This document shows positions 1 to 64,000 of a stretch of 64,000 nucleotides of DNA, in pieces. Origin of the DNA: Gammaproteobacteria bacterium (lineage in GTDB: Bacteria > Pseudomonadota > Gammaproteobacteria > UBA4575); assembly GCA_965222615.1 (NCBI GenBank), contig CBDCUI010000008.1:160001-224000 (forward strand). Direction: 5' to 3'. A program made the position numbers and the translations under genes. The first letter of the stretch is position 1. The number at the start of each line of letters is the position of its first letter. Below the pieces are notes generated by a model. That model did no database searches. It saw nothing but the letters and a program-made list of their open reading frames with translations, and was not told the origin of the DNA.

Positions 1-246
1 GCGAAGTTGCTATGTAAAACGGTTAACAGTGTCTAAAGATTGCTTTGCCAACATTGATTGGCTTGCAATGACAAAAGAAGCGTCACTGCGAGCAAGCACC
101 AGCTTGCGCGGCAGTCCAGCATCCTTGGTGGATAAAATGTACAACTTGTTCTGATACCGTCTGTTTGAGAATGTCTAAATTCTTTTACAGGTTAAATGAT
201 AATTGAACGTCTCTAGATTGCTTCGCCACAACAATTGGCTCGCAAT

Positions 247-1327
247 TGTATGTGTTATCTAATTCGTTGATAGATTTTGTAGCATGGAAGCGGGAGTTTT
301 GCCATCAATACCTTGATGGGCTCTCGCTTCATTGTAATAAATTAAGTAGGCACTCAGTTCATCTGCAAAGTGTTTTTCTGAGGTAAAGTAAGTACCATCA
401 ATCAAATCTTCGTTCAAGGTTCTCCAAAAGCGTTCCACTTTGCCATTGGTTTGTGGACGATAAGGTCTTGTATAGCGATGTTTGATGCCCATCTCTAGTA
501 ACATGCGCTCAAAGGCATGTTTGGGTTTTTGTTTCGACTCTTTGACTCCGAACTCCGGTCCATTATCTGTCAGGACTTCTGCAAACTGAATCCCATATTG
601 ACTCGATAAATAGTTGAAACAACGCAGCGTAGCAAACATCACCGTTAGACTTTGAATATCCTCGACCACTTGCGCCCAGGCAATACGACTGTAGGCATCC
701 ACCACACACACTAAATAGCGACGCTTGGATTCATTGGCAATCATATCCTTACTCAAGTGATGACAGTCTATATGGGCGAGCTCGCCTGCCTTTTCTCGAA
801 TAATGCGGCGTTTTTCTTCTTGCATAGCAGGCCTTAATCGGTTCACTCCATGACGTTTGAAGATCTGATAGATACATGATGGTGAGGGCGTATTCTGACC
901 TAATTTCGCTTGTAAGATAAGATGAATCTCATAGCGATTATTGCCTTGCGCACGCGCTTTGAGGACTTGCGCTTCGATCTGCGGACAAGTGCGTCGAGTA
1001 CGCCATTTCGGCCCACGTTTGGCGGGTAATAAAGAAACCACATTACCACTTTGACGATAGCGTGCGTAGTATTTTAAAAACGTTTGAGGACAAGTACCGT
1101 GGGCCGCATAGAAGTCTTTGACCCGGCGATACTGCGGGTGCTGCTTGGCTTTAACTTGTTCGTATTCAGCTATTAGATATTGATATTTCTGAATGTAGTT
1201 CTTCTTTAACGTGCTATCTCGACTGTTGATTCGCATGATGGCTTCTCCTCCTGTTCCGAGTTGCTTAGACACTTATCTAAGATTATCGGATGAGTGATTT
1301 TCATCAACGATTTACGTAACCTATACA
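247..1327 (-). mobile_element. Complete IS481-family insertion sequence (1081 bp)
   Basis: TGT...ACA ends; 25-bp imperfect terminal inverted repeats (TGTATGTGTTATCTAATTCGTTGAT vs TGTATAGGTTACGTAAATCGTTGAT, 20/25 match); GCAAT duplicated at 242-246 and 1328-1332. Confidence 0.92.
259..1236 (-). CDS. IS481-family transposase (rve/DDE integrase core)
   Basis: Motifs HIDC, TDNGPEF and PYRPQTNGKVERFWRTL. ATG at 1236 follows a GGAGGAG RBS; the stop lies inside the inverted repeat. Confidence 0.92.
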   Translation of the reverse strand: MRINSRDSTLKKNYIQKYQYLIAEYEQVKAKQHPQYRRVKDFYAAHGTCPQTFLKYYARYRQSGNVVSLLPAKRGPKWRTRRTCPQIEAQVLKARAQGNNRYEIHLILQAKLGQNTPSPSCIYQIFKRHGVNRLRPAMQEEKRRIIREKAGELAHIDCHHLSKDMIANESKRRYLVCVVDAYSRIAWAQVVEDIQSLTVMFATLRCFNYLSSQYGIQFAEVLTDNGPEFGVKESKQKPKHAFERMLLEMGIKHRYTRPYRPQTNGKVERFWRTLNEDLIDGTYFTSEKHFADELSAYLIYYNEARAHQGIDGKTPASMLQNLSTN

Positions 1328-1697
1328 GCAATGACGAGAAAAATACGTCACTGCGAGCAAGCGCCAGCTTGCGCGGCAGTCCAGCATCCTTAGTGGATAA
1401 AATGTACAACTTGTTCTGATACCGTCTGTTTGAGAATGTCTAAATTCTTTTACAGGTTAAATGATAATTGAACGTCCCTAGATTGCTTCATCACAACAAT
1501 TGGTTTGCAATGACAAGAACAAGCGTCACTGCGAGCAAGCACCAGCTTGCGCGGCAGTCCAGCATCCTTCGTGGATGGAAAGCACAACTTATTCTGATAT
1601 CGTCTATTTGGTAAGTCTAAATTTTTACGGGTTAAATTGTAATCGAACGTCCTTGTTCTTCTAGTATTCCCTATATTTTTTGAGCACACCGTCAAAG

Positions 1698-1928
1698 TTA
1701 TGACTTGCCGTCGTATGATTGCTTAAGTGAACTAGAATCCACTTTTTCATCACCATCAATTTTTACATTGAACTGATCAGTTGGGCCTTGAACGCTAATT
1801 GGAGTTACTTCTGCCTTTGTAGGGGTAATGTTGCTTACATCAACGTTATCTACACTGCGGCCACCCGCACCAAAGGCCATACCCGTTACGGTAAGTAATA
1901 ATGTAAATACAATTGCTTTTGCTTTCAT
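1698..1928 (-). CDS. Small secreted hypothetical protein
   Basis: Signal peptide MKAKAIVFTLLLTVTGMAFG; AAGGA RBS upstream. Confidence 0.65.
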   Translation of the reverse strand: MKAKAIVFTLLLTVTGMAFGAGGRSVDNVDVSNITPTKAEVTPISVQGPTDQFNVKIDGDEKVDSSSLKQSYDGKS

Positions 1929-2246
1929 GTCTATTTCCTTTGTTAAGATTTTTAATCAATTACAATCTAATAGACAGAATTTGAGAATTTTTGATTGCAC
2001 TTTTAACGATTCAAAATAATCATCGTAGTAATCAGTATTTTGAATGTAAGAATATTTTAAAAAAGCTGGTCTAATTATTCACAGCTTATGTTTATCTATT
2101 AAAGGGGACTTTATGACTAAGTATTCTAGATTTTTGGATAATTTGTACTTCTGAATCGACGTAATAGGCGCATTCTGTAATATTGAAAAGCTTTTGTTCA
2201 AGTTTACGTTTTTGATCTTCTGTCATTTAGTATTTTTAAATTGTTA

Positions 2247-3494
2247 TTATGACCATAAATGATTTAATGGAACTGCATAAGTATTAGGAGTGCTTTTTAT
2301 AGCAAGTATAGAGTCACCATTAAATAACAGTATGCCACCTTTAAAATTTTTTCCTGCTTGTGAAGCTAATCGTGCCAGACCTTTGCCATCATTTTGATTT
2401 ACACTGCTTGAACGTTTTATTTCAACACCCCATACATTACGTCCTTCTTCAATAACTACATCAACTTCTATTTGATCTTTATCTCGATAATGATAAAAGC
2501 GTAAGTTTCTATTTAGCCAAGTCGATTGGCAAATTAACTGTTGTAGTGCAAAACTTTCTAGTAAAAAACCAAATTCTTTACTGTTAGTTATCCAATCTTT
2601 AGTACCTAAATTATTTAACGAGGTAGCCAAACCAGTATCGATAATATGTATTTTAGACGATTTGATTAACCGTTTTGCTTTGTTGCTATGCCATGCAGGT
2701 AAACGTCGTACTAAAAACAATTTTTCGAGTACTCCAATATATTTTTCTATAGTTGTTCGATCATTATCGAGTTCATTTGCAATGCTACTAAGATTTAATA
2801 AGCCTGATGTTCTTATAGAAATTAATTCTAGCAGCCTTAATATTTCGTCAGTGTCACGTATATTTGCAACGTCTTTAATGTCTCTTTGTATGATTGCTTG
2901 CAAATACTGTTGATACCATGTTGTTGCACGTTTTTTAGTTAAATTTACTGGTTCTGGATAACCACCACTACATATCGCATTTTGAATTGTTGTAGTTTTT
3001 TTTGGTTTTGTTTTAATTGCGGGCTTAATTTTCCCACTCAACAAGTTATCCAATAAGTAATTTTTATTTTTTTGTTTTTCTAATTCAGAAAGCGGATATA
3101 ACGTGACAACGTGCATCCGTCCTGCTAAAGATTCATTAACTTTGGGTAATAAATATAGATTTGCTGAACCTGTTAGTAAAAAACGCCCTGATTGCTTTTT
3201 TCGTTTTATACGTTGTTCATCCACTGCCATCTTTATAGCAGGTAACAACTCAGGTACTTTCTGAATTTCATCTAAAATTACAGAATTCCCTAGTCCTTCT
3301 ACAAATCCTCGTGGATCTTCTTTTGCTGCATATAAAAGTGTCTGGTCATCAAAATTTAGGTAATCTCGTTTTGATTCTAATTGTCTAGCTAAGGTGGTTT
3401 TACCTGTTTGACGAGCGCCCGCTATACACACTACAGGATTGTGTGCTAATGCCTGAATTATCTGGTCTTCAATATATCGAGGATATATGGTCAT
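2247..3494 (-). CDS. AAA_14 ATPase with DUF4143 / PD-(D/E)XK-like C-terminus
   Basis: Walker A GARQTGKT, Walker B ILDEIQ, LTGS and GGYP motifs; C-terminal EVDVVIE..GVEIK. Confidence 0.88.
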   Translation of the reverse strand: MTIYPRYIEDQIIQALAHNPVVCIAGARQTGKTTLARQLESKRDYLNFDDQTLLYAAKEDPRGFVEGLGNSVILDEIQKVPELLPAIKMAVDEQRIKRKKQSGRFLLTGSANLYLLPKVNESLAGRMHVVTLYPLSELEKQKNKNYLLDNLLSGKIKPAIKTKPKKTTTIQNAICSGGYPEPVNLTKKRATTWYQQYLQAIIQRDIKDVANIRDTDEILRLLELISIRTSGLLNLSSIANELDNDRTTIEKYIGVLEKLFLVRRLPAWHSNKAKRLIKSSKIHIIDTGLATSLNNLGTKDWITNSKEFGFLLESFALQQLICQSTWLNRNLRFYHYRDKDQIEVDVVIEEGRNVWGVEIKRSSSVNQNDGKGLARLASQAGKNFKGGILLFNGDSILAIKSTPNTYAVPLNHLWS

Positions 3495-3502
3495 AATTTA
3501 TG

Positions 3503-3594
3503 TAGCGTCCAATTGTCGATTAGTATAGCGTCCAATTGTCGATTAGTATAGCGTCCAATTGTCGATTAACTCAGCGTCTAATTGTGGACTTAAA
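3503..3594. repeat. 4 x 23-bp direct tandem repeat (TAGCGTCCAATTGTCGATTAGTA)
   Basis: Copies at 3503, 3526 and 3549, plus a degenerate copy at 3572, immediately upstream of the ATPase start at 3494. Confidence 0.9.
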
Positions 3595-3664
3595 TTAAGT
3601 CACGAAAGGCCCAATTTGGGGGTGATAAGACCTAGAATGGGTCCGATTAAATATAAGTTCACTT

Positions 3665-3760
3665 GGATTGCTTCGTCGCTACGCTCCTCGCAATGACCGG
3701 ATTAGTTGCATCATCCCTGATGGAACTCTTATTCGCACTTCCTTGTGCTCACGCAATGAT
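3665..3760. repeat. REP-like palindrome GGATTGCTTCGTCGCTACGCTCCTCGCAATGAC plus a related downstream remnant
   Basis: Same GATTGCTTCG..CTCGCAATGAC motif as the array unit ends. The 3706-3760 segment resembles 5901-5960. Confidence 0.75.
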
Positions 3761-3910
3761 TTGAGAAAGGTCTAGCTTTTTCCATAAACAAGTACGGTAT
3801 TTCACTCGCTAAATCGGTGGTGGTTACCTTACTGCTATAATTAGGATTCAGTATATCCGTATGGGGAGCAAATATTTAAAGAAAATTTTAAAAATTTAAG
3901 GTTTATAGTT

Positions 3911-4918
3911 ATGGTTAAATTAAAAAATTATCATTTATTAAGTTTGATTTTAAGTAAGTTGTTTCTATTTATTTTGCTTATTTTTTCATTTTCAGCACAT
4001 AGTCAATCCACTGGAAATAATCAAATCACAATCTTATATGATGCATTTGGTGAAGAATCTGAGCTACGAAAAGATTGGGGCTTCTCCGCATTTATAGAAG
4101 TTTTAGGTAAACGCATTTTGTTTGATGCCGGCAACAATGCTGAAATATTTGCACATAATGTCAATACAAAAAATATTGACCTAACTGATCTTGATTTTGC
4201 TGTGGTTTCACACCGCCATGGTGATCACATGGGTGGTCTAAGTCACTTAATTAAGGTAAATCCAGATGTAAAAATTTATGTACCCAAAGAAAACTTTGGT
4301 GTATTTGGAGCAAGTTTGCCGGGTAGTTTTTATCGCAAACAAATACATTTGGAACATTACATGCGTTATTTTGATGGTAAGCCACCCAAAACCATGCATT
4401 TCGGTACACCATGGCCGAAAGGAAAATTTACTTTAGTTAAAGAAACCATTGAAATTGCACCCAGGTTTCACCTTATCCATTTGCATGGAGACTGGGGAGT
4501 GGATCTTGCGGTAAAAGAAATTTCTTTAGCCATTGATACTCCACAAGGTATCGTCTTAGTTGTTGGTTGTAGTCATCCACGTATAGAAAAAATTCTTGAG
4601 ACTGCAACAAATGTAATTAACAAGCCCATACACCTCGTTATAGGCGGATTGCATTTATTACCTGCGGATGATCAAGAGATAAATCGTATTGCTCACGCAT
4701 TGAAGAATGAATGGAGCATTCAAAATTTAGCAGCAGGGCACTGCACAGGTGAACCTGCCTTCAAAGTGCTAAGAGATACATTCAACAAGAATTATATCTA
4801 TGCTGGACTTGGGAGTGTAATACCTGTTCATATTACTCAGCAAGCATTTCATTTTGAGATAGAGCAGGCATATTGCCAAACTCAGACTTTTCCAAATGAT
4901 TTTTGGCTTACTAGATAA
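3911..4918 (+). CDS. MBL-fold metallo-hydrolase, probably exported
   Basis: Metal-binding motifs SHRHGDHMGG, GCSHP, GGLH and GHCTG; hydrophobic N-terminus. Confidence 0.85.
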   Translation: MVKLKNYHLLSLILSKLFLFILLIFSFSAHSQSTGNNQITILYDAFGEESELRKDWGFSAFIEVLGKRILFDAGNNAEIFAHNVNTKNIDLTDLDFAVVSHRHGDHMGGLSHLIKVNPDVKIYVPKENFGVFGASLPGSFYRKQIHLEHYMRYFDGKPPKTMHFGTPWPKGKFTLVKETIEIAPRFHLIHLHGDWGVDLAVKEISLAIDTPQGIVLVVGCSHPRIEKILETATNVINKPIHLVIGGLHLLPADDQEINRIAHALKNEWSIQNLAAGHCTGEPAFKVLRDTFNKNYIYAGLGSVIPVHITQQAFHFEIEQAYCQTQTFPNDFWLTR

Positions 4919-4978
4919 TCGAGTCTGAGCTAGCCATTGCAGATAAATCTATATCGTAAATTGCCTTTATTCTTAAAT

Positions 4979-5692
4979 TTAACTCTTTTCGTAAACCGGA
5001 ACCGCTGCGCCGGTTATGCCTTTCGCTTGTTCGGAACACAAGTGCAAAATTTCATTGGCTAAATCTATTGTGAGTACCCAGTTGCTGTAGTCTGCATCAG
5101 GCATATCTTCTCGGTTTTGTGGTGTATCGATTGTCCCCGGCAGAATGCAATTTACATTGATGTTATTGTGTTTATGTTCTGCAGCTAGGCTTTGAGTCAA
5201 CATAATTACGCCTGCCTTGCTTATGCAGTATGGCGCCATATTGGCTTTACCTTCTGTTGCTGCACGTGCGGCGACGTTTACGATTTTGCCTTTTTTATTT
5301 TCCAACATATGTGGAATCACTGCCCGGCACATTAGGAACACTGACTTTGTGTTCATGTTCATCATAAAGTCCCAATCGCTGACCGGTGTTTCATGCACGG
5401 CTGGGCCCATTTTGAAGCCGCCAGCGATATTGGTGAGGCAATCAATATGTTTAAAACGTTGAATAATTTGTTCAACAGAGTTGTTGACTGAATTCACATC
5501 GGTTAAATCGGTTTCAAACAGCCCAACATTCTTTGCATGTCGCCAACGCGGGTGTTGTAAGCGCTCAAAGCTGATATCGACTAATGCTATATCCGCACTG
5601 GCTCGAAAAAAGAGTTCAGCTACCATGCTGCCTAAACTACCGGCTGCTCCGGTTACTACGGCAACCTGATTAGAAAAGTCAAATTTGTTCAT
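4979..5692 (-). CDS. SDR family NAD(P)-dependent oxidoreductase
   Basis: TGAAGSLG Rossmann motif, YCISK catalytic motif, PGTIDT. Confidence 0.9.
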   Translation of the reverse strand: MNKFDFSNQVAVVTGAAGSLGSMVAELFFRASADIALVDISFERLQHPRWRHAKNVGLFETDLTDVNSVNNSVEQIIQRFKHIDCLTNIAGGFKMGPAVHETPVSDWDFMMNMNTKSVFLMCRAVIPHMLENKKGKIVNVAARAATEGKANMAPYCISKAGVIMLTQSLAAEHKHNNINVNCILPGTIDTPQNREDMPDADYSNWVLTIDLANEILHLCSEQAKGITGAAVPVYEKS

Positions 5693-5733
5693 TCTCAAAA
5701 CAATCTAAAAATTTGCGTTCCTTATATTTTACT

Positions 5734-5960
5734 GGATTACTTCGTCACTTTGTTCCTCGTAATGACGGTAGTTCTGAGGTCGCATATTGCGAGCTTAAAA
5801 TTTTTATAACTATGTTTCTTTACCTTTAATTGTATTAGATTACTTCGTCTCAATAACAAAAGTTATTTAAGATCAGAACTAGTGATCTCAAAACCTAATG
5901 ATTACATCTTCCATGATGTAAGCTCTCATTCGCACTTCCATGTACTTACCTCGCAATGAC
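5734..5960. repeat. Cluster of degenerate REP-like palindromes
   Basis: GGATTACTTCGTCACTTTGTTCCTCGTAATGAC at 5734-5766, GATTACTTCGTC near 5838, CTCGCAATGAC ending at 5960. Confidence 0.65.
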
Positions 5961-6036
5961 AAATAATTTGAGGTATCCAAAAGGGTACCTCAAGAGTTCA
6001 ATTCCACTTGAGGTCACAATTTGTGACCTCAAGTTA

Positions 6037-6330
6037 TTATTTTAAATGTTGGGTGTAATTCATATTTTGATGAAGCACACGCACAATCAAAATTTCTTGT
6101 CTTTTATGTGTGTAAAATATGGTGTGTGACTTATATTCATAACGTCTAAGCCCATTAGATAATTCATCTGCGGCTCTTCCAAGTTTTGGATTATTTGAGA
6201 GAATTTGTAAGGTGTTTATTAAATTATCTAAATAGTCACGTGCTTGTATTACTCCAAAAGCGTCAATGGTAAATTCAGCAATCTTGGCAATATCTGAAGT
6301 AGCACAAGTGGTTAAGCGATACTTAGCCAT
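6037..6330 (-). CDS. parE: Type II toxin, RelE/ParE family
   Basis: ParE pattern YRLT..A..DI, NPKLGR, HTIFY..ILIVRVLHQNM; overlaps the antitoxin gene by 8 nt. Confidence 0.9.
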   Translation of the reverse strand: MAKYRLTTCATSDIAKIAEFTIDAFGVIQARDYLDNLINTLQILSNNPKLGRAADELSNGLRRYEYKSHTIFYTHKRQEILIVRVLHQNMNYTQHLK

Positions 6331-6577
6331 GTTTGGAAGTATAACGTTGTTCCGCTTCCTTCCATATTTCTTCGATAGTTTTCTCGCTGATACCGCTTTC
6401 TAACCCGTCACGTATCGCATTTTTCAAAATTAGAAATTTAGCATTTTGCTCTTGGTCTTTGCGTAGTAAATCACGAATATATTCACTGTCGTTGGTGTAA
6501 TAGCCATTTTCTATTTGAGTTTTGATCCAGTCATCTTGTTGATCAGTAAGTGTGATGGTTTTGCGGACTGTTCCCAT
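6323..6577 (-). CDS. parD: Type II antitoxin, ParD family (ribbon-helix-helix)
   Basis: RKTITLT..G.Y.NDSEYIRDLLR and AI..GLESG motifs; directly upstream of parE. Confidence 0.9.
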   Translation of the reverse strand: MGTVRKTITLTDQQDDWIKTQIENGYYTNDSEYIRDLLRKDQEQNAKFLILKNAIRDGLESGISEKTIEEIWKEAEQRYTSKHG

Positions 6578-6670
6578 ATAGTCTCCATTTTCTTTGCATA
6601 AATAGTCATACTATTGGTGCATAATAGCATAAATCGTCAAATGCATAGAAATCTAGTGACTTTGACTAAG

Positions 6671-6699
6671 AAAAAAAAGGGAGCAGAGGTTGCTCCCTT
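6671..6699 (-). terminator. Rho-independent terminator of nrdAB
   Basis: Minus strand AAGGGAGCAACCTCTGCTCCC followed by T8. Confidence 0.8.
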
Positions 6700-6755
6700 A
6701 ATATAACCACCATAAGTGGTGGCCCCATAACGCCGGTTACATCAAACTCTAACTG

Positions 6756-8048
6756 TTACCAAGTAAGGGCTCCCCCGGTTTGGTATTCGGTAACGCGAGT
6801 TTCAAAGAAATTCTTTTCTTTTTTGAGGTCTAAGATCTCAGACATCCATGGGAAGGGATTGCTCACTCCAGTGTATTGTTGCGGCAAACCAATTTGTGCG
6901 TATCTTCGATTGGCAATAAATTTTAAGTATTCTTCAAACGTGGGTGCATTCAACCCTAAAATGCCACGCGGCATGGTGTCGTAGGCATATTGGGTTTCTA
7001 GTTTCACGCCGTCTTCTATGAGCTCTATCATTTCTTGTTGAAATTCTTCGGTCCATAAATGCGGGTTTTCTAATTTGATTTGGTTGATGACATCGATGCC
7101 AAAGTTCATGTGCATAGATTCATCACGCAAAATGTATTGAAATTGTTCGGCAACACCTGTCATTTTATTGCGACGGCCCATGGAAAGGATTTGCACAAAG
7201 CCAACATAGAAGAAGATGCCTTCAAACACGACGTAGAAGGCAATTAGATCGCGTAGTAAACGTTGATCGTCTTCTAACGTGCCCGTTTTAAAGTTTGGAT
7301 CGCCTAAGCTTTGTGTATAGGGTAATGCCCATTCGGCTTTATGGGCGACTGCAGGCACTTCACGATACATGTTAAACACTTCACCTTCATCCAAGCCTAA
7401 GGATTCAATGCAGTATTGATAGGCATGGGTGTGTACCGCTTCTTCAAACGCTTGGCGCAATAGATATTGGCGACACTCTGGGTTAGTGATGTGTCGGTAT
7501 ACCGCTAGTACTAAGTTATTGGCAACCAATGAATCTGCGGTGGAGAAGAAACCTAGGTTACGTTTAATAACAGTGCGTTCGTCTTCGGTTAGGCCTTCTG
7601 GATTTTTCCACAGTGCGATATCCGCAGTCATGTTGATTTCTTGTGGCATCCAGTGATTGGCACATCCGTCTAGGTATTTTTGCCAAGCCCATTCGTATTT
7701 AAATGGAACCAGTTGATTTAAGTCGGCACGACAGTTGATGATTTTCTTGTCGTCTACTTGAATACGACTGGCGCCCATTTCAATATTTTCTAAACCGGTA
7801 GCCCCTCTGTTTTCTTCAATCTCATGGTGTTCTGCTTGTTCGCGTAAGGCGTTTATTTCTTCAGCTGCTTTCACAATACCGGAATCACGCGGGTTTGCTA
7901 CGACTTGTTCAAAGGTCGTTAATGTTGGTATCGGTCTTCCGGGCGGTGTGGTATTTTCATCTTCAGATGATTCGGCAAATACAGCAGGCCCGGTAGCACT
8001 TGTTCGGTTTTCTTTTGCATCTGTAATTGGATCTTCCCAGTTTTGCAT
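6756..8048 (-). CDS. nrdB: Class Ia ribonucleotide reductase beta subunit
   Basis: [19 protein letters not shown] (radical Tyr present), EGIFF, RDESMH and [10 protein letters not shown] motifs; N-terminal extension. Confidence 0.96.
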
Positions 8049-8070
8049 GGTGCCCTTTCTCCTCTATTTC

Positions 8071-8213
8071 AAACCACATCTAGAAATGTCCTTTTTTAAG
8101 CATAGCTTCGTTAGCAACATGCTCAGATCCTCATGTATTGCATATACACTCCGGTCTTGCGCGTGTTGCTGCCTTGCTCTGCTTAAAAAATTACGATTTC
8201 TGGTCATAGTTTT
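8071..8213. repeat. ERIC/RPE-like palindromic intergenic element
   Basis: Long imperfect hairpin with core CTCATGTATTGCATATACACTCCG; close reverse-complement relative at ~35152-35293. Confidence 0.8.
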
Positions 8214-8235
8214 GGTCTAGTTACTTTTGTGCTGC

Positions 8236-11200
8236 CTATTGGCAGGCTTCACATTCTGGATCTAAGATCGAACAAGCCTTTGGTGCTTCGCTACCATTGC
8301 CGTTGCTCACGGCATTGAGTTTGCTTTCTCGACCTTGGATGGTACTTTTTTCTACATGTGTTGCGCCCATTGAGCGTAAGTAGTAAGTAGTTTTCAAACC
8401 ACGTACCCACGCCAACTTATACAAGTTATCCAATTTTTGGCCGGATGGCTCGGACATGTAGAGGTTGAGCGACTGTGCTTGATCAATCCACTTCTGACGC
8501 CGCGATGCGGCTTCTATTAACCAGCGTGGATCGATTTCAAACGCAGTGGCGTATAAATTTTTTAACTCTGCTGGAACACGATCGATGGATTGCACACTGC
8601 CATCAAAATATTTGAGGTCATTGGCCATGACTTCGTCCCAAAGATCACGTTCTTTCAAATCTTCAATCAAGTATGGATTGCTGACGGTGAATTCACCGGA
8701 TAAATTCGATTTCACATATAGGTTTTGATAGGTAGGTTCGATACTTTGAGTTACGCCGCAGATATTAGAAATGGTTGCAGTCGGTGCAATCGCCATGGTG
8801 TTGGAGTTGCGCATACCTACGGTTTTTACCCGTTGACGTAGGCTGTCCCAATCCATGCTGATGCTACGGTCTTGATTTAAATAACTGCCACGACCTTGTT
8901 CTAATAACTCGATGGAATCGATCGGCAATATGCCTTGTTCCCACAGTGAGCCTCTAAAGGTTGAATAAGTGCCGCGCTCTTCAGCTAAATCGGTGGAGGC
9001 CTTGATGGCGTAGTAACTAACTGCTTCCATGGAGCGATCGGCAAACTCTACGGCTTCTTCATTGCCATAAGGAATGTGCTGTTTATAGAGTGCATCTTGA
9101 AAACCCATCATGCCTAACCCCACTGGGCGATGGCGTAAGTTGGATTGACGTGCCTTGGATACACTGTAGTAGTTATATTCAATCACGTTGTCCAACATGC
9201 GCATGGCAGTGGTAATGGTTTCTTCAAGTTTTTTCAGGTTTAAACCGTTCTCGTCAATGTGTGCTGCGAGATTCACGGAACCTAAGTTACATACCGCAAT
9301 TTCATCATCATTGGTATTGAGGGTAATTTCCGTACACAGATTAGAAGAGTGCACTACCCCTGCATGTTGTTGCGGAGATCGTAAGTTGCAAGGATCTTTA
9401 AAGGTAATCCACGGATGGCCTGTTTCATATAACATGCCTAGCATCTTGCGCCATAGGTGCACGGCATTTACTTTTTTGCAGTTTTTAATTTCGCCACGCT
9501 CGGCCTTTTGTTCATACTCTAGGTAACGCGCTTCAAACTCTTTGCCACTTAGTTCGTGTAAGTCCGGCGTTTCATGCGGTGAGAATAATATCCAGTCTTG
9601 TTCTTCGCAGACACGTTTCATGAATAAATCCGGCACCCAATTGGCGGTGTTCATGTCGTGGGTACGACGACGATCGTCACCGGTGTTTTTGCGCAGCTCT
9701 AAAAATTCTTCAATGTCTAAATGCCAGGTTTCTAAATAGGCACACATGGCACCTTTACGCTTGCCGCCGTTGTGTGCAAGGGCAGCACTGGTCATGTAAC
9801 TCTCATCGCCCTCTACTTTAAGGTCATAAACAAAAAGCAGGGGTTTAATTTCACGGTGTGAACGAATGCGTGTAAAGATGTGACCTTTCCACTGCAACCA
9901 GTTTTGTTTTTTAATCGCTTTGCAGTTCACTAATGAGGCAATTTTCGCTACTGCAGGAATGCGCAGGTCAAAGGCCTTAACCGTTCCTTTGAATTGAATC
10001 TTTTCACCATCGGCACGTGTTGCACAGTGATCTTGCTGTCGTTCACGATATTGTCCTGCACTTGGAATGCCTAAGCGCAATAACTGGTAACGTAAGCCTT
10101 CAACTAATGCTTGTGAAGTATTGGTGAAGTAGATTTCTTTGCCGCGACTACTTGTCTTATTTTTATTGGCCCCATCAGTTTCTAATAAGCCTTTAATTAA
10201 TGAAAGCGTTTGTGTAGGAGGCAAATGCGCATAGCGTCTGGCAATACGTTTTTTGTTATTGGCGTTATACAAATCATCGCGAGAGAAAATAAAGCCGTTT
10301 TGGTCACCGCGTATAAAACGCCCGGTAGTGGCTTCACGTGCAACTCCAACATTTGCCGCCCAACCAAGTTGCATATAGTTTTTACGCTGATTCTTTTCCC
10401 AGAAATGAATTCCATGTTGCTTGAGGTAATTGCGTACAAACTCCAAGTATTCATCTTTATTTGGGTTCCCCGAAACACCCCATTCCAATCCATCTTTAGT
10501 GCAATGACCATCACCTAATAAAATGCCGTATAAGCGTGCATCGTCTTCGTCCATTCCCTCTACTGGAATCACTTCTTGCGGAATTACTTGTGCAACATAA
10601 TCGCCTTTGCTTAATTGCCCGGCTTCAATCCATTGCGCACGTGCTTTGCCTTTTTCTAGCCAGTTATAAGTGCGCTCGTTAGTTTGTTCCATGGGGATGC
10701 CTTGAATGGCCCACAGAGGATGGCCGGCCGTAACTTGCATGCTCGTTAAAGAATGTTTGGCGCACATCTCCACCATAGGGTCGGTTTGGTTGTAGGCCAT
10801 TTTGTCGATGACTTCGCGATATTGACCGCATTGGCCAAGTACTAAATCACCTGGCTCAATATCTTTAATGGATTTAGTTCCATCCGCGGTATACACCGTA
10901 GTGTCCGGTGCGAAACATTGATTCACGGCTACAGCAGTATCGTTGGCAACTTTAAGAAAAGGAACCACGCCTTGGGATTTGCCATTGGTGCCTTTGATGT
11001 GTGAACCCATGGCGCGTACGCGTGACCAATCGTTACCTAAGCCACCGGCAAACTTAGATAACATGGCATCGTCTTGAATGGCTTCAAAGATACCGTGTAA
11101 GTCATCCGGTACCGTAGTTAAATAACACGAAGATAACTGTGGGCGTAATGTGCCGGAGTTAAACAGGGTTGGGGTGGAACTCATGAAGTCAAAAGATGAC

Positions 11201-12273
11201 AACAAGTTGTAAAACTCGATGGTGCGTGCCTCGCGTTCTACTTCATTGGTGGCTAAACCCATGGCAACGCGCATGAAAAATGCTTGCGGTAATTCAAAGC
11301 GAGTGCCTTCACTATGAATAAAGTAACGATCATACAAAGTTTGCATGCCCAGATAGGTAAACTGGTGATCTCGTTCGGGCTTAATGGCCTTGCCTAATTT
11401 TTGTAAGTCGTACTCACTTGCCAGTTTTGTGTCCAATAACTCCAGCTCTGCGGCTTTGCGAATATAACGCTCAAAATAATCTGCGTATTGAAACGACATT
11501 TCTTTGAAAGTGGCTTCGCAAGGTACACCATGTACAAAACTCAGTGCTTCACGACGTAACGTATCGAGTAATAAGCGTGCAGTAACGTACGTGTAGTTAG
11601 GTTCTTGTTCAATCAAGGTACGTGCACTCATGGTAAGTGCAGTACCGACTTCGTTTTCAGGTATACCGTCGTATAAATTACGTAAGGTTTCGTCAATGAT
11701 AGGTTGCGCTGCTACGTGTTCGGTATCGACACAGGCTTCTTGCACCATGCGGGTTAAGCGCTCGGTGTCTAATGGTTTTTGTTTGCCTTGTGCATCCAAT
11801 ACATTGATGTCAGGAGAACCTTGTTGCAGTTCTTCTTCTTCGGTCTCTTGTTTGGCTTGTTGTGCACGCTCTTGTGAACGTTGCTCTCTGTATAGAACAT
11901 AGGCGCGGGCAATTTTGTGTTGGCCATAGCGCATTAAGGCCAACTCCACTTGATCTTGAATATCTTCTATATGAAAAGTGCCACCTTGAGGCCGGCTACG
12001 GGAGAGGGCATAAAAAACCTTATCGGTGATTTCATTCACCATCTCGTGAATACGGGATGAGGCCGCGGCATTACCCCCTTCTACCGCAAGGAATGCCTTA
12101 GTGACGGCGACCTTGATTTTGTCACGATCAAAGCTGGTGACTTTGCCATTACGGCGAATTACACGGTACTGCCCAGGCGCAGTAGCCGCTATTTCAAGGC
12201 TTGAAGGTTCAGTTTGTTCTTGGTCTGGACTGGGTCTTTTTTCGTCGGCAATAGTGGCAAGTTCTGGCTGCAT
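8236..12273 (-). CDS. nrdA: Class Ia ribonucleotide reductase alpha subunit, two ATP-cones, intein-containing
   Basis: ATP-cone VIRRNG, TPTLFNSG, QLSSC, SNLCTEI, APTATIS, KTTYYLRS and C-terminal CEACQ. Likely ATG at 12273 (ORF track starts at 12288). Confidence 0.96.
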   Translation of the reverse strand: MQPELATIADEKRPSPDQEQTEPSSLEIAATAPGQYRVIRRNGKVTSFDRDKIKVAVTKAFLAVEGGNAAASSRIHEMVNEITDKVFYALSRSRPQGGTFHIEDIQDQVELALMRYGQHKIARAYVLYREQRSQERAQQAKQETEEEELQQGSPDINVLDAQGKQKPLDTERLTRMVQEACVDTEHVAAQPIIDETLRNLYDGIPENEVGTALTMSARTLIEQEPNYTYVTARLLLDTLRREALSFVHGVPCEATFKEMSFQYADYFERYIRKAAELELLDTKLASEYDLQKLGKAIKPERDHQFTYLGMQTLYDRYFIHSEGTRFELPQAFFMRVAMGLATNEVEREARTIEFYNLLSSFDFMSSTPTLFNSGTLRPQLSSCYLTTVPDDLHGIFEAIQDDAMLSKFAGGLGNDWSRVRAMGSHIKGTNGKSQGVVPFLKVANDTAVAVNQCFAPDTTVYTADGTKSIKDIEPGDLVLGQCGQYREVIDKMAYNQTDPMVEMCAKHSLTSMQVTAGHPLWAIQGIPMEQTNERTYNWLEKGKARAQWIEAGQLSKGDYVAQVIPQEVIPVEGMDEDDARLYGILLGDGHCTKDGLEWGVSGNPNKDEYLEFVRNYLKQHGIHFWEKNQRKNYMQLGWAANVGVAREATTGRFIRGDQNGFIFSRDDLYNANNKKRIARRYAHLPPTQTLSLIKGLLETDGANKNKTSSRGKEIYFTNTSQALVEGLRYQLLRLGIPSAGQYRERQQDHCATRADGEKIQFKGTVKAFDLRIPAVAKIASLVNCKAIKKQNWLQWKGHIFTRIRSHREIKPLLFVYDLKVEGDESYMTSAALAHNGGKRKGAMCAYLETWHLDIEEFLELRKNTGDDRRRTHDMNTANWVPDLFMKRVCEEQDWILFSPHETPDLHELSGKEFEARYLEYEQKAERGEIKNCKKVNAVHLWRKMLGMLYETGHPWITFKDPCNLRSPQQHAGVVHSSNLCTEITLNTNDDEIAVCNLGSVNLAAHIDENGLNLKKLEETITTAMRMLDNVIEYNYYSVSKARQSNLRHRPVGLGMMGFQDALYKQHIPYGNEEAVEFADRSMEAVSYYAIKASTDLAEERGTYSTFRGSLWEQGILPIDSIELLEQGRGSYLNQDRSISMDWDSLRQRVKTVGMRNSNTMAIAPTATISNICGVTQSIEPTYQNLYVKSNLSGEFTVSNPYLIEDLKERDLWDEVMANDLKYFDGSVQSIDRVPAELKNLYATAFEIDPRWLIEAASRRQKWIDQAQSLNLYMSEPSGQKLDNLYKLAWVRGLKTTYYLRSMGATHVEKSTIQGRESKLNAVSNGNGSEAPKACSILDPECEACQ
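9769..10917 (-). mobile_element. Intein (383 aa) with LAGLIDADG homing endonuclease, inserted in NrdA between NQ and GGKRKG
   Basis: Starts CFAPDT (block A); TAGH (B), LYGILLGDG (C), LIKGLLETDG (E), VYDLKVEGDESY (F); ends AHN (G). Removing it restores AVNQGGKRKGA. Confidence 0.93.
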
Positions 12274-12390
12274 TCGGTCTCTCAGCAATATGTTCTAAGT
12301 TGTTGATTTTTATTCCATTTACCACATGTCCTCGTGAGTGTTTTTTATGTCCTCCGAGATCGGTCGAAGAGAGTGACTGTGGGATGCCAA

Positions 12391-12437
12391 ATACTATAAA
12401 TTGGGGTCTACAACTCGTCAAGCACAATATGTTGTGT
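12391..12437. promoter_or_regulatory. Tandem NrdR boxes
   Basis: ATACTATAAATTGGGG (12391) and GCACAATATGTTGTGT (12422) match acaCwAtATaTwGtgt, 31 bp apart, upstream of nrdA. Confidence 0.85.
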
Positions 12438-12465
12438 ATATTTATTCCAATTCCTTTGGACAAGC

Positions 12466-12474
12466 TGTGGATAA
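12466..12474 (-). promoter_or_regulatory. DnaA box upstream of nrdA
   Basis: Perfect TTATCCACA on the minus strand, with a weaker adjacent TTGTCCAAA (12455-12463). DnaA control of nrdAB is established in E. coli. Confidence 0.65.
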
Positions 12475-12690
12475 GACCGTTCAATTATTACAGCAAGATT
12501 AAAAACCCTGAGCGTTAGTGGGGTTACAAAATTGCAACCATTTTTTTTGCTTTCTACATTAAAATCTTTCGATTGAATCAATAGAAAAGTTTTATAAAAT
12601 TTTTTCAAATTTTAACCGTTTATCCTGAGCAAGCTTTCAAAAACGACCGTTTAAATTTTTTCGGTTGGGCAAGTTGCTAAAATAGATTGG

Positions 12691-13071
12691 ATGAATGACC
12701 CGAAAAATCCATCCCAGAAAATTTCTGAGCAGGAAATCAAATTGCATGCGGAGCTGGCCGATCATGGTGGCTGTGCCAATTCTGAGCCGTTTGCCCTACG
12801 TGTGATGGGCGATAGCATGGAGCCTGAATTTAAAGATGGTCATATCATTATTATCGATTCGGCGGCAGCAGTTGAAAGTGGCAGTTATGTGTTGGCAATG
12901 GTCAATGATGAATATATTTTTCGCCAGTACATCATTGAAGATGGGCATCATTTATTACGTGCACTTAATGATGGCTATGAAGAAATTGAAATAAATGGGA
13001 TAGAAGCTATTCGTGGCGTGATTGTGCAACGAGCAGGGACTAGACGTAAAGAACACAAACATTACGTCTAA
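12691..13071 (+). CDS. Stand-alone S24 (LexA/UmuD-type) peptidase-fold protein
   Basis: FALRVMGDSM.PEF.DG motif; no HTH; the general-base Lys position reads Arg (DEYIFRQY). Confidence 0.82.
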   Translation: MNDPKNPSQKISEQEIKLHAELADHGGCANSEPFALRVMGDSMEPEFKDGHIIIIDSAAAVESGSYVLAMVNDEYIFRQYIIEDGHHLLRALNDGYEEIEINGIEAIRGVIVQRAGTRRKEHKHYV

Positions 13072-13141
13072 CTTTTCTTATATTTTTTTATAGAATTTAG
13101 TGCTTTTAAGCTGGTGCCTTTAATCTTGGATTCACCTAATA

Positions 13142-13732
13142 ATGAAAAAAAGGGAAATCAGAGCCATATACGATAATCATACAATAACTGTATATCAGGC
13201 CTATGGAGCTGAGATTGCAAAGCCTGCAATTAAAAATCAAACTTTTATTTCTCCATTTAAAATGAATCGCATGACTTGGATTAAACCGTCTTTTCTATGG
13301 ATGATGTATCGAAGTGGATGGTCGCATAAAGAAGGCCAGGAACATGTCTTATCGATAAAAATAACTCGCGAAGGTTGGGAATGGGCATTGAATCATTCTT
13401 GTTTGTCTCACTTTAGAAAAAATCTATATGCATCCGAAGAAAAATGGGGAAATGAATTACGGAAACAACCAGTTCGAATACAATGGGATCCTGAAAAAGA
13501 TATTTATTTAAATAATCTTGAATATAAATCGATTCAAGTTGGTTTATCTGGCGCTGCTGTTGAAAAATACGTAAACGAGTGGATAGTTAATATTTCTGAT
13601 ATCTCACAAGACTGCAAAAAAATACACTCTTTATTATCGAGCAATAAAATTGAACAAGCAGAAAGCTTATTACCTCACGAGAAAATATATCCTATTTCAG
13701 GCACTATTAGGAATATTATTAATGCTTCTTAA
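13142..13732 (+). CDS. DUF4291 family protein
   Basis: IRA.Y...TITVYQAY, RMTWIKPSFLWMMYRSGW, QWDPE and SIQVGL motifs. Confidence 0.85.
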   Translation: MKKREIRAIYDNHTITVYQAYGAEIAKPAIKNQTFISPFKMNRMTWIKPSFLWMMYRSGWSHKEGQEHVLSIKITREGWEWALNHSCLSHFRKNLYASEEKWGNELRKQPVRIQWDPEKDIYLNNLEYKSIQVGLSGAAVEKYVNEWIVNISDISQDCKKIHSLLSSNKIEQAESLLPHEKIYPISGTIRNIINAS

Positions 13733-14247
13733 TCTGTTTCATCCAAAATTTCTAATTGATGTAGACAATGCTTTTTTATGATTTCGTTATCTGACGATGC
13801 AAGTGATTTAAGTTTTTCAATTGCATCGTCAGTTTTTATTGCTCCTAGAACATTGGCGCATTTTCGAATAAACGCATCTCCATCATCATACCAATAGTCA
13901 AGCGACATATGCATGGCTTTTACAACATGATCGATACAAGTTGGATTTTTAAACCACTGTAGCATTGTTGCAATATCTTCATGTTGTCTATGCCAATCAG
14001 CGGTAATTAATTCAGACAATGTTGGCACGTCATCAGCATTAAATGCTCTTGTTCCAGCAGGCAAATAGAAAATATATTCTAAATCCTCTCCTGACTTAGT
14101 AATTAAGGTATCTTTTAACAAGTTTGTTAGATAGTCATCATTATTTACTTCTTTAGAAGGATATTTAGAAAGAAACTCTTTTTTAGAAATAGTATTAGAT
14201 GCTAAATCTAAAATTAATTTTTTTTCTATATTAGTTAATCTTTTCAA
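13729..14247 (-). CDS. Putative Rhs immunity protein (HEAT-repeat-like)
   Basis: Start overlaps the Rhs stop by 4 nt; low GC; WH.QHEDIA and RKCA..LG.I.T..A..KL..L helical repeats. Confidence 0.75.
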   Translation of the reverse strand: MKRLTNIEKKLILDLASNTISKKEFLSKYPSKEVNNDDYLTNLLKDTLITKSGEDLEYIFYLPAGTRAFNADDVPTLSELITADWHRQHEDIATMLQWFKNPTCIDHVVKAMHMSLDYWYDDGDAFIRKCANVLGAIKTDDAIEKLKSLASSDNEIIKKHCLHQLEILDETD

Positions 14248-17200
14248 TTTTGAATTACTTCATGTGATTCGATATTTTTATTAAATATGTCAAGCGCCTT
14301 CCCTTTTCCTAAGCCAATATTAACTTGTTGCTGGTTATCAGATTTTCTCGTTTCAGTTTTAAAATACGCTTTATTTTCGTCAGCCCAGCCTTTAGTAACT
14401 TTAGGCAAATTTCCTTCTTGTTGTTTCACTAATTTAGATCCGTCAGACACACCAACAGATTTAAGTTGATCTTTTGTTCCGGCTTTAACATTAAACTTAA
14501 CTAGTACACCTCTAAATTTCTCTGAATAAGCTTGGGTGGGTGAAATGAAAGTTTCCGAAGTTGCCGGTATTTTACCAGTGCGAAGAAATTCCTCGTAATC
14601 TGCTCGACTCATAGCCCTATAAAACGTCTCTGCGCCTAACTTTGTTGTTTTGGCAGCTACGATACCACCTGCAGTCTTCTTAGCTTTAACTCTGGCAAGG
14701 ATTTGAGAAAGTTTACCCGCCTTCCCGAGTTTGGCGAGCCAACCCAAGCCAATAACGAGTGAGAGGCTATCATACGTACCTCGTCCAAATACCCTGGCAT
14801 ACTCGCAGTCATCGAGAAGTTCTACATAAGGTCCTTTGAGAGCTTCCCAAACCAACCAAGGGTCTTCTCTTAGTAGTTCTAAAAGTGCACGGAGATCATC
14901 AAGAGTTTGTTGACCTCTCCTATTGCTTGGTAACCACCAAGGGACGTCGTTCCCAAAAATTATGTCTGTAGCCTGACCTAAGATCGAGGTGTCAGCGGTG
15001 AGTACTGCTCCATCAAGAATGAGCTGACCCAAACCAATTATGTCTTCGCCTAAAGCTTTTCCGAATTCAAATGCAGCTTCACGAGAGTGTTCATTTACAA
15101 AGATAAGCCCCCCTGGAGTCAGGCTTAATACATAATCCCGTGCAGTTGGTTTTTTGGGAAAACCAAATGGCCCTGTTGTTGTATTAAATCCAACATCTCC
15201 TGCAACGGTTTGAAGTCCAAGTGGATCCATTCCACTTAGTGGATTTCCATCTACATACGCAAACGTATTCAGCCCGCCTTTGAGCCCAATCGGATCAGAA
15301 GTGAGGTAACGACCGGTTTGTGGATCGTAATCTCTTAAATAGTTGTAGTGTTGGCTACTTTCTTGATCGAAGTATTGGCCTGGAAAGCGTAGATTGAGGA
15401 CAAATGATCGGTGATATGTGGGTTGGGTAATTTCAGCCTCTCCAAAAGGAGAATAGCTGGCTTGCCAGATGATATTTTTATGTTTATCGGTGACACTTCG
15501 TGGCGTGCCCAAGTGATCGCTATGGATCGCATAGATCGTTTTCTTTTCCAGCTTGGCAATCGGCTGGTGTTCTTTGTAATAAATATATTGTGCAGTGATG
15601 CTTCCTTGTGCATTGGCTTCGGCAGTTAAGGTGTGTCCATCATATAAGTAGTAGGTAACCTGTTTTTGGTTTTGTGAATAAACAACTTTCTTGATGCGTT
15701 CCCCAAAGGTGTTGTAGGTATATTCAGCTTTCAGTTGGTTGTTTTCATAGTATTGAACAGGCCGTTGTTGGCTGTTGTAGACATAGCGTTTTTCATCTAG
15801 TTTTTGATTTGATGAAGTAACTGCTTCTGGACTGCCCGCTGGGTTGTATTGGTAGTGTTGTTCCGTGTTTTCACTTTCATTGGTTACTGTTGTGAGAGCA
15901 TTTCCTTGGCCTTCACTTCGATAGGTGTAGGTGGTCGTTTCATCATTCTTAATTTTCTGAATGCGGTTGCCGATTGCATCGTATTCATACCAGTATTCAT
16001 GATTTCGCACATGGGCGTAGGTGAGTTGGCCTAAGACGTTGTATTGATAACTGTCTTGATTGATGCCAGTGATGTTTCCGCGTTCGTCATAGGTGTAGTT
16101 AAAGCTCGGTACCTGGGTATTTTCGATGGCCAGCAGTTTGCCATCTAGAGCATAGGTATAGTCAGTGACGATACCATTGCCATGCACAACATGTTTGTGA
16201 GTGGGTGTGTCACTGCTATTGAGTTCGCCGATGATAGTGGTTCGGCCAATCAGATTTCCTCGGGTGATGGCGCGGAGTTTGTTTTTGTTCTCTCCCTTCT
16301 GATGATAGTGATAGCGCAGGGTTTGGCCATCCGGTAAGTATTTTTTGATCAGTTGTTGGCGTTCGTTGTAGGCGTATTTTGTGATGAAACTGTGGTCATC
16401 GATTTCTCTTGTGTGGGCAATCAAATTACCTGCTTCGTTATAGGCAAAGGTTTCGGTGGTGGCATTGGTTTTGATTACTGCGAGACGTCCACTGTTAGAG
16501 TCATAGCTTAGTGTGGTCTTATGTATGTTAGGGCCTTCTTCGGTTTGTCGCTGTACTAGTCGATTGGCGGCATCGTAGTGGTTCTTGGTTAGGTTGCCGG
16601 CAGCATCGGTTTTTTGGATGAGATTGCCGGCTGCATCGTATTGGTAGTTGGTGGTACCGGTATCAGCACTGGTTTGTTGCACGACATTGCCGAAGTCGTC
16701 TTGTAGGTATTCCGTTTTATTGTTTCTTGCATCGGTGAGTCCAGTGAGCTGTTGGGATTGTTGGTTGTAGTGGTAGCGCGTCGTTACATTCCCGGGTTGG
16801 GTCACGGCCAGCAGTTGACCAAAGGGGCCATAGTCGAGTTGGGTTTGGTTCTGGTTGCGATCAGTTATGCTGGTGATGCGGTCGTTGTCGTCATAGCCGT
16901 ATTCGGCGAGTTGATTTCCTTGTTGATCTTGGATGCTTTGTAATCGGTTTTGCGCATCATAGAGATAAGAAAGGGTTTGCCATTGTTGGCCCTGAGTGCT
17001 CAGCGTTCGGTGGATGTGTTTACCTTCGGTGTCGAGTTCCAGATTGAGTTGTCGTCCCTCACCATCGGTGAGTTGCTGGGCACGTCCGGCTGCATCATAG
17101 GTTACTTCTATTTTTTTGCCATCTGACGTTTCAATTTGAGTAAGACTGCCGGTGGCATCATAACGGTAGTCCACACTATTTAGGCCTTGTCGAATATGTT

Positions 17201-18953
17201 TGGGCAGGCCTGTTTCGTTATAGGTGATTTCGATCGGGGTTTGCTGTTGTTGTTGTAATTGGGTGGGGCGTCCATATTCGTCGTAGTGTAATACTCGTAA
17301 AGTGCGTTGATCCGGAGTGGTGAGTTGGGTGAGGCGACGGTGGTCGTCGTATTGGAGTTTGACAATATCTTCTACATTCTCACGGGGTCCATCGATCGCC
17401 ACCAGGTCTTGATCCTGGTAGCGTAGTTGGGTGGTCTTGGTTATCGCAACATAGTCTCCTTCTGTTGTAGGACGATAACCGTTTTCACTGATTTGGACCG
17501 GCTGTTCTTTTTCATTGTAGACATAGGTAATAGTTTTGTTGGCATTTGGTTTAACACTGGGCCGGTGGATAGCCGTTTTTAAATTGGTTTCGCCTAAATA
17601 TTCAAAACGTTCGATCATTTGTTCAGGCGTGTCTTCAGCCTGTTGAGTAAGGCTGCTTAATCTTCCTAAATTGTCGTAGCGATAACGAATAGAGAGATAA
17701 TCTTGAAAGGTAGCTTCGCTGAGCTGATAGTTTTCGTTATATTGATACTGCACCCCAGTCTTGGGACAGCTGCTACAAGCAATCCCTTCACCTCGTAGGA
17801 GTAAGGCTTGCGCCTGTAGCGCATCGCGCCGCCAAGTATAAGTCGCTTGTTGCCCCAAACTGTTGGTAACCAGGGTGCGCCCAAGTTCGTTTGCATGCAG
17901 GGGCAATTGGTAGTCTAGGGTCACTCGCCCTACTTGTGCGGCTTGTTCAGATAAGTTGGCGCGCCCCTCTTGATCATACCCCCAGGTCACTGTTCTTGTG
18001 TTTTTTTCATTGGTGATGCCCGTGAGGGCATGCGGATGATTTACATCTTCGTAGTGATAGCTGCGAGTGGTTTGATTGGGATAGGTGACTTGTCGTAGGT
18101 TGCCGGCTTGATCGTAGTGGTAGTGGATGGTTTCGCCAGTGGGAATCGTGATGCGACGAAGTTTGCCGTGTAGCCTGTCGGTTACGTTTATACCGTTGGT
18201 TTGCTGCGCATCTTTTTTGTCATAGTACTGCAGCTGGATGCGGCGTTCGGCATCATCGCGGACTTGTGTGAGCCAGCCTCGGGTATTGCGATACATCGTT
18301 AAGGTGATATTGCGGGTTTGGTGATGGATGCGGGTCAGTTGGCCGTCTAAATTAAAATAGAGTGCACGACCATCACGTAGATACCAGCGATAGTGGTGGT
18401 CGTTTTGATAGATTGTCCCATCGGTGGGATTTACGGCTTGGTATTTACTTTCATTGGTTTCGGGGTTGGATTTGCGTGTAAATACGATGCGTCGCCCGTC
18501 GCTTTGTACGATCTGGAGTTGTTGTTCACTGAGTTGACCGATGCGGGTGTCGTAGCTCATGCTCCAACCCGGGCCTAAGCCGAAGTCGTTGTCGGTGTTG
18601 GCACTGTTGTAATGGCGCATGAATACTAGCTTGGTCGCAGTAGTTCCCATATAGGGTTGATGATCGATTTCGCGTTGGTATTTGTTGCCGGTGATGAGAT
18701 GGATGGGATTACCACCCCCTACGTTAGGCGTTCCCGTCTGGGCAGTGCTGCCGGGATCAGCTGCGCCTTCACATGGATTCGGCTCCCCACCGTCTGCCCC
18801 ACAGCCGCCTACTACGGCACTGTGAACAGATGAACTCAGTGCTCCACTTACACTGAGAACAAATAATATGGCTGCCCATTGCGCCAGTCGTAACAGCGGT
18901 TTGCGCCTATGCGTGGTAAGGGGATTGGTTAGTCTTTGCTTCGCATTGTACAT
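14244..18953 (-). CDS. RHS/YD-repeat polymorphic toxin with signal peptide and DUF6531-like domain
   Basis: GNPIHLITGNK, many YD repeats, core LRFPGQYFD..HYNYLRDYDPQTGRYLTSDPIGL..GLN, DPLGL autocleavage motif, ~320-aa variable C-terminus. Confidence 0.93.
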   Translation of the reverse strand: MYNAKQRLTNPLTTHRRKPLLRLAQWAAILFVLSVSGALSSSVHSAVVGGCGADGGEPNPCEGAADPGSTAQTGTPNVGGGNPIHLITGNKYQREIDHQPYMGTTATKLVFMRHYNSANTDNDFGLGPGWSMSYDTRIGQLSEQQLQIVQSDGRRIVFTRKSNPETNESKYQAVNPTDGTIYQNDHHYRWYLRDGRALYFNLDGQLTRIHHQTRNITLTMYRNTRGWLTQVRDDAERRIQLQYYDKKDAQQTNGINVTDRLHGKLRRITIPTGETIHYHYDQAGNLRQVTYPNQTTRSYHYEDVNHPHALTGITNEKNTRTVTWGYDQEGRANLSEQAAQVGRVTLDYQLPLHANELGRTLVTNSLGQQATYTWRRDALQAQALLLRGEGIACSSCPKTGVQYQYNENYQLSEATFQDYLSIRYRYDNLGRLSSLTQQAEDTPEQMIERFEYLGETNLKTAIHRPSVKPNANKTITYVYNEKEQPVQISENGYRPTTEGDYVAITKTTQLRYQDQDLVAIDGPRENVEDIVKLQYDDHRRLTQLTTPDQRTLRVLHYDEYGRPTQLQQQQQTPIEITYNETGLPKHIRQGLNSVDYRYDATGSLTQIETSDGKKIEVTYDAAGRAQQLTDGEGRQLNLELDTEGKHIHRTLSTQGQQWQTLSYLYDAQNRLQSIQDQQGNQLAEYGYDDNDRITSITDRNQNQTQLDYGPFGQLLAVTQPGNVTTRYHYNQQSQQLTGLTDARNNKTEYLQDDFGNVVQQTSADTGTTNYQYDAAGNLIQKTDAAGNLTKNHYDAANRLVQRQTEEGPNIHKTTLSYDSNSGRLAVIKTNATTETFAYNEAGNLIAHTREIDDHSFITKYAYNERQQLIKKYLPDGQTLRYHYHQKGENKNKLRAITRGNLIGRTTIIGELNSSDTPTHKHVVHGNGIVTDYTYALDGKLLAIENTQVPSFNYTYDERGNITGINQDSYQYNVLGQLTYAHVRNHEYWYEYDAIGNRIQKIKNDETTTYTYRSEGQGNALTTVTNESENTEQHYQYNPAGSPEAVTSSNQKLDEKRYVYNSQQRPVQYYENNQLKAEYTYNTFGERIKKVVYSQNQKQVTYYLYDGHTLTAEANAQGSITAQYIYYKEHQPIAKLEKKTIYAIHSDHLGTPRSVTDKHKNIIWQASYSPFGEAEITQPTYHRSFVLNLRFPGQYFDQESSQHYNYLRDYDPQTGRYLTSDPIGLKGGLNTFAYVDGNPLSGMDPLGLQTVAGDVGFNTTTGPFGFPKKPTARDYVLSLTPGGLIFVNEHSREAAFEFGKALGEDIIGLGQLILDGAVLTADTSILGQATDIIFGNDVPWWLPSNRRGQQTLDDLRALLELLREDPWLVWEALKGPYVELLDDCEYARVFGRGTYDSLSLVIGLGWLAKLGKAGKLSQILARVKAKKTAGGIVAAKTTKLGAETFYRAMSRADYEEFLRTGKIPATSETFISPTQAYSEKFRGVLVKFNVKAGTKDQLKSVGVSDGSKLVKQQEGNLPKVTKGWADENKAYFKTETRKSDNQQQVNIGLGKGKALDIFNKNIESHEVIQN

Positions 18954-19645
18954 CCCAACTTCTCATTATTTCGTAGGCAGTGGTATTTGCTTGCCAACGA
19001 TTTTTTATTTTTGGTCCCGCGCCAACCCGAGGATTTGTCAAAAAGATTTAATTTGACCTTGTTTATGCAGCGCTTTGTGTAAGGGTAAGTATAGGTTTTT
19101 ACGGACTTTACGTCAGCTTGTTTGTAAAGTTAGTTTCTTTATGAATAAGGTGAGCTATAAATTTGTTTTGCTGTAAGTTTTCTATTAATAACCTTTTTCT
19201 TTGCATGTTTTTATTGTTTATTTTTTTCTATAAATATAGATTTGGAACATTCGATCCCGTTTTTGACTATAAATAAGATCGTACATTCATGATTGCTTTG
19301 GTTACTTTATTGTAGTGTATGGTTAACAATTGAATTCAGTTATTTTCCAGTGTTTGTTTCTCTATCGACATCTCAGTTCCTAATCACATGAGATTTTTCC
19401 TTTTTAGAAATAGTCTATTGGTCCTATTAGATGGTGCAGTTGTCGCGCTTTACATTTCTTTCAACTAACTTTCATAATATTTTAGCTTGTCGCTATTAAG
19501 GTGCAGTTGTTGGTTGGATAGCTAACTCATAAAAACTCTTTGCATGCTTAATTATTAGACACGAGTGCACTTTAGTTGCACAGCCTTTTGTTCGATCAAG
19601 TGGAGTTGAAAAAGTAAGTGCTTGAAAACTAACAAAACAGAAAAT

Positions 19646-19661
19646 TGGCATAACATTTGCT
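19646..19661 (+). promoter_or_regulatory. Sigma-54 (-24/-12) promoter
   Basis: TGGCATAACATTTGCT has exact GG-N10-GC spacing and matches TGGCAC-N5-TTGCW except at one base. Confidence 0.6.
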
Positions 19662-19837
19662 GTTTTATATATAAAGAATATTGAGGGCACTTACATAGAC
19701 TAGAGATCAAAAAATACTGAATTTTTGTAATAAAAAATTAATATTTTATTGGAACAAAATGTGGTTGGTCCCATCTAACCCTGGTCGTTGGGCAAACGAC
19801 ATGAATGACCCATAACTATTAACTAGAGGATATAACG

Positions 19838-19945
19838 ATGAGTGATGTAGAGAACGCATTTTTTTACAACATACTGGTGCCAGATTTTTTGCTATTTACA
19901 GTAGCCTTGAGCGCTGTATTTGGTTTATTACTGGCTCTTTTTTGA
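19838..19945 (+). CDS. Small single-TM membrane protein, 35 aa (not in ORF track)
   Basis: MSDVENAFFYNILVPDFLLFTVALSAVFGLLLALF; AGAGGA RBS; terminator follows. Confidence 0.55.
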   Translation: MSDVENAFFYNILVPDFLLFTVALSAVFGLLLALF

Positions 19946-19983
19946 TACGTAGAACTCCTCCATTCCCTTTCTACGTGACATGG

Positions 19984-20011
19984 GCCCTGCCTTTATGGTG
20001 GGGCTTTTTTT
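19984..20011 (+). terminator. Rho-independent terminator
   Basis: GCCCTGCC-TTTAT-GGTGGGGC followed by T7. Confidence 0.7.
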
Positions 20012-20102
20012 GAGGTTAGACTTTTTAAATGCAGCTATTGCATTGATGCCTCGTTATGGGAATTTCTTAATCGCTTATTTGTGTATCGTAAGCGGTGTTT
20101 AC

Positions 20103-21755
20103 TTAATTATAGTCTTCATATAATGATTCTAAGAAAAGTACCAGGGGACTAATATCTTTTGGTTTAATATTAATCTTGGCAATTTCATCATCAGCATTTC
20201 TTATCATGCCTTGGCGCGTGTTTACAGAGACAGCTAAATAAAAGCCTATGACGGCACGTAGATCACTGATTTGACCGTTATGCATATAGGGTGCTGAATG
20301 GCCAAGATCGCGTAGACTGGGAGTTTTAAATGTTGCGATACTACGTTGCAGAGCATGGTCATCGGAGTTGCAAGCTTCGGTGTTAGTGCCACAAATTAGG
20401 TTTTTAATGGATTCCTGTGAACTTGGATAGTCTTTATTGTAAAAAACATTCCACACGCCTAAATCCACTGCTAAAGGATTAGTTTCAGATGGGATTTGTC
20501 TAAATATTTCTTTTCGGTTGGGGTGTTTTTGAGTAGCAGGTAAATAGAGATCAGCTTTTTTGTTGCGTTGTGTAATGTTTGGAATTTTTAATTTATTAAA
20601 AGCGTACTGTCCATGGATAGTGTCGTATTCCACTTGAGTAATCCCGGTGTTGTGCAGACCAAAATCGGTAAAATGCGGGGCCGCATGACATGCAATACAG
20701 TTGCCAATGGAAACATCTTCGTTTTCGCTTTGATTGAAGAAAATTCGCATTCCTTGTAGTTGTTGCATACCAAACTCATAGGCTCGGTCATGAAATTCAA
20801 AGCCACCATGTTCGGTGTTTGGGTTTTTGCTTACAAACTGAAGTTTGTTGTTTTTTTCTAGTCTGTCAATAAAGGTTAGTAACTTTTTACTATACTCTAA
20901 TGGTGTTTCGTTTTTATCGGGTGCGGTTGGCAAATGGTTTGCTTTTAAGAACGAATCATAGGGAGAAAGAATTGACTCGTCTTGTGCAAACATCAGATCT
21001 TCTGTGTAAATTGAAATTAAGTTTGTTACGGCTTCGAATACTTCGTTACAAGAAGTCTTTTGTATGTCTACACGTAATGATTCAGGGATTAAATAATCAT
21101 CGACAACATTTTCGCCTAAAAAGACTTTTGTATAAGATAATTCACCAAATTCTTGCGCCAAAGAATTATTACCATCATCTTCACGTACTACTTTGCAAAT
21201 ATGCTCAATCGCAATGGGTTTTTCGCCAGGCAGCCAACCAAGGTTTCGACCGGTTAATGTTCCACCTACTAATTGACGTAATGAAGAAAATTCTGCATCG
21301 AAATGCAATAGAAAATTTTCTCTGGGTAATGAGGCATCCACTAAAGCGGGAGCATTGCGTACAGTAGTATTTTGCCCATCATCACGGGTGGGTATAGGAC
21401 TGCGGGATGCAAAATCGGCATACGAACGCATGCCAAGCTCTTTTTGTTCGAGGTGTTCATCGACAAGATGACAAGCACGACAATTATAGCTTTGGCCAGC
21501 ATAAGGTCCATCGGCAAATGGAATTTGATAGGGGGCTTGTTCAAAAAAACGCACGGTCTTCTCCAAAGCGGGGTCACCGTTTTTTAATGGGGCATTGATT
21601 TCACCGCCACTATCTAAATGAGCTTTGAAGTATTGAGCGAAGCGTGTTTCCAGAAATAGGCGTTCACCCAACATTATTTCCGCAGGATCCAGCTCTTCTG
21701 CCTGTAAAATAGCAGTCATTAGGCAAAAGAGAGCAATGGTAAAGGAGTATCTCAT
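20103..21755 (-). CDS. Di-heme cytochrome c peroxidase / MauG-family periplasmic protein
   Basis: Signal peptide; LGERLF, CRACH, RNAP, CIACH and FKTPSLRDL..SAPYMHNG motifs. Confidence 0.85.
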   Translation of the reverse strand: MRYSFTIALFCLMTAILQAEELDPAEIMLGERLFLETRFAQYFKAHLDSGGEINAPLKNGDPALEKTVRFFEQAPYQIPFADGPYAGQSYNCRACHLVDEHLEQKELGMRSYADFASRSPIPTRDDGQNTTVRNAPALVDASLPRENFLLHFDAEFSSLRQLVGGTLTGRNLGWLPGEKPIAIEHICKVVREDDGNNSLAQEFGELSYTKVFLGENVVDDYLIPESLRVDIQKTSCNEVFEAVTNLISIYTEDLMFAQDESILSPYDSFLKANHLPTAPDKNETPLEYSKKLLTFIDRLEKNNKLQFVSKNPNTEHGGFEFHDRAYEFGMQQLQGMRIFFNQSENEDVSIGNCIACHAAPHFTDFGLHNTGITQVEYDTIHGQYAFNKLKIPNITQRNKKADLYLPATQKHPNRKEIFRQIPSETNPLAVDLGVWNVFYNKDYPSSQESIKNLICGTNTEACNSDDHALQRSIATFKTPSLRDLGHSAPYMHNGQISDLRAVIGFYLAVSVNTRQGMIRNADDEIAKINIKPKDISPLVLFLESLYEDYN

Positions 21756-21767
21756 CTAAGCCTAAAT

Positions 21768-21786
21768 AGTAATGATTATCATTAAT
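21768..21786. promoter_or_regulatory. Fur-family box
   Basis: Perfect 7-1-7 TAATGAT-T-ATCATTA at 21770-21784, ~15 bp upstream of the peroxidase-like start. Confidence 0.7.
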
Positions 21787-22099
21787 ATTTCAAATATTCT
21801 ATTATGAATAGTATGAGTTTTATGTATATAAAACTCCTTACTCCGCATTATTGTGGGGTTTTGGTTGGGTCTTTCTCAAGATAGATTTTATGCGTTGCTA
21901 AGATGGTACAACTATATTGGTCATCTTGGCCTTATCTTAATTCATTGCTATGGCTTGAATTTTCTCACTGTAACCATGTCGGATTTGTATAATTTCAACT
22001 CTCCCTACTTTGCTAAACCAAAAAATTAATCATTACTGCTCGTCAATTGCACAGAGGTGTTATTTTCACATTATTTGCCTAACTAACTATGGCAGCAGT

Positions 22100-22450
22100 T
22101 TACAATTCACCCTCAGCACGTTGACCACAATAAAAACCAAGTCCAGATGACTTAGAAGAAAATATCGTTTTGGTTCCTTTTGAGAAAAATAATACGTCTC
22201 CTGGAGATACGTTTACAGTTTCACCACCAACCTCTTCGACGGTCATTTCACCTTCAACGATTATTTTGCATTCATCATAGCTGTAGGTGTATTCGAGAGG
22301 ATTGCCTGCTTCCATTCTAAAAAAACCAAAACTTATCGGTGCGTCAGCATCATTAGATGTGCCTACATCTTGTAGATATGCATTTATTCCATCGATGTTT
22401 AATGAGCTAATATCCATTTTTTGTGCATTTTTAAAGTGTTTCATAGCCAT
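22100..22450 (-). CDS. Cupin protein, EutQ-like
   Basis: YTYSYDECKIIVEGE and PGDVLFFSKG cupin motifs. Confidence 0.8.
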   Translation of the reverse strand: MAMKHFKNAQKMDISSLNIDGINAYLQDVGTSNDADAPISFGFFRMEAGNPLEYTYSYDECKIIVEGEMTVEEVGGETVNVSPGDVLFFSKGTKTIFSSKSSGLGFYCGQRAEGEL

Positions 22451-22712
22451 AGAATTATCCTCCGTAGGAAAAAGGTTTGTGTAGCGAACTACTTATAATT
22501 ATTGTGTAATCATATCTACTTAATCAGCAATAAGCATGACAATAAACTTCAATTACACAGAATTTTTTTCTTTTACCTTTATATATTGAATAACAGGCAA
22601 ATAAGATATCTGTTGTTTAACAAAAAGAATTAAAACAATACTTTATTAGTGGTTATTATTCGATTTGTATTTGTGCAAATAGTAGTGCGGATTAAAGGCT
22701 TTACAAAATAGG

Positions 22713-22886
22713 CTAATTCTTATTCTTATAAGAATTCCAAAATAAAACATACCCTGCAAATAAAGCTGCAAGTAATGCAATTAAAGATAGTGACTGAGCT
22801 AAGGTAAAAGCAGGGATATTGATGATGATCACTGATAGTAAAATTACCAGAGCTAAAACCATTCTATTTCTTTGCCAGGGTCGCAT
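22713..22886 (-). CDS. Small two-TM membrane protein, 57 aa (not in ORF track)
   Basis: MRPWQRNRMVLALVILLSVIIINIPAFTLAQSLSLIALLAALFAGYVLFWNSYKNKN; starts 11 nt after the rhodanese stop. Confidence 0.55.
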   Translation of the reverse strand: MRPWQRNRMVLALVILLSVIIINIPAFTLAQSLSLIALLAALFAGYVLFWNSYKNKN

Positions 22887-22897
22887 AGAATATTGGA

Positions 22898-23371
22898 TTA
22901 ACCTTGATTAACAGGCGCAATTTGTTCTGGTTTTATTTTAGGGCTTAAAAATTTTTCGGCAGTGTCAGGGTTAATTTCCATTTGATTTCCATCTACAAGT
23001 GTTTGCTCATAATCATTCCAGCCTTTAAGCCCCGTTTTAAGTGATGCCGCCTTGGCGTAACCCATTTGTTTCATGGTGTGTGCTGCTAACACACTTCGAT
23101 TTCCAGAGCGGCAGATAACTACAATTTCGGTTTCCCTTGCTTGTACGAGCTCCGGGATGGTTTCACTGTAACCATAATCACACGCACTTTCTAAGATACC
23201 ACGTGGAACATTGATGGAATTTTTAATATGCATAGACGCAAATTCATTTGGTTCGCGAATATCTAGCAGATAAAGTTTTTTATTATTAGCAAGTTTCTCT
23301 GCAAGATCCCAGGGCATGATCTCATCTACATGTTCTTCATGTTCTGCAACCAAGTCTTTAAATGATTTCAT
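22898..23371 (-). CDS. Rhodanese-like sulfurtransferase
   Basis: LLDIREPNEF..HI, active-site loop CRSGNRS, L..GLKGW. Confidence 0.9.
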   Translation of the reverse strand: MKSFKDLVAEHEEHVDEIMPWDLAEKLANNKKLYLLDIREPNEFASMHIKNSINVPRGILESACDYGYSETIPELVQARETEIVVICRSGNRSVLAAHTMKQMGYAKAASLKTGLKGWNDYEQTLVDGNQMEINPDTAEKFLSPKIKPEQIAPVNQG

Positions 23372-23435
23372 AAGCAGTGTAGTGGTTGCGCTTATAGTTT
23401 AAAGCACAAAGCAAGCGATTAAGCTAAGTGTTGCT

Positions 23436-24113
23436 TCACGTATCCGTGTAGGTTTTTTTGGCTCTAAGCCCTTGTTCAACTGCAATCACGGCAGCTTCTA
23501 CACGTGAGTGGATATTGAGTTTCCTCAAAATGGCTTTGACATGTAATTTTACTGTGCCATCTGAAATACCGAGATTTCTTGCAATGACTTTATTGCTTTG
23601 ACCTTCGGCTAGTAGACTTAAAATTTCTCGCTCCCTAGGGGTTAAGTTATCCAATGGACTTGGCTCGGGTTCCAGCGGATCTTCTCCTTTGACAACCTTA
23701 GCCAGTATTTGAGTTAGATTGGGCGCGACTACAGTTTCACCTTTGATGATTTCACGCAGGGCCGCGACGACATTATCCGGTTCCATGTCTTTTAACAGAT
23801 AACCTTTGGCACCATTACGTAAGGCCTCCACTAAGTCGCGTTCATCGCCACTAGTCGTCAGCATTACAACTGGAGCTTCAAATTTAATTTGTTGAAATTG
23901 CTTTAATACTTCCAAACCCGACATTCCAGGCATACGCATATCAAGCAGCACAATATCAGGTCTTAATTCTTGGGCTAAGCGAATACCTTCACGCCCATCA
24001 CCCACCGAGGCAACTACCTCAATGCCATGGCGGCCTAGCAGGCTTTGCAGCCCTTCTCGAAATAGTGTGTGATCATCGATGACCACAATACGCAGTTTCA
24101 TATCAGTCGTCAT
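23436..24113 (-). CDS. NarL/LuxR-family response regulator
   Basis: REC domain (DDH, LLDMRMP, GYLLK) plus LTPRE..GQSNKVIA..GTVKLHV HTH. Confidence 0.92.
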   Translation of the reverse strand: MTTDMKLRIVVIDDHTLFREGLQSLLGRHGIEVVASVGDGREGIRLAQELRPDIVLLDMRMPGMSGLEVLKQFQQIKFEAPVVMLTTSGDERDLVEALRNGAKGYLLKDMEPDNVVAALREIIKGETVVAPNLTQILAKVVKGEDPLEPEPSPLDNLTPREREILSLLAEGQSNKVIARNLGISDGTVKLHVKAILRKLNIHSRVEAAVIAVEQGLRAKKTYTDT

Positions 24114-24130
24114 AACGTATATTAGTTTTA

Positions 24131-25534
24131 TCAGGTATCTTGCAGGGCATCCGGCAAATAATCAAACTCCAAGCGGACTTGTACCCCTTCATTTGGTTCA
24201 CCTTCTATGCTTAGTGTACCACCGATACGACTGGCTCGATCATGCATTACGCTGATTCCTACGTGTTCGCCAGCTGTGTTTTGTTTTTGCTGCTCATGAA
24301 TCCCTATGCCGTCATCTTCAATTAATATTGTGTAATGGCCTCTATCATCCCCTCGCATCAGTACCCGTACAGTACTTGCCTCGCTATGTTTACGTGCGTT
24401 GGTAAGGGCCTCTTGAATGATACGTAACACCTGTAACTCGATTTGTGCGGGCAATTTTATGTTTGGCCATTCCTTTTGTAGGTAGACGTGCATCCCATCA
24501 CTGTCATGTTTAAAGCGCTCAACGATTTGTTCGGCAGATTCCGTCAGGTTGTCTTGACCAATGGGTAACCGAAACTGGGCTATTAGGGCGCGTAATTCCG
24601 TATAGGCTTCGTCAATGGAGGATTCAATACGCTCAAGTTCTTGCCAGGTTGCAGCTTCATCACCTTGGTGTATGGTTTCATCCAACACACGCACTTGATA
24701 TTTTACGCTAGCTAAGGTTTGAGCCAGTGAATCGTGTAGTTCATTAGCGATATTAGTTCTCTCACGCATAATGGATAAGGCATTGGCTTCTTCATCTAAA
24801 CGTGACTTTTCTACTGCGATACCAAGGTGTTTACCTATACTTTTAAATAATTCCTGGTAGTCACTGTTAGTATTTAGTTTATTTTGATCTACGTAAAAAT
24901 TATATACGCCTAAAATTTTTCCACGATACTGTAGCGGCACCACTAATATGACTAGTTCTTCGTTATTAAAATAGTTTTTACTAATTTCGTTAGGGCATGG
25001 AATGATCGCTACAGGAATGGCTTGTTGTTCACTAGCACTGGAATCGCTTTCAGGCAAATAGGGATGTTTGTCTTGAAAGGTACTGTCTAACCCAATTTCA
25101 GCAATAAGTGTACAGCTATCCTTCTTGGCTTCTAGATACACTGCAGCAGCCCTGGCATCAACAAATTCTGTCATCGTGTGTAGAAAACGTGACAGTAGAT
25201 CATGTAAGTCACGTGACATATTAATACTGGTGACTACATCATAAAGGGTTTCAAGTGATTTATTTTTGCTCGCGATATGTTTTGTATGCTTTTGTAATTG
25301 AATTTCAGCGTCTCTTGATAAAGATTCCAGCATTTCAGCAACAAAGTTGATATCTTGACTAAGCTCGGACAATTCAGTTTCTATGGGTAATGGCATACGC
25401 GCTGATAATTCACCCGCACGAATTTTTTGCGTCCACGAACGCAAAGCAGATAAGAAATTATTCAAGAGACTGCTTGATACTGTTTGCCACTCATTCTCAG
25501 ATGATGAGAATGATTTGTGTTGGGCCTTACTCAT
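24131..25534 (-). CDS. NarX/NarQ-like GAF histidine kinase (HisKA_3), apparently soluble
   Basis: HAMP-like N-terminus, GAF region, ER..IANELHDSLAQ, QEALTNARKHS, DDGIG; no clear TM helix. Confidence 0.9.
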   Translation of the reverse strand: MSKAQHKSFSSSENEWQTVSSSLLNNFLSALRSWTQKIRAGELSARMPLPIETELSELSQDINFVAEMLESLSRDAEIQLQKHTKHIASKNKSLETLYDVVTSINMSRDLHDLLSRFLHTMTEFVDARAAAVYLEAKKDSCTLIAEIGLDSTFQDKHPYLPESDSSASEQQAIPVAIIPCPNEISKNYFNNEELVILVVPLQYRGKILGVYNFYVDQNKLNTNSDYQELFKSIGKHLGIAVEKSRLDEEANALSIMRERTNIANELHDSLAQTLASVKYQVRVLDETIHQGDEAATWQELERIESSIDEAYTELRALIAQFRLPIGQDNLTESAEQIVERFKHDSDGMHVYLQKEWPNIKLPAQIELQVLRIIQEALTNARKHSEASTVRVLMRGDDRGHYTILIEDDGIGIHEQQKQNTAGEHVGISVMHDRASRIGGTLSIEGEPNEGVQVRLEFDYLPDALQDT

Positions 25535-25613
25535 ATGTCTATGTTAGTGCTTGTTATTAGTTTGATGTAAAAATGTAATTATACGCTTTATATAGCTTGT
25601 AAATTCTCACGAA

Positions 25614-26330
25614 TTAGTCCCAAATTTCGCGTAAATGGTAGTTACCACCCAGTAATTTAACTTGTTCAGAAATATGTGCTGCACGCTTGCTTACATACTC
25701 AGAAGGTTTGGAAGCATACATTTTGTGTGGATTAGGAAGCACGGCTGCCAATAAGGCGGCTTCGTGTTGGTTAAGTGTGCTAGTGGTTTTTCCAAAATGC
25801 ACATAAGCTGCATTGTAAGCGCCAAAGATATTTGGCCCAAATTCTGCAACATTGACATAAACTTCTAAAATTCGCCATTTTGGCCACATCGCCTCGATCA
25901 ATATGGCAAAGTAAGCTTCTAAGCCTTTTCTGAGTAAACTTTTGTTTGGCCATAAAAATACATTTTTTGCTACCTGTTGGGTAATGGTGCTGCCGCCTCG
26001 CAGCATTTTATTTTGTTTATTTTTTTCGATGGCAGATTGAATGGCCTTAAAATCAAACCCAAAATGTGTGGGAAATTTTTGGTCTTCAGCTGCAACTACA
26101 GCAATTAATAAGTGTGGAGAGATTTCTTCTATATTTACCCAAAATAGCTTTATTGGAATTTGTTTTGAGGATATTGCTTTTGCAAGCATGAAGCTTGTAT
26201 AAGGAGGATTAAACCAACGTAATGAAAGTGTCACTAATATACTTAGGACTATGAACGCGAAGATAACATTTCGAATCCAATAAAATGGTTTAAGCCAAAA
26301 CCTAGTTTTCGTTTTTCGACGTCTGGTCAC
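25614..26330 (-). CDS. mtgA: Monofunctional biosynthetic peptidoglycan transglycosylase
   Basis: GT51 motifs AAEDQKF..H.GFD, RGGSTITQQVAKN, RKGLEA, K.RILEVY.N. Confidence 0.93.
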   Translation of the reverse strand: MTRRRKTKTRFWLKPFYWIRNVIFAFIVLSILVTLSLRWFNPPYTSFMLAKAISSKQIPIKLFWVNIEEISPHLLIAVVAAEDQKFPTHFGFDFKAIQSAIEKNKQNKMLRGGSTITQQVAKNVFLWPNKSLLRKGLEAYFAILIEAMWPKWRILEVYVNVAEFGPNIFGAYNAAYVHFGKTTSTLNQHEAALLAAVLPNPHKMYASKPSEYVSKRAAHISEQVKLLGGNYHLREIWD

Positions 26331-26348
26331 GATTAAAGCATAAAAGAA

Positions 26349-27413
26349 ATGATGATGAATAAAGGCGCTATTTTACTGATTAGTTTTTTATTGTTCTTCA
26401 ACAATTTGTGTTTGGCGAAAGATGTTGTACCAAAGGGTGATCGATTTTTTGCGTTGGATATCACAATGGCTAGTGATAATGATTACGACGAGGCATTAAA
26501 GCAAGCATTGAAGGCGGGAATTGATGCTACAAATCTGGCAATATTTTGGGACGACTATGAGAACGAACCAGGAAAATATAATCCTGAAGTAGATTGGCTT
26601 GAAATTGCAAATATATATTATCCTGCAAAGAATTTGAAAATTTCGCTGACAATATCAGTGATCGATACTAATCAAAAGCGATTACCTGATGATTTGCAAA
26701 ATTTAGCATTTAATGATCCTAAAGTTGTCCATCGGTTTAAGAAGTTTCTAGACCATGTATTTAATAAAATTACTAACCTAGATTTAGTATCGATATCGAT
26801 TGGTAATGAAGTAGATGGATATCTTTCACAGCAAACTGGTTATTGGTCTGAATTTGAAGATTTTTATAAGCAAACTTCTACTTATGCGCGTACAAAACGT
26901 GATGACTTACAAGTAGGCACTAAAGCCATGTTTTATGGTTTAACTGGACAACATCAAAAAGAAATAAAAGCACTGAACCGATATAGTGACGTTATTCTTG
27001 TCACTTACTATCCGTTAAATGAGGATTTTTCAGTACGAGATCCAAGCGCTGTGTTCACAGATTTCGACAAGCTAAGCAAAATATATACTGAGCGTGATAT
27101 ACATTTTCTAGAGTCTGGTTATCCTTCTGGTAAAGAATGTGGCTCCTCTGAAAAATTGCAGGCCGAATTTATAGAAAATATTTTGCTGGCTTGGGATCAG
27201 CATAGTGATCAAATTAAGTACATCTCTCTTACTTGGCTTACCGATACCGCAAAGGAAAATGTTGTCACGATGCGGCATTATTATGGCGTGCAAGATAATA
27301 AATTTGCATGTTTTCTGGGCACTTTGGGACTACGCACCTATAGTGGTTCAGGCCGGGACAAAATGTCATTTCGGAATTTAATTGATCAAATCAAACGGCG
27401 TGGATGGAAATAA
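26349..27413 (+). CDS. Secreted clan GH-A-like glycoside hydrolase (family unresolved)
   Basis: Signal peptide; putative acid/base SIGNEVD and nucleophile FLESGYPS. Confidence 0.7.
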   Translation: MMMNKGAILLISFLLFFNNLCLAKDVVPKGDRFFALDITMASDNDYDEALKQALKAGIDATNLAIFWDDYENEPGKYNPEVDWLEIANIYYPAKNLKISLTISVIDTNQKRLPDDLQNLAFNDPKVVHRFKKFLDHVFNKITNLDLVSISIGNEVDGYLSQQTGYWSEFEDFYKQTSTYARTKRDDLQVGTKAMFYGLTGQHQKEIKALNRYSDVILVTYYPLNEDFSVRDPSAVFTDFDKLSKIYTERDIHFLESGYPSGKECGSSEKLQAEFIENILLAWDQHSDQIKYISLTWLTDTAKENVVTMRHYYGVQDNKFACFLGTLGLRTYSGSGRDKMSFRNLIDQIKRRGWK

Positions 27414-27537
27414 TGCATAATTTTTCGTAAATTGTTTAGGCTTTTCTTGTAGGTTTTCATAGGTTTGGAGATAATACGCCAAGACCAGGTCGCTTGGTCT
27501 GGGCAATTCCAGAACAAAAAGTCGTAGGAGTATAGAT

Positions 27538-27630
27538 ATGGATGATGAGTTTGTTAAAACGATGCTGGTGGTTGCTGCCATGGCTATTCCATGCATCATT
27601 TTGATTGTTGCCATTGTTGGTAAATTTTAA
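27538..27630 (+). CDS. Small single-TM membrane protein, 30 aa (not in ORF track)
   Basis: MDDEFVKTMLVVAAMAIPCIILIVAIVGKF; AGGAG RBS 7 nt upstream; hairpin plus T run at 27651-27683. Confidence 0.55.
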   Translation: MDDEFVKTMLVVAAMAIPCIILIVAIVGKF

Positions 27631-27736
27631 TTAAGAGGAGAATTTTTGTGGGCGCTATGAAGATTTTCATAAGCGCCTATTTTGTCGTTAGTAATCAAAT
27701 ATATAAGTCCACTTATCCTTCAAAACCTTTATTACA

Positions 27737-28075
27737 TTGAATTTTTCAACCCACTTTTGTTTGGTCGGTTTAGCTAGCCTTATAGTTTGTGTTGGCAGCG
27801 CCTGTTTGAGCTTGCCAAAATCAGAGCAAGAAGTGCAAGCAAAATATAGCCATACTGAACTCAAGCCAGGTAGGCACTATCTGGCATATTACGGAGAATT
27901 GGACATGAGCTTAGATACTGCTGTGGAAAAGTGGTTGGGCAAAGCTGAAAAATTATGTAAGTCACGTGAATTTGATTATCAGATCGTAAAACAGGAAATG
28001 CAAAGTAAAGAATATTCCGACAATAAATACCCATTTATTGAGGGGGATTTATTTTGCGCTAAAACTTCTGAATAG
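27737..28075 (+). CDS. Hypothetical protein, probable lipoprotein
   Basis: Hydrophobic N-terminus with a GSAC lipobox-like site; Cys pair AEKLC..LFC. Confidence 0.6.
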   Translation: MNFSTHFCLVGLASLIVCVGSACLSLPKSEQEVQAKYSHTELKPGRHYLAYYGELDMSLDTAVEKWLGKAEKLCKSREFDYQIVKQEMQSKEYSDNKYPFIEGDLFCAKTSE

Positions 28076-28264
28076 TTTTTGATTCTTACACTACTTTATC
28101 TATAGTAACAGAACTGTAACATATCTTTATTACGTTAATTTTTGTAGCAGCACTGATTAGTGCTAGAAAAGTTAACGTTCATCAAATAAAATTAGTTACA
28201 CGGTTGTGTCGGTCCATGAAATTTTTTGTTTCGGCACTGAATAATAAAAGAGTTGGATTTTACT

Positions 28265-28615
28265 ATGGTTTTGTGGTCATCACGTTCAAGTAAGAAGAAA
28301 AGTTCTACTAAAGTTACTAAACCAAAAGTAAGTCCCTATCACTGTGTTGAGTTAAAAATATCTTATGATGCTTGTGATGCAGCTATGCAGCAGCATGGTA
28401 AGCGTTATTTATCTGCTGAAGCGCCTATATTGCCTTTATCTGAGTGTGATCAACAAAGTTGTCGATGCCGCTTTAAACATCATGACGATAGACGGCATGA
28501 GCAACGCCGTGATCCGTTTAGTGAGACTGGAATTCATACACTTTACAGCGAGCAGCACAATCGGAGATTAGGTGGTGATCGGCGCCACAATACTGTGACA
28601 AAAATGGCACAATAA
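28265..28615 (+). CDS. Hypothetical Cys-rich protein
   Basis: YHCV..ACDAA..KRYLS.EAP.LPL.EC...C.CRFKHHDDRR pattern. Confidence 0.65.
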   Translation: MVLWSSRSSKKKSSTKVTKPKVSPYHCVELKISYDACDAAMQQHGKRYLSAEAPILPLSECDQQSCRCRFKHHDDRRHEQRRDPFSETGIHTLYSEQHNRRLGGDRRHNTVTKMAQ

Positions 28616-28653
28616 GCACCTAATCTAGTGTTAAGACAGTCAGTCGATATAGC

Positions 28654-29358
28654 TTAACTTTTCTCTTCTAGATCGTTTTCCGATGTAGTGTCTACTACTT
28701 CGGCATCTTCCAATTCGATCTCGTCTATATCAAAATTTGTGGGTTTGAGGTTAAATGACTGTGTAATGTCCTCAAAGGCGGACTCGAAAGCCAGTGTTAA
28801 GGCCTTATAGATTGTGTAGCCATACATATCTTGTGTTTCACGTTTATTGCGAAAGCGTTTTATCAACTCACCTTGTGCATTTGCGGTAAATACACTTTCG
28901 TAAATTCGATTGTTTTGCGAGTCAGTCAAAAAAACTTCAAGTTTGGTTTTTGCTACTGGCCGCATTTGACCACCTTCTACTTTTAGAGAATGATCGAGTT
29001 TAAATATGCGTGCATGAATATTTAATTCTGGCACTTCTTCATTTTCATTCTCACTGTCATATTGGAACCAGCGAAATATGCTGGCGTGTCCCGCGAGATT
29101 GAGCATTTCTTCTTCTGGAAAGACAATGGTTTTAAGATTGCGGGTATCGGCATTATTAGCTTCAGCTTTGCCTGTAGAGGTACTTGCTTCCGGGTAGAAG
29201 TTGGTGATGGCTAGATAAGGCTGAACATTGGGCAAGTCTTGCATGGCCGCTACAAGTTGATCGGCATCGGCATCGGCGTGGTATTGGGTCGCACAACTGC
29301 TTAACCCAATAATGAATAAAATATTTATGAATAGCGTAAAAGAGCGAATACTATGCAT
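28654..29358 (-). CDS. Hypothetical lipoprotein
   Basis: Lipobox LSSC after a hydrophobic stretch; acidic tail. Confidence 0.65.
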   Translation of the reverse strand: MHSIRSFTLFINILFIIGLSSCATQYHADADADQLVAAMQDLPNVQPYLAITNFYPEASTSTGKAEANNADTRNLKTIVFPEEEMLNLAGHASIFRWFQYDSENENEEVPELNIHARIFKLDHSLKVEGGQMRPVAKTKLEVFLTDSQNNRIYESVFTANAQGELIKRFRNKRETQDMYGYTIYKALTLAFESAFEDITQSFNLKPTNFDIDEIELEDAEVVDTTSENDLEEKS

Positions 29359-29506
29359 GCTTGTCCCGCTAACTAAACCTCTTGAATATTAGAGTGTAGC
29401 GATTTCGAGCAGTTTCTCGAATACCAGGGCCTACCGTTAGTAAGGTAAAACTACCGGTTATCTACTATTTTGAGTTAGGTTCTAATTATGAGGAAAGTTA
29501 TCCTGG

Positions 29507-30028
29507 TTAACCCTGTTCAACTCTGGTCTTTAACTGAGTCAATCCTTGTTGAAACATCGTGCCAATAGAATATTTCATGAATAGTGCGAAATAGCCCCCA
29601 ATAATAGGCATGTTCATATCACCGCGTAGTGACCAATTTACCTTGGTTCTTTTACTTGAAGACGAATCATAAGTAATTGCACTTTTAGAGGTGTATTTAC
29701 CGCCTTGAAAAAATAAATCGTACTCAATGCCTTTATCAGGTGCCCAGGAAGTAAACATCAGTGAGCCGCCGCCGTGTTTGTCTTGCCAGCTTTGAGCGGC
29801 CCCTATCCCTTTAGTTTTTTTGCCCATAGTAATCTGAACGTCGGGATCTTCACCTGTCCAAGGTGTCCATAAGGGCCATTTAGTTAGATCGCCTACGTAT
29901 TCATGAATTTGCGCAGGCGATGAAGCAATGGTCACACTTTTGTTAATTGCATACTGTGTTGGTAAAAAATAACCGATAACTCCTAATATCAGCAGTAAGA
30001 AAAAAATGAAACCTAAAAATTTTTTCAT
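29507..30028 (-). CDS. SRPBCC (polyketide cyclase/START-like) family protein
   Basis: N-terminal TM; DL.KW.LWTPW...DP, G.GA...W and GL..LK motifs. Confidence 0.8.
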   Translation of the reverse strand: MKKFLGFIFFLLLILGVIGYFLPTQYAINKSVTIASSPAQIHEYVGDLTKWPLWTPWTGEDPDVQITMGKKTKGIGAAQSWQDKHGGGSLMFTSWAPDKGIEYDLFFQGGKYTSKSAITYDSSSSKRTKVNWSLRGDMNMPIIGGYFALFMKYSIGTMFQQGLTQLKTRVEQG

Positions 30029-30111
30029 ATCGTTCTAGTACAAAGTTGACGAATAAGTTGCAACTAATATTTTTTAAGGAAGTTCTGATTTATTTGTAAA
30101 TCAATATTTCC

Positions 30112-30531
30112 TTAAGCTGTGTCAGCTGTTTTAGATCGAAAGATAAAGGCAACAATAATTCCGGCTAAAATAAACTCAATTAAAATACCAATTACCCAAT
30201 TGATTAACAGGCCTGTAGGGTAAGGTGCAACTGCATACCAAATTAAATAGTGACCACAAAAGATTATTGCTATTAATAAGCCATACACTATTCCTTCGGC
30301 AATACCGCCGCGTTTAAATGCTTTGGTAAACAACGCAACAAAACCAATCGAAATAATGAGCTGTCCAAGCGTGAGCCAAATCATATAATCTTTCATATCT
30401 GTTTGAGGTCGCCACAAACTAGCCGTCTGCTCATATGTGCTTTTCAGATAGAAGCCGTGAAACAAAAAATCAAATATGAAAATAAATAGAAAAACTGTTA
30501 TACAGGCGATGGAAAATTTTTTACCGTTCAT
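30112..30531 (-). CDS. Four-TM hypothetical membrane protein
   Basis: Four hydrophobic helices; FHG..L...Y......WR motif. Confidence 0.7.
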   Translation of the reverse strand: MNGKKFSIACITVFLFIFIFDFLFHGFYLKSTYEQTASLWRPQTDMKDYMIWLTLGQLIISIGFVALFTKAFKRGGIAEGIVYGLLIAIIFCGHYLIWYAVAPYPTGLLINWVIGILIEFILAGIIVAFIFRSKTADTA

Positions 30532-30552
30532 TTTGAGTCTCCTTTTTTGTAG

Positions 30553-30879
30553 TTATGTTTCTGTTGGCGGAGAATAACTTGGGTCGTTGGGGTTTAAAAA
30601 AACAAAATTGAATTGCTTAGGCTCTAACTCTACATAATCAAGCGTTGCACCCTTAAGTAATTCCAAACTACTGTCGGCGATGACGATTTCGACTCCATTT
30701 GATTCAAAATAATGATCCTTGTCTGAACTTCCACCGATATCATCGAATCCTAAGCCATAATGAATAGAGTTGTCCGCATTACGTGTGGCAGCAATACGTA
30801 ACGGAGTATTTTCTAATTTTGACTCAATCGCAGATTTTTTAATTATATTGGCTGCGGTTTTAGTAATTTCAAAAGACAT
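30553..30879 (-). CDS. dsrR: DsrR, IscA-like protein lacking the cluster Cys residues
   Basis: HesB/IscA-fold motifs (LRIAA, Y.LGFD, GATLDYVE, F.FLNPN); no Cys; follows dsrN. Confidence 0.85.
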   Translation of the reverse strand: MSFEITKTAANIIKKSAIESKLENTPLRIAATRNADNSIHYGLGFDDIGGSSDKDHYFESNGVEIVIADSSLELLKGATLDYVELEPKQFNFVFLNPNDPSYSPPTET

Positions 30880-30918
30880 GCTGCGACTCTAAGAAGCTCT
30901 GATTTATTTTAAACCATC

Positions 30919-32286
30919 TTAGTCACATGTTTTTACAAAATTAATAAAGTTTGGAATCCATTGATTTTTCAGCGTATTTCGCTGATGTGCGTAGCAGGCC
31001 AAAAGGTTTTTATGAACAATACCGTCATATTCTCCATTTACACCGAAACCACGTTTAACTTGATAAGCAAATGTAGTATCGGTTGGAATATTGTTTAGCT
31101 TTGAATAATGAAATTCATGTCCTGGTATGGATTCGTTGGAACAATTCGGCCATGGATGCTGAGAATCGTTTTCTAGAAGTGTATAGCCCCTTCCAATAGG
31201 TTTTGTGTGCATTTCACAATCCGCCTGAATAATTCCGACCATCTCAGCTTGTTCAGAGTTATAAATGATCGACTTACATAAATACATCAAACCACCGCAC
31301 TCCGCATAGGCAGGCATGCCTTGTTCGATTGCATTTTGAATAGATTGTTTCATTTTTTTATTTGCAGCGAGTTGTTGCATACGTTTTTCTGGAAAACCTC
31401 CACCGATAAATAATGCATGCGCGGCTTCAGGCAGTCGGCTGTCTTGTAAGGTATCAAAAGCAAGTAATTCAGCACCATGTTGTGCAAACGTATCTAAATC
31501 ATCTGCATAATAAAAACCAAAGGCTTCATCTTTGGCATAGGCAACTTTTAAATGACTAGTTTCCGTCGGCGTGACATTCGTATTTTTTTTATTTACTTTT
31601 GTTGCGGTCGTATTTGCAATTTCTACTAGACGATCCAGATCAATTTGTTGAGAAAGTGTTTTCGCAATGCGCAGAATTTTTTCTTGGGCAAGTTTGTCTT
31701 CGTTGCTCGGCATTAAGCCTAAGTAACGTTCAACTAGCTCTAGTTCTGCGCTGCGCTGCACAGTTCCAAGTATTGGAATATCTGTATAGTGTTCTAAAGC
31801 GGCAGTTAATTTTGCTGCATGACGGTTTCCACCGACAAAATTTAAAATGATTCCTGCAATATTTATTTCTGGATCAAATTGTTGATAGCCTAAAACTAAA
31901 GGGGCAACTCCGCGAATTGTGCCACGTGTATCAAGCACCAGCACTACGGGCGCATCGATTAATTTTGCAAGGGCTGCATTGCTATTACTACCATCCGTGG
32001 CGAGTCCATCGTGTAGGCCTTTGTTGCCTTCTATAATGCTGATGTCTGTATTTAAACTATGGGTTGCAAACATGGACCGGATTTCTGCTTTGGATTGGGT
32101 CCAGAAATCTAGGTTGTAGCAGCTACGTCCGCTGGCTTCTTTAAGCCAAATAGCATCTATATAGTCAGGACCTTTTTTAAAGGCCTGTATGTTTAAGCCT
32201 TTTTCGCGCAATGCTGCGCATATGCCAAGGCTTAAGACGGTTTTACCGGAGGACTTGTGGGCGGCGGAAATTAGTAGATGTGCCAC
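30919..32286 (-). CDS. dsrN: DsrN, siroheme amidase (cobyrinate a,c-diamide synthase family)
   Basis: SSGKT, FKKGPDYID, AFGFYY, AECGGLMYL and GHEFHYS motifs; in the dsr operon. Confidence 0.92.
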   Translation of the reverse strand: MAHLLISAAHKSSGKTVLSLGICAALREKGLNIQAFKKGPDYIDAIWLKEASGRSCYNLDFWTQSKAEIRSMFATHSLNTDISIIEGNKGLHDGLATDGSNSNAALAKLIDAPVVLVLDTRGTIRGVAPLVLGYQQFDPEINIAGIILNFVGGNRHAAKLTAALEHYTDIPILGTVQRSAELELVERYLGLMPSNEDKLAQEKILRIAKTLSQQIDLDRLVEIANTTATKVNKKNTNVTPTETSHLKVAYAKDEAFGFYYADDLDTFAQHGAELLAFDTLQDSRLPEAAHALFIGGGFPEKRMQQLAANKKMKQSIQNAIEQGMPAYAECGGLMYLCKSIIYNSEQAEMVGIIQADCEMHTKPIGRGYTLLENDSQHPWPNCSNESIPGHEFHYSKLNNIPTDTTFAYQVKRGFGVNGEYDGIVHKNLLACYAHQRNTLKNQWIPNFINFVKTCD

Positions 32287-32295
32287 AATTTAATT

Positions 32296-32375
32296 GAAGA
32301 AGCTATAATTTATTCTGCCTTAATTAATTTTCTTAGGTCGTTAAAAAATAATCTCAAAATAAATCAGAGTTTCCC
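32296..32375. repeat. Internally deleted copy of the ERIC-like element (termini only)
   Basis: Termini GAAGCTATAATTTATT...AATAAATCAGAGTTTC match the copies at 45795, 60173 and 62851; overlaps the dsrP stop. Confidence 0.6.
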
Positions 32376-33569
32376 TAAGTTAAGGGCCTTGTCGGATAGA
32401 CTTTCTGGTAGAAACTCCAGTACGGCAATACCAATTGCAACGATGATTAACGATAAACAGATTCCTCCAATACCTAGTAGCACTTCGAAAATACTCGGCG
32501 CGTATTCAGCTACTACTCCATCATAAAAACTACTAGTAGTTTCCATGCCAGGGAACAATATTAAAGGATAAGCTTGTCCACCGATAACAATTACATACAG
32601 TTGTGCAAGACCACCGATAATGACTAGACAAGCTGCCAACACCAACATGCTTCTAGACTGACTCATTGGCTTGATAAAAACTAAGGCTAGAGGAATTAAA
32701 CAACCGATAATGATTTGTACTACCCAAAATAAAAAGGTGTAAATACCTCCATCTAACAAAATAAAGCGTTCGATCCCATGGTGTTCTGTGGCGTATAAAT
32801 TAGTTAGGTGGTATGCCAATACAAAATAAAGTACGGTCGCCACAAAAATACCTAATAGTTTTTTAAGTTTATCCAAAATCGCATCACCCAGTGGACGATG
32901 AGTCCATTTATAGCTAGCCATTAAAACTAAAATAAAAATCGCAAGACCAAATGCAAATGACATAATGATAAATAAAGGTGCCATAATGGCAGCATCATAA
33001 GCTTGGCGTGCCACCAAAAATCCAAAAATGGATCCGGTACCGGTGGTGAGTATGAGTCGCCAGATGAAAGCAAAAAATCCAGCAGGCTTACTGAACTTAT
33101 TCATTTTTCTTTCCATCATCATCCATAGATAGATCGCAACGATGAGGAGAAAGCCGGTATACAAAAAGATATTCCAAGCAAAAATTGATTTGAAATTATA
33201 TTTAGTCATAGCGACGATCAATCGATCGGGTCGACCCAGATCTAATACCAATACTATTAAGCCACCAACTAGCAAGGCGATAGCTAATAAGGCTGAGAGT
33301 CTTGCCAATGGTTTGTAGTCAGTTTTTCCAAATACCGACGATATCGAAGCGACGTTTAATGCACCGGATGCTGCAACGATTAAGAAAATTGCGATTACAT
33401 GTGGGAAACCCCATACGATTTGATTAGTCATACCGGTAATATGATGGCCTTCCACATCCATATGGTGCGCAGCTAAATAGCCCACTAAGGCAGCAAGCCC
33501 AAGTGCGCCTAATAAAATCCAATATTGGATGGATTTGGCGTCAATGGATGAGAATCTAGTAGTTTCCAT
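32364..33569 (-). CDS. dsrP: DsrP, NrfD/PsrC-family membrane subunit
   Basis: Polytopic; TGM.NQIVWG.PH and DLGRPDRL motifs; follows dsrO. Confidence 0.94.
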   Translation of the reverse strand: METTRFSSIDAKSIQYWILLGALGLAALVGYLAAHHMDVEGHHITGMTNQIVWGFPHVIAIFLIVAASGALNVASISSVFGKTDYKPLARLSALLAIALLVGGLIVLVLDLGRPDRLIVAMTKYNFKSIFAWNIFLYTGFLLIVAIYLWMMMERKMNKFSKPAGFFAFIWRLILTTGTGSIFGFLVARQAYDAAIMAPLFIIMSFAFGLAIFILVLMASYKWTHRPLGDAILDKLKKLLGIFVATVLYFVLAYHLTNLYATEHHGIERFILLDGGIYTFLFWVVQIIIGCLIPLALVFIKPMSQSRSMLVLAACLVIIGGLAQLYVIVIGGQAYPLILFPGMETTSSFYDGVVAEYAPSIFEVLLGIGGICLSLIIVAIGIAVLEFLPESLSDKALNLGKL

Positions 33570-33600
33570 TAGTTTAGTTCACTTTTTTAAGTAAGCTTTG

Positions 33601-33727
33601 ATTTAAATTGTAGATTTTGTTCAAAGACGCGGCGCAGTGCTTTCAAGAAGCGCAGTTTACATAAAAGTAAATGAGCATCGGAGAAAGTGCTGCAACAATG
33701 TATTTGGACAAAAGATGCATTTTAAAT
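33601..33727. repeat. ERIC/RPE-like palindromic element between dsrO and dsrP
   Basis: Core GCGCAGTTTACATAAAAGTAAATGAGC in a long hairpin. Confidence 0.75.
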
Positions 33728-34489
33728 ACCTTGATAACGGACACCGGTGTTAAGCCCCAAGTCGGCTCTTATCTGAGTACCACCATGTTTTTCTAATTGT
33801 TTTGAAATTTCACTATTGGGGTCGTTTAAGTCACCAAATAAAAGCGCCTTGTGGCCATCTTTGGCACAGGCCTCGGCACAAGCGGTGTTGTTGTCACCGC
33901 GGTCCACTTTGTGTACACACAAAGTGCAACTTTCGACACAACCTTTACCGCGTGGCGAATGCGGTAGTTGATCTTGTAATGGTTCATGTATAAACGAGCG
34001 TGCTTTATAGGGGCACGCCATCATGCAATAACGGCATCCAATACAGGTATGTTTGTTGACTAAGACGATGCCATCTTCGCGTCTGAATGAAGCACCGGTT
34101 GGGCAAACATCTACGCAGGGCGGGTATTCGCAGTGTTGGCACATCATCGGTAGTGAAATAACGTGACCAGTTTGTTTATCGGTTATATTAAGCTTGCGTA
34201 TCCATTGTGCATCGGTTTCTGGTCGATCCAAGCTCCAGAGTCCATGTTCCTCATTACATGCCGTCACACAGGCATCACAATCTTCTTGACAGAGGTTAGT
34301 ATTGACTAACATGCCCCAACGTTGTTGGTTGCTAACGGCTTGGTCGGCCGGTTTCGCACTAGTAGTTTGATAGAGCATGATACCTGGTGCAATCGCTAAA
34401 CCTCCTAAAACAACGGCACACCGGAGAAATTCACGTCGTTCGAGATTAGTTTCTCCTTGGTTTAATTTTGGATCTAATTTGTAACGCAT
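33722..34489 (-). CDS. dsrO: DsrO, Tat-exported 4Fe-4S ferredoxin subunit
   Basis: Tat motif RREFL; CQHC..PPCVDVCP, CIGCRYCMMACP and CTLC motifs. Confidence 0.94.
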   Translation of the reverse strand: MRYKLDPKLNQGETNLERREFLRCAVVLGGLAIAPGIMLYQTTSAKPADQAVSNQQRWGMLVNTNLCQEDCDACVTACNEEHGLWSLDRPETDAQWIRKLNITDKQTGHVISLPMMCQHCEYPPCVDVCPTGASFRREDGIVLVNKHTCIGCRYCMMACPYKARSFIHEPLQDQLPHSPRGKGCVESCTLCVHKVDRGDNNTACAEACAKDGHKALLFGDLNDPNSEISKQLEKHGGTQIRADLGLNTGVRYQGI

Positions 34490-34491
34490 GG

Positions 34492-34977
34492 TTATTGAGA
34501 AGGTAAGTTGCTTAACTGCAATGACTTATGAATCTTTTGCATGGGAAAATCAGCTTTCGCATCGAGTGCTTTACGTATCGCTTCTTCAGGTCGATCTGAA
34601 TGACATTGAAAGCAATCGATATTTACCGCCGCAAATTGGTGGCAGCTGGCACAGAAATGAGTGTCTTCAGAATAGCGTGCATATTCACCTTGCTCATTAG
34701 GCGTAATATGACAATCAATACAGCTATTTAGACTATATTGCGTAGTTCGAATCCCTTCGATCACTGTGCGGTCACGGTGATCTAAAATGAAATCAAAGTG
34801 CTGTCTACGCATAACTTCTACCGGTTCAACACATATAGTTTCTTCACTGTATTTACCTTTAGGTGGAGGAATGTCTTCAGGGTTTCCTGCATACACCATA
34901 CGCAAACCCACTCCGCAAAAAACTAGTGTGATGAGTAACAATAAATAGCTGCTATATCTCTTCCACAATTTTTTCAT
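34492..34977 (-). CDS. dsrJ: DsrJ, triheme cytochrome c
   Basis: CIDCH, CASCH and CFQCH; CVEP..VMRRQH. Confidence 0.93.
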   Translation of the reverse strand: MKKLWKRYSSYLLLLITLVFCGVGLRMVYAGNPEDIPPPKGKYSEETICVEPVEVMRRQHFDFILDHRDRTVIEGIRTTQYSLNSCIDCHITPNEQGEYARYSEDTHFCASCHQFAAVNIDCFQCHSDRPEEAIRKALDAKADFPMQKIHKSLQLSNLPSQ

Positions 34978-35001
34978 TTTTAATTATTATTTAAGGAGTT
35001 T

Positions 35002-35293
35002 GGGGTGCTTCTAAAAATAGTAGATTTTTTTTCAATGTAAATAAAAGACTTTACACAGACTGGTATTTTACTTTCAGGCAAGGCAAAAATGCGCACAGGG
35101 AGGGAGTTTACATGAAGTAAATGACCGACTGAGCACATGTCTAATAATTCGAGGGTATTTCTAGAAATAGTGGATTTTTTGTCAGAGCAAGGAAGTACCG
35201 CGCGCAAAACCGCAGTGTATATGTCAATACATGAGGATTTGAGCACGGGACTGACGAAGCTATGGCGGAAAAGACACATTTTTAGATGTACCC
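35002..35293. repeat. Two tandem ERIC/RPE-like elements between dsrL and dsrJ
   Basis: Cores GGGAGTTTACATGAAGTAAATGACC (~35102) and CGCAGTGTATATGTCAATACATGAGG (~35211); the second copy ends at the dsrL stop. Confidence 0.78.
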
Positions 35294-37243
35294 TCAGTGG
35301 CCGAGTGCCATGTCGATGTACCCCGTCGGACAAACATCCGCACAAATATGGCAACCAATACATTTGCTGTAGTCGGTATCAACGTAACGACCGGTTGTAG
35401 ACTGATCTTTTTTAACCCGAAACACAGCATCTTGTGGGCAATACACCACACAGTTATCACATTCAAAACACATGCCGCAGCTCATGCAGCGATTGGCTTC
35501 TTCGATGGCTTGTTCTTCCGTGAAGTTTTTCATGCGTTCTTCAAAATGGCCTAGGACTTGTTTGGCATCCGGGCCGTGTTCTTCACGAAGGTTGCGTGGA
35601 GTAAATGGAAAGTGGCCTAAAAACAATTCGTCGTGTGCAATGATTTCGTGTTCTGCACGATCTTCATAGTTGTGCACAGAAAATTCAGATTGATCCGTAC
35701 CTCGATGAGAACCGTGCTCATAATTTTCAGGTTCTAGACCAAATTCTTGTAGCTTCTCTAATAGATCGAAGTGATGTACATCGACTTTGGGGCGTTTAGT
35801 GATTTCTTGATCGGTAAGAAAGTAATCAATACTTTCTGCAGCAATCGATGCTTGGCCGATGGCGGTGGTTAAAAGATGAGGGCGAATGATATCGCCACAT
35901 ACAAAATGACCCTCACGGTTGGGTATTGCATAAAATTTATCGGCATCAATTAAACCGCGACCGTTATCAAATTCTTCTAGGCCATCAAGGTCACCACCTT
36001 GGCCGATTGCAGATACGATTAAATCACACTCAATTTCAAATTCGGTGCCCTCAATCACAACTGGACGATTATCTTCCATTTTACATTCGGCCATACGTAA
36101 TGCCGTGGCACGCCCATCCTCACCAAGGATTACTTTTACTGGCATTACTCCATCTTTAATTTTCACGCCTTCACGCATGGCATCATGTACCTCGTGTTCG
36201 GCAGCAGTCATTTCTTCACGCGCAAATAGTGATGTAAGCGTTACCTCTGCACCCTGGCGTGATGCGGCATAGGCAGCATCATGTGCAACATAGCCACCAA
36301 TAACATGTTCAGGAGCTTCATCTTGTTTTAGCTTTTCAATTTTTCCGAGTCGGCGCGCAACCGAGACCACATCAATTGATGTATCACCGCCACCCACACA
36401 TACCACGCGATCTGCAGTAACCTGTAATCGACCGGTATTGAATGCTTCTAAGAACTTCACTCCAGATACACAGTTAGGTGCGTCGCCCCCTTCAACAGGA
36501 AGACCGCGTCCAGATTGACAACCTATGGCCCAAAGTACGGCATCAAATTCTTCTTCAAGTTCTTTTACAGAGATATCTTTTCCTACACGCGTGTTTAAAC
36601 GTGTTTCAATCTGGCCCATATCTAAAATGCGCTGAATCTCGTGATCTAAATAATTTCGTGGTGTACGGTAACCGGGAATACCATAACGAAACATTCCACC
36701 AAGCTCTTCATGCTCATCAAAAATTACACTAGCATGGTCTTTGCGGCGTAATTGATACGCTGCAGCGAGTCCTGCAGGTCCGCCACCGATAATGGCTATT
36801 TTTTTTCCAGATAATTCGGTTGGCGCTTCAAACTTAAAACCTTGTTCAAAGGCACTGTCACCGATGTATTGTTCAACGGCATTGATACCGACAAAATCTT
36901 CAACATGGTTACGGTTACATCCATCTTGACAAGGAGCAGGGCAAACACGCCCCATCATGGATGGAAACGGGTTTGCTTCGGTTGAACGTAAGAAGGCATA
37001 TTCTTGCATAGACATCTCTGCCGGCGGCTTTTCAATACCGCGCACAATTTGTAGCCAACCGCGAATATCTTCGCCGGATGGGCAGCTACCTTGACAGGGT
37101 GGTGTGCGATGCACATAAGTCGGACACTTATGTGAATGATCGGCTTCAAAAATCTTATCGCCAAAATTTCCCCACTCATAATCTCCATCTTCAAACTTTC
37201 TGAAAGTTAGTTTGTGAGTTAGTTGTTCCTTCGGGGTTGCCAT
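35294..37243 (-). CDS. dsrL: DsrL, iron-sulfur flavoprotein (DsrL-1, NAD(H)-type)
   Basis: PPCQGSCP, GRVCPAPC, GGGPAG, GGGDT, C-terminal two 4Fe-4S motifs; lacks YRR (has TSLF). Confidence 0.95.
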   Translation of the reverse strand: MATPKEQLTHKLTFRKFEDGDYEWGNFGDKIFEADHSHKCPTYVHRTPPCQGSCPSGEDIRGWLQIVRGIEKPPAEMSMQEYAFLRSTEANPFPSMMGRVCPAPCQDGCNRNHVEDFVGINAVEQYIGDSAFEQGFKFEAPTELSGKKIAIIGGGPAGLAAAYQLRRKDHASVIFDEHEELGGMFRYGIPGYRTPRNYLDHEIQRILDMGQIETRLNTRVGKDISVKELEEEFDAVLWAIGCQSGRGLPVEGGDAPNCVSGVKFLEAFNTGRLQVTADRVVCVGGGDTSIDVVSVARRLGKIEKLKQDEAPEHVIGGYVAHDAAYAASRQGAEVTLTSLFAREEMTAAEHEVHDAMREGVKIKDGVMPVKVILGEDGRATALRMAECKMEDNRPVVIEGTEFEIECDLIVSAIGQGGDLDGLEEFDNGRGLIDADKFYAIPNREGHFVCGDIIRPHLLTTAIGQASIAAESIDYFLTDQEITKRPKVDVHHFDLLEKLQEFGLEPENYEHGSHRGTDQSEFSVHNYEDRAEHEIIAHDELFLGHFPFTPRNLREEHGPDAKQVLGHFEERMKNFTEEQAIEEANRCMSCGMCFECDNCVVYCPQDAVFRVKKDQSTTGRYVDTDYSKCIGCHICADVCPTGYIDMALGH

Positions 37244-37295
37244 GAATTACTCCTTAATAATTAAGCTCCATTCAAAATACCTTGTTAAAATAATA

Positions 37296-38840
37296 TTAAG
37301 CCGCTTCAGCTTGTTCTTCATCATCATCCATCTGTGCAGAAGTGCCTTCTTCTGGTTCTAGCACGATGGCATTGCTGACCAGCTGATGCAGGCTCACTAT
37401 TTGATCCATACGAAAATCATAATACGGGAATACTTTTGAAAATTGACTCTTACAAATGGCACATATTGCAGCCATGTGGGTTACCCCATAAGTATCAACA
37501 ACATTTTTGAGTGCTTCCATTCGGGGTAGGGCACCCTTCACGCGCAACTCAATCAAGTCGTCTGTTAATAAACCGCCACCACCACCACAGCAATAGGTAC
37601 CTTCTTTAATGGCATAGCTCGGCATGTCCACAAAGTTATTGCAAACTGATTTAATAATGTCTCTGGGGATTTCAAATTGACCACCGGGTTTATTTCCCAT
37701 GCGCGAAGCACGCGCAACATTGCAGGAGTCGTGGTAGGTCACGACCATGTCATCATTTTGTGAGGGATCTAAAGTAAGTTTGCCTTGTTTAATTAATTCG
37801 TGAGTCACTTCACAAATATGTTGGGGTACCGGATAGTTTGGATCGAGAAAATCAAATGGCCCTGCAAGCGTATTTAAAAATGAATAAGCCACACGCCATG
37901 CATGTCCACATTCACCAAAAACAATTCTTTTGGCGCCGAGATCAATTGCGGCTTGGCGAATTCGTAGTGCAAGTTTTTGCATGTTCTCATAACTGCCGAT
38001 AAACATGCCAAAGTTTGCGGCTTCACTCGCAAAAGAACTCAGGGTCCATGAAAGGCCTGCTTGATGAAAAACTTTGGCGTAACCGATTAATCCATCAATA
38101 TGGGGTTCGGCAAAAAAATCGGCCGAAGGTGTAATAAGTAGAATTTCTGCGCCTTTTTCATCTACCGGAAATCGAACTTTTGCTCCGGTGTCTTCTTCCA
38201 CATCTTCTTCCAATCCTTCTAAGGTATCGATTAATGCGGGCTCGGGTAAGCCTAGGTTGTTACCAATGGTTTGTGCCTTGCCGATAATTTCATTGCAATA
38301 TTTTTGTCCTTTGCCCACGGCATCCATAACTTCACGCGCGGCCATGGAAATTTCTGCGGTATCGATTCCATATGGGCAGTACACCGAACAGCGCCTACAT
38401 TGAGAACACTGATGGAAATAGCTATACCAATCATCAAGTACTTCTTCAGTTAGATCTTCCGCACCAACCAATTTTGGGAAAAGTTTGCCAGAGAGAGTGA
38501 AATAACGACGATAGACTTTGCGGTATAAATCCTGCCTTGCCACAGGCATATTTTTTGGATCGGTTGTGCCTAGGTAGTAATGACATTTATCGGTGCAGGC
38601 ACCACACTTTACACAGGCGTCAAGAAACACTTGCAAAGAGCGATACTTTTTATTGAGCTCGCCCATTTTATCGATCGCGACTTGCTGCCAGTTATCCACC
38701 AGCTCACCAGGAAAGCCGAGCTTTTCTTGGAACTCCGCTTTGGCTACAAAAGGTTGGCTATGTGCCATCACGCCTTTTTGTAGATGAGGGATAATTGGAT
38801 ACTCTTTAAGTTCCGGCGTATCGAATTCTGTAGCAGCCAT
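37296..38840 (-). CDS. dsrK: DsrK, HdrD-like Fe-S subunit
   Basis: CVKCGACTDKC, CSQCRRCSVYCP, GECGH, HDSC and CCGGGGG motifs. Confidence 0.96.
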   Translation of the reverse strand: MAATEFDTPELKEYPIIPHLQKGVMAHSQPFVAKAEFQEKLGFPGELVDNWQQVAIDKMGELNKKYRSLQVFLDACVKCGACTDKCHYYLGTTDPKNMPVARQDLYRKVYRRYFTLSGKLFPKLVGAEDLTEEVLDDWYSYFHQCSQCRRCSVYCPYGIDTAEISMAAREVMDAVGKGQKYCNEIIGKAQTIGNNLGLPEPALIDTLEGLEEDVEEDTGAKVRFPVDEKGAEILLITPSADFFAEPHIDGLIGYAKVFHQAGLSWTLSSFASEAANFGMFIGSYENMQKLALRIRQAAIDLGAKRIVFGECGHAWRVAYSFLNTLAGPFDFLDPNYPVPQHICEVTHELIKQGKLTLDPSQNDDMVVTYHDSCNVARASRMGNKPGGQFEIPRDIIKSVCNNFVDMPSYAIKEGTYCCGGGGGLLTDDLIELRVKGALPRMEALKNVVDTYGVTHMAAICAICKSQFSKVFPYYDFRMDQIVSLHQLVSNAIVLEPEEGTSAQMDDDEEQAEAA

Positions 38841-38842
38841 AA

Positions 38843-39592
38843 TTAATTCGTTTCAGATGATTTAGAAGAAGCAAGTTTTGTTGCCCATTCCGCGATATGA
38901 CGACGTTCACGTGGGTTGTCCATTTGATTTCGTGTCGGGCTAAAAAACACACCTGGAGCATGTAAAAGTTTGCTAAATGGAAAAATAATCATTAATAAAA
39001 TAACTAAACTTAGATGCACTATTAAGATTAAATCGTTAGGTAAAGGCGACCAATTAAAAGTCATTAGACCTAGTAAAAATGATTTCAACGAAATGATGTC
39101 AACATGGTCGACAAAGGTCATCAATGCCCCGGTTGCTCCGATTGCAATTAACAGCAGTAGCATTAAATGATCAGAGGGTGCGGAAATATAACGCACACGA
39201 TCGACAAGTAGTCTTCTTCCCCACAAACCTATTAAACCAATCAACATCATAAATGCGGCGTATTTCCCAAATGGCTGTAAAAAAGTAACCCAAGCCCAAA
39301 CCGGATCTATGAAATAGCGCAAATGTCGTAACAACACTAAAAGTAAACCGAAATGGAATAACCAACCAAATAACCAGGTCCACTTGTTGGACTTAAACAG
39401 GCTTTCAAAAATAGTGAGCTCTTTGATCATTCTAAATACGACTCCGCCGCGTGTGGTAGGAGCAGGGGTGGTTGGAATTTTTAGAGGTGCGGGTGTTTTA
39501 GCGTAACACCAAGCCTTATAAGCGACACCAAAAACTAAAATAGCAGTCGCTAGGTAAAATAAAAATGCATACGTTACGGTCAAGGTTGACAT
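38843..39592 (-). CDS. dsrM: DsrM, NarI-like membrane b-type cytochrome
   Basis: FH.GL...LLRHLRY and VHL..FPFSKLLH heme ligands; ATG at 39592 (GTG at 39610 possible). Confidence 0.95.
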   Translation of the reverse strand: MSTLTVTYAFLFYLATAILVFGVAYKAWCYAKTPAPLKIPTTPAPTTRGGVVFRMIKELTIFESLFKSNKWTWLFGWLFHFGLLLVLLRHLRYFIDPVWAWVTFLQPFGKYAAFMMLIGLIGLWGRRLLVDRVRYISAPSDHLMLLLLIAIGATGALMTFVDHVDIISLKSFLLGLMTFNWSPLPNDLILIVHLSLVILLMIIFPFSKLLHAPGVFFSPTRNQMDNPRERRHIAEWATKLASSKSSETN

Positions 39593-39682
39593 CAATTGTG
39601 AGTCTTTCACATTTCATGCTTCGTACAAATACGAACTAAAATTGTTTTTGAGAGGCAGACTAGCTGCCATTGCTCAATTTAT

Positions 39683-39746
39683 TTAAGGGGGTTCTGATTT
39701 ATTTAGTACATTTTTTTACGCAGCATCAAAAATCAGAATGTCTTAA
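39683..39746. repeat. Degenerate short copy of the ERIC-like element between dsrC and dsrM
   Basis: Inverted termini TTAAG..TTCTGATTT...AAATCAGAA..CTTAA. Confidence 0.5.
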
Positions 39747-39749
39747 ATG

Positions 39750-40082
39750 TTATACACAACCCGTTGGTTTTGGCAGTCCAGCATATTTACAAGCTTGTTT
39801 TGCGGGACCATACGGAAACAGTTCGTATAAATATTTGCTGTTGCCTTTATCTTTGCCAAGTTTTTTGCCAATTGCTTTAGTAAGTACGCGTACAGCGGGA
39901 GCAATTTGGTATTCTTCGTAGTATTCGCGTAAGAAGTTAATAACTTCCCAATGGTTGTCTCCAAGTTCTGCACCATCGGCTGCAGCCATTGCTTCGGCTA
40001 ACTCTGGTTGCCAATCATTGAGGTTAGCTAAATAACCTTCTTCATCAGTCTCGTAAGACTTGCCATTTACTTCTAAGGGCAT
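39750..40082 (-). CDS. dsrC: DsrC sulfur carrier (canonical Cys-X10-Cys C-terminus)
   Basis: LFPYGPAKQACKYAGLPKPTGCV. Confidence 0.97.
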   Translation of the reverse strand: MPLEVNGKSYETDEEGYLANLNDWQPELAEAMAAADGAELGDNHWEVINFLREYYEEYQIAPAVRVLTKAIGKKLGKDKGNSKYLYELFPYGPAKQACKYAGLPKPTGCV

Positions 40083-40109
40083 ACGACTCTCCTGTGTAAT
40101 AAAAATTAA

Positions 40110-40418
40110 TTAAAGCCAAGACTGAACTGTGTCATGTTCAGTCGTTAAATCTACAAAGCCGTCATAATCGATAACTTCAATACCATCGACCACATTATTG
40201 TCACTGAGGCCGCGGGCTTTGATATCGGGGCCTAAGACGTAAAATGAAAAATTACTCATTGCTTGAGATACAGTATCACTAAATTTTGTATTCTGCATCG
40301 CGCCAATAACACCATCTTCAAATAAAAGAACTGAGCTGCCTTTTTTTGCTAAACGCAAGCAGGATTCAAGCGTATTCCGTTCAAAGGGAGATTTATTTAC
40401 GGTATGTAATGTTGCCAT
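40110..40418 (-). CDS. dsrH: DsrH sulfurtransferase subunit
   Basis: LHTVNKSPF, LLFEDGV, D.KARG and IDYDGFVDL motifs. Confidence 0.95.
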   Translation of the reverse strand: MATLHTVNKSPFERNTLESCLRLAKKGSSVLLFEDGVIGAMQNTKFSDTVSQAMSNFSFYVLGPDIKARGLSDNNVVDGIEVIDYDGFVDLTTEHDTVQSWL

Positions 40419-40426
40419 AATGATTT

Positions 40427-40846
40427 TTAAAAACTTAGAATTACATCTTGTTCATCGATAATTGTGGACAATTCATCTCGTCCCACGACAAATAACGAAT
40501 CTTTTTCTGCCCAATCATCGTCTTCATCTTCGTATTTCAAGGCTTGAAGATCATCAGCTGATAAGCCGCGTTCCTCTAAAGATTCTTTTTCAACGTAAAC
40601 TTTTTTAATATCGTAATCACCCAAGGCGGTGTACGTTTTAGAAAAGTTTTTCATACCAATACCAGTGGTATCCTGATCTTTGGTAAGTTGATAAACGCCA
40701 TCGTCGGCAAATACCAGACTGATGTCTTGATCAAAAGCAGCTGCAATCAATACTACTTCTAATGATTCTAAAGCGTAAATGGTTCCATAGGGTGCTTTAC
40801 GATTTATGTAACAAAACTTTTTAACGATACCTTCGCCGTCTTCCAT
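40427..40846 (-). CDS. dsrF: DsrF sulfurtransferase subunit
   Basis: RKAPYGTIYALESLE and F.DDGVYQL.K.Q motifs. Confidence 0.95.
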   Translation of the reverse strand: MEDGEGIVKKFCYINRKAPYGTIYALESLEVVLIAAAFDQDISLVFADDGVYQLTKDQDTTGIGMKNFSKTYTALGDYDIKKVYVEKESLEERGLSADDLQALKYEDEDDDWAEKDSLFVVGRDELSTIIDEQDVILSF

Positions 40847-40860
40847 TTAACTCTCCAATG

Positions 40861-41253
40861 TTAATCGCCAAAAGTTACCAGGCGATCGGCCTGAATACCG
40901 GCTTCAATGAGTTGTCCTAATCCTGAAATGCGAAAGCCTTTGGCCAAGTTATTTGCGTTTTTACCATGACGTTTCATCTCATCTTCGTCCAACATTCCAC
41001 GGCGTTGGGCAGCGGCAACGCATACCACTAAATCGAGGCCATGTTTTTCGGCTAGCTCAGACCATTCGTTGGTAAGGTTACGGTCATCTTGTGGAGGTAC
41101 ACTCAAGCTTGTGCCGTTGTTTACTCCATCATGATAGAAAAACACGCGAAAAATTTCGTGTCCTTTGTTTAACGCTGCTTTAGTAAATTGCAATGCAGAG
41201 TCAGACGATTGATGTGTATACGGGCCCTCATTAATAACGATTCCAAATTTCAC
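40861..41253 (-). CDS. dsrE: DsrE sulfurtransferase subunit
   Basis: EGPY, VFFYHDGV, VCVAAAQRRG (active Cys), GFRISGLGQL. Confidence 0.96.
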   Translation of the reverse strand: MKFGIVINEGPYTHQSSDSALQFTKAALNKGHEIFRVFFYHDGVNNGTSLSVPPQDDRNLTNEWSELAEKHGLDLVVCVAAAQRRGMLDEDEMKRHGKNANNLAKGFRISGLGQLIEAGIQADRLVTFGD

Positions 41254-41268
41254 AGCGATCCCTCATGG

Positions 41269-42342
41269 TTAAAAGCGTATGTGCGTTGAAGAGTTTAGGC
41301 TTCGACGTGCACCACGCCAGTTATCAATGTGGAATTTAGTGAATGGAAGTCCAGTGACTTCAAAGAAACGCGGCCAACCAATGCGTTCTACCCAATCATT
41401 AATTCGTTCCCAGTCCTTGGCATTATCGCGATAGGCACGCAAGATGTTCTTCACCACTGCAGTAGCTTCTGGCCAACGCGGTGGGTTATTAGGGATCCCC
41501 GCAGCCACTAATTTTTGAAATGTAGGTTTGCTACGTGCATTACTATGATTCCCACCGACCCAAATTGCGAGCAGACTGTGTTCGGCGTCATTAATTTGCA
41601 TAGGAGGGCATGGTGGGTAACAAGCTCCACAACAGATACATTTTTTTTCATCGACTTCTAAAGACGGTTTGCCGTTGACTTGTGCGGGTCGTATTGCAGC
41701 AACCGGGCAACGTGCAACGACGGAAGGTCGTTCGCATACATTAGAGACTAGATCGTGATTAATTTTAGGTGGCTTGGTGTGTTGAACATTAATCGCAATA
41801 TCACCTTGTCCACCACAGTTAATTTGGCAACAAGACGTAGTAATGTGAACGCGGTTTGGCATATTGTTTTCACGAAATTCATCGATGAGTTCATCCATCA
41901 TTGCTTTTACCACACCTGAAGCATCGGTCCCTGGAATGTCGCAATGCAGCCACCCTTGGGTATGCGAAATCATAGCTACCGAATTTTTCGTGCCACCAAC
42001 AATAAATCCTTCTGATTCTAGTGCATCAATGAGTGGTAAAACTTTTGCTTCGTCTGCAACCATGTATTCGATATTGCTACGAATAGTAAAGCGCACATGT
42101 CCTTCGGCATATTTATCACCAATGTCACACAGTGTACGTAGCGTAAAGACGTCTAATATACGTTGTGTACCAGCACGTACGGTCCAGATCTTATCCCCAT
42201 TTGCAGCCACATGAAGTAACACGCCGGGCCGCGGATGCTCATGGTAATCCCAATTGCCATAATTTTTACGCATCAAAGGATGCATGTATTGAAAACCATC
42301 AGGACAGCCAGACTCAATAGGTGGGCGATGATCTTGCGCCAT
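41269..42342 (-). CDS. dsrB: Reverse dissimilatory sulfite reductase beta subunit
   Basis: HTQGWLHCDIP, SCCQINCG, CICCGAC and PNNPPRWPE motifs. Confidence 0.98.
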   Translation of the reverse strand: MAQDHRPPIESGCPDGFQYMHPLMRKNYGNWDYHEHPRPGVLLHVAANGDKIWTVRAGTQRILDVFTLRTLCDIGDKYAEGHVRFTIRSNIEYMVADEAKVLPLIDALESEGFIVGGTKNSVAMISHTQGWLHCDIPGTDASGVVKAMMDELIDEFRENNMPNRVHITTSCCQINCGGQGDIAINVQHTKPPKINHDLVSNVCERPSVVARCPVAAIRPAQVNGKPSLEVDEKKCICCGACYPPCPPMQINDAEHSLLAIWVGGNHSNARSKPTFQKLVAAGIPNNPPRWPEATAVVKNILRAYRDNAKDWERINDWVERIGWPRFFEVTGLPFTKFHIDNWRGARRSLNSSTHIRF

Positions 42343-42402
42343 ACTTTTCTCCTACGCTTATATTTATTAAAGGTGTGTAAGTAATAAGTTTTTTGATGTT
42401 GG

Positions 42403-43668
42403 CTAGCCAGCTGCAGTTTGTTTTTGCTCGGCTTGTTTACTAAACCATTTCTCAGCTTCGTCGTCCCAACTATCAGAACGGAAGTACGAGCTCTGACGCG
42501 GTTCGTTGACCATATTTGGATCTACGTCAACGCCGACGCCTTCTAAGAAGTTAACTAAACCAATGCGTTCAATCATCTCACCACAGCGTTCATGTTCCAG
42601 TCCGTTTTCAGCCCAAAAATCGATGGTCTCTTCTGCAAGCTCAACCAGACTTTCGTAATCTTCCTCGGTCTCAAGTTTCTTAAAGGGTACGATTACCGTT
42701 CCCATCAAGTCACCGATCTTAAGGGTACGTTTTCCACCAATTAATATCGTGATGCCTTTATCATCACCAGGTGATAACGCCTTTACCATGACGTTCAAAC
42801 AGTGCATACAACGCACACAGTCTTTGTTGTTTACCTCTAAAGTGTCGTCATCTTTAAGCGCAAGGGCTTGGGTAGGGCAGCGGGTGATTACATTATCGAT
42901 TACATACTGACGGCCTTTGCGTTTGACGAATTTTTTAACTTCGTCTTGGTCGACTTTCATGTCATCACGCCAAGTGCCAATGATGGAGAAATCCGAGCGT
43001 TCAATTGAATTCATGCAGTCATTGGGACAACCTGAAACTTTAAACTTAAATTTATATGGAAGTGCTGGTCGATGAACATCATCGGTAAAGTTATTAAGTA
43101 AGGTACGATGAATTTTCATTTCATCTGCATTGGACATTTCGCAACGTGCTGCACCCACACAGGACATGCCAGTACGAACACACGGACCTGCGCCACCTAA
43201 GTCCCAACCATAATCATTGATCTCATCGAAAAAGTGTTGCGTGTTTTCGGTGGTTGCACCGATGAACATAATATTGCCGGTTTGACCATGAAAGGTAACT
43301 AAACCTGAACCCCATTTTTCCCAACTATCACCAAGTTGCCGTAGCATATCTGTGGTGTAGTAATTGCCAGCAGGGGGTTGAACACGCAGGGTGTGAAATT
43401 CTTTTGATTCTGGAAAAGCTGAACCTACTTCCGAAAAACGCGGAATGATTCCACTGCCATAGCCAAATACCGATACGGTACCACCTTTCCAATAGCCTTT
43501 GCGTGTCTCGTACGAGTGTTCTAATTGACCCAGCAAAGAATTGGCTACGCCTTGAATGCGCTCGTCTTCGTGTTTATCGCGTAAACGTTTAATGCCTGAA
43601 ACAAAACTTGGCCAAGGGCCTTTTTCCAACTCATCTAGCATCGGAGTGGGGTGTTGCTTATTGGCCAT
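42403..43668 (-). CDS. dsrA: Reverse dissimilatory sulfite reductase alpha subunit
   Basis: GPWPSFV, WKGG.VSVFGYG.G, CVGAARCE, YKFKFKVSGCPNDC and CVRCMHC motifs. Confidence 0.98.
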   Translation of the reverse strand: MANKQHPTPMLDELEKGPWPSFVSGIKRLRDKHEDERIQGVANSLLGQLEHSYETRKGYWKGGTVSVFGYGSGIIPRFSEVGSAFPESKEFHTLRVQPPAGNYYTTDMLRQLGDSWEKWGSGLVTFHGQTGNIMFIGATTENTQHFFDEINDYGWDLGGAGPCVRTGMSCVGAARCEMSNADEMKIHRTLLNNFTDDVHRPALPYKFKFKVSGCPNDCMNSIERSDFSIIGTWRDDMKVDQDEVKKFVKRKGRQYVIDNVITRCPTQALALKDDDTLEVNNKDCVRCMHCLNVMVKALSPGDDKGITILIGGKRTLKIGDLMGTVIVPFKKLETEEDYESLVELAEETIDFWAENGLEHERCGEMIERIGLVNFLEGVGVDVDPNMVNEPRQSSYFRSDSWDDEAEKWFSKQAEQKQTAAG

Positions 43669-43818
43669 GCGGAATCTCCTAAGTAGTGTAATGTGGGATT
43701 CAGTATTTTGAATCTTTAAGGTACATGAAAAACATACCAGGGCCCGTTAAGGTTAACAGCCTTAAAAACCATGAAAATATACGTTTAGCAGTCTAGAAGT
43801 AGGATGAAAATGGCAAAA

Positions 43819-43867
43819 TCCCCTCCATGGGGTGCCGAGGTAAATACAGCTTACCCCAATAGGGATA
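43819..43867. promoter_or_regulatory. Candidate NarL-type 7-2-7 inverted sites in the dsrA/tauD divergent promoter
   Basis: TCCCCTC-CA-TGGGGTG (43819) and TACCCCA-AT-AGGGATA (43852), 33 bp apart; GC-rich motifs in an AT-rich spacer. Confidence 0.4.
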
Positions 43868-43987
43868 GGATTTATGGGGACGATGAGATAAATGAAATTT
43901 ACTGTACTTAGAGTAATCTAAATTATTAATTTGTAACCGGTATATTTACAAAGCTTTATCATCGGAAGCTCCCATATTCCATAAGTT

Positions 43988-44905
43988 ATGCAACCATTTT
44001 TATTGCAAAACCGTCACGAGTATCGGCAATGGCGAGAAGCCAAATTACGCGACTATCCTGTGGATAGTGAGCAGTTGGTTGTGGAAATTCGTAATCCCTT
44101 CAAATTGACTACTCAGGAGCGAGATGCATTGCTCGCTATATGTCAAAAAACAAATTTAGCGATTTATAGATGCCTCAGTAAAAATGTCACTGATAGTAAT
44201 ATTGTATCTGCATTGGCTGCTCAAGTTGGATTGCAACAAATGGATGCCAACTTATGTGCAGACGAAGATAAAATTTCTGCGATTCAAGTGGTCGATAAAG
44301 GGCGTAGTAGCACATACATTCCCTATACCAATAAACCTTTAAATTGGCATACCGATGGTTACTACAACCAAGATCAAGAACGTATTCGCGCATTTTTAAT
44401 GTATTGTGTGCGGCCTGCAAGCTCAGGTGGAATCAATGCCTATCTGGATCCAGAAATTCTTTACATTTTGTTACGTGATGAAAATCCCGATTATATTGAA
44501 GCCTTGATGGATAAAAATGCAATGATGATTCCAGCTAATCTACAAGACCATGAGCAAATTCGTGGTGAAAAAACTGGCCCTGTATTTTTAATCGATGAGA
44601 ATACACAAACACTATATATGCGCTATAGCGCACGAACACGCAATGTTGTTTGGAATGACAACACTGTTACACAACATGCACGAAATAGAATGTTAGAAAT
44701 TCTAAATGATAACCACTATGTTTTCCGGCATCGTTTACAAGCAGGCGAAGGTGTGCTTTGTAACAATGTATTACACAATAGAACTTTGTTTGTAGATGAT
44801 CCTACAGCAAAACGATTACTGTACCGAGCTCGTTTTTATGAACGAGTATCAAAATCAAAACATTCTGATAATGATATGGAAACGGTGAGTCAATGCTGTG
44901 GTTAA
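43988..44905 (+). CDS. TauD/TfdA-family Fe(II)/2OG dioxygenase
   Basis: LNWHTDGYY (HxD), NNVLHNR and R.LYRAR motifs. Confidence 0.85.
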   Translation: MQPFLLQNRHEYRQWREAKLRDYPVDSEQLVVEIRNPFKLTTQERDALLAICQKTNLAIYRCLSKNVTDSNIVSALAAQVGLQQMDANLCADEDKISAIQVVDKGRSSTYIPYTNKPLNWHTDGYYNQDQERIRAFLMYCVRPASSGGINAYLDPEILYILLRDENPDYIEALMDKNAMMIPANLQDHEQIRGEKTGPVFLIDENTQTLYMRYSARTRNVVWNDNTVTQHARNRMLEILNDNHYVFRHRLQAGEGVLCNNVLHNRTLFVDDPTAKRLLYRARFYERVSKSKHSDNDMETVSQCCG

Positions 44906-45093
44906 GTGAAGTCCTTATGCAAAATCATGAGTTGAGGTCATTTGAAGAACTTAAAAAAAAGTTAAGTGAACGCGCACAACAAGGAGAAATGTTTTTTCGT
45001 ATGGACGTGCGACCACCTTTTCAAGATACTCCTGAAAATTGGGAGGATATTCTAGAGTCTGTATTTACATCGGTGAATAATCAGCCTGAGTAA
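44893..45093 (+). CDS. Small hypothetical protein of the dsr-accessory operon
   Basis: Overlaps the tauD-like stop by 13 nt and ends 7 nt before cas6; MDVRPPFQDTPENWED motif. Confidence 0.75.
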   Translation: MLWLSEVLMQNHELRSFEELKKKLSERAQQGEMFFRMDVRPPFQDTPENWEDILESVFTSVNNQPE

Positions 45094-45100
45094 GCTACGA

Positions 45101-45790
45101 ATGTATTGGCAAGACAAAGAGGAAAAAGATAAACAATATGTCGTACCGGACGATATCGTTGATTTATCTTTCAAAGTACAGTGTAAACAATTGCCATTAG
45201 ACCATGCTTATGTGTTGTCACAAACCATTCAGAAAGAATTACCCTGGATTGCAGATGAACCGCAAGCGGGTATTCATTTAATCCATGGTGCAGAGTCAGG
45301 CAATGGTTGGATTCGACCCCAAGAACCTGATGCAATTTTGAATTTGTCTCGGCGCACACGTTTTATGTTGAGATTACCTAAGCAGCGTATTGACGATGCA
45401 AATCTCATTGCAGGTAAAACCCTAAAAGTAGGCGGACATGAGTTGGTGCTGAGCAATCCACAGCAGAAACTTCTTTCCCCGCTGACTACCATATTTGCGC
45501 GCTATATCATTACAGAAAATATTGAAAACGAAGAGGCCTTCTTAGACCAAGCCGCTGAGTTGGTAAAACAAAAAGGGATTCAGGTGACTAAGATGATGAG
45601 TGGGCGCGCCCATGTATTGCGTATGCCGGGACAAAATTTGTCTACGCGTAGCTTGATGATCGATGGGTTGGAAGTGGAGCAGTCAATTTATTTGCAACAG
45701 CAGGGTTTGGGCGAAGGACGTAAAGTGGGTTGTGGGTTGTTTCTTCCCCATAAGGGTATTGACGCAGTGGGACAAGCCCAGCAAAAATAA
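45101..45790 (+). CDS. cas6: Orphan Cas6-like RAMP protein (Cas6/Cmx6, type I-MYXAN-like)
   Basis: VDLSF...LPLDHAY.L, PW..GIH.IHG, LSRRT...LRLP, and C-terminal Gly-rich loop GLGEGRKVGCGLF.P. Confidence 0.85.
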   Translation: MYWQDKEEKDKQYVVPDDIVDLSFKVQCKQLPLDHAYVLSQTIQKELPWIADEPQAGIHLIHGAESGNGWIRPQEPDAILNLSRRTRFMLRLPKQRIDDANLIAGKTLKVGGHELVLSNPQQKLLSPLTTIFARYIITENIENEEAFLDQAAELVKQKGIQVTKMMSGRAHVLRMPGQNLSTRSLMIDGLEVEQSIYLQQQGLGEGRKVGCGLFLPHKGIDAVGQAQQK

Positions 45791-45794
45791 TATG

Positions 45795-45920
45795 CTAGAA
45801 GCCCTGATTTATTCTGAAACTTTGTTAAAAAATATTTCAAAATGCTCATGTATTTACATATACACTCCGCTTTTTCAATATTTTTTGCCTCGTTTCAAAA
45901 TAAATCAAGGCTTCCTTTAG
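45795..45920. repeat. ERIC/RPE-like palindromic element
   Basis: Core GCTCATGTATTTACATATACACTCCGC; termini GAAGCCCTGATTTATT / AATAAATCAAGGCTTC. Confidence 0.85.
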
Positions 45921-45999
45921 AAAATTAAAAATCTCCATTTATGGCCTAGTAACTATTATAAAAATTGTTGTTTATATTGTTAGAAGTGAGGAGTGAAGT

Positions 46000-46341
46000 A
46001 TGGGTATGAATGTAAATGGCAAAGAAGTTGAAACTACCGATTCAGGGTTTCTTGTTAATTTAGAAGATTGGAATAAAGAAGTGGCGCAAGTGATTGCACA
46101 AGAAGAAGATGTTGAGCTTACTGATAAGCACTGGGATGTAATTAATTATCTCAGAGACGAATTTGTAAATAATAACGGCAACCAGCCAAACACCCGTACT
46201 ATGGTTAAGGCGATGGCTAAGGCATGGGGCGATAAGAAATTAAATGCCAAGGTCTTATATGATTTATTTCCTGGTAATCCAAGTAAGCAAGCTGGACGTA
46301 TTGGTGGGCTGCCGGAAAGTCGTCGTAAGGGTGGCTACTAG
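46000..46341 (+). CDS. TusE/DsrC-family protein without C-terminal Cys (RspA-like)
   Basis: GFL....DW..EVA, LTDKHWDVI.YLR, LFPGNPSKQAGRIGGLPESRRKGGY; no Cys. Confidence 0.9.
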   Translation: MGMNVNGKEVETTDSGFLVNLEDWNKEVAQVIAQEEDVELTDKHWDVINYLRDEFVNNNGNQPNTRTMVKAMAKAWGDKKLNAKVLYDLFPGNPSKQAGRIGGLPESRRKGGY

Positions 46342-46483
46342 AACCCATCTCAAAATAAATCTTTTGCATTGATGCTTCGTTCTCGCTTTTCTCAAATGCT
46401 CATTTACTAACGTGTAAACTGTGCTTCTCGAAAAGCTCGGGCCTTGCCTCAAAGCAAAATCTTGAATTTTGAGCTAGGCTCTA
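46339..46483. repeat. ERIC/RPE-like palindromic element
   Basis: Starts at the TAG stop; TAGAACCCATCTCAAAA...TTTTGAGCTAGGCTCTA; core GCTCATTTACTAACGTGTAAACTGTGC. Confidence 0.82.
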
Positions 46484-46676
46484 AATAGATACACTATGAA
46501 CTAACTGGAAGTTTGTAGAGTAAACCCACATCATTTGTCGTTATGCGGAGTAATAGTGACGTAGCAATCCAGTTAAAAAGTATTCAGATTAAGCTTTACT
46601 ATTTATCCATAGTGGAATACAGACAGCACTAACTAAATCATTAAATTGTTAGATAGAAATTAACTGAGGATTCAAT

Positions 46677-46880
46677 ATGAGTTCGAAACAAGAAAAGATT
46701 CAAAAATTGCTCGACATGCAAAAGAAATTCATTGAGTTGGAGCAAAGTGGTGAAATTACCGCAGCAAATTATTGGGCACCTGAAGATGGTTCTAACCTTG
46801 ATGGATTTAAAGAAGAATATATGAAACTCGCTATGGAAGTGGTGGATGATGCGCATGAAGAAGTAGGTTCATCACGTTAG
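46677..46880 (+). CDS. Small hypothetical protein
   Basis: GAGGA RBS; helical acidic 67-aa product; terminator follows. Confidence 0.75.
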   Translation: MSSKQEKIQKLLDMQKKFIELEQSGEITAANYWAPEDGSNLDGFKEEYMKLAMEVVDDAHEEVGSSR

Positions 46881-46906
46881 ATTAAATTTTCTATCATTAA
46901 TTTTTT

Positions 46907-46939
46907 AAAAAAGGCCACCATTTTTTGGTGGCCTTTTTT
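46907..46939. terminator. Bidirectional rho-independent terminator
   Basis: A-run-GGCCACCA-loop-TGGTGGCC-T-run between convergent genes. Confidence 0.85.
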
Positions 46940-46972
46940 ATTGAGCGGAACATATTTAATTAAATATCAATA

Positions 46973-47115
46973 TAATCTATCTCAACATTGTAGATAGCGC
47001 GCTTAGACAAGGCGCAAACTTTTTTCAGAGCGGAGTTTACGAGTAGTAAATGAGCTATCTGAAGAAAGTTTTGCAACGCAGTATCAGCGTGCTAGATGCA
47101 TTTTGAGGTAGATTA
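46973..47115. repeat. ERIC/RPE-like palindromic element (reverse orientation)
   Basis: TAATCTATCTCAA...TTGAGGTAGATTA; core GCGGAGTTTACGAGTAGTAAATGAGC. Confidence 0.82.
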
Positions 47116-47784
47116 TTAAACTTCACTCCACATTCGTACCAAATTCACATAGACATTATCAATGCGCTTGGTGTCTTCTGACTCGGGATCTTTACGCAAC
47201 ATTTTTTCTCTGGTTTTGCTGAGTTGATACAATAAATTACGTTGTTCATTGTTACGAATTAAGCTTTGTACCCAAGTTACTGCAACTAATCTCTCGCCAC
47301 TGCTTACTTTTGTGACACGATGTCGTGTAGTTGCAGGATACAACACGGCATCTCCGGCATTGGCTTTTATCGCTTGTTCTCCAAAAGGAGTTTGAATAAT
47401 CAACTCGCCACCTTGGTATTCATCTGGAGAATTAAGGAATATGGTTAGCGCAAGATCAGAGCGATAACGTTCTCCTTCTCCCATAATAGGGTCATCTATG
47501 TGCTCCCCATACTGCATGCCTGTTTGATAGCGTGCATAAAAAGGTGCTGCAACTCTGTGTGGCAATGCAGCTCGTTGATATTGAGGGTGTCGCACGAGGT
47601 TATGCATTACGATTTGATTGAGCCCAGCAATAATTTGTTCATTATCAAGCTCTTCATTGTTTTTGACATTTCTTGCAATTTTCCCCGCCGATTGTTTTCC
47701 ATCTCCAAATGTTGCATTCTTTAATAAGTTTTGAACCTGCTGCAGTTCTTTTTCACCCAGAATATGTTCAATCAGGACTAACAT
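47116..47784 (-). CDS. PKHD-type (PiuC/YbiX-like) Fe(II)/2OG hydroxylase
   Basis: DGK.SAG..A..VKNN, YGEHIDD, RSDL..TIFL..P..Y.GGEL, HRV..V..GER motifs. Confidence 0.9.
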   Translation of the reverse strand: MLVLIEHILGEKELQQVQNLLKNATFGDGKQSAGKIARNVKNNEELDNEQIIAGLNQIVMHNLVRHPQYQRAALPHRVAAPFYARYQTGMQYGEHIDDPIMGEGERYRSDLALTIFLNSPDEYQGGELIIQTPFGEQAIKANAGDAVLYPATTRHRVTKVSSGERLVAVTWVQSLIRNNEQRNLLYQLSKTREKMLRKDPESEDTKRIDNVYVNLVRMWSEV

Positions 47785-47842
47785 TTTTTGTATTTTGCTA
47801 ACAGGCTATACTTAGTAAAGTTTTTCAAATACATATAAGGCA

Positions 47843-48166
47843 ATGATACTTAAAGTTACGATTGATGAAAAAACATTTCCACTACAAGTCGATGATGAAA
47901 TGATACATCGTGGTAGTGATGTATTTAAAAAAATGGATGATGACATGAATCAAGGATGGCAAATGAGTAGAGTTTGGGTAGATAGGCCAAACGATTTGCA
48001 GCGTTGTCAAATTGCCGCAGATAAAATGTTAACGGCTATACAACGAGAAAAAACGGCAACAGTTGGCCTGATGGCTGCATACATCATGTATAAAATACCT
48101 AAAGTTGAAGCGATTGATATCGATACTTCGGGAGATATGACCCTGACTGAAATTGTGACCAATTAA
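47843..48166 (+). CDS. Hypothetical protein
   Basis: 107-aa ORF with KMD.DM..GWQMSR.WV..P...QRCQIAADK motif; no function assignable. Confidence 0.75.
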   Translation: MILKVTIDEKTFPLQVDDEMIHRGSDVFKKMDDDMNQGWQMSRVWVDRPNDLQRCQIAADKMLTAIQREKTATVGLMAAYIMYKIPKVEAIDIDTSGDMTLTEIVTN

Positions 48167-48367
48167 AAAGTCGTTGGTATTGTTTCTGAGCGGAAATCCT
48201 GCAAAACCAATATTATATAGATTTTTAATCAACACTTTTTCTAGTGTTGTAACCTATGTACTGGCTCGCATTTTATTGCATAATCAGCAATACTAAATTA
48301 CCACAACATGATTTTAATTCTTCCGACAATCTCTAAGTGTCGGAATACCTGTAAGCGGGAGGTATTT

Positions 48368-50296
48368 ATGGCGGAGGAGAAACTCACGTTTCGACGCTAC
48401 AAGGATGGTGATCATATAACGACGCAGTGGAATAGGGATGTTGTTCAAAACGGGCTGTCTGAGATTTGCCCGGCTTATATTCATCGTACCCCTCCATGTC
48501 AGGCGAGTTGTCCTTCCGGTCACGACATCCGTGGTTGGCTCTCTATTGTCCGCGGTATTGATAAGCCCGTTGGTGATACTGCTTGGCAGGAATATGCATT
48601 TCGACGCATGACCATGTCCAATCCGTTTCCATCGGTAATGGGGCGAGTGTGTCCGGCACCTTGTGAAGATGGTTGTAATCGCAATGAAGTAGAAGAAGCG
48701 GTAGGTATTAATTCAGTAGAGCAACATGTAGGGGATTGGGCTTTACAACATGATCTTACTTTCGCTACACCAGAGGCTGATAGCGGTAAAAAAGTTGCCA
48801 TTGTTGGTGGTGGTTGCGCAGGTTTAACGGCAGCTTATTTTCTACGTCAAAAAGGCCATGCCTGTACAATTTTTGATGAGTACGACCAACTCGGTGGCAT
48901 GATGGTGTTTGGTATTCCAGGTTATCGTACCCCGCGCTCAGTGCTTGAAGGTGAGATTAAGCGGATTATCGATATGGGTGTGGAAGTTAAACTCAATACC
49001 CGCGTTGGTACTGACGTTTCCGTGCAAGAGTTAGAGCGGGATTACGATGCAATATTTTGGGGAATTGGTGCGGTTGCGGGTAAGGCCCTGCCTATTCCAG
49101 GTAGCGACGCCGCAAATGTTGTCGATGGCATGTCTTTTTTACGTGCCTTTAATGAAGGACGCCTGCAATTTATCAGTGGACGAATTTTAGTAATTGGTGC
49201 GGGTGACACCGCGATGGACGTGCTGGCTGTGGCACGACGTATTGGCAATATTCATCATGTTACAGAAAAAGATCGTCCGGAAAATGTAATTCTGGGCTAT
49301 ACCGTACACGACGTTGCCGAGGCAGCGCGGCGCAAAGGTGCTGATGTGTGGGTAGTGTATCGACGTCCCATCTCTCAGGCGCCAGCAACCAAGCATGAAT
49401 TGGAAGCGGTAATCCGTGAAGGTGTGGAGATCCACGATGGATTATCTCCTGTAGAAGTAATTAAAGATGAAGAGGGCAAAGCCAAGGCATTAAAGGTGGT
49501 GCCTGTTGATATGGTTGATGGCGAATTGAAAACCAGAGATGGTGAGGAATTTGAAATCGAATGTAGTCTAATTGTCGGCGCAACGGGCCAAACCGGTGAT
49601 TATCGGGGTATTGAAGAATTCGACAATGGGCGTGGCCTAATGGATGCGGATAAAGTCTACAGAGTGGTCGGCAAGCCCGGACATTTTGTCGCAGGCGATG
49701 CAATTAATCCGCATTTATTAACCACGGCAATTGGTCAAGCTTCGATCGCAGCAGAAGGGTTGCATCATTACTTAATGGGAGATGAAATACCGGCTCGTCC
49801 CAAGATTGATTCTCATCATTTTAAATTATTAGATGAATTGCGTGAACGTGAATTAGCACCCACGCAATTTGAACCACAAGAAGTGTGGGGCACCGATTCT
49901 TCAGATTTTGCCGTACATAATTACGAAGATCGTTCCGCTACAGAAATCGCGACTCACGACCAATTACATCTGGCTTACTTTGAAGAAGTTCCCATGAATC
50001 GGCGGGATGAAGCCAATATCACTGCTGATGAAGTGCTAAATAATTTTCAGGAAAGATTTTCCGCACTAGAAGAACAAAAAGCGATTGATGAAGCCGAACG
50101 TTGTATGAGTTGTGGAATGTGTTTCGAGTGCGATAACTGTGTGGTGTATTGCCCTGAAGATGCGATATTTAGAGTCAAAAAAGAGCAGCGTGCAATGGGA
50201 CGCTATGTGGATACCGATTATGATAAATGCGTAGGTTGTCATATTTGCTCAGAAGTCTGTCCGAGCGGCTACATCAAGATGGGATTATCGTATTAA
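48368..50296 (+). CDS. dsrL: Second DsrL paralog with YRR motif
   Basis: Colinear with the operon DsrL (HRTPPCQ.SCPSG, NPFPS.MGRVCPAPC, CMSCGMCFECDNCVVYCP, GRYVDTDY.KC); VVYRRP; likely ATG at 48368 after GGGAGG. Confidence 0.85.
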   Translation: MAEEKLTFRRYKDGDHITTQWNRDVVQNGLSEICPAYIHRTPPCQASCPSGHDIRGWLSIVRGIDKPVGDTAWQEYAFRRMTMSNPFPSVMGRVCPAPCEDGCNRNEVEEAVGINSVEQHVGDWALQHDLTFATPEADSGKKVAIVGGGCAGLTAAYFLRQKGHACTIFDEYDQLGGMMVFGIPGYRTPRSVLEGEIKRIIDMGVEVKLNTRVGTDVSVQELERDYDAIFWGIGAVAGKALPIPGSDAANVVDGMSFLRAFNEGRLQFISGRILVIGAGDTAMDVLAVARRIGNIHHVTEKDRPENVILGYTVHDVAEAARRKGADVWVVYRRPISQAPATKHELEAVIREGVEIHDGLSPVEVIKDEEGKAKALKVVPVDMVDGELKTRDGEEFEIECSLIVGATGQTGDYRGIEEFDNGRGLMDADKVYRVVGKPGHFVAGDAINPHLLTTAIGQASIAAEGLHHYLMGDEIPARPKIDSHHFKLLDELRERELAPTQFEPQEVWGTDSSDFAVHNYEDRSATEIATHDQLHLAYFEEVPMNRRDEANITADEVLNNFQERFSALEEQKAIDEAERCMSCGMCFECDNCVVYCPEDAIFRVKKEQRAMGRYVDTDYDKCVGCHICSEVCPSGYIKMGLSY

Positions 50297-50347
50297 AAAA
50301 CACGATCAAAAAATAACAACTCCGTAGTTAAACTTTTCGCTTAACGT

Positions 50348-50686
50348 TTAAACTGCGCTGCCAAACCCTTTATCAACTGCCCCGGCAGGTGCATGCAGTC
50401 CTGCTATTCTACATCCTTGTGCGACTGGCCCACCTGGAAACAAGTCATATAAATATTTCATGCCACCTTTATGATGAAATTTTTCTTCTAATGCATCGTG
50501 AAGTTCGCGCATATTTATTTGGTTGATTTCGTGGCGTGAATAAAATTCTTGCAAGGCGTGAACTACACTAAAGTGGTCCTCGGTTAGAGTTAACCCTTCT
50601 TCGGTGGCTGCTTTGATTGTATCTTCTTCTGTCCAATCTTCAGATATAAACGCACGCGCATAATCATTTTTTATAGATGTGGTCAT
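50348..50686 (-). CDS. TusE/DsrC-family protein with only the upstream Cys
   Basis: EGL.LTEDH..VV..L and YLY.LFPGGPVAQGCRIAGL..PAG..D.GFGS motifs. Confidence 0.88.
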   Translation of the reverse strand: MTTSIKNDYARAFISEDWTEEDTIKAATEEGLTLTEDHFSVVHALQEFYSRHEINQINMRELHDALEEKFHHKGGMKYLYDLFPGGPVAQGCRIAGLHAPAGAVDKGFGSAV

Positions 50687-50913
50687 AAACTTATCCCTCT
50701 ATGCAAAACAATAAAAAATTATTATTGAACTATTATGTTAGCTAGAATGAATTATACAGTATCTACATAGCTAACGAGAAAATGGGCGGAGTTAATTAGC
50801 AATAAAATCCAGGAGAGTTAAAAGCCTGGATGTAGCGATTATTCATCCAATTAATGTTTATATAGCTGAAAAGTTTATTTTATAGTCAAAAACTTGTATG
50901 GAATCATGGTCAT

Positions 50914-51372
50914 TTAGCGCAAGAATTTTTCCATTCTTTGGTGCTTGAGTGCGAGCAACTCACTTTTACTGTCACCCTCTATTTTGTAACCATTATGAAT
51001 ATACAATGGTATTGCAACTTCGCGCGCATATAGCCAGCAAACTTGCACGTCATTAGAATGTGCAATTTGCTCAAGTTCTCTAAGAATAGAACTACTGATC
51101 CCTTGCCGTTGATAATCATCATGCACTGCCATATATCGAATGCGTGCTGACTTATCGGGCTCGATATGAATTCTGCCCACACCAATCACATTTTGATCAT
51201 GATAAGCAGCAATATGAAAAGCGCTTTTTTCCAATTCGTCTTGTTCGCTACCGCGTGGGAGTCCGAGTGGTTTTCGCAGCATTTCCCATCGAAACAAAAA
51301 ATAGTCTTTAAATTCCTGAGTAGTTGTTGGAGATTTGTAGACAATCAAAATAATGAGGTTAGGCAAACACAA
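50914..51372 (-). CDS. GNAT N-acetyltransferase (YiiD-like)
   Basis: RWEMLRKPLG, RIRYMAV...YQRQGI and ARE.A..LY...GY motifs. Confidence 0.85.
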   Translation of the reverse strand: MCLPNLIILIVYKSPTTTQEFKDYFLFRWEMLRKPLGLPRGSEQDELEKSAFHIAAYHDQNVIGVGRIHIEPDKSARIRYMAVHDDYQRQGISSSILRELEQIAHSNDVQVCWLYAREVAIPLYIHNGYKIEGDSKSELLALKHQRMEKFLR

Positions 51373-51988
51373 CCCAGGTAGTTGCGATGTACTTAAGTCC
51401 TTTTTTTAACGTAACGCCACGATGTTCATGAGTCCAAAATGGCGGGAACAATAACAATTTACCAATTTCAGGTTTAATTTTTACATTTTGAAATAAAAAT
51501 TCAGTTTCACCACCAGGACCTGCTACATTATTTAAATACCATATGGCGACAAGTTGGCGATGACTGAAATCGTGGCTGCCTCCATCAATATGCCAGTGAT
51601 AATATTCACCTGCACTCGTTTTTTGAATGCCATAACCCATGTCTTTGAATGGGCCTTTAAAAAAAGGATAGGTTTCACGAAATTCTTGAATGGCAGATCC
51701 TAGTGCACGAAACAGTGTCCGATCTATATCTTGCCAGTGTTTTTTCCCGCTTATTACAAGGTCTGTGGATTTCTTAATGCTAATGTCTTTATCAGCGAGC
51801 TGCCCTATTCGTCCCTCGTATTGTTCATCTTTAGCATTCTCAAATCGTTGAACTACATCTGTACAAAATTGTTCAGAAAGTGAATGGGGTTGCTCAAAAA
51901 TAAAACTATTGGGTTTTACTTCACTTATTGTTTGTGATGATGTTGTAGCTCGTACGTTGCACGAGGCTGTTTCTTGATTATGAGGCAT
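51359..51988 (-). CDS. 2OG-Fe(II) oxygenase (prolyl-hydroxylase-like)
   Basis: YHWHID, WYLN...GGETEF, FPPFWTHEHRG and KYIATTW motifs. Confidence 0.88.
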   Translation of the reverse strand: MPHNQETASCNVRATTSSQTISEVKPNSFIFEQPHSLSEQFCTDVVQRFENAKDEQYEGRIGQLADKDISIKKSTDLVISGKKHWQDIDRTLFRALGSAIQEFRETYPFFKGPFKDMGYGIQKTSAGEYYHWHIDGGSHDFSHRQLVAIWYLNNVAGPGGETEFLFQNVKIKPEIGKLLLFPPFWTHEHRGVTLKKGLKYIATTWVVFA

Positions 51989-51991
51989 TGT

Positions 51992-53035
51992 TTATAGTGT
52001 ATTTTGCTCTACTAAGCCTTCTAACTTAGGTATACAAACATCTTTTTCTTTTTCATAATAATCGAGCATTGTATAAGCTAAGTTAGACCAGTGTTTAACA
52101 CCCCTGGCAACTATTTTCTTTAAGGGTTTTAAGTCATTTGTATCTACCCAAGTTTGATATGCTTGTAGAAAGCTTGGGAAAAGTTCTTTGCGCATAGCAA
52201 CAAAATTTGCTGCATAAAAATGTAGAGATGCGGGGTTATAATTTTCTATTAAACCTGGCAAAGTAGATAAACAATCTGCAAGTAAATCTTTGACTGCCCT
52301 TGCCATTATTTCTGTACGTGACCTAGGCAGGCTTATTATCATTTTGCGCCAGCTTTCACTTAATTGTTGGGTTGCAATAAATTCACCAATTTCATGTAAA
52401 GCTACGGCTTCTAGTTCATTGTCGGTCATATCATCAAGTGCGATTTCTACATTATGGTCAAAATCGTAAAATGCTAGTGCTCTAGCCATGGCATTGTCAT
52501 GTTTATGCCATTGCCATTCTTGAAATTTTTCCCACAAATATCGACGTAATGATTCGCGGCGAATAAAAACGTTTTTTCCTAATGTCATCGCGGGAGGTGC
52601 AGTTAAATCACGCGCGCATTCATCCGCTGATACGTACATAGTGAAATCGTTGTAGACTTCTTTTGTTTCTAATTTGCCTAAGAAAAAATGCGGGGCCGAT
52701 CGCAAGCCAATACCGCCGCTATATACATAGCCCTTAGGGGCCAAGGCATTATTAATGTTATCGGTATCAAAAGGATCGAATTTCTTCCCATCGATTAATA
52801 GTGGTATAAAGCTCTCTTTCTCTAATTCTTCCCATAAACTTTCTCGCTCTTGTACCCAGCTGCCAATAGCCTCGTTAGGTAACGTATCATCGTAGGTATA
52901 ACCATTTTCCCAACGAAAGTATTCACGCATTTTTAGTAGATAGACACATAGTGTGTAATTTGCAGCATAACGTGCATCACAAATATCGCAATTTTTCTGC
53001 ACTGTTTCACATAGTATATGATCTGATTTATCCAT
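51992..53035 (-). CDS. Sfum_1244-like conserved protein
   Basis: VQ.NCDI.DA, LC.YLLKMREYFRWE, E.ARDL.APPA and LHEIGE motifs; family name from recall. Confidence 0.7.
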   Translation of the reverse strand: MDKSDHILCETVQKNCDICDARYAANYTLCVYLLKMREYFRWENGYTYDDTLPNEAIGSWVQERESLWEELEKESFIPLLIDGKKFDPFDTDNINNALAPKGYVYSGGIGLRSAPHFFLGKLETKEVYNDFTMYVSADECARDLTAPPAMTLGKNVFIRRESLRRYLWEKFQEWQWHKHDNAMARALAFYDFDHNVEIALDDMTDNELEAVALHEIGEFIATQQLSESWRKMIISLPRSRTEIMARAVKDLLADCLSTLPGLIENYNPASLHFYAANFVAMRKELFPSFLQAYQTWVDTNDLKPLKKIVARGVKHWSNLAYTMLDYYEKEKDVCIPKLEGLVEQNTL

Positions 53036-53162
53036 GGGCTTATTATACGCTGTATATGATACGATCTAAAAAGTAATCAAATTAACATTACAAATTGCAT
53101 GCCAAAAGACATTATTGATGAAACGAAACACACCTCCTATTTTGTAGGATAGTTTTTAAACC

Positions 53163-53777
53163 ATGGCTAGATTAAAAACCAAATGGAATTTAAAAGATCG
53201 TAAGCGTACACCTGAGGAAATTGCTAGTGTAATTGGCTTTAATCTTTGGATCTTAGCAGGCGAGTCATGCCTATTCCTTGAAAATGAAGGGTTTGAAACT
53301 CAAACACAATCTCAGCGCTTGGATGTCATAGCAGAATTTATTGCCTTTGGCACGCATATTGCGGATCGTATGGTATTTGATGAGATGACGGTTGCTGAGC
53401 GAGAGCTATTTATAAATGCGCTAGGCCATAATCTTGCTAATACAATGCAAACTAATTGCGAGGAGCTCTATGGCAAGGGGGATTATCATAAAGATTTTAT
53501 TAATTTGTTAAATATAAGGATGAATGAATACTCCGAATTTAGTTACAGTGAGAAAGATGGCCCTAGTTTTTCAATGCGGAGTATAGTCGGCAACCATGTA
53601 CAAGCTGTGATGGGAGAAAAAGATAATAAATGGATTCCTGATTATGTAATTGATTCCGAGATTCCTAAATTATTACTTGGACTTAAAAGAGTCTTTGCCG
53701 GGCAGCATCCATCTTTAAACGAAACTGAATTTGCACCACCACCTATACCGAAATCAGGGGTATGGGGAGAAGAATAA
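53163..53777 (+). CDS. Conserved hypothetical protein
   Basis: 204-aa ORF; EF.AF..HI.DR and DNKWIPD.VID.E.P motifs. Confidence 0.75.
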   Translation: MARLKTKWNLKDRKRTPEEIASVIGFNLWILAGESCLFLENEGFETQTQSQRLDVIAEFIAFGTHIADRMVFDEMTVAERELFINALGHNLANTMQTNCEELYGKGDYHKDFINLLNIRMNEYSEFSYSEKDGPSFSMRSIVGNHVQAVMGEKDNKWIPDYVIDSEIPKLLLGLKRVFAGQHPSLNETEFAPPPIPKSGVWGEE

Positions 53778-54014
53778 AAATTGCATCATGGATGATGCAA
53801 GCAGATTAAAGATAAACTATTTGAAATTAGATTTGTTACTAAAATGATACGTGTCTAATTTAAGAAAAAACTTAAACTAAATAATTTATTAATGATTGTA
53901 TTTCATTAATAAGGGAATGGTGGTGCGAAAGTAAATTGCGAAATGAATCACGAGCGGGTACAAGTAAACTACAAAAATAAAACACGTCATATGAGACGTG
54001 TATAAATCCTAATA

Positions 54015-54998
54015 GTGCAAAAAAAATCAGTAATCTTGTTTATTGGGCTTGTTGTAAGTGCACTGGCTTTGTTTCTTGCGGTTCGTGGAGTGGACGGGCG
54101 TGAGTTATTAGAAGCGTTCTCAAAGGTAAAGTTGCTTTATGCAATCCCGCTAGTGTTATTTCTATTTTTGTTTTACTACCTGAAGTTACTGCGATGGCAG
54201 TTGCTATTAAGCGCGGCATCGACAAAACCAAGTAGAGGTGATTTGGCGGGTCCAATGGTGATTGGATTTGCAGCAAATAACCTTTTGCCATTTCGCATTG
54301 GTGAATTGATTCGTTTACTACTAGCTGCTAAAGAGACTCAAATCAGTAAGACTACAGTTTTAGGCTCACTAATAATAGAACGGTTTTTTGATATTAGTGC
54401 AATTTTACTACTTGGTGCACTTGCGTTAACGCAAATAGGAAAAAGTAGTGATTCGCTTCCATTTCAAGCCTATTTCACTCACGTCGCTTTGGCTTGTATG
54501 ATGGCAATTCTGCTGATTTCAATATTTTCACACAAAATAGTCTCTTTTCTTACTTATGTATTAAGGATACTGCCCGTTCGTTGGCATAGTTATCTGGTAG
54601 CACGAGTTCAAGCGTTTGAAAAAGCATTCACTCCAATTAGATCACCACTGCAAGCACTAATTTTGATTTTAAATTCTATTCTGCAATGGGCCTTGCTGGG
54701 TGCCGGTATCTGGGTCGCATGCATTGCAGCAGGTTGCGAAATCCCTGTTCTAGGAGCTTTGTATGTTTTGGTGCTTACTGTTATAGGGATTAGCATTCCA
54801 AGCACGCCTGGCTTTATAGGCGTTATCGAATATTGTTTTGTGTTGGGCCTTTCAGCATTTGGAATTGAAAAGGAGCAGGCACTTGCTGCTGCTGTGTTTT
54901 ATCATGTCATTACTTGGGTTGGGATAACGAGTGTAGGTACATTCTTCGTTCATCGCTACGCCCTTTCATGGAAAAGTATCGCGAATACTGAGAGTTAA
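54015..54998 (+). CDS. Lysylphosphatidylglycerol synthase TM-domain (UPF0104 flippase-like) protein
   Basis: RWQLLL, N.LLPFRIGE..R, IERFFD and P.TPG.IG..E motifs. Confidence 0.85.
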   Translation: MQKKSVILFIGLVVSALALFLAVRGVDGRELLEAFSKVKLLYAIPLVLFLFLFYYLKLLRWQLLLSAASTKPSRGDLAGPMVIGFAANNLLPFRIGELIRLLLAAKETQISKTTVLGSLIIERFFDISAILLLGALALTQIGKSSDSLPFQAYFTHVALACMMAILLISIFSHKIVSFLTYVLRILPVRWHSYLVARVQAFEKAFTPIRSPLQALILILNSILQWALLGAGIWVACIAAGCEIPVLGALYVLVLTVIGISIPSTPGFIGVIEYCFVLGLSAFGIEKEQALAAAVFYHVITWVGITSVGTFFVHRYALSWKSIANTES

Positions 54999-55022
54999 AT
55001 TGAGCTAATAATAACTCAGACC

Positions 55023-56042
55023 TTAATATTCTATTTTCATATCCTCTATTAGTTTTTGCAAACGTTCAAAAGTTTGTGCAGACAAAGTTCGTTTATCAGA
55101 TATATTAAAAGACGTAGGCTGCGAGTTTATGTTCTTACGATACCCAAGTTCAGTAGTTTCTGACTTAATTTTCTCAGCCACTTTAACTGGGTTTGCGCAA
55201 AAGTCTTCGTACTGAACCCATAGAATGTTATCAGGTGGGATTGCATTAGCCTCTCTGCGCATGGAGTCGAAATGAAATTTTACCTGTCGACACACATCGG
55301 TTACTGGATCACTTGGATCAGCATCGCTATGATTTACACCATATGGCAATGACATGTTACCGACAATGCGCTCCCTCGCAACTAGTAAGCTCTGGGCTAA
55401 AAACAATGGATCACGCTTAACAAAAAGAAATTTTGCTGTCGGTAAATAAGGTGCGACAATACTTGCACACACATTGAGTCTATTTACTTTGCCAACGATC
55501 GGTTTAGAGTACAGCGCTTCAAGGGCTGCAAAAAAAGATGGCATATCGAACTCGCTACCATGTGCAAGTACGTTGGGAACTTCGGACCGATTCCGACCCA
55601 GCCATCGATCCCATATGTATAGGGCATCGTTGAACCCACTGAAATTTTTGCTGCGACCATAAAATGCATCGTAGTCACCAGTATTTGAAATTGAATTGCG
55701 ACCCCAGATACGGTTAATTGTTAGAGGCGATCTAGGGAATAATGAAGTAAGATTATTTAAATAAGATACATCGAATACGTTTACCAAATATTGTGCAACC
55801 AATGATGTGCCACTTCTAGGTGGGCCCGCTACTAAAAATATAGGCAATTTTGGACGGTCATATCTGTGTACAAATGAATTTTCAAATGGCTTAAGTAGCA
55901 AATCGAGTGGCGCCATCGCCAACCCGCCAATTGCAAAATACAATGCCGATCGTGCTGCTGGGTTCTTAGAGAAAAGAAGCGATAGCGCTAAACGCAATGG
56001 TTTTTGCGGTCCTTGAGGGATATATAGCTGTTTTTTCTTCAA
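55023..56042 (-). CDS. Sulfotransferase
   Basis: PAPS-binding GPPRSGTS, RDP...AQS and YEDFCANP motifs. Confidence 0.85.
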   Translation of the reverse strand: MKKKQLYIPQGPQKPLRLALSLLFSKNPAARSALYFAIGGLAMAPLDLLLKPFENSFVHRYDRPKLPIFLVAGPPRSGTSLVAQYLVNVFDVSYLNNLTSLFPRSPLTINRIWGRNSISNTGDYDAFYGRSKNFSGFNDALYIWDRWLGRNRSEVPNVLAHGSEFDMPSFFAALEALYSKPIVGKVNRLNVCASIVAPYLPTAKFLFVKRDPLFLAQSLLVARERIVGNMSLPYGVNHSDADPSDPVTDVCRQVKFHFDSMRREANAIPPDNILWVQYEDFCANPVKVAEKIKSETTELGYRKNINSQPTSFNISDKRTLSAQTFERLQKLIEDMKIEY

Positions 56043-56403
56043 CTAAACCTCATAAAATTTAGGCAGATGTAATCAGGGGCTCGAACTTCGAATCACGCTT
56101 TATACGTATTCATAATTACACAACAATAATGCTTAGTCAGAATCTCGATATGAGTATCAATTATTTTAAGTTTTGAATTATCTGGAATGTGCATACTCAA
56201 AAATTATGACCTCAACATAAGCTTATTTTTTTGCAGGTTTATTTTAATGGTCATTTTTCAAACAACATGTTTCAGTTTATCAACGTAATATGTTGAACTA
56301 CAATAAATTAACAACCAACATATGTATAGTGAGCATGTTCTTCACAGAAAAGCTAGTTAAATAACTTAATGAACTTACAAATATTATCGATTAGTAATAA
56401 ATA

Positions 56404-57957
56404 ATGTTTTCATTATTAAGCACAAAAAATTTTACTAATGCTGTTGAATTGCTACTTAAGCAATTAGATCAAGAAACAACATTTGGTAGACTATTTCTTG
56501 TACTTCTACCTCTATTTCTTCTACTTCAGTTACCAGTATTTTGGATCGGCAATGAAGAAATCACTTTTATGGCAGCTTATCGCCGCGTCGCACCGGAAAA
56601 ATTTTCAGAGTTCCATTTATTATTTGGTCAGTCCAATGCGCGCTTTATCATAGACTATTTTCTTGGCAATCTCATAAAGATATTTGGTTATGAGAATGCC
56701 CATTCTATTGCACGCATAATGATGGCGTTGCTTTACGCAGTGAGTTTTGGTGTTCTTTTTAATGCCCTAAAGCTTTCAGTATTACGATCAGTCATTGTTA
56801 TTGTGATATTTATGCTCATGGGCCAACAACTATTCGGTGGTGAATGGCTGTTTGGTGGAGTTGAGCATAAAACATTTGCTTACGCTGCTGTAGTAGCCGC
56901 ACTGGGGTTGGCATTGAATGATCGTTGGCTGATTGCCACTATCCTTGTAGGAATCGCGACTTACTTTCATTTTCTAGTTGGTGGATTTTGGGTAGTCGCA
57001 TTGGCTTTGCTTGTTTTTATTAGAGCAGGATCGTTTCTAAGGGCACTTTACATTTTACTTTTATACTTTTTAATTATTTCCCCTCTGTTGGCTATTATCG
57101 TATTTGAACAATTTGTCAGGCAACCTGAAGTCAGCGGAGTCAATCCCAACGAGCTTTATGCAATGCGAAATGCACATATCGTAGCTCCATTTTCCAGCTA
57201 TCGACAGTTTTGGAACAATTGGACTACAGGGGTTTTTACAACGATTATGATGGCTTTAGCTTTTGTAGTGCTCACTAAGCGAACACAAGCTTCAATACCA
57301 CCTGTGTATATTTTGATACTTTTGCTTTATCTTCTTTTTGCACTTGTGGCCAGCTTTATTGATAAAGATACGTTTATTTTGAGTAAATTTTTCTTATTTC
57401 GGCCATCATCACTTATTCTTTTGCTCGCGTTAGCTACGGTCTTATCTGTAAATTTTGTTGATCGCGAGACTTCTTCGAACACTATAACTTTAATATTGCG
57501 ACTTGTAGCCGTAGTACTTATATCGGTATTCGTGTGGACAGAAGTAAAATCTAAAGTAGACTTATACCGTAAACCTCGAGTGCTTCGAGATCTTCCTGCT
57601 TTAACTGCTGTCATTGAAGCAGAATCTAAACCTACAGAAATTGTTTTAATAGAAGAGGTACAAAAGTATGGTTATCCTTATGTTGGATTACCGCGCCAGC
57701 TCCCGCGTCCTACTTTTGTTTCCTGGAAAGCTATGTCACATAAGCCATCGGAAATACTAAAATGGAATAACCGTATGGAATATAAAAAATCTCTTTTTGA
57801 AAAAGGTTGTAGGGAGCCCTTGATTTATCCAATACGATTACTGTTGGTATTTGATTCCACAACTTTGGACATAGTTAAAAACTGTGGCCAGGTTGTGTGG
57901 CAGTCAAAGAATCGTTACTTACTTCGTATAGATGATCGATGGGTCTATCAGGAATGA
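56404..57957 (+). CDS. Polytopic membrane protein, possibly GT-C glycosyltransferase-like
   Basis: About 11 TM helices; GGEW..GG.E.K.FAY, FHFLVG and R.AH..P motifs. Confidence 0.65.
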   Translation: MFSLLSTKNFTNAVELLLKQLDQETTFGRLFLVLLPLFLLLQLPVFWIGNEEITFMAAYRRVAPEKFSEFHLLFGQSNARFIIDYFLGNLIKIFGYENAHSIARIMMALLYAVSFGVLFNALKLSVLRSVIVIVIFMLMGQQLFGGEWLFGGVEHKTFAYAAVVAALGLALNDRWLIATILVGIATYFHFLVGGFWVVALALLVFIRAGSFLRALYILLLYFLIISPLLAIIVFEQFVRQPEVSGVNPNELYAMRNAHIVAPFSSYRQFWNNWTTGVFTTIMMALAFVVLTKRTQASIPPVYILILLLYLLFALVASFIDKDTFILSKFFLFRPSSLILLLALATVLSVNFVDRETSSNTITLILRLVAVVLISVFVWTEVKSKVDLYRKPRVLRDLPALTAVIEAESKPTEIVLIEEVQKYGYPYVGLPRQLPRPTFVSWKAMSHKPSEILKWNNRMEYKKSLFEKGCREPLIYPIRLLLVFDSTTLDIVKNCGQVVWQSKNRYLLRIDDRWVYQE

Positions 57958-58050
57958 CAAGCATTTGTTTTGTCTAAACCATAAATTTCAAAGGTGTAAC
58001 CAACGTAATAATTATCTTTCTATAAATCTATCGAACAAGAAACTTAGTAT

Positions 58051-58245
58051 TTACTTCTTCCATTTATCAAAATTATCTGCATTTTTTTCTTGGCCGTCTT
58101 CGTATCCAGCTGTGTAAGCCTCTGTTACACGCTGTTCCTCACGTTCAGGATGGCCTAAGTATCCACCTTGCCAACCTACAATGTATTCGGGATCCACTCC
58201 GACAGATTCCATTTTTGTGACAGCGTCTCGATATGCTTGGTCCAT
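58051..58245 (-). CDS. Alvin_2107-like small sulfur-oxidation-associated protein
   Basis: GGAGG RBS before ATG 58245; ME..GVD.EYI.GW.GGYL.HP.REEQRVTEAY.AGYEDG; family name from recall. Confidence 0.75.
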   Translation of the reverse strand: MDQAYRDAVTKMESVGVDPEYIVGWQGGYLGHPEREEQRVTEAYTAGYEDGQEKNADNFDKWKK

Positions 58246-58273
58246 GTTGCCTCCATTTATATTTAGATAGTGT

Positions 58274-59410
58274 TTAATATAGTTTGTTTTGTTGAAAATG
58301 AGCAAGTGCTTTACCAGAATCAATAACTTTTTTAACCTTCTCGGCAGAAGTTTGTAGATTGTTTTCAATACCCATGTGCGTGAGCATAATCGCGCAAGCA
58401 TAAATTAAGCTATCATGTGCAGGTCCTCGTTCGCCTTGCAGTGCTGCGATTCCAATTTCTGCAGCTTTGCTAGCGAGTTGATCGATATCCATGTTTGCAG
58501 CAGTTTCATCGCCAGCTGCCTTTGCAGCATTTAGTTCTGGCAAAGGTACTGCGCGCACGTCTTGTTCAACATTGACATGACTTGGATGAATTTCAATTTC
58601 TTGTAACTCACCTTTATTGAGGTACTGAAAGTATTTAGATTCTTGCTTTAAAGAAGGTATTACACCTCCTTCCACCCCACGAATTAAAACTGCAGATTCA
58701 AAGCCAGATAACTTGGCTAAGTGTTCATATACAGGAGGATAGGGTTTGTGTACATAACCGGTCATTAAATGTGTTCCGAGTTTTCCTCGTACAGGGCCAA
58801 TTAAAACTTCTACAGTTGTAATAACTGGGCGTTTAACAATTTGAGTGCGCAAAGGAATTAAACTATGCAAAGCAGGACAAATTTCTTTTTGATCTACATA
58901 GGCCCAGGCAATTTCAGGATTATTAATTTGTTTAGTGGCTTGTTGCACATTCAAATCGACATCAATGCCTGCAGCGCGTAATACTTTACGATGTGTTACC
59001 CCGTATTTTGGTCCAACTGCTTCGGCGCCATGGGATACTGCAGGGAGTTCACATGCAGCAAGTACTGCTGGCACAAATGGCGAGATCGGTAATCTACGTG
59101 TGTACCCATCATAAGGATCAGCGACATCAATCACATGATCAACATCTGCTGTAACGATATTGGATGAATCAATAATTGCCTGTAAGGAACCGCCGTTTTC
59201 ATCCAGGGTTTCTCGTTTCATGCGCAAGGCAATTAAAAAGATACCTGCCTGAACGGGATCAGCAGTGCCGTTCAAGATATGATGCATAGCATCTTTCGCC
59301 TCTTCAAAAGAGATGTCTTTACTGTATTCAGGTCCAGTAGCAACACGCTGTATATACGAACGCATCGCAAGTGCTGCATCCGGGTTTATTTGTGATTCAG
59401 CTAGGGACAT
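58274..59410 (-). CDS. Anthranilate phosphoribosyltransferase-like (glycosyl transferase family 3, YbiB/TrpD2-like) protein
   Basis: ATGP..SKD.S..EA, Q.G.FLIALRMKRET, DPYDG, GPKYGVT and GYVH.PY motifs. Confidence 0.8.
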   Translation of the reverse strand: MSLAESQINPDAALAMRSYIQRVATGPEYSKDISFEEAKDAMHHILNGTADPVQAGIFLIALRMKRETLDENGGSLQAIIDSSNIVTADVDHVIDVADPYDGYTRRLPISPFVPAVLAACELPAVSHGAEAVGPKYGVTHRKVLRAAGIDVDLNVQQATKQINNPEIAWAYVDQKEICPALHSLIPLRTQIVKRPVITTVEVLIGPVRGKLGTHLMTGYVHKPYPPVYEHLAKLSGFESAVLIRGVEGGVIPSLKQESKYFQYLNKGELQEIEIHPSHVNVEQDVRAVPLPELNAAKAAGDETAANMDIDQLASKAAEIGIAALQGERGPAHDSLIYACAIMLTHMGIENNLQTSAEKVKKVIDSGKALAHFQQNKLY

Positions 59411-59738
59411 AGTCTTAATGATGCCATTAAAAAACTGGCAAGGCAGGATACAAAATGGGATGTTCACCAAAATATATCTCTACTGAGGTACGAATGGGGA
59501 ACAAAAAAGTGTCTTTTACCCTTTTACTAAATTGTTTTGCTTTGGCAATTACTCATTTGCTTACATACATAAGCCCTATTTTTCAAAAACACCGTATCTT
59601 GTTCGAGAGCAAAATCCACTACTTTTATACTTGGTATTGTGATCGGGAATTAATCTCAATATGGCTATTACTAGGATTTTGGCATTTCAAGTATGATGGT
59701 TGACTAATTAGTACTCTGATTCAACATCGGGAACAAAT

Positions 59739-60176
59739 ATGTCTGACGATGAGCTGGATTTTAATAGTGGCATGATGGCTTTTGAAGCCAAGCACTTTTC
59801 TCGCGCGATGCAAATACTTTCTCCACTTGCTGAACAAGGCAATACCGATGCACAACATCGTTGTGCAATTATGTATCAAAATGGTTTAGGTGTGGCCGTG
59901 AATCCCGAGGCGGCCTTTAAATGGATGAAAGCCGCCGCTGAATCGGGTCATGATTTGGCCCAACATGGTTTGGGTTTTATGTATATGGAAGGAGATTGTG
60001 TAGAACAAAATGGTGAGGAGGCCGCAAGGTGGTTTACCAAAGCTGCGGAACAGGGGTTGCAAGGTTCTCAAACCACGTTAGCGATGATGTATGAAGAAGG
60101 GCGTGGCGTTAGAAAAGATTTAGAAAAAGCTAAGCAGTGGTATGCAAAAGCAGGCTTTTCCTCTGAAGAAATCTAA
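59739..60176 (+). CDS. Sel1-repeat protein
   Basis: Repeats of AQ..LG.MY..G.GV..D...A..W..KAA..G. Confidence 0.9.
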   Translation: MSDDELDFNSGMMAFEAKHFSRAMQILSPLAEQGNTDAQHRCAIMYQNGLGVAVNPEAAFKWMKAAAESGHDLAQHGLGFMYMEGDCVEQNGEEAARWFTKAAEQGLQGSQTTLAMMYEEGRGVRKDLEKAKQWYAKAGFSSEEI

Positions 60177-60340
60177 GGAAGCTCAGATTTATTCTGATAT
60201 GTCCCAAAGAAAGATAAATTAGCAATGATTTCTCAAAATACTCATGTATGCCAAGAAAATAGAGGAAGTATACACTCCGTTTTTTCAAAATCATTTTGCC
60301 TAATCTCAGCCATTTCATTAATAAATCTGAACTTCCTTAG
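60173..60340. repeat. ERIC/RPE-like palindromic element with expanded apical loop
   Basis: CTAAGGAAGCTCAGATTTATT...AATAAATCTGAACTTCCTTAG; core CTCATGTAT-long loop-ATACACTCCG. Confidence 0.82.
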
Positions 60341-60376
60341 GTAAAAGAAATTACGTTAAAAGACAATAATCAAACC

Positions 60377-61417
60377 ATGCGTCCAGCACATTTATTAGTT
60401 GTTCTAGAAAAAGAATTTCAAGGCGCAGCTTCGGGTCAACACACTCCAGTAATGCTATGGGGTCCGCCAGGTGTGGGTAAGTCGCAGATGGTCTCGCAAG
60501 TTGCGCAGAAAAATAATGTCGAAGTAATTGATATTCGATTATCGCAAATGGAGCCTAGTGATTTACGTGGTATCCCTTTTCGTGAAAATGATTCTGTTGA
60601 GTGGGCAATACCTGCGATGTTGCCTAATATAAAACGTCATGGCGAATCAGGGATTCTTTTTTTAGATGAAATTACTTCTGCAGCACCAAGTGTCTCGGCA
60701 GCGGCTTATCAACTTATCCTTGATCGTCGTTTAGGGCAGTATGAAGTACCCAATGGTTGGGCTATTTTTGCTGCGGGAAATCGACAAGGAGACCGTGGCG
60801 TTACTTATACTATGCCCGCACCTTTAGCGAATCGCTTTTCGCATTTCGAAGTAGATATAAATTTAGATGATTGGGTGGCTTGGGCTTACGCCAATCAAGT
60901 TGATGAGAGAATTATCGCCTTTTTACGTTTTCGCCCTGATTTATTATTTGATTTTGATCCCGCACATAATCCAATTGCTTTTCCTTCACCACGTTCTTGG
61001 GAATTTGCTCATCGTGCCTTACAAAAGTTTTTAGAAAGACCAGATTTGTTAATTGGAGCACTGCAAGCTTGTGTTGGTCCGGCTGCTGGCGTGGAATTGA
61101 ATGCATTTATCTCTAACTTAGATCAAATGCCGGATCTTGAAGCGATTGTACGAGGTGACGATATCGCAGCACCAAAAGAAATTGATTTGCAATACGCAGT
61201 CGCCACGGCATTAGTCGGTCATGCGATCCGGGCCAAAAAATCATCTGATCCTTTTAAAGTACAAGGCAATATTCTGAATTATGCAAACAAATTCCCGCAG
61301 CGCGAAATGGGGGTAATGATGGTGTCGGACATGCACCGTGCTATTGGTGAAGATTTATTTAGTTTGCCTGAATTTGCGAAGTGGGCAGATAAAATTGCCG
61401 ATATCATGATCTATTGA
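60377..61417 (+). CDS. MoxR-like AAA+ ATPase
   Basis: GPPGVGKS, LFLDEI, AAGNR and PLANRF motifs. Confidence 0.9.
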   Translation: MRPAHLLVVLEKEFQGAASGQHTPVMLWGPPGVGKSQMVSQVAQKNNVEVIDIRLSQMEPSDLRGIPFRENDSVEWAIPAMLPNIKRHGESGILFLDEITSAAPSVSAAAYQLILDRRLGQYEVPNGWAIFAAGNRQGDRGVTYTMPAPLANRFSHFEVDINLDDWVAWAYANQVDERIIAFLRFRPDLLFDFDPAHNPIAFPSPRSWEFAHRALQKFLERPDLLIGALQACVGPAAGVELNAFISNLDQMPDLEAIVRGDDIAAPKEIDLQYAVATALVGHAIRAKKSSDPFKVQGNILNYANKFPQREMGVMMVSDMHRAIGEDLFSLPEFAKWADKIADIMIY

Positions 61418-61421
61418 AGCA

Positions 61422-61542
61422 GGTAACTCTAATTTATCCTGATACTTTGTTAAAAAAATGTTTAAAGATACTCATTTACTAGTTTGTAAACTCCGCTCTT
61501 TAAACATTTTTTTGCCTCGTTTCAAAATAAATTAGAGCTACT
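61422..61542. repeat. ERIC/RPE-like palindromic element
   Basis: Core CTCATTTACTAGTTTGTAAACTCCGC; the TTTTTTGCCTCGTTTCAAAATAAAT arm is identical to the 45795 copy. Confidence 0.85.
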
Positions 61543-61626
61543 TTAAGTTTGTTAGAAAGTATCAGGAGTGTTTTATTTTATTTCAAAACGAGTAGTGGCT
61601 TTGTTAGAAGTTATCATTGAGTCTAA

Positions 61627-62853
61627 ATGACCGATTCGGATATTCAAAACAAACTTGCAGCAGCGAGAACGCGGTTAATTTTAGACAAACCTTTTTTAGG
61701 CGCGCTTGTTTTACGCTTACCATTAGTTGCAGCGGATCCTAAGTGGTGTAAGACGGCAGCCACCGATGCAAAAAAGCTTTTTTATAATCAAGACTATATT
61801 GACGCACTTGATATCCAAGAAACTCAATTTGTAGTAGCCAAACAAGCGCTACATTGCGCACTTTCTCATTTCGCACGAAAACAACATCGAATTAAACAAC
61901 GTTGGGAATTGGCATGTGATTATGCAGTAAACCCACTTTTAATTAACGATGGGCTAAAAGCTCCTCCTGGAACTCTGATGGATGAAAAATTTGAGGGGAT
62001 GACTGCAGAGGAGATCTATCACTATATCGATGAGTTCGATAATGAAGATTCTGATTTTGATAAACAAAACCAAGATGATGACGAAACTCATGACCCCACG
62101 CAAAGGGAAGGCGATAAAGATGAAGATCAACAAACACAGAATTCATCAGTAGTAAATCCAAGTTTAGATATTGATGAGCAGCAAGATCTCGCTCCACGGC
62201 CAGCGGATCTATCACCGCAAGAACAAGAACAACTAGCCATTCAATGGCAGCAACGTTTAGCGGGAGCGGCACAACAGGCTATGCAGGCAGGTAAGTTGGG
62301 GGGCTCCATGGCACGTATGGTAGATTTCATGCTGCAACCAAAATTACCTTGGCGTATGTTGTTGGCAAAATACATGACAGCGAGCGCACGCGATGATTAT
62401 AGTTATTCAAGACCGTCTTCGCGTCGTGGTGACCCTGCAATTTTTCCAAGTTTGCGCAGTGCACAAATTAATATTGCGGTTGGAATTGATATTAGTGGTT
62501 CAGTAGACGATAAAGAAATAAATGAATTTATTTCAGAAGTCGATGCGATCAAAGGCAATGTGCGTGCACGAATTACTTTATTACCTTGTGATGCAGCGCT
62601 TGCTAAAGGGGCGCCATGGATATTTGAGCCGTGGGAAGAAATTGAGTTGCCAAGCGATTTTAAAGGTGGAGGTGGCACTAATTTTTGCCCGGTGTTTGAA
62701 TGGTTAGATACACAAGATCAATATCCAGATCTGTTAGTGTATTTTACTGATTGCCTAGGAACATTTCCTGACGTTACACCCAGTTACCCCGTTATTTGGT
62801 TAGTGAAAGGGAAAGAAGGTCCCCCATGGGGACAACGCATCCAACTCAATTAA
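61627..62853 (+). CDS. DUF2201 putative-metallopeptidase / VWA-like protein
   Basis: TAATD, W..ACDYAVN, AEEIY, MIDAS-like IDISGS, GGGGTNF.P and YFTD motifs; HExxH reads KQALH. Confidence 0.88.
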   Translation: MTDSDIQNKLAAARTRLILDKPFLGALVLRLPLVAADPKWCKTAATDAKKLFYNQDYIDALDIQETQFVVAKQALHCALSHFARKQHRIKQRWELACDYAVNPLLINDGLKAPPGTLMDEKFEGMTAEEIYHYIDEFDNEDSDFDKQNQDDDETHDPTQREGDKDEDQQTQNSSVVNPSLDIDEQQDLAPRPADLSPQEQEQLAIQWQQRLAGAAQQAMQAGKLGGSMARMVDFMLQPKLPWRMLLAKYMTASARDDYSYSRPSSRRGDPAIFPSLRSAQINIAVGIDISGSVDDKEINEFISEVDAIKGNVRARITLLPCDAALAKGAPWIFEPWEEIELPSDFKGGGGTNFCPVFEWLDTQDQYPDLLVYFTDCLGTFPDVTPSYPVIWLVKGKEGPPWGQRIQLN

Positions 62854-62974
62854 TGAAACTCTGATTACTGAATATACTTCGTTAAAAAATATCTCAAAAT
62901 GCTCATGTATGTTCATATACACTGCGCTTTTTCAATATTTTTTGCCTTGCCTATTCAATAATCAGAGCTTCTTA
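62851..62974. repeat. ERIC/RPE-like palindromic element
   Basis: Starts at the TAA stop; core GCTCATGTATGTTCATATACACTGCGC. Confidence 0.85.
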
Positions 62975-63020
62975 GAAATCCGTGTGAAGAATATGTCTGA
63001 TAAATTTTCGATAAAATAAA

Positions 63021-64000
63021 ATGCAGTTATCGAGTGAAGATCAATTGCGACTCAATGTTTTAGTTGCACAACCTTTGCAAGCTGTACGTATTGATGAGTC
63101 GCGTATGTGTGTACATGCTCTGTCTGAAAAAGGTGAGGCAACAATACAGCTCAACCCGACTTGTAAAGATGAAAAATATGTTCGTCTTATTCGACAATTT
63201 TTGTCTACACATTACTTGGGGTCGCCTGGAGGCTACCCGGTTTTTTTAAGACGTTGGACACGAATGGGTCAAGCGCGTGATGATAGTTTAGAAAAACTGT
63301 TACTCATTGGTGAACCCGAAGCAGTTGCAGCAGTTGTTCATGCATCTGGTCTTACTGATGAATTAGCACGTCGTGCATGGTGGTCTGGTGAAAATGCAGA
63401 AAATGCGCGACGCATGCTAGAAAAAGAAAATGTAGTCATTGGCAATATGGGGAAACAACTTGCACAATTTCTAGTGGAGTTTTTGCCATTTGAAGAACAG
63501 CAAAAAGCAATCATAGATAGTGTACGTTTAGTATTGCAGCCTGGATTAATCGACGATGAAATGCGCAATGATCTTTGGCAGCGAGCCAAGCGTAAAAATT
63601 CATACTATGTTGGTTTCTTGCAACAAACGCCCCATGATTTGCCACTAGAAACAAAGCCGCATAAAAAGTGGAAGGATCTATCTAGCGCTTTACAAGTCGA
63701 GGTTGAACAGGGAAATGAAGTGGCAAAACTAATCTGCCAGATATTCAGTGCTTCGGGCCAAGCCTATTTACAAACCATTGAATTAGTGTTGAATAAACCA
63801 AATGATCAAGATGTTGTAGTAGAAACACTGAATACGATTGGAGACTATTTTAAGAAAATAAATAAAAAAGCATCCAAATGGCGAGATATGCAATCCTTAT
63901 TTAATTATGCGGACGAGGTATATGCAAAAAGTTCAGAGTCTGAAAAAATCCTAGTCATTGATTCATCTTTGGAATTGCAACTTAAAGCGTTAATTTATTT
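63021..64000 (+). CDS. dsrS: DsrS (partial, runs off window; not in ORF track)
   Basis: Hand translation MQLSSEDQLRLNVL..AVRIDESRM..LGSPGGYPVFLRRWTRMGQ..GEPEAV.AVVH..LTDELARRAWW matches DsrS as recalled. Confidence 0.85.
   Translation, partial: MQLSSEDQLRLNVLVAQPLQAVRIDESRMCVHALSEKGEATIQLNPTCKDEKYVRLIRQFLSTHYLGSPGGYPVFLRRWTRMGQARDDSLEKLLLIGEPEAVAAVVHASGLTDELARRAWWSGENAENARRMLEKENVVIGNMGKQLAQFLVEFLPFEEQQKAIIDSVRLVLQPGLIDDEMRNDLWQRAKRKNSYYVGFLQQTPHDLPLETKPHKKWKDLSSALQVEVEQGNEVAKLICQIFSASGQAYLQTIELVLNKPNDQDVVVETLNTIGDYFKKINKKASKWRDMQSLFNYADEVYAKSSESEKILVIDSSLELQLKALIY

What the first reader, a model, noticed from the sequence alone, without database searches (positions are those of the whole stretch)
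43988..46880. Orphan Cas6 in a sulfur-oxidation operon facing dsrA: candidate CRISPR-independent RNA-processing system
Seen: tauD-like, a 66-aa ORF and a cas6-like gene are tightly coupled (13-nt overlap, 7-nt gap), followed by a Cys-less DsrC paralog and a 67-aa ORF, all divergent from dsrA. The Cas6 retains the DH motif and Gly-rich loop, yet no array, cas1/2/3/5/7/8 or mobile-element signature occurs in 64 kb. Established: Cas6 binds and cleaves RNA hairpins, and DsrR and DsrS were implicated in post-transcriptional control of dsr genes in Allochromatium vinosum. Inference: a domesticated Cas6 that processes or binds the long dsr mRNA or an sRNA. The hairpin elements between dsr genes and directly after cas6 are candidate substrates, but that link is speculative.
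Basis: partly seen in the sequence, partly recalled or inferred. Interest (0 to 1): 0.85.

Follow-up and report, generated by a model that had tools for sequence, protein, structure and literature searches.

The report
Array-free Cas6 tied to sulfur oxidation
A protein of the CRISPR RNA-cutting Cas6 family has been kept, without any CRISPR system, as a standing neighbour of the sulfur-oxidising dsrAB genes in many Gammaproteobacteria, which points to a new, still unproven job for a CRISPR protein in energy metabolism.

Summary
ORFs, the 13-nt overlap and the 7-nt gap are as described. The 229-aa protein is a genuine Cas6 of the Cmx6/type I-B kind (Pfam 8e-61, NCBIfam 4e-43, Cas6 fold). Its genome (99.8% complete) has no array, Cas1, Cas2, Cas5, Cas7 or Cas8b, and no Cas3 above cut-off.

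New here:
- In 400 sampled genomes of the class, 120 hold both this protein and DsrA, 5 hold only the former, 7 only DsrA, and 268 neither.
- 61 of 123 carriers lack Cas1.
- The unit TauD-like, s66, Cas6-like, Cys-less DsrC paralog and s67 lies divergent from dsrA in 70 of 76 loci, including 1.1-Mb genomes.
- dN/dS is 0.06-0.10.
- It splits from CRISPR-linked relatives on one branch.

RNA processing is not shown. The Asp-His motif and glycine-rich loop are kept, but the clade is acidic (pI 6.05 against 9.44). The "hairpin elements" are a repeat specific to this genome, and I found no conserved RNA target. Ten paper searches found no description of this link.

The parts
42403..43668 (-). dsrA, first gene of the dsrABEFHCMKLJOPNR operon (context; divergent partner of the module)
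   Evidence: ORF. The rest of the operon is named by NCBIfam. DsrA relatives were found in 127 of 401 class genomes.
43669..43987 (.). Divergent intergenic region. It has a block (about 43789-43880) conserved in 25 of 26 close relatives: AGTCTAGAAG, CCCCTCCATGGGG and TTATCCC-N4-AGAGATAGG. I read these as promoter and operator DNA.
   Evidence: Sequence; alignments. The promoter reading is my inference from spacing to -10-like hexamers.
43988..44905 (+). TauD/TfdA-family Fe(II)/2-oxoglutarate dioxygenase (305 aa) with the H-x-D...H triad and an Arg-rich C-terminal motif conserved
   Evidence: PF02668 3.9e-18. The conserved motifs WHTDGYYN, NNvLH.R and RllyRaR appear in 92 orthologs. Present in 68 of 81 loci with flanks.
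44893..45093 (+). s66, a conserved acidic 66-aa protein of no family. It overlaps the TauD-like gene by 13 nt and ends 7 nt before the Cas6-like gene.
   Evidence: Present in 75 of 81 loci. Invariant residues include D38, P41, D45-T46-P47 and W50-E51. No Pfam or NCBIfam hit above cut-off. Not related to DsrC (hhalign probability 0.3%).
45101..45790 (+). Cas6-like protein (229 aa), the dsr-linked subfamily of PF09559/Cmx6
   Evidence: Family and fold. Subfamily features and tree. Distribution. Charge and selection.
45797..45920 (.). Copy of a dispersed hairpin repeat specific to this genome, inserted between the Cas6-like and DsrC-like genes. It is not part of the conserved module.
   Evidence: Relatives have a 42-127-nt spacer without it.
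46000..46341 (+). Cys-less DsrC/TusE-family paralog (113 aa) with an invariant C-terminus ...GLPxxxRKGGY
   Evidence: PF04358 4.7e-36. The best solved relative is A. vinosum DsrC, 1yx3. The RKGGY tail is in 88 of 88 unique orthologs, and 70 of 88 have no Cys. The tail reads GKGGY in the G730 lineage.
46604..46660 (+). Conserved promoter-like element before s67: CC(C)-N4-GGAATACAGAC here, CCC-N4-GGGATAKG plus 20 nt plus a TATAGT-like hexamer in distant relatives
   Evidence: The core is found in 39 of 76 intergenic regions at up to 2 mismatches; I recognised related forms by eye in others.
46677..46880 (+). s67, a conserved 67-aa protein of no family
   Evidence: Present in 66 of 81 loci. Conservation. 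Only 'hypothetical protein' clusters in the ESM Atlas.
46913..46940 (.). GC-rich hairpin plus T-run, a likely two-way terminator closing the unit
   Evidence: Sequence. Only sub-threshold Rfam leader or sRNA matches there.
47116..47784 (-). YbiX/PKHD-type Fe(II)/2OG hydroxylase, convergent with the unit and conserved next to it
   Evidence: NF003974 6.5e-73. Neighbour in most loci. Triad motifs conserved in 79 orthologs.
47843..48166 (+). h107, a conserved 107-aa protein of no family

Best explanation
Shown: the gene encodes a true Cas6-fold protein of the Cmx6/type I-B lineage that has left CRISPR. It is a single-copy gene under strong purifying selection and is co-inherited with dsrAB. It belongs to a conserved accessory module: TauD-like dioxygenase, s66, Cas6-like protein, a Cys-less DsrC paralog ending in RKGGY, and s67. 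This module is transcribed divergently from dsrAB in sulfur-oxidising Gammaproteobacteria.

Inferred: the protein keeps the Asp-His motif and the glycine-rich loop that it shares with CRISPR-linked relatives. It also sits where regulators of an operon typically sit. From this I think it most likely acts as a structure-specific RNA-binding protein or endoribonuclease. It would work with the DsrC-like partner on a transcript of the sulfur-oxidation regulon, adjusting Dsr protein levels after transcription.
For: Family and fold:
- PF09559 8.3e-61 and TIGR02807 4e-43.
- The profile hits type I-B CAST Cas6 8fcj_B at 1.2e-20.
- AF2 mean pLDDT is 82.7. Foldseek's top hits are Cas6 chains, with 8fcj_B at TM 0.72/0.76.

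CRISPR independence:
- The own genome has no arrays or other cas genes.
- 61 of 123 carrier genomes have no Cas1.

Coupling to dsr:
- 120 genomes hold both this protein and DsrA, 5 hold only the former, 7 only DsrA, and 268 neither, of 400.
- A divergent dsrA lies within 6 kb in 70 of 76 loci.
- The module is kept in 1.1-Mb genomes G187 and G347.
- The genes stay linked when the order changes (G730 and G701: dsrA, then divergent Cas6-like, DsrC-like and TauD-like).
- Cas6-like and DsrA divergences correlate, Spearman 0.80, with 0 of 999 permutations as high.

Function retained:
- dN/dS is 0.058-0.104 where dS is not saturated.
- D34-H35 and the G-rich loop are conserved in both the dsr-linked rows (115) and the CRISPR-linked rows (40).
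Against: - I found no RNA partner. The hairpin after the gene is one of 69 copies of a repeat specific to this genome, absent from 129 relatives' loci.
- RNAalifold gives no consensus structure for the dsrA leader, and its folding excess is slight (mean z -0.47).
- Rfam finds nothing.
- The conserved intergenic motifs look like promoter DNA.
- The clade is acidic to neutral (median pI 6.05, net charge -5, n=115). CRISPR-linked relatives are basic (9.44, +5.5, n=40).
- The presumed active-site region is remodelled. It has invariant H59 and H62 and an SGNGWxRP insert that AF2 models poorly (pLDDT below 50 at residues 64-70).
- 57 genomes of other classes with DsrA-like genes lack the protein. 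It is therefore not needed for Dsr chemistry as such.
Confidence: 0.5

Rival explanations
1. The Cas6 fold has been re-used for something other than RNA. It could be a protein partner or chaperone of the DsrC-like protein and its invariant RKGGY tail. It could be a scaffold of a complex with s66 and the dioxygenase. Or it could be a small enzyme or ligand binder with a rebuilt, histidine-rich pocket.
For: - Charge shifts from basic to acidic.
- The clade has its own invariant residues at the old catalytic corner: H59, H62, S66-G-N-G-W70, R72-P73, P216-H217-K218.
- The DsrC-like gene is the most constant neighbour, even after rearrangement, and its tail is invariant.
- Tight translational coupling to s66.
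- No RNA target found.
Against: - The two features shared with RNA-cutting relatives, Asp-His and the G-rich loop, are still invariant.
- An Arg-rich stretch, SRRTRxxLRxPKxR, is conserved.
- No fused form gives a hint of a protein partner (weak evidence).
Confidence: 0.33
2. It is an ordinary orphan cas6 that matures crRNAs from an array elsewhere in the genome, or supplied in trans.
For: Annotation pipelines name it type I-MYXAN Cas6/Cmx6 (source names). 62 of 123 carriers do have some Cas1.
Against: - The own genome (99.79% complete) has no array or any other cas gene.
- 61 of 123 carriers have no Cas1. These include the single-contig genomes G018, G025, G044, G113 and G162, and the 1.1-Mb genomes G187 and G347.
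- The one array seen near the module (L039) belongs to a Cas9-Cas1-Cas2 locus. That type does not use Cas6 (recalled).
- The gene follows dsrA, not cas genes.
Confidence: 0.03
3. It is a decaying remnant of a lost CRISPR locus, or a gene of a defence island or mobile element that happens to lie near dsr.
For: A dispersed repeat copy lies directly after the gene.
Against: - dN/dS is 0.06-0.10.
- Full-length, single-copy orthologs occur in 123 of 400 class genomes.
- Synteny is kept across families and in reduced genomes.
- PADLOC finds no defence-system match for the neighbours except a generic 2OG model.
- The repeat is absent in relatives.
Confidence: 0.02

Closest known systems
Cas6/Cmx6 of type I-B (MYXAN) CRISPR-Cas, e.g. 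the 194-aa Cas6 of locus L121 and the solved type I-B CAST Cas6 (8fcj chain B)
   Same: - Same Pfam and NCBIfam family.
- Same two-domain fold.
- Shared Asp-His motif and G-rich loop.
   Different: - No array or Cascade.
- About 35 residues longer, with an N-terminal extension, the AESGNGWxRP insert and a PHKGI end.
- Acidic rather than basic.
- Fixed neighbour of dsrAB rather than of cas3, cas8b, cas7 and cas5.
- 26-27% identity to L121's Cas6.
Known exaptations of CRISPR parts: type IV systems, CASTs, the Streptomyces I-E-plus-STAND module, HRAMP/ARAMP (Koonin and Makarova 2022, PMC8730458; I read passages only)
   Same: A Cas protein working outside adaptive immunity, without an adaptation module.
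   Different: The listed cases keep several Cas subunits, and the passages read describe them as guide-RNA-dependent systems (type IV, CASTs) or as predicted or expected defence mechanisms. Here a single Cas6 is embedded in a chromosomal energy-metabolism locus. The word 'sulfur' occurs 0 times in that review.
DsrC / TusE / RspA family (for the partner gene)
   Same: The DsrC fold family. The best solved match is A. vinosum DsrC, 1yx3, at 2.7e-30, aligned up to the GLP of the C-terminal arm.
   Different: It lacks both C-terminal cysteines that define DsrC. The arm ends in the invariant RKGGY. That Cys-less members are called RspA and thought regulatory is recalled; PMC8477390 only names the family.
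DsrR and DsrS, accessory dsr genes implicated in regulation in Allochromatium vinosum
   Same: Accessory, non-catalytic factors tied to the oxidative dsr operon. A dsrR homolog (IscA-like, 30553-30879) is in this operon.
   Different: Unrelated folds. The Cas6-like module is outside the operon and divergent from it. The 2024 Dsr-evolution paper has no occurrence of CRISPR, TauD or dioxygenase in its main text, and the passages read name dsrR, dsrS and dsrT among further dsr genes. The post-transcriptional role of DsrR and DsrS is recalled; the primary paper is not held.

Membership tests
Cas6 (PF09559 / TIGR02807 Cmx6, type I-B/MYXAN) | Sequence match above the curated cut-offs | tested here: met
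   205.7 bits against a cut-off of 26.7; 147.7 bits against 98.85.
Cas6 (PF09559 / TIGR02807 Cmx6, type I-B/MYXAN) | Two ferredoxin-like (RRM) domains, the Cas6 fold | tested here: met
   AF2 pLDDT 82.7, pTM 0.78. 47 PDB matches at E<=0.001, and the top ones are all Cas6 or Cse3 chains.
Cas6 (PF09559 / TIGR02807 Cmx6, type I-B/MYXAN) | Glycine-rich loop near the C-terminus | tested here: met
   G202, G204, G210 and G212 are invariant in 30 orthologs and align with the GlGGRRKMGCGfF loop of CRISPR-linked members.
Cas6 (PF09559 / TIGR02807 Cmx6, type I-B/MYXAN) | Conserved histidine at the start of helix 1 (presumed general base; that role is recalled from other Cas6 enzymes) | tested here: met
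   H35 is invariant. D-H is conserved at 90% or more in both the dsr-linked and the CRISPR-linked sets. Catalysis itself is not tested.
Cas6 (PF09559 / TIGR02807 Cmx6, type I-B/MYXAN) | Encoded with a CRISPR array and effector or adaptation cas genes | tested here: not met
   None in the own genome. 61 of 123 carriers have no Cas1. The neighbours are dsr-related.
Cas6 (PF09559 / TIGR02807 Cmx6, type I-B/MYXAN) | Binds and cleaves a repeat-derived RNA hairpin | not testable with these tools
   No RNA runs are available. No conserved hairpin found.
DsrC proper (sulfur-carrying substrate of DsrAB) | Two conserved cysteines in the C-terminal arm | tested here: not met
   The window's protein has no Cys. 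70 of 88 orthologs have none, and the arm ends in RKGGY in 88 of 88. The true DsrC, with a full-length family match, is at 39750-40082.
DsrC/TusE/RspA superfamily | PF04358 / TIGR03342 match | tested here: met
   4.7e-36 and 5.1e-32.
TauD/TfdA Fe(II)/2OG dioxygenases | Family match and the His-x-Asp...His iron triad | tested here: met
   PF02668 3.9e-18. WHTDG and NNvLH are conserved at 90% or more in 92 orthologs. Which residues form the triad is recalled.
Canonical oxidative dsr gene set (dsrABEFHCMKLJOPNRS) | Listed dsr gene inside the operon | tested here: not met
   The module is outside the operon and divergent from it. The 2024 survey has no occurrence of CRISPR, TauD or dioxygenase. 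The A. vinosum genome paper defines the cluster as Alvin_1251-1265 only.

The most novel reading that the evidence does not exclude
A single Cas6, freed from CRISPR, has become the RNA-handling arm of an oxygen- or sulfur-responsive control device for dissimilatory sulfur oxidation. Two Fe(II)/2OG dioxygenases would sense O2 or modify the small proteins or the RKGGY arm of the Cys-less DsrC paralog. That paralog would dock on DsrAB or on nucleic acid. The Cas6-derived protein would cut or hold a dsr-regulon transcript accordingly. This would be the first Cas protein recruited into core energy metabolism.
Probability: 0.2. Interest if true: 0.9.

Novelty: new variant of a known kind. Interest (0 to 1): 0.8.

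Why it matters
For CRISPR biology, this would be a clean case of one Cas protein exapted for a housekeeping, non-defence role. It is also numerically large. In the same protein database, the query from this window found 2291 relatives, while a CRISPR-linked Cmx6 found 222. Sources label the former 'type I-MYXAN CRISPR-associated', so many 'orphan cas6' calls in sulfur oxidisers are probably this gene.

For sulfur microbiology, it adds a five-gene module to the oxidative Dsr system. The module is almost as faithful a marker of gammaproteobacterial DsrAB as the known accessory genes, with 120 of 127 DsrA-positive genomes carrying the Cas6-like gene. It is kept even in 1.1-Mb genomes. It includes a DsrC look-alike with an invariant non-cysteine arm.

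The module gives concrete handles for the open question of how dsr expression and DsrAB activity are controlled: an H35 mutant, tail mutants and deletions.

Tried and rejected
Candidate RNA substrates
- The hairpin after cas6 and the similar arms between dsr genes are rejected as conserved substrates. There are 69 copies genome-wide and 134 arm motifs, and none in 129 loci (1.68 Mb) of relatives.
- The local excess (5 arms in 19 kb against 0.82 expected) is unexplained.

dsrA leader hairpin
- By eye, many close relatives have a stem about 25-45 nt before the start codon.
- RNAalifold on 23 sequences predicts no pair.
- Folding z-scores are only slightly negative: mean -0.47, with 9% below -2, n=66. 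The TauD-like leader has a mean of +0.22.
- The sequences are related, so the p-values overstate. I treat this as inconclusive.

Conserved motif before s67
- I first considered it as an RNA hairpin. I rejected that in favour of a promoter, because a -10-like hexamer follows at a fixed 20 nt in distant relatives.
- A sigma-54 reading is also rejected, because the -12 GC is not kept.

Other searches that led nowhere
- Rfam: nothing at gathering score, and only sub-threshold hits on the terminator.
- RNA evidence: no RNA holder listed.
- Complex prediction with s66, the DsrC-like protein and the Cas6-like protein as partner: 'no answer', score 0.00. This is not evidence either way.
- Fused forms longer than 402 aa: none found (weak).
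- ESM Atlas for s66 and s67: only their own unnamed or auto-named clusters. The auto-name 'DsrC family' for s66 is not supported by hhalign.
- The extra 219-248-aa protein lying between s66 and the Cas6-like gene in 17 of the 22 loci that have a gap over 400 nt: no family.
- The phylum sample was poorly spread, mostly a few families.

Literature and tools
- None of ten searches returned a paper linking Cas6 to dsr.
- I read passages only, of PMC7540712, PMC10952691, PMC8477390, PMC5944118, PMC5728499, PMC8730458, PMC11406059 and PMC3368242.
- Subscription papers and all supplements were not visible. The gene tables of PMC11406059 are among the supplements I could not see, and either could hold a mention.

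Rows dropped
- For the tree I kept every second dsr-type row of L003-L111, all rows from L112 on, and every third CRISPR-type protein (66 + 40 rows).
- The two groups were defined by which query found them.
- L001, L002 and WIN duplicates and the fragments L122 and L123 were left out of the alignments.
- The loci are the 80 most similar of 422, so the counts lean towards near relatives.

Unpublished genomes
- G308, G039 and G141 are counted. G308 counts as a weak CRISPR-type hit and as Cas1-positive. G039 and G141 count as Cas1-positive non-carriers.
- Leaving them out changes no count by more than 3.

Full report
**What is in the sequence**

- a TauD-like gene (43988-44905);
- a 66-aa ORF (s66, 44893-45093) overlapping it by 13 nt;
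- a 229-aa ORF (45101-45790) starting 7 nt later;
- a 113-aa DsrC-family ORF with no cysteine (46000-46341);
- a 67-aa ORF (s67, 46677-46880).

All are on the + strand and divergent from dsrA (42403-43668).

The minus-strand operon is a standard oxidative dsr cluster: dsrABEFHCMKL, a 127-aa ORF, then JOPN and an IscA-like dsrR. Downstream of the unit lie:
- a YbiX/PKHD-type hydroxylase;
- a conserved 107-aa ORF;
- a second DsrL-like gene;
- a third DsrC-family gene.

**Is it really a Cas6?**

Yes.
- It matches Pfam Cas6 PF09559 at 8.3e-61 and NCBIfam 'type I-MYXAN Cas6/Cmx6' at 4e-43, both far above the curated cut-offs.
- A profile of 15 orthologs hits one solved family, the Cas6 of a type I-B CRISPR-associated transposon (8fcj_B, 1.2e-20).
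- The AlphaFold2 model (mean pLDDT 82.7) has the two-domain Cas6 fold. Foldseek returns Cas6 and Cse3 chains, with 8fcj_B at TM 0.72/0.76.

**Is it an orphan?**

Yes, in the whole genome (3.10 Mb, 9 contigs, 99.79% complete).
- There is one PF09559 match.
- There is no Cas1, Cas2, Cas7/DevR, Cas5 or Cas8b. The Cas8b model works on G021.
- Only sub-threshold helicase matches hit the Cas3 core model, as in all 14 control genomes.
- My repeat-spacer scans find nothing. They do find the 18-21-repeat array of a genuine locus.
- Two array-like hits in the genome are coding tandem repeats.

**The main result: a dsr-linked, array-free clade**

*Abundance and spread.* The protein has 2291 relatives at E<=1e-3 in the protein collection. 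The best 120 are 57-100% identical and almost all 226-233 aa long. In 400 scored genomes drawn across the class, 125 have a match, nearly always one per genome. Record titles name the class as Gammaproteobacteria.

*Link to DsrA.* DsrA was found in 127 of 401 genomes. The overlap is 120 with both, 5 with only the Cas6-like protein, 7 with only DsrA, and 268 with neither.
- Of the five with only the Cas6-like protein, two are weak hits (26-31% identity). One of these, G021, is a textbook type I-B locus: WYL regulator, Cas6, Cas3, Cas8b, an unassigned 326-aa ORF, Cas5, Cas4-Cas1, a 97-aa ORF I did not scan, and an array.
- The other three have loci that end at a contig edge beside the TauD-like gene.
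- Four of the seven with only DsrA are below 90% complete.
- Related genomes are not independent, so I give no p-value.

*Independence from CRISPR.* Of the 123 carriers, 61 have no Cas1 match. These include single-contig genomes and the two 1.1-Mb genomes.

*Synteny.* A scan of one genome per species found 422 loci that encode a relative.
- Among the loci I held with at least 5 kb upstream, 70 of 76 have a divergent dsrA within 6 kb.
- Among 81 loci with flanks on both sides, s66 is present in 75, the DsrC-like gene in 74, the TauD-like gene in 68 and s67 in 66. These loci lean towards near relatives.
- The 1.1-Mb genomes keep dsrCHFEBA, the TauD-like gene, s66, the Cas6-like gene, the DsrC-like gene and s67 in the same arrangement.
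- In another lineage (G730, G701) the order is dsrA, then divergent Cas6-like, DsrC-like, a 203-aa ORF and TauD-like. Linkage therefore survives rearrangement.

*Selection and descent.*
- Pairwise divergences of the Cas6-like protein and DsrA correlate (Spearman 0.80, 71 loci, 0 of 999 permutations as high). The Cas6-like protein evolves faster (0.50 against 0.19).
- dN/dS against close relatives is 0.058-0.104 where dS is not saturated.
- In a tree of 66 such proteins and 40 CRISPR-linked Cmx6 proteins, the two sets are separated by one branch with SH-aLRT 100. The CRISPR set is a narrow sample around one query.

*Outside the class.* 57 genomes with DsrA-like genes show no match to the profile. 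The module is therefore an accessory of the gammaproteobacterial Dsr system, not a requirement of Dsr chemistry.

**What speaks for an RNA function**
- The Asp-His pair at the start of helix 1 and the glycine-rich loop are conserved at 90% or more in both the dsr-linked and the CRISPR-linked sets. These are the features that carry RNA cleavage and phosphate binding in studied Cas6 enzymes (recalled).
- The dsr-linked proteins also keep an arginine-rich stretch, SRRTRxxLRxPKxR.
- A gene transcribed divergently from an operon is the classical place for its regulator (general knowledge).

**What speaks against it, or for a changed function**
- The dsr-linked proteins are acidic to neutral (median pI 6.05, net charge -5, n=115). 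The CRISPR-linked ones are basic (9.44, +5.5, n=40).
- The corner of the fold that holds the histidine has been rebuilt. H59, H62 and a ten-residue insert, AESGNGWxRP, are invariant in most of the clade and absent from CRISPR-linked relatives. AlphaFold is unsure there.
- The G730 lineage lacks the insert.

**No RNA partner emerged**
- The long hairpin right after the gene (z -7.9) is one of 69 copies of a dispersed repeat. Its arm motif occurs 134 times in this genome and in none of 129 loci of relatives.
- Relatives have short, unconserved spacers at that place.
- The conserved blocks in the dsrA/TauD-like spacer and before s67 share the form CCC-N4-GGGAWAKG, followed at 20 nt by a -10-like hexamer. 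I read them as a common activator-dependent promoter.
- The dsrA leader shows stems by eye but no consensus structure and only a slight folding excess.
- Rfam is blank, and no RNA runs are on offer.

**The partners**
- The DsrC-family protein aligns with A. vinosum DsrC up to the GLP of the arm. It then ends in RKGGY in 88 of 88 unique orthologs (GKGGY in G730) in place of the cysteine-bearing end. An invariant tail argues for a specific docking or modification site.
- Both dioxygenases keep their iron-binding motifs.
- s66 and s67 are conserved, acidic and belong to no family.

**Verdict**

This is a CRISPR-independent, vertically kept Cas6 derivative coupled to dsrAB. The mechanistic part stays open. 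I put about 0.5 on an RNA-binding or RNA-cutting regulatory role and about 0.33 on a non-RNA role of the reused fold. A CRISPR function or a decaying remnant gets a few percent.

I found no description of this link in ten full-text searches.
- A 2022 review of CRISPR exaptations does not mention sulfur, and none of the exaptation passages I read lists a lone Cas6.
- A 2024 survey of Dsr evolution mentions neither CRISPR nor TauD.
- In A. vinosum the DsrC paralogs are not beside dsrA. This may be why the module escaped notice in the model organism.
- Subscription papers and supplements were not visible to me.

Noticed in passing
window 45797-45920; also 30079, 30893, 32299/32358, 39688, 35206-35240, 61508, 62876: A dispersed hairpin repeat specific to this genome (MITE/REP-like). 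It occurs at 69 places at E<=1e-3, spread over the three large contigs. The arm motif GAAGCYCTGATTTATT occurs 134 times, with 5 copies in the 19-kb dsr region against 0.82 expected. It is absent from 129 loci of relatives.
   Followed up: yes
window 43789-43900 and 46604-46660; relatives' loci L003-L124: The promoter regions of the TauD-like operon and of s67 share a conserved element: CCC-N4-GGGAWAKG, then 20 nt, then a TATAGT-like hexamer. A separate conserved palindrome CCCCTCCATGGGG lies next to a putative dsrA promoter (-35 TTGCCA, -10 TAGACT on the minus strand). This suggests one unknown activator for the whole divergent region.
   Followed up: partly
window 48308-50296 and 50348-50686: A second DsrL-like gene (NF009410 3.5e-206) stands beside the operon's dsrL (35294-37243), and there is a third DsrC-family gene. 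Both are syntenic in many relatives (DsrL +2.6 to +4.2 kb).
   Followed up: no
window 47116-47784 and 47843-48166: A YbiX/PKHD-type 2OG hydroxylase and a 107-aa protein of no family are conserved neighbours of the module. This makes two O2-dependent dioxygenase genes in a sulfur-oxidation locus.
   Followed up: partly
L008, L012, L013, L014, L019, L024, L026, L031, L127-L131 and others (22 loci): In other lineages a gap of more than 400 nt separates s66 from the Cas6-like gene. In 17 of these 22 loci it holds a 219-248-aa protein of no Pfam family (weak helical-repeat hints only).
   Followed up: partly
L134 (G730) 7041-9523; L135 (G701): A variant module directly divergent from dsrA: Cas6-like (without the AESGNGW insert), DsrC-like ending GKGGY, a 203-aa ORF, then TauD-like.
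   Followed up: partly
L039 12846-20629: One relative has an IS605-type TnpB gene and a type II locus (RuvC-domain Cas9 fragment, Cas1, Cas2, a 22-repeat array) about 3-10 kb downstream of the module. It is an unrelated insertion.
   Followed up: yes
protein collection: Sources label the dsr-linked proteins 'type I-MYXAN CRISPR-associated protein Cas6/Cmx6'. The dsr-type query found 2291 relatives, and a CRISPR-linked Cmx6 query found 222. Automated CRISPR censuses of sulfur oxidisers may therefore over-count cas6.
   Followed up: partly
window 34980-35363: A 127-aa ORF between dsrL and dsrJ has no NCBIfam match and overlaps a partial copy of the dispersed repeat (35206-35240). It may not be a real gene.
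   Followed up: no
window 3496-3593; genome C8:302475-302700: A 23-nt tandem repeat of about 4 copies lies in the window. Elsewhere in the genome there is a coding tandem repeat on the reverse strand.
   Followed up: no
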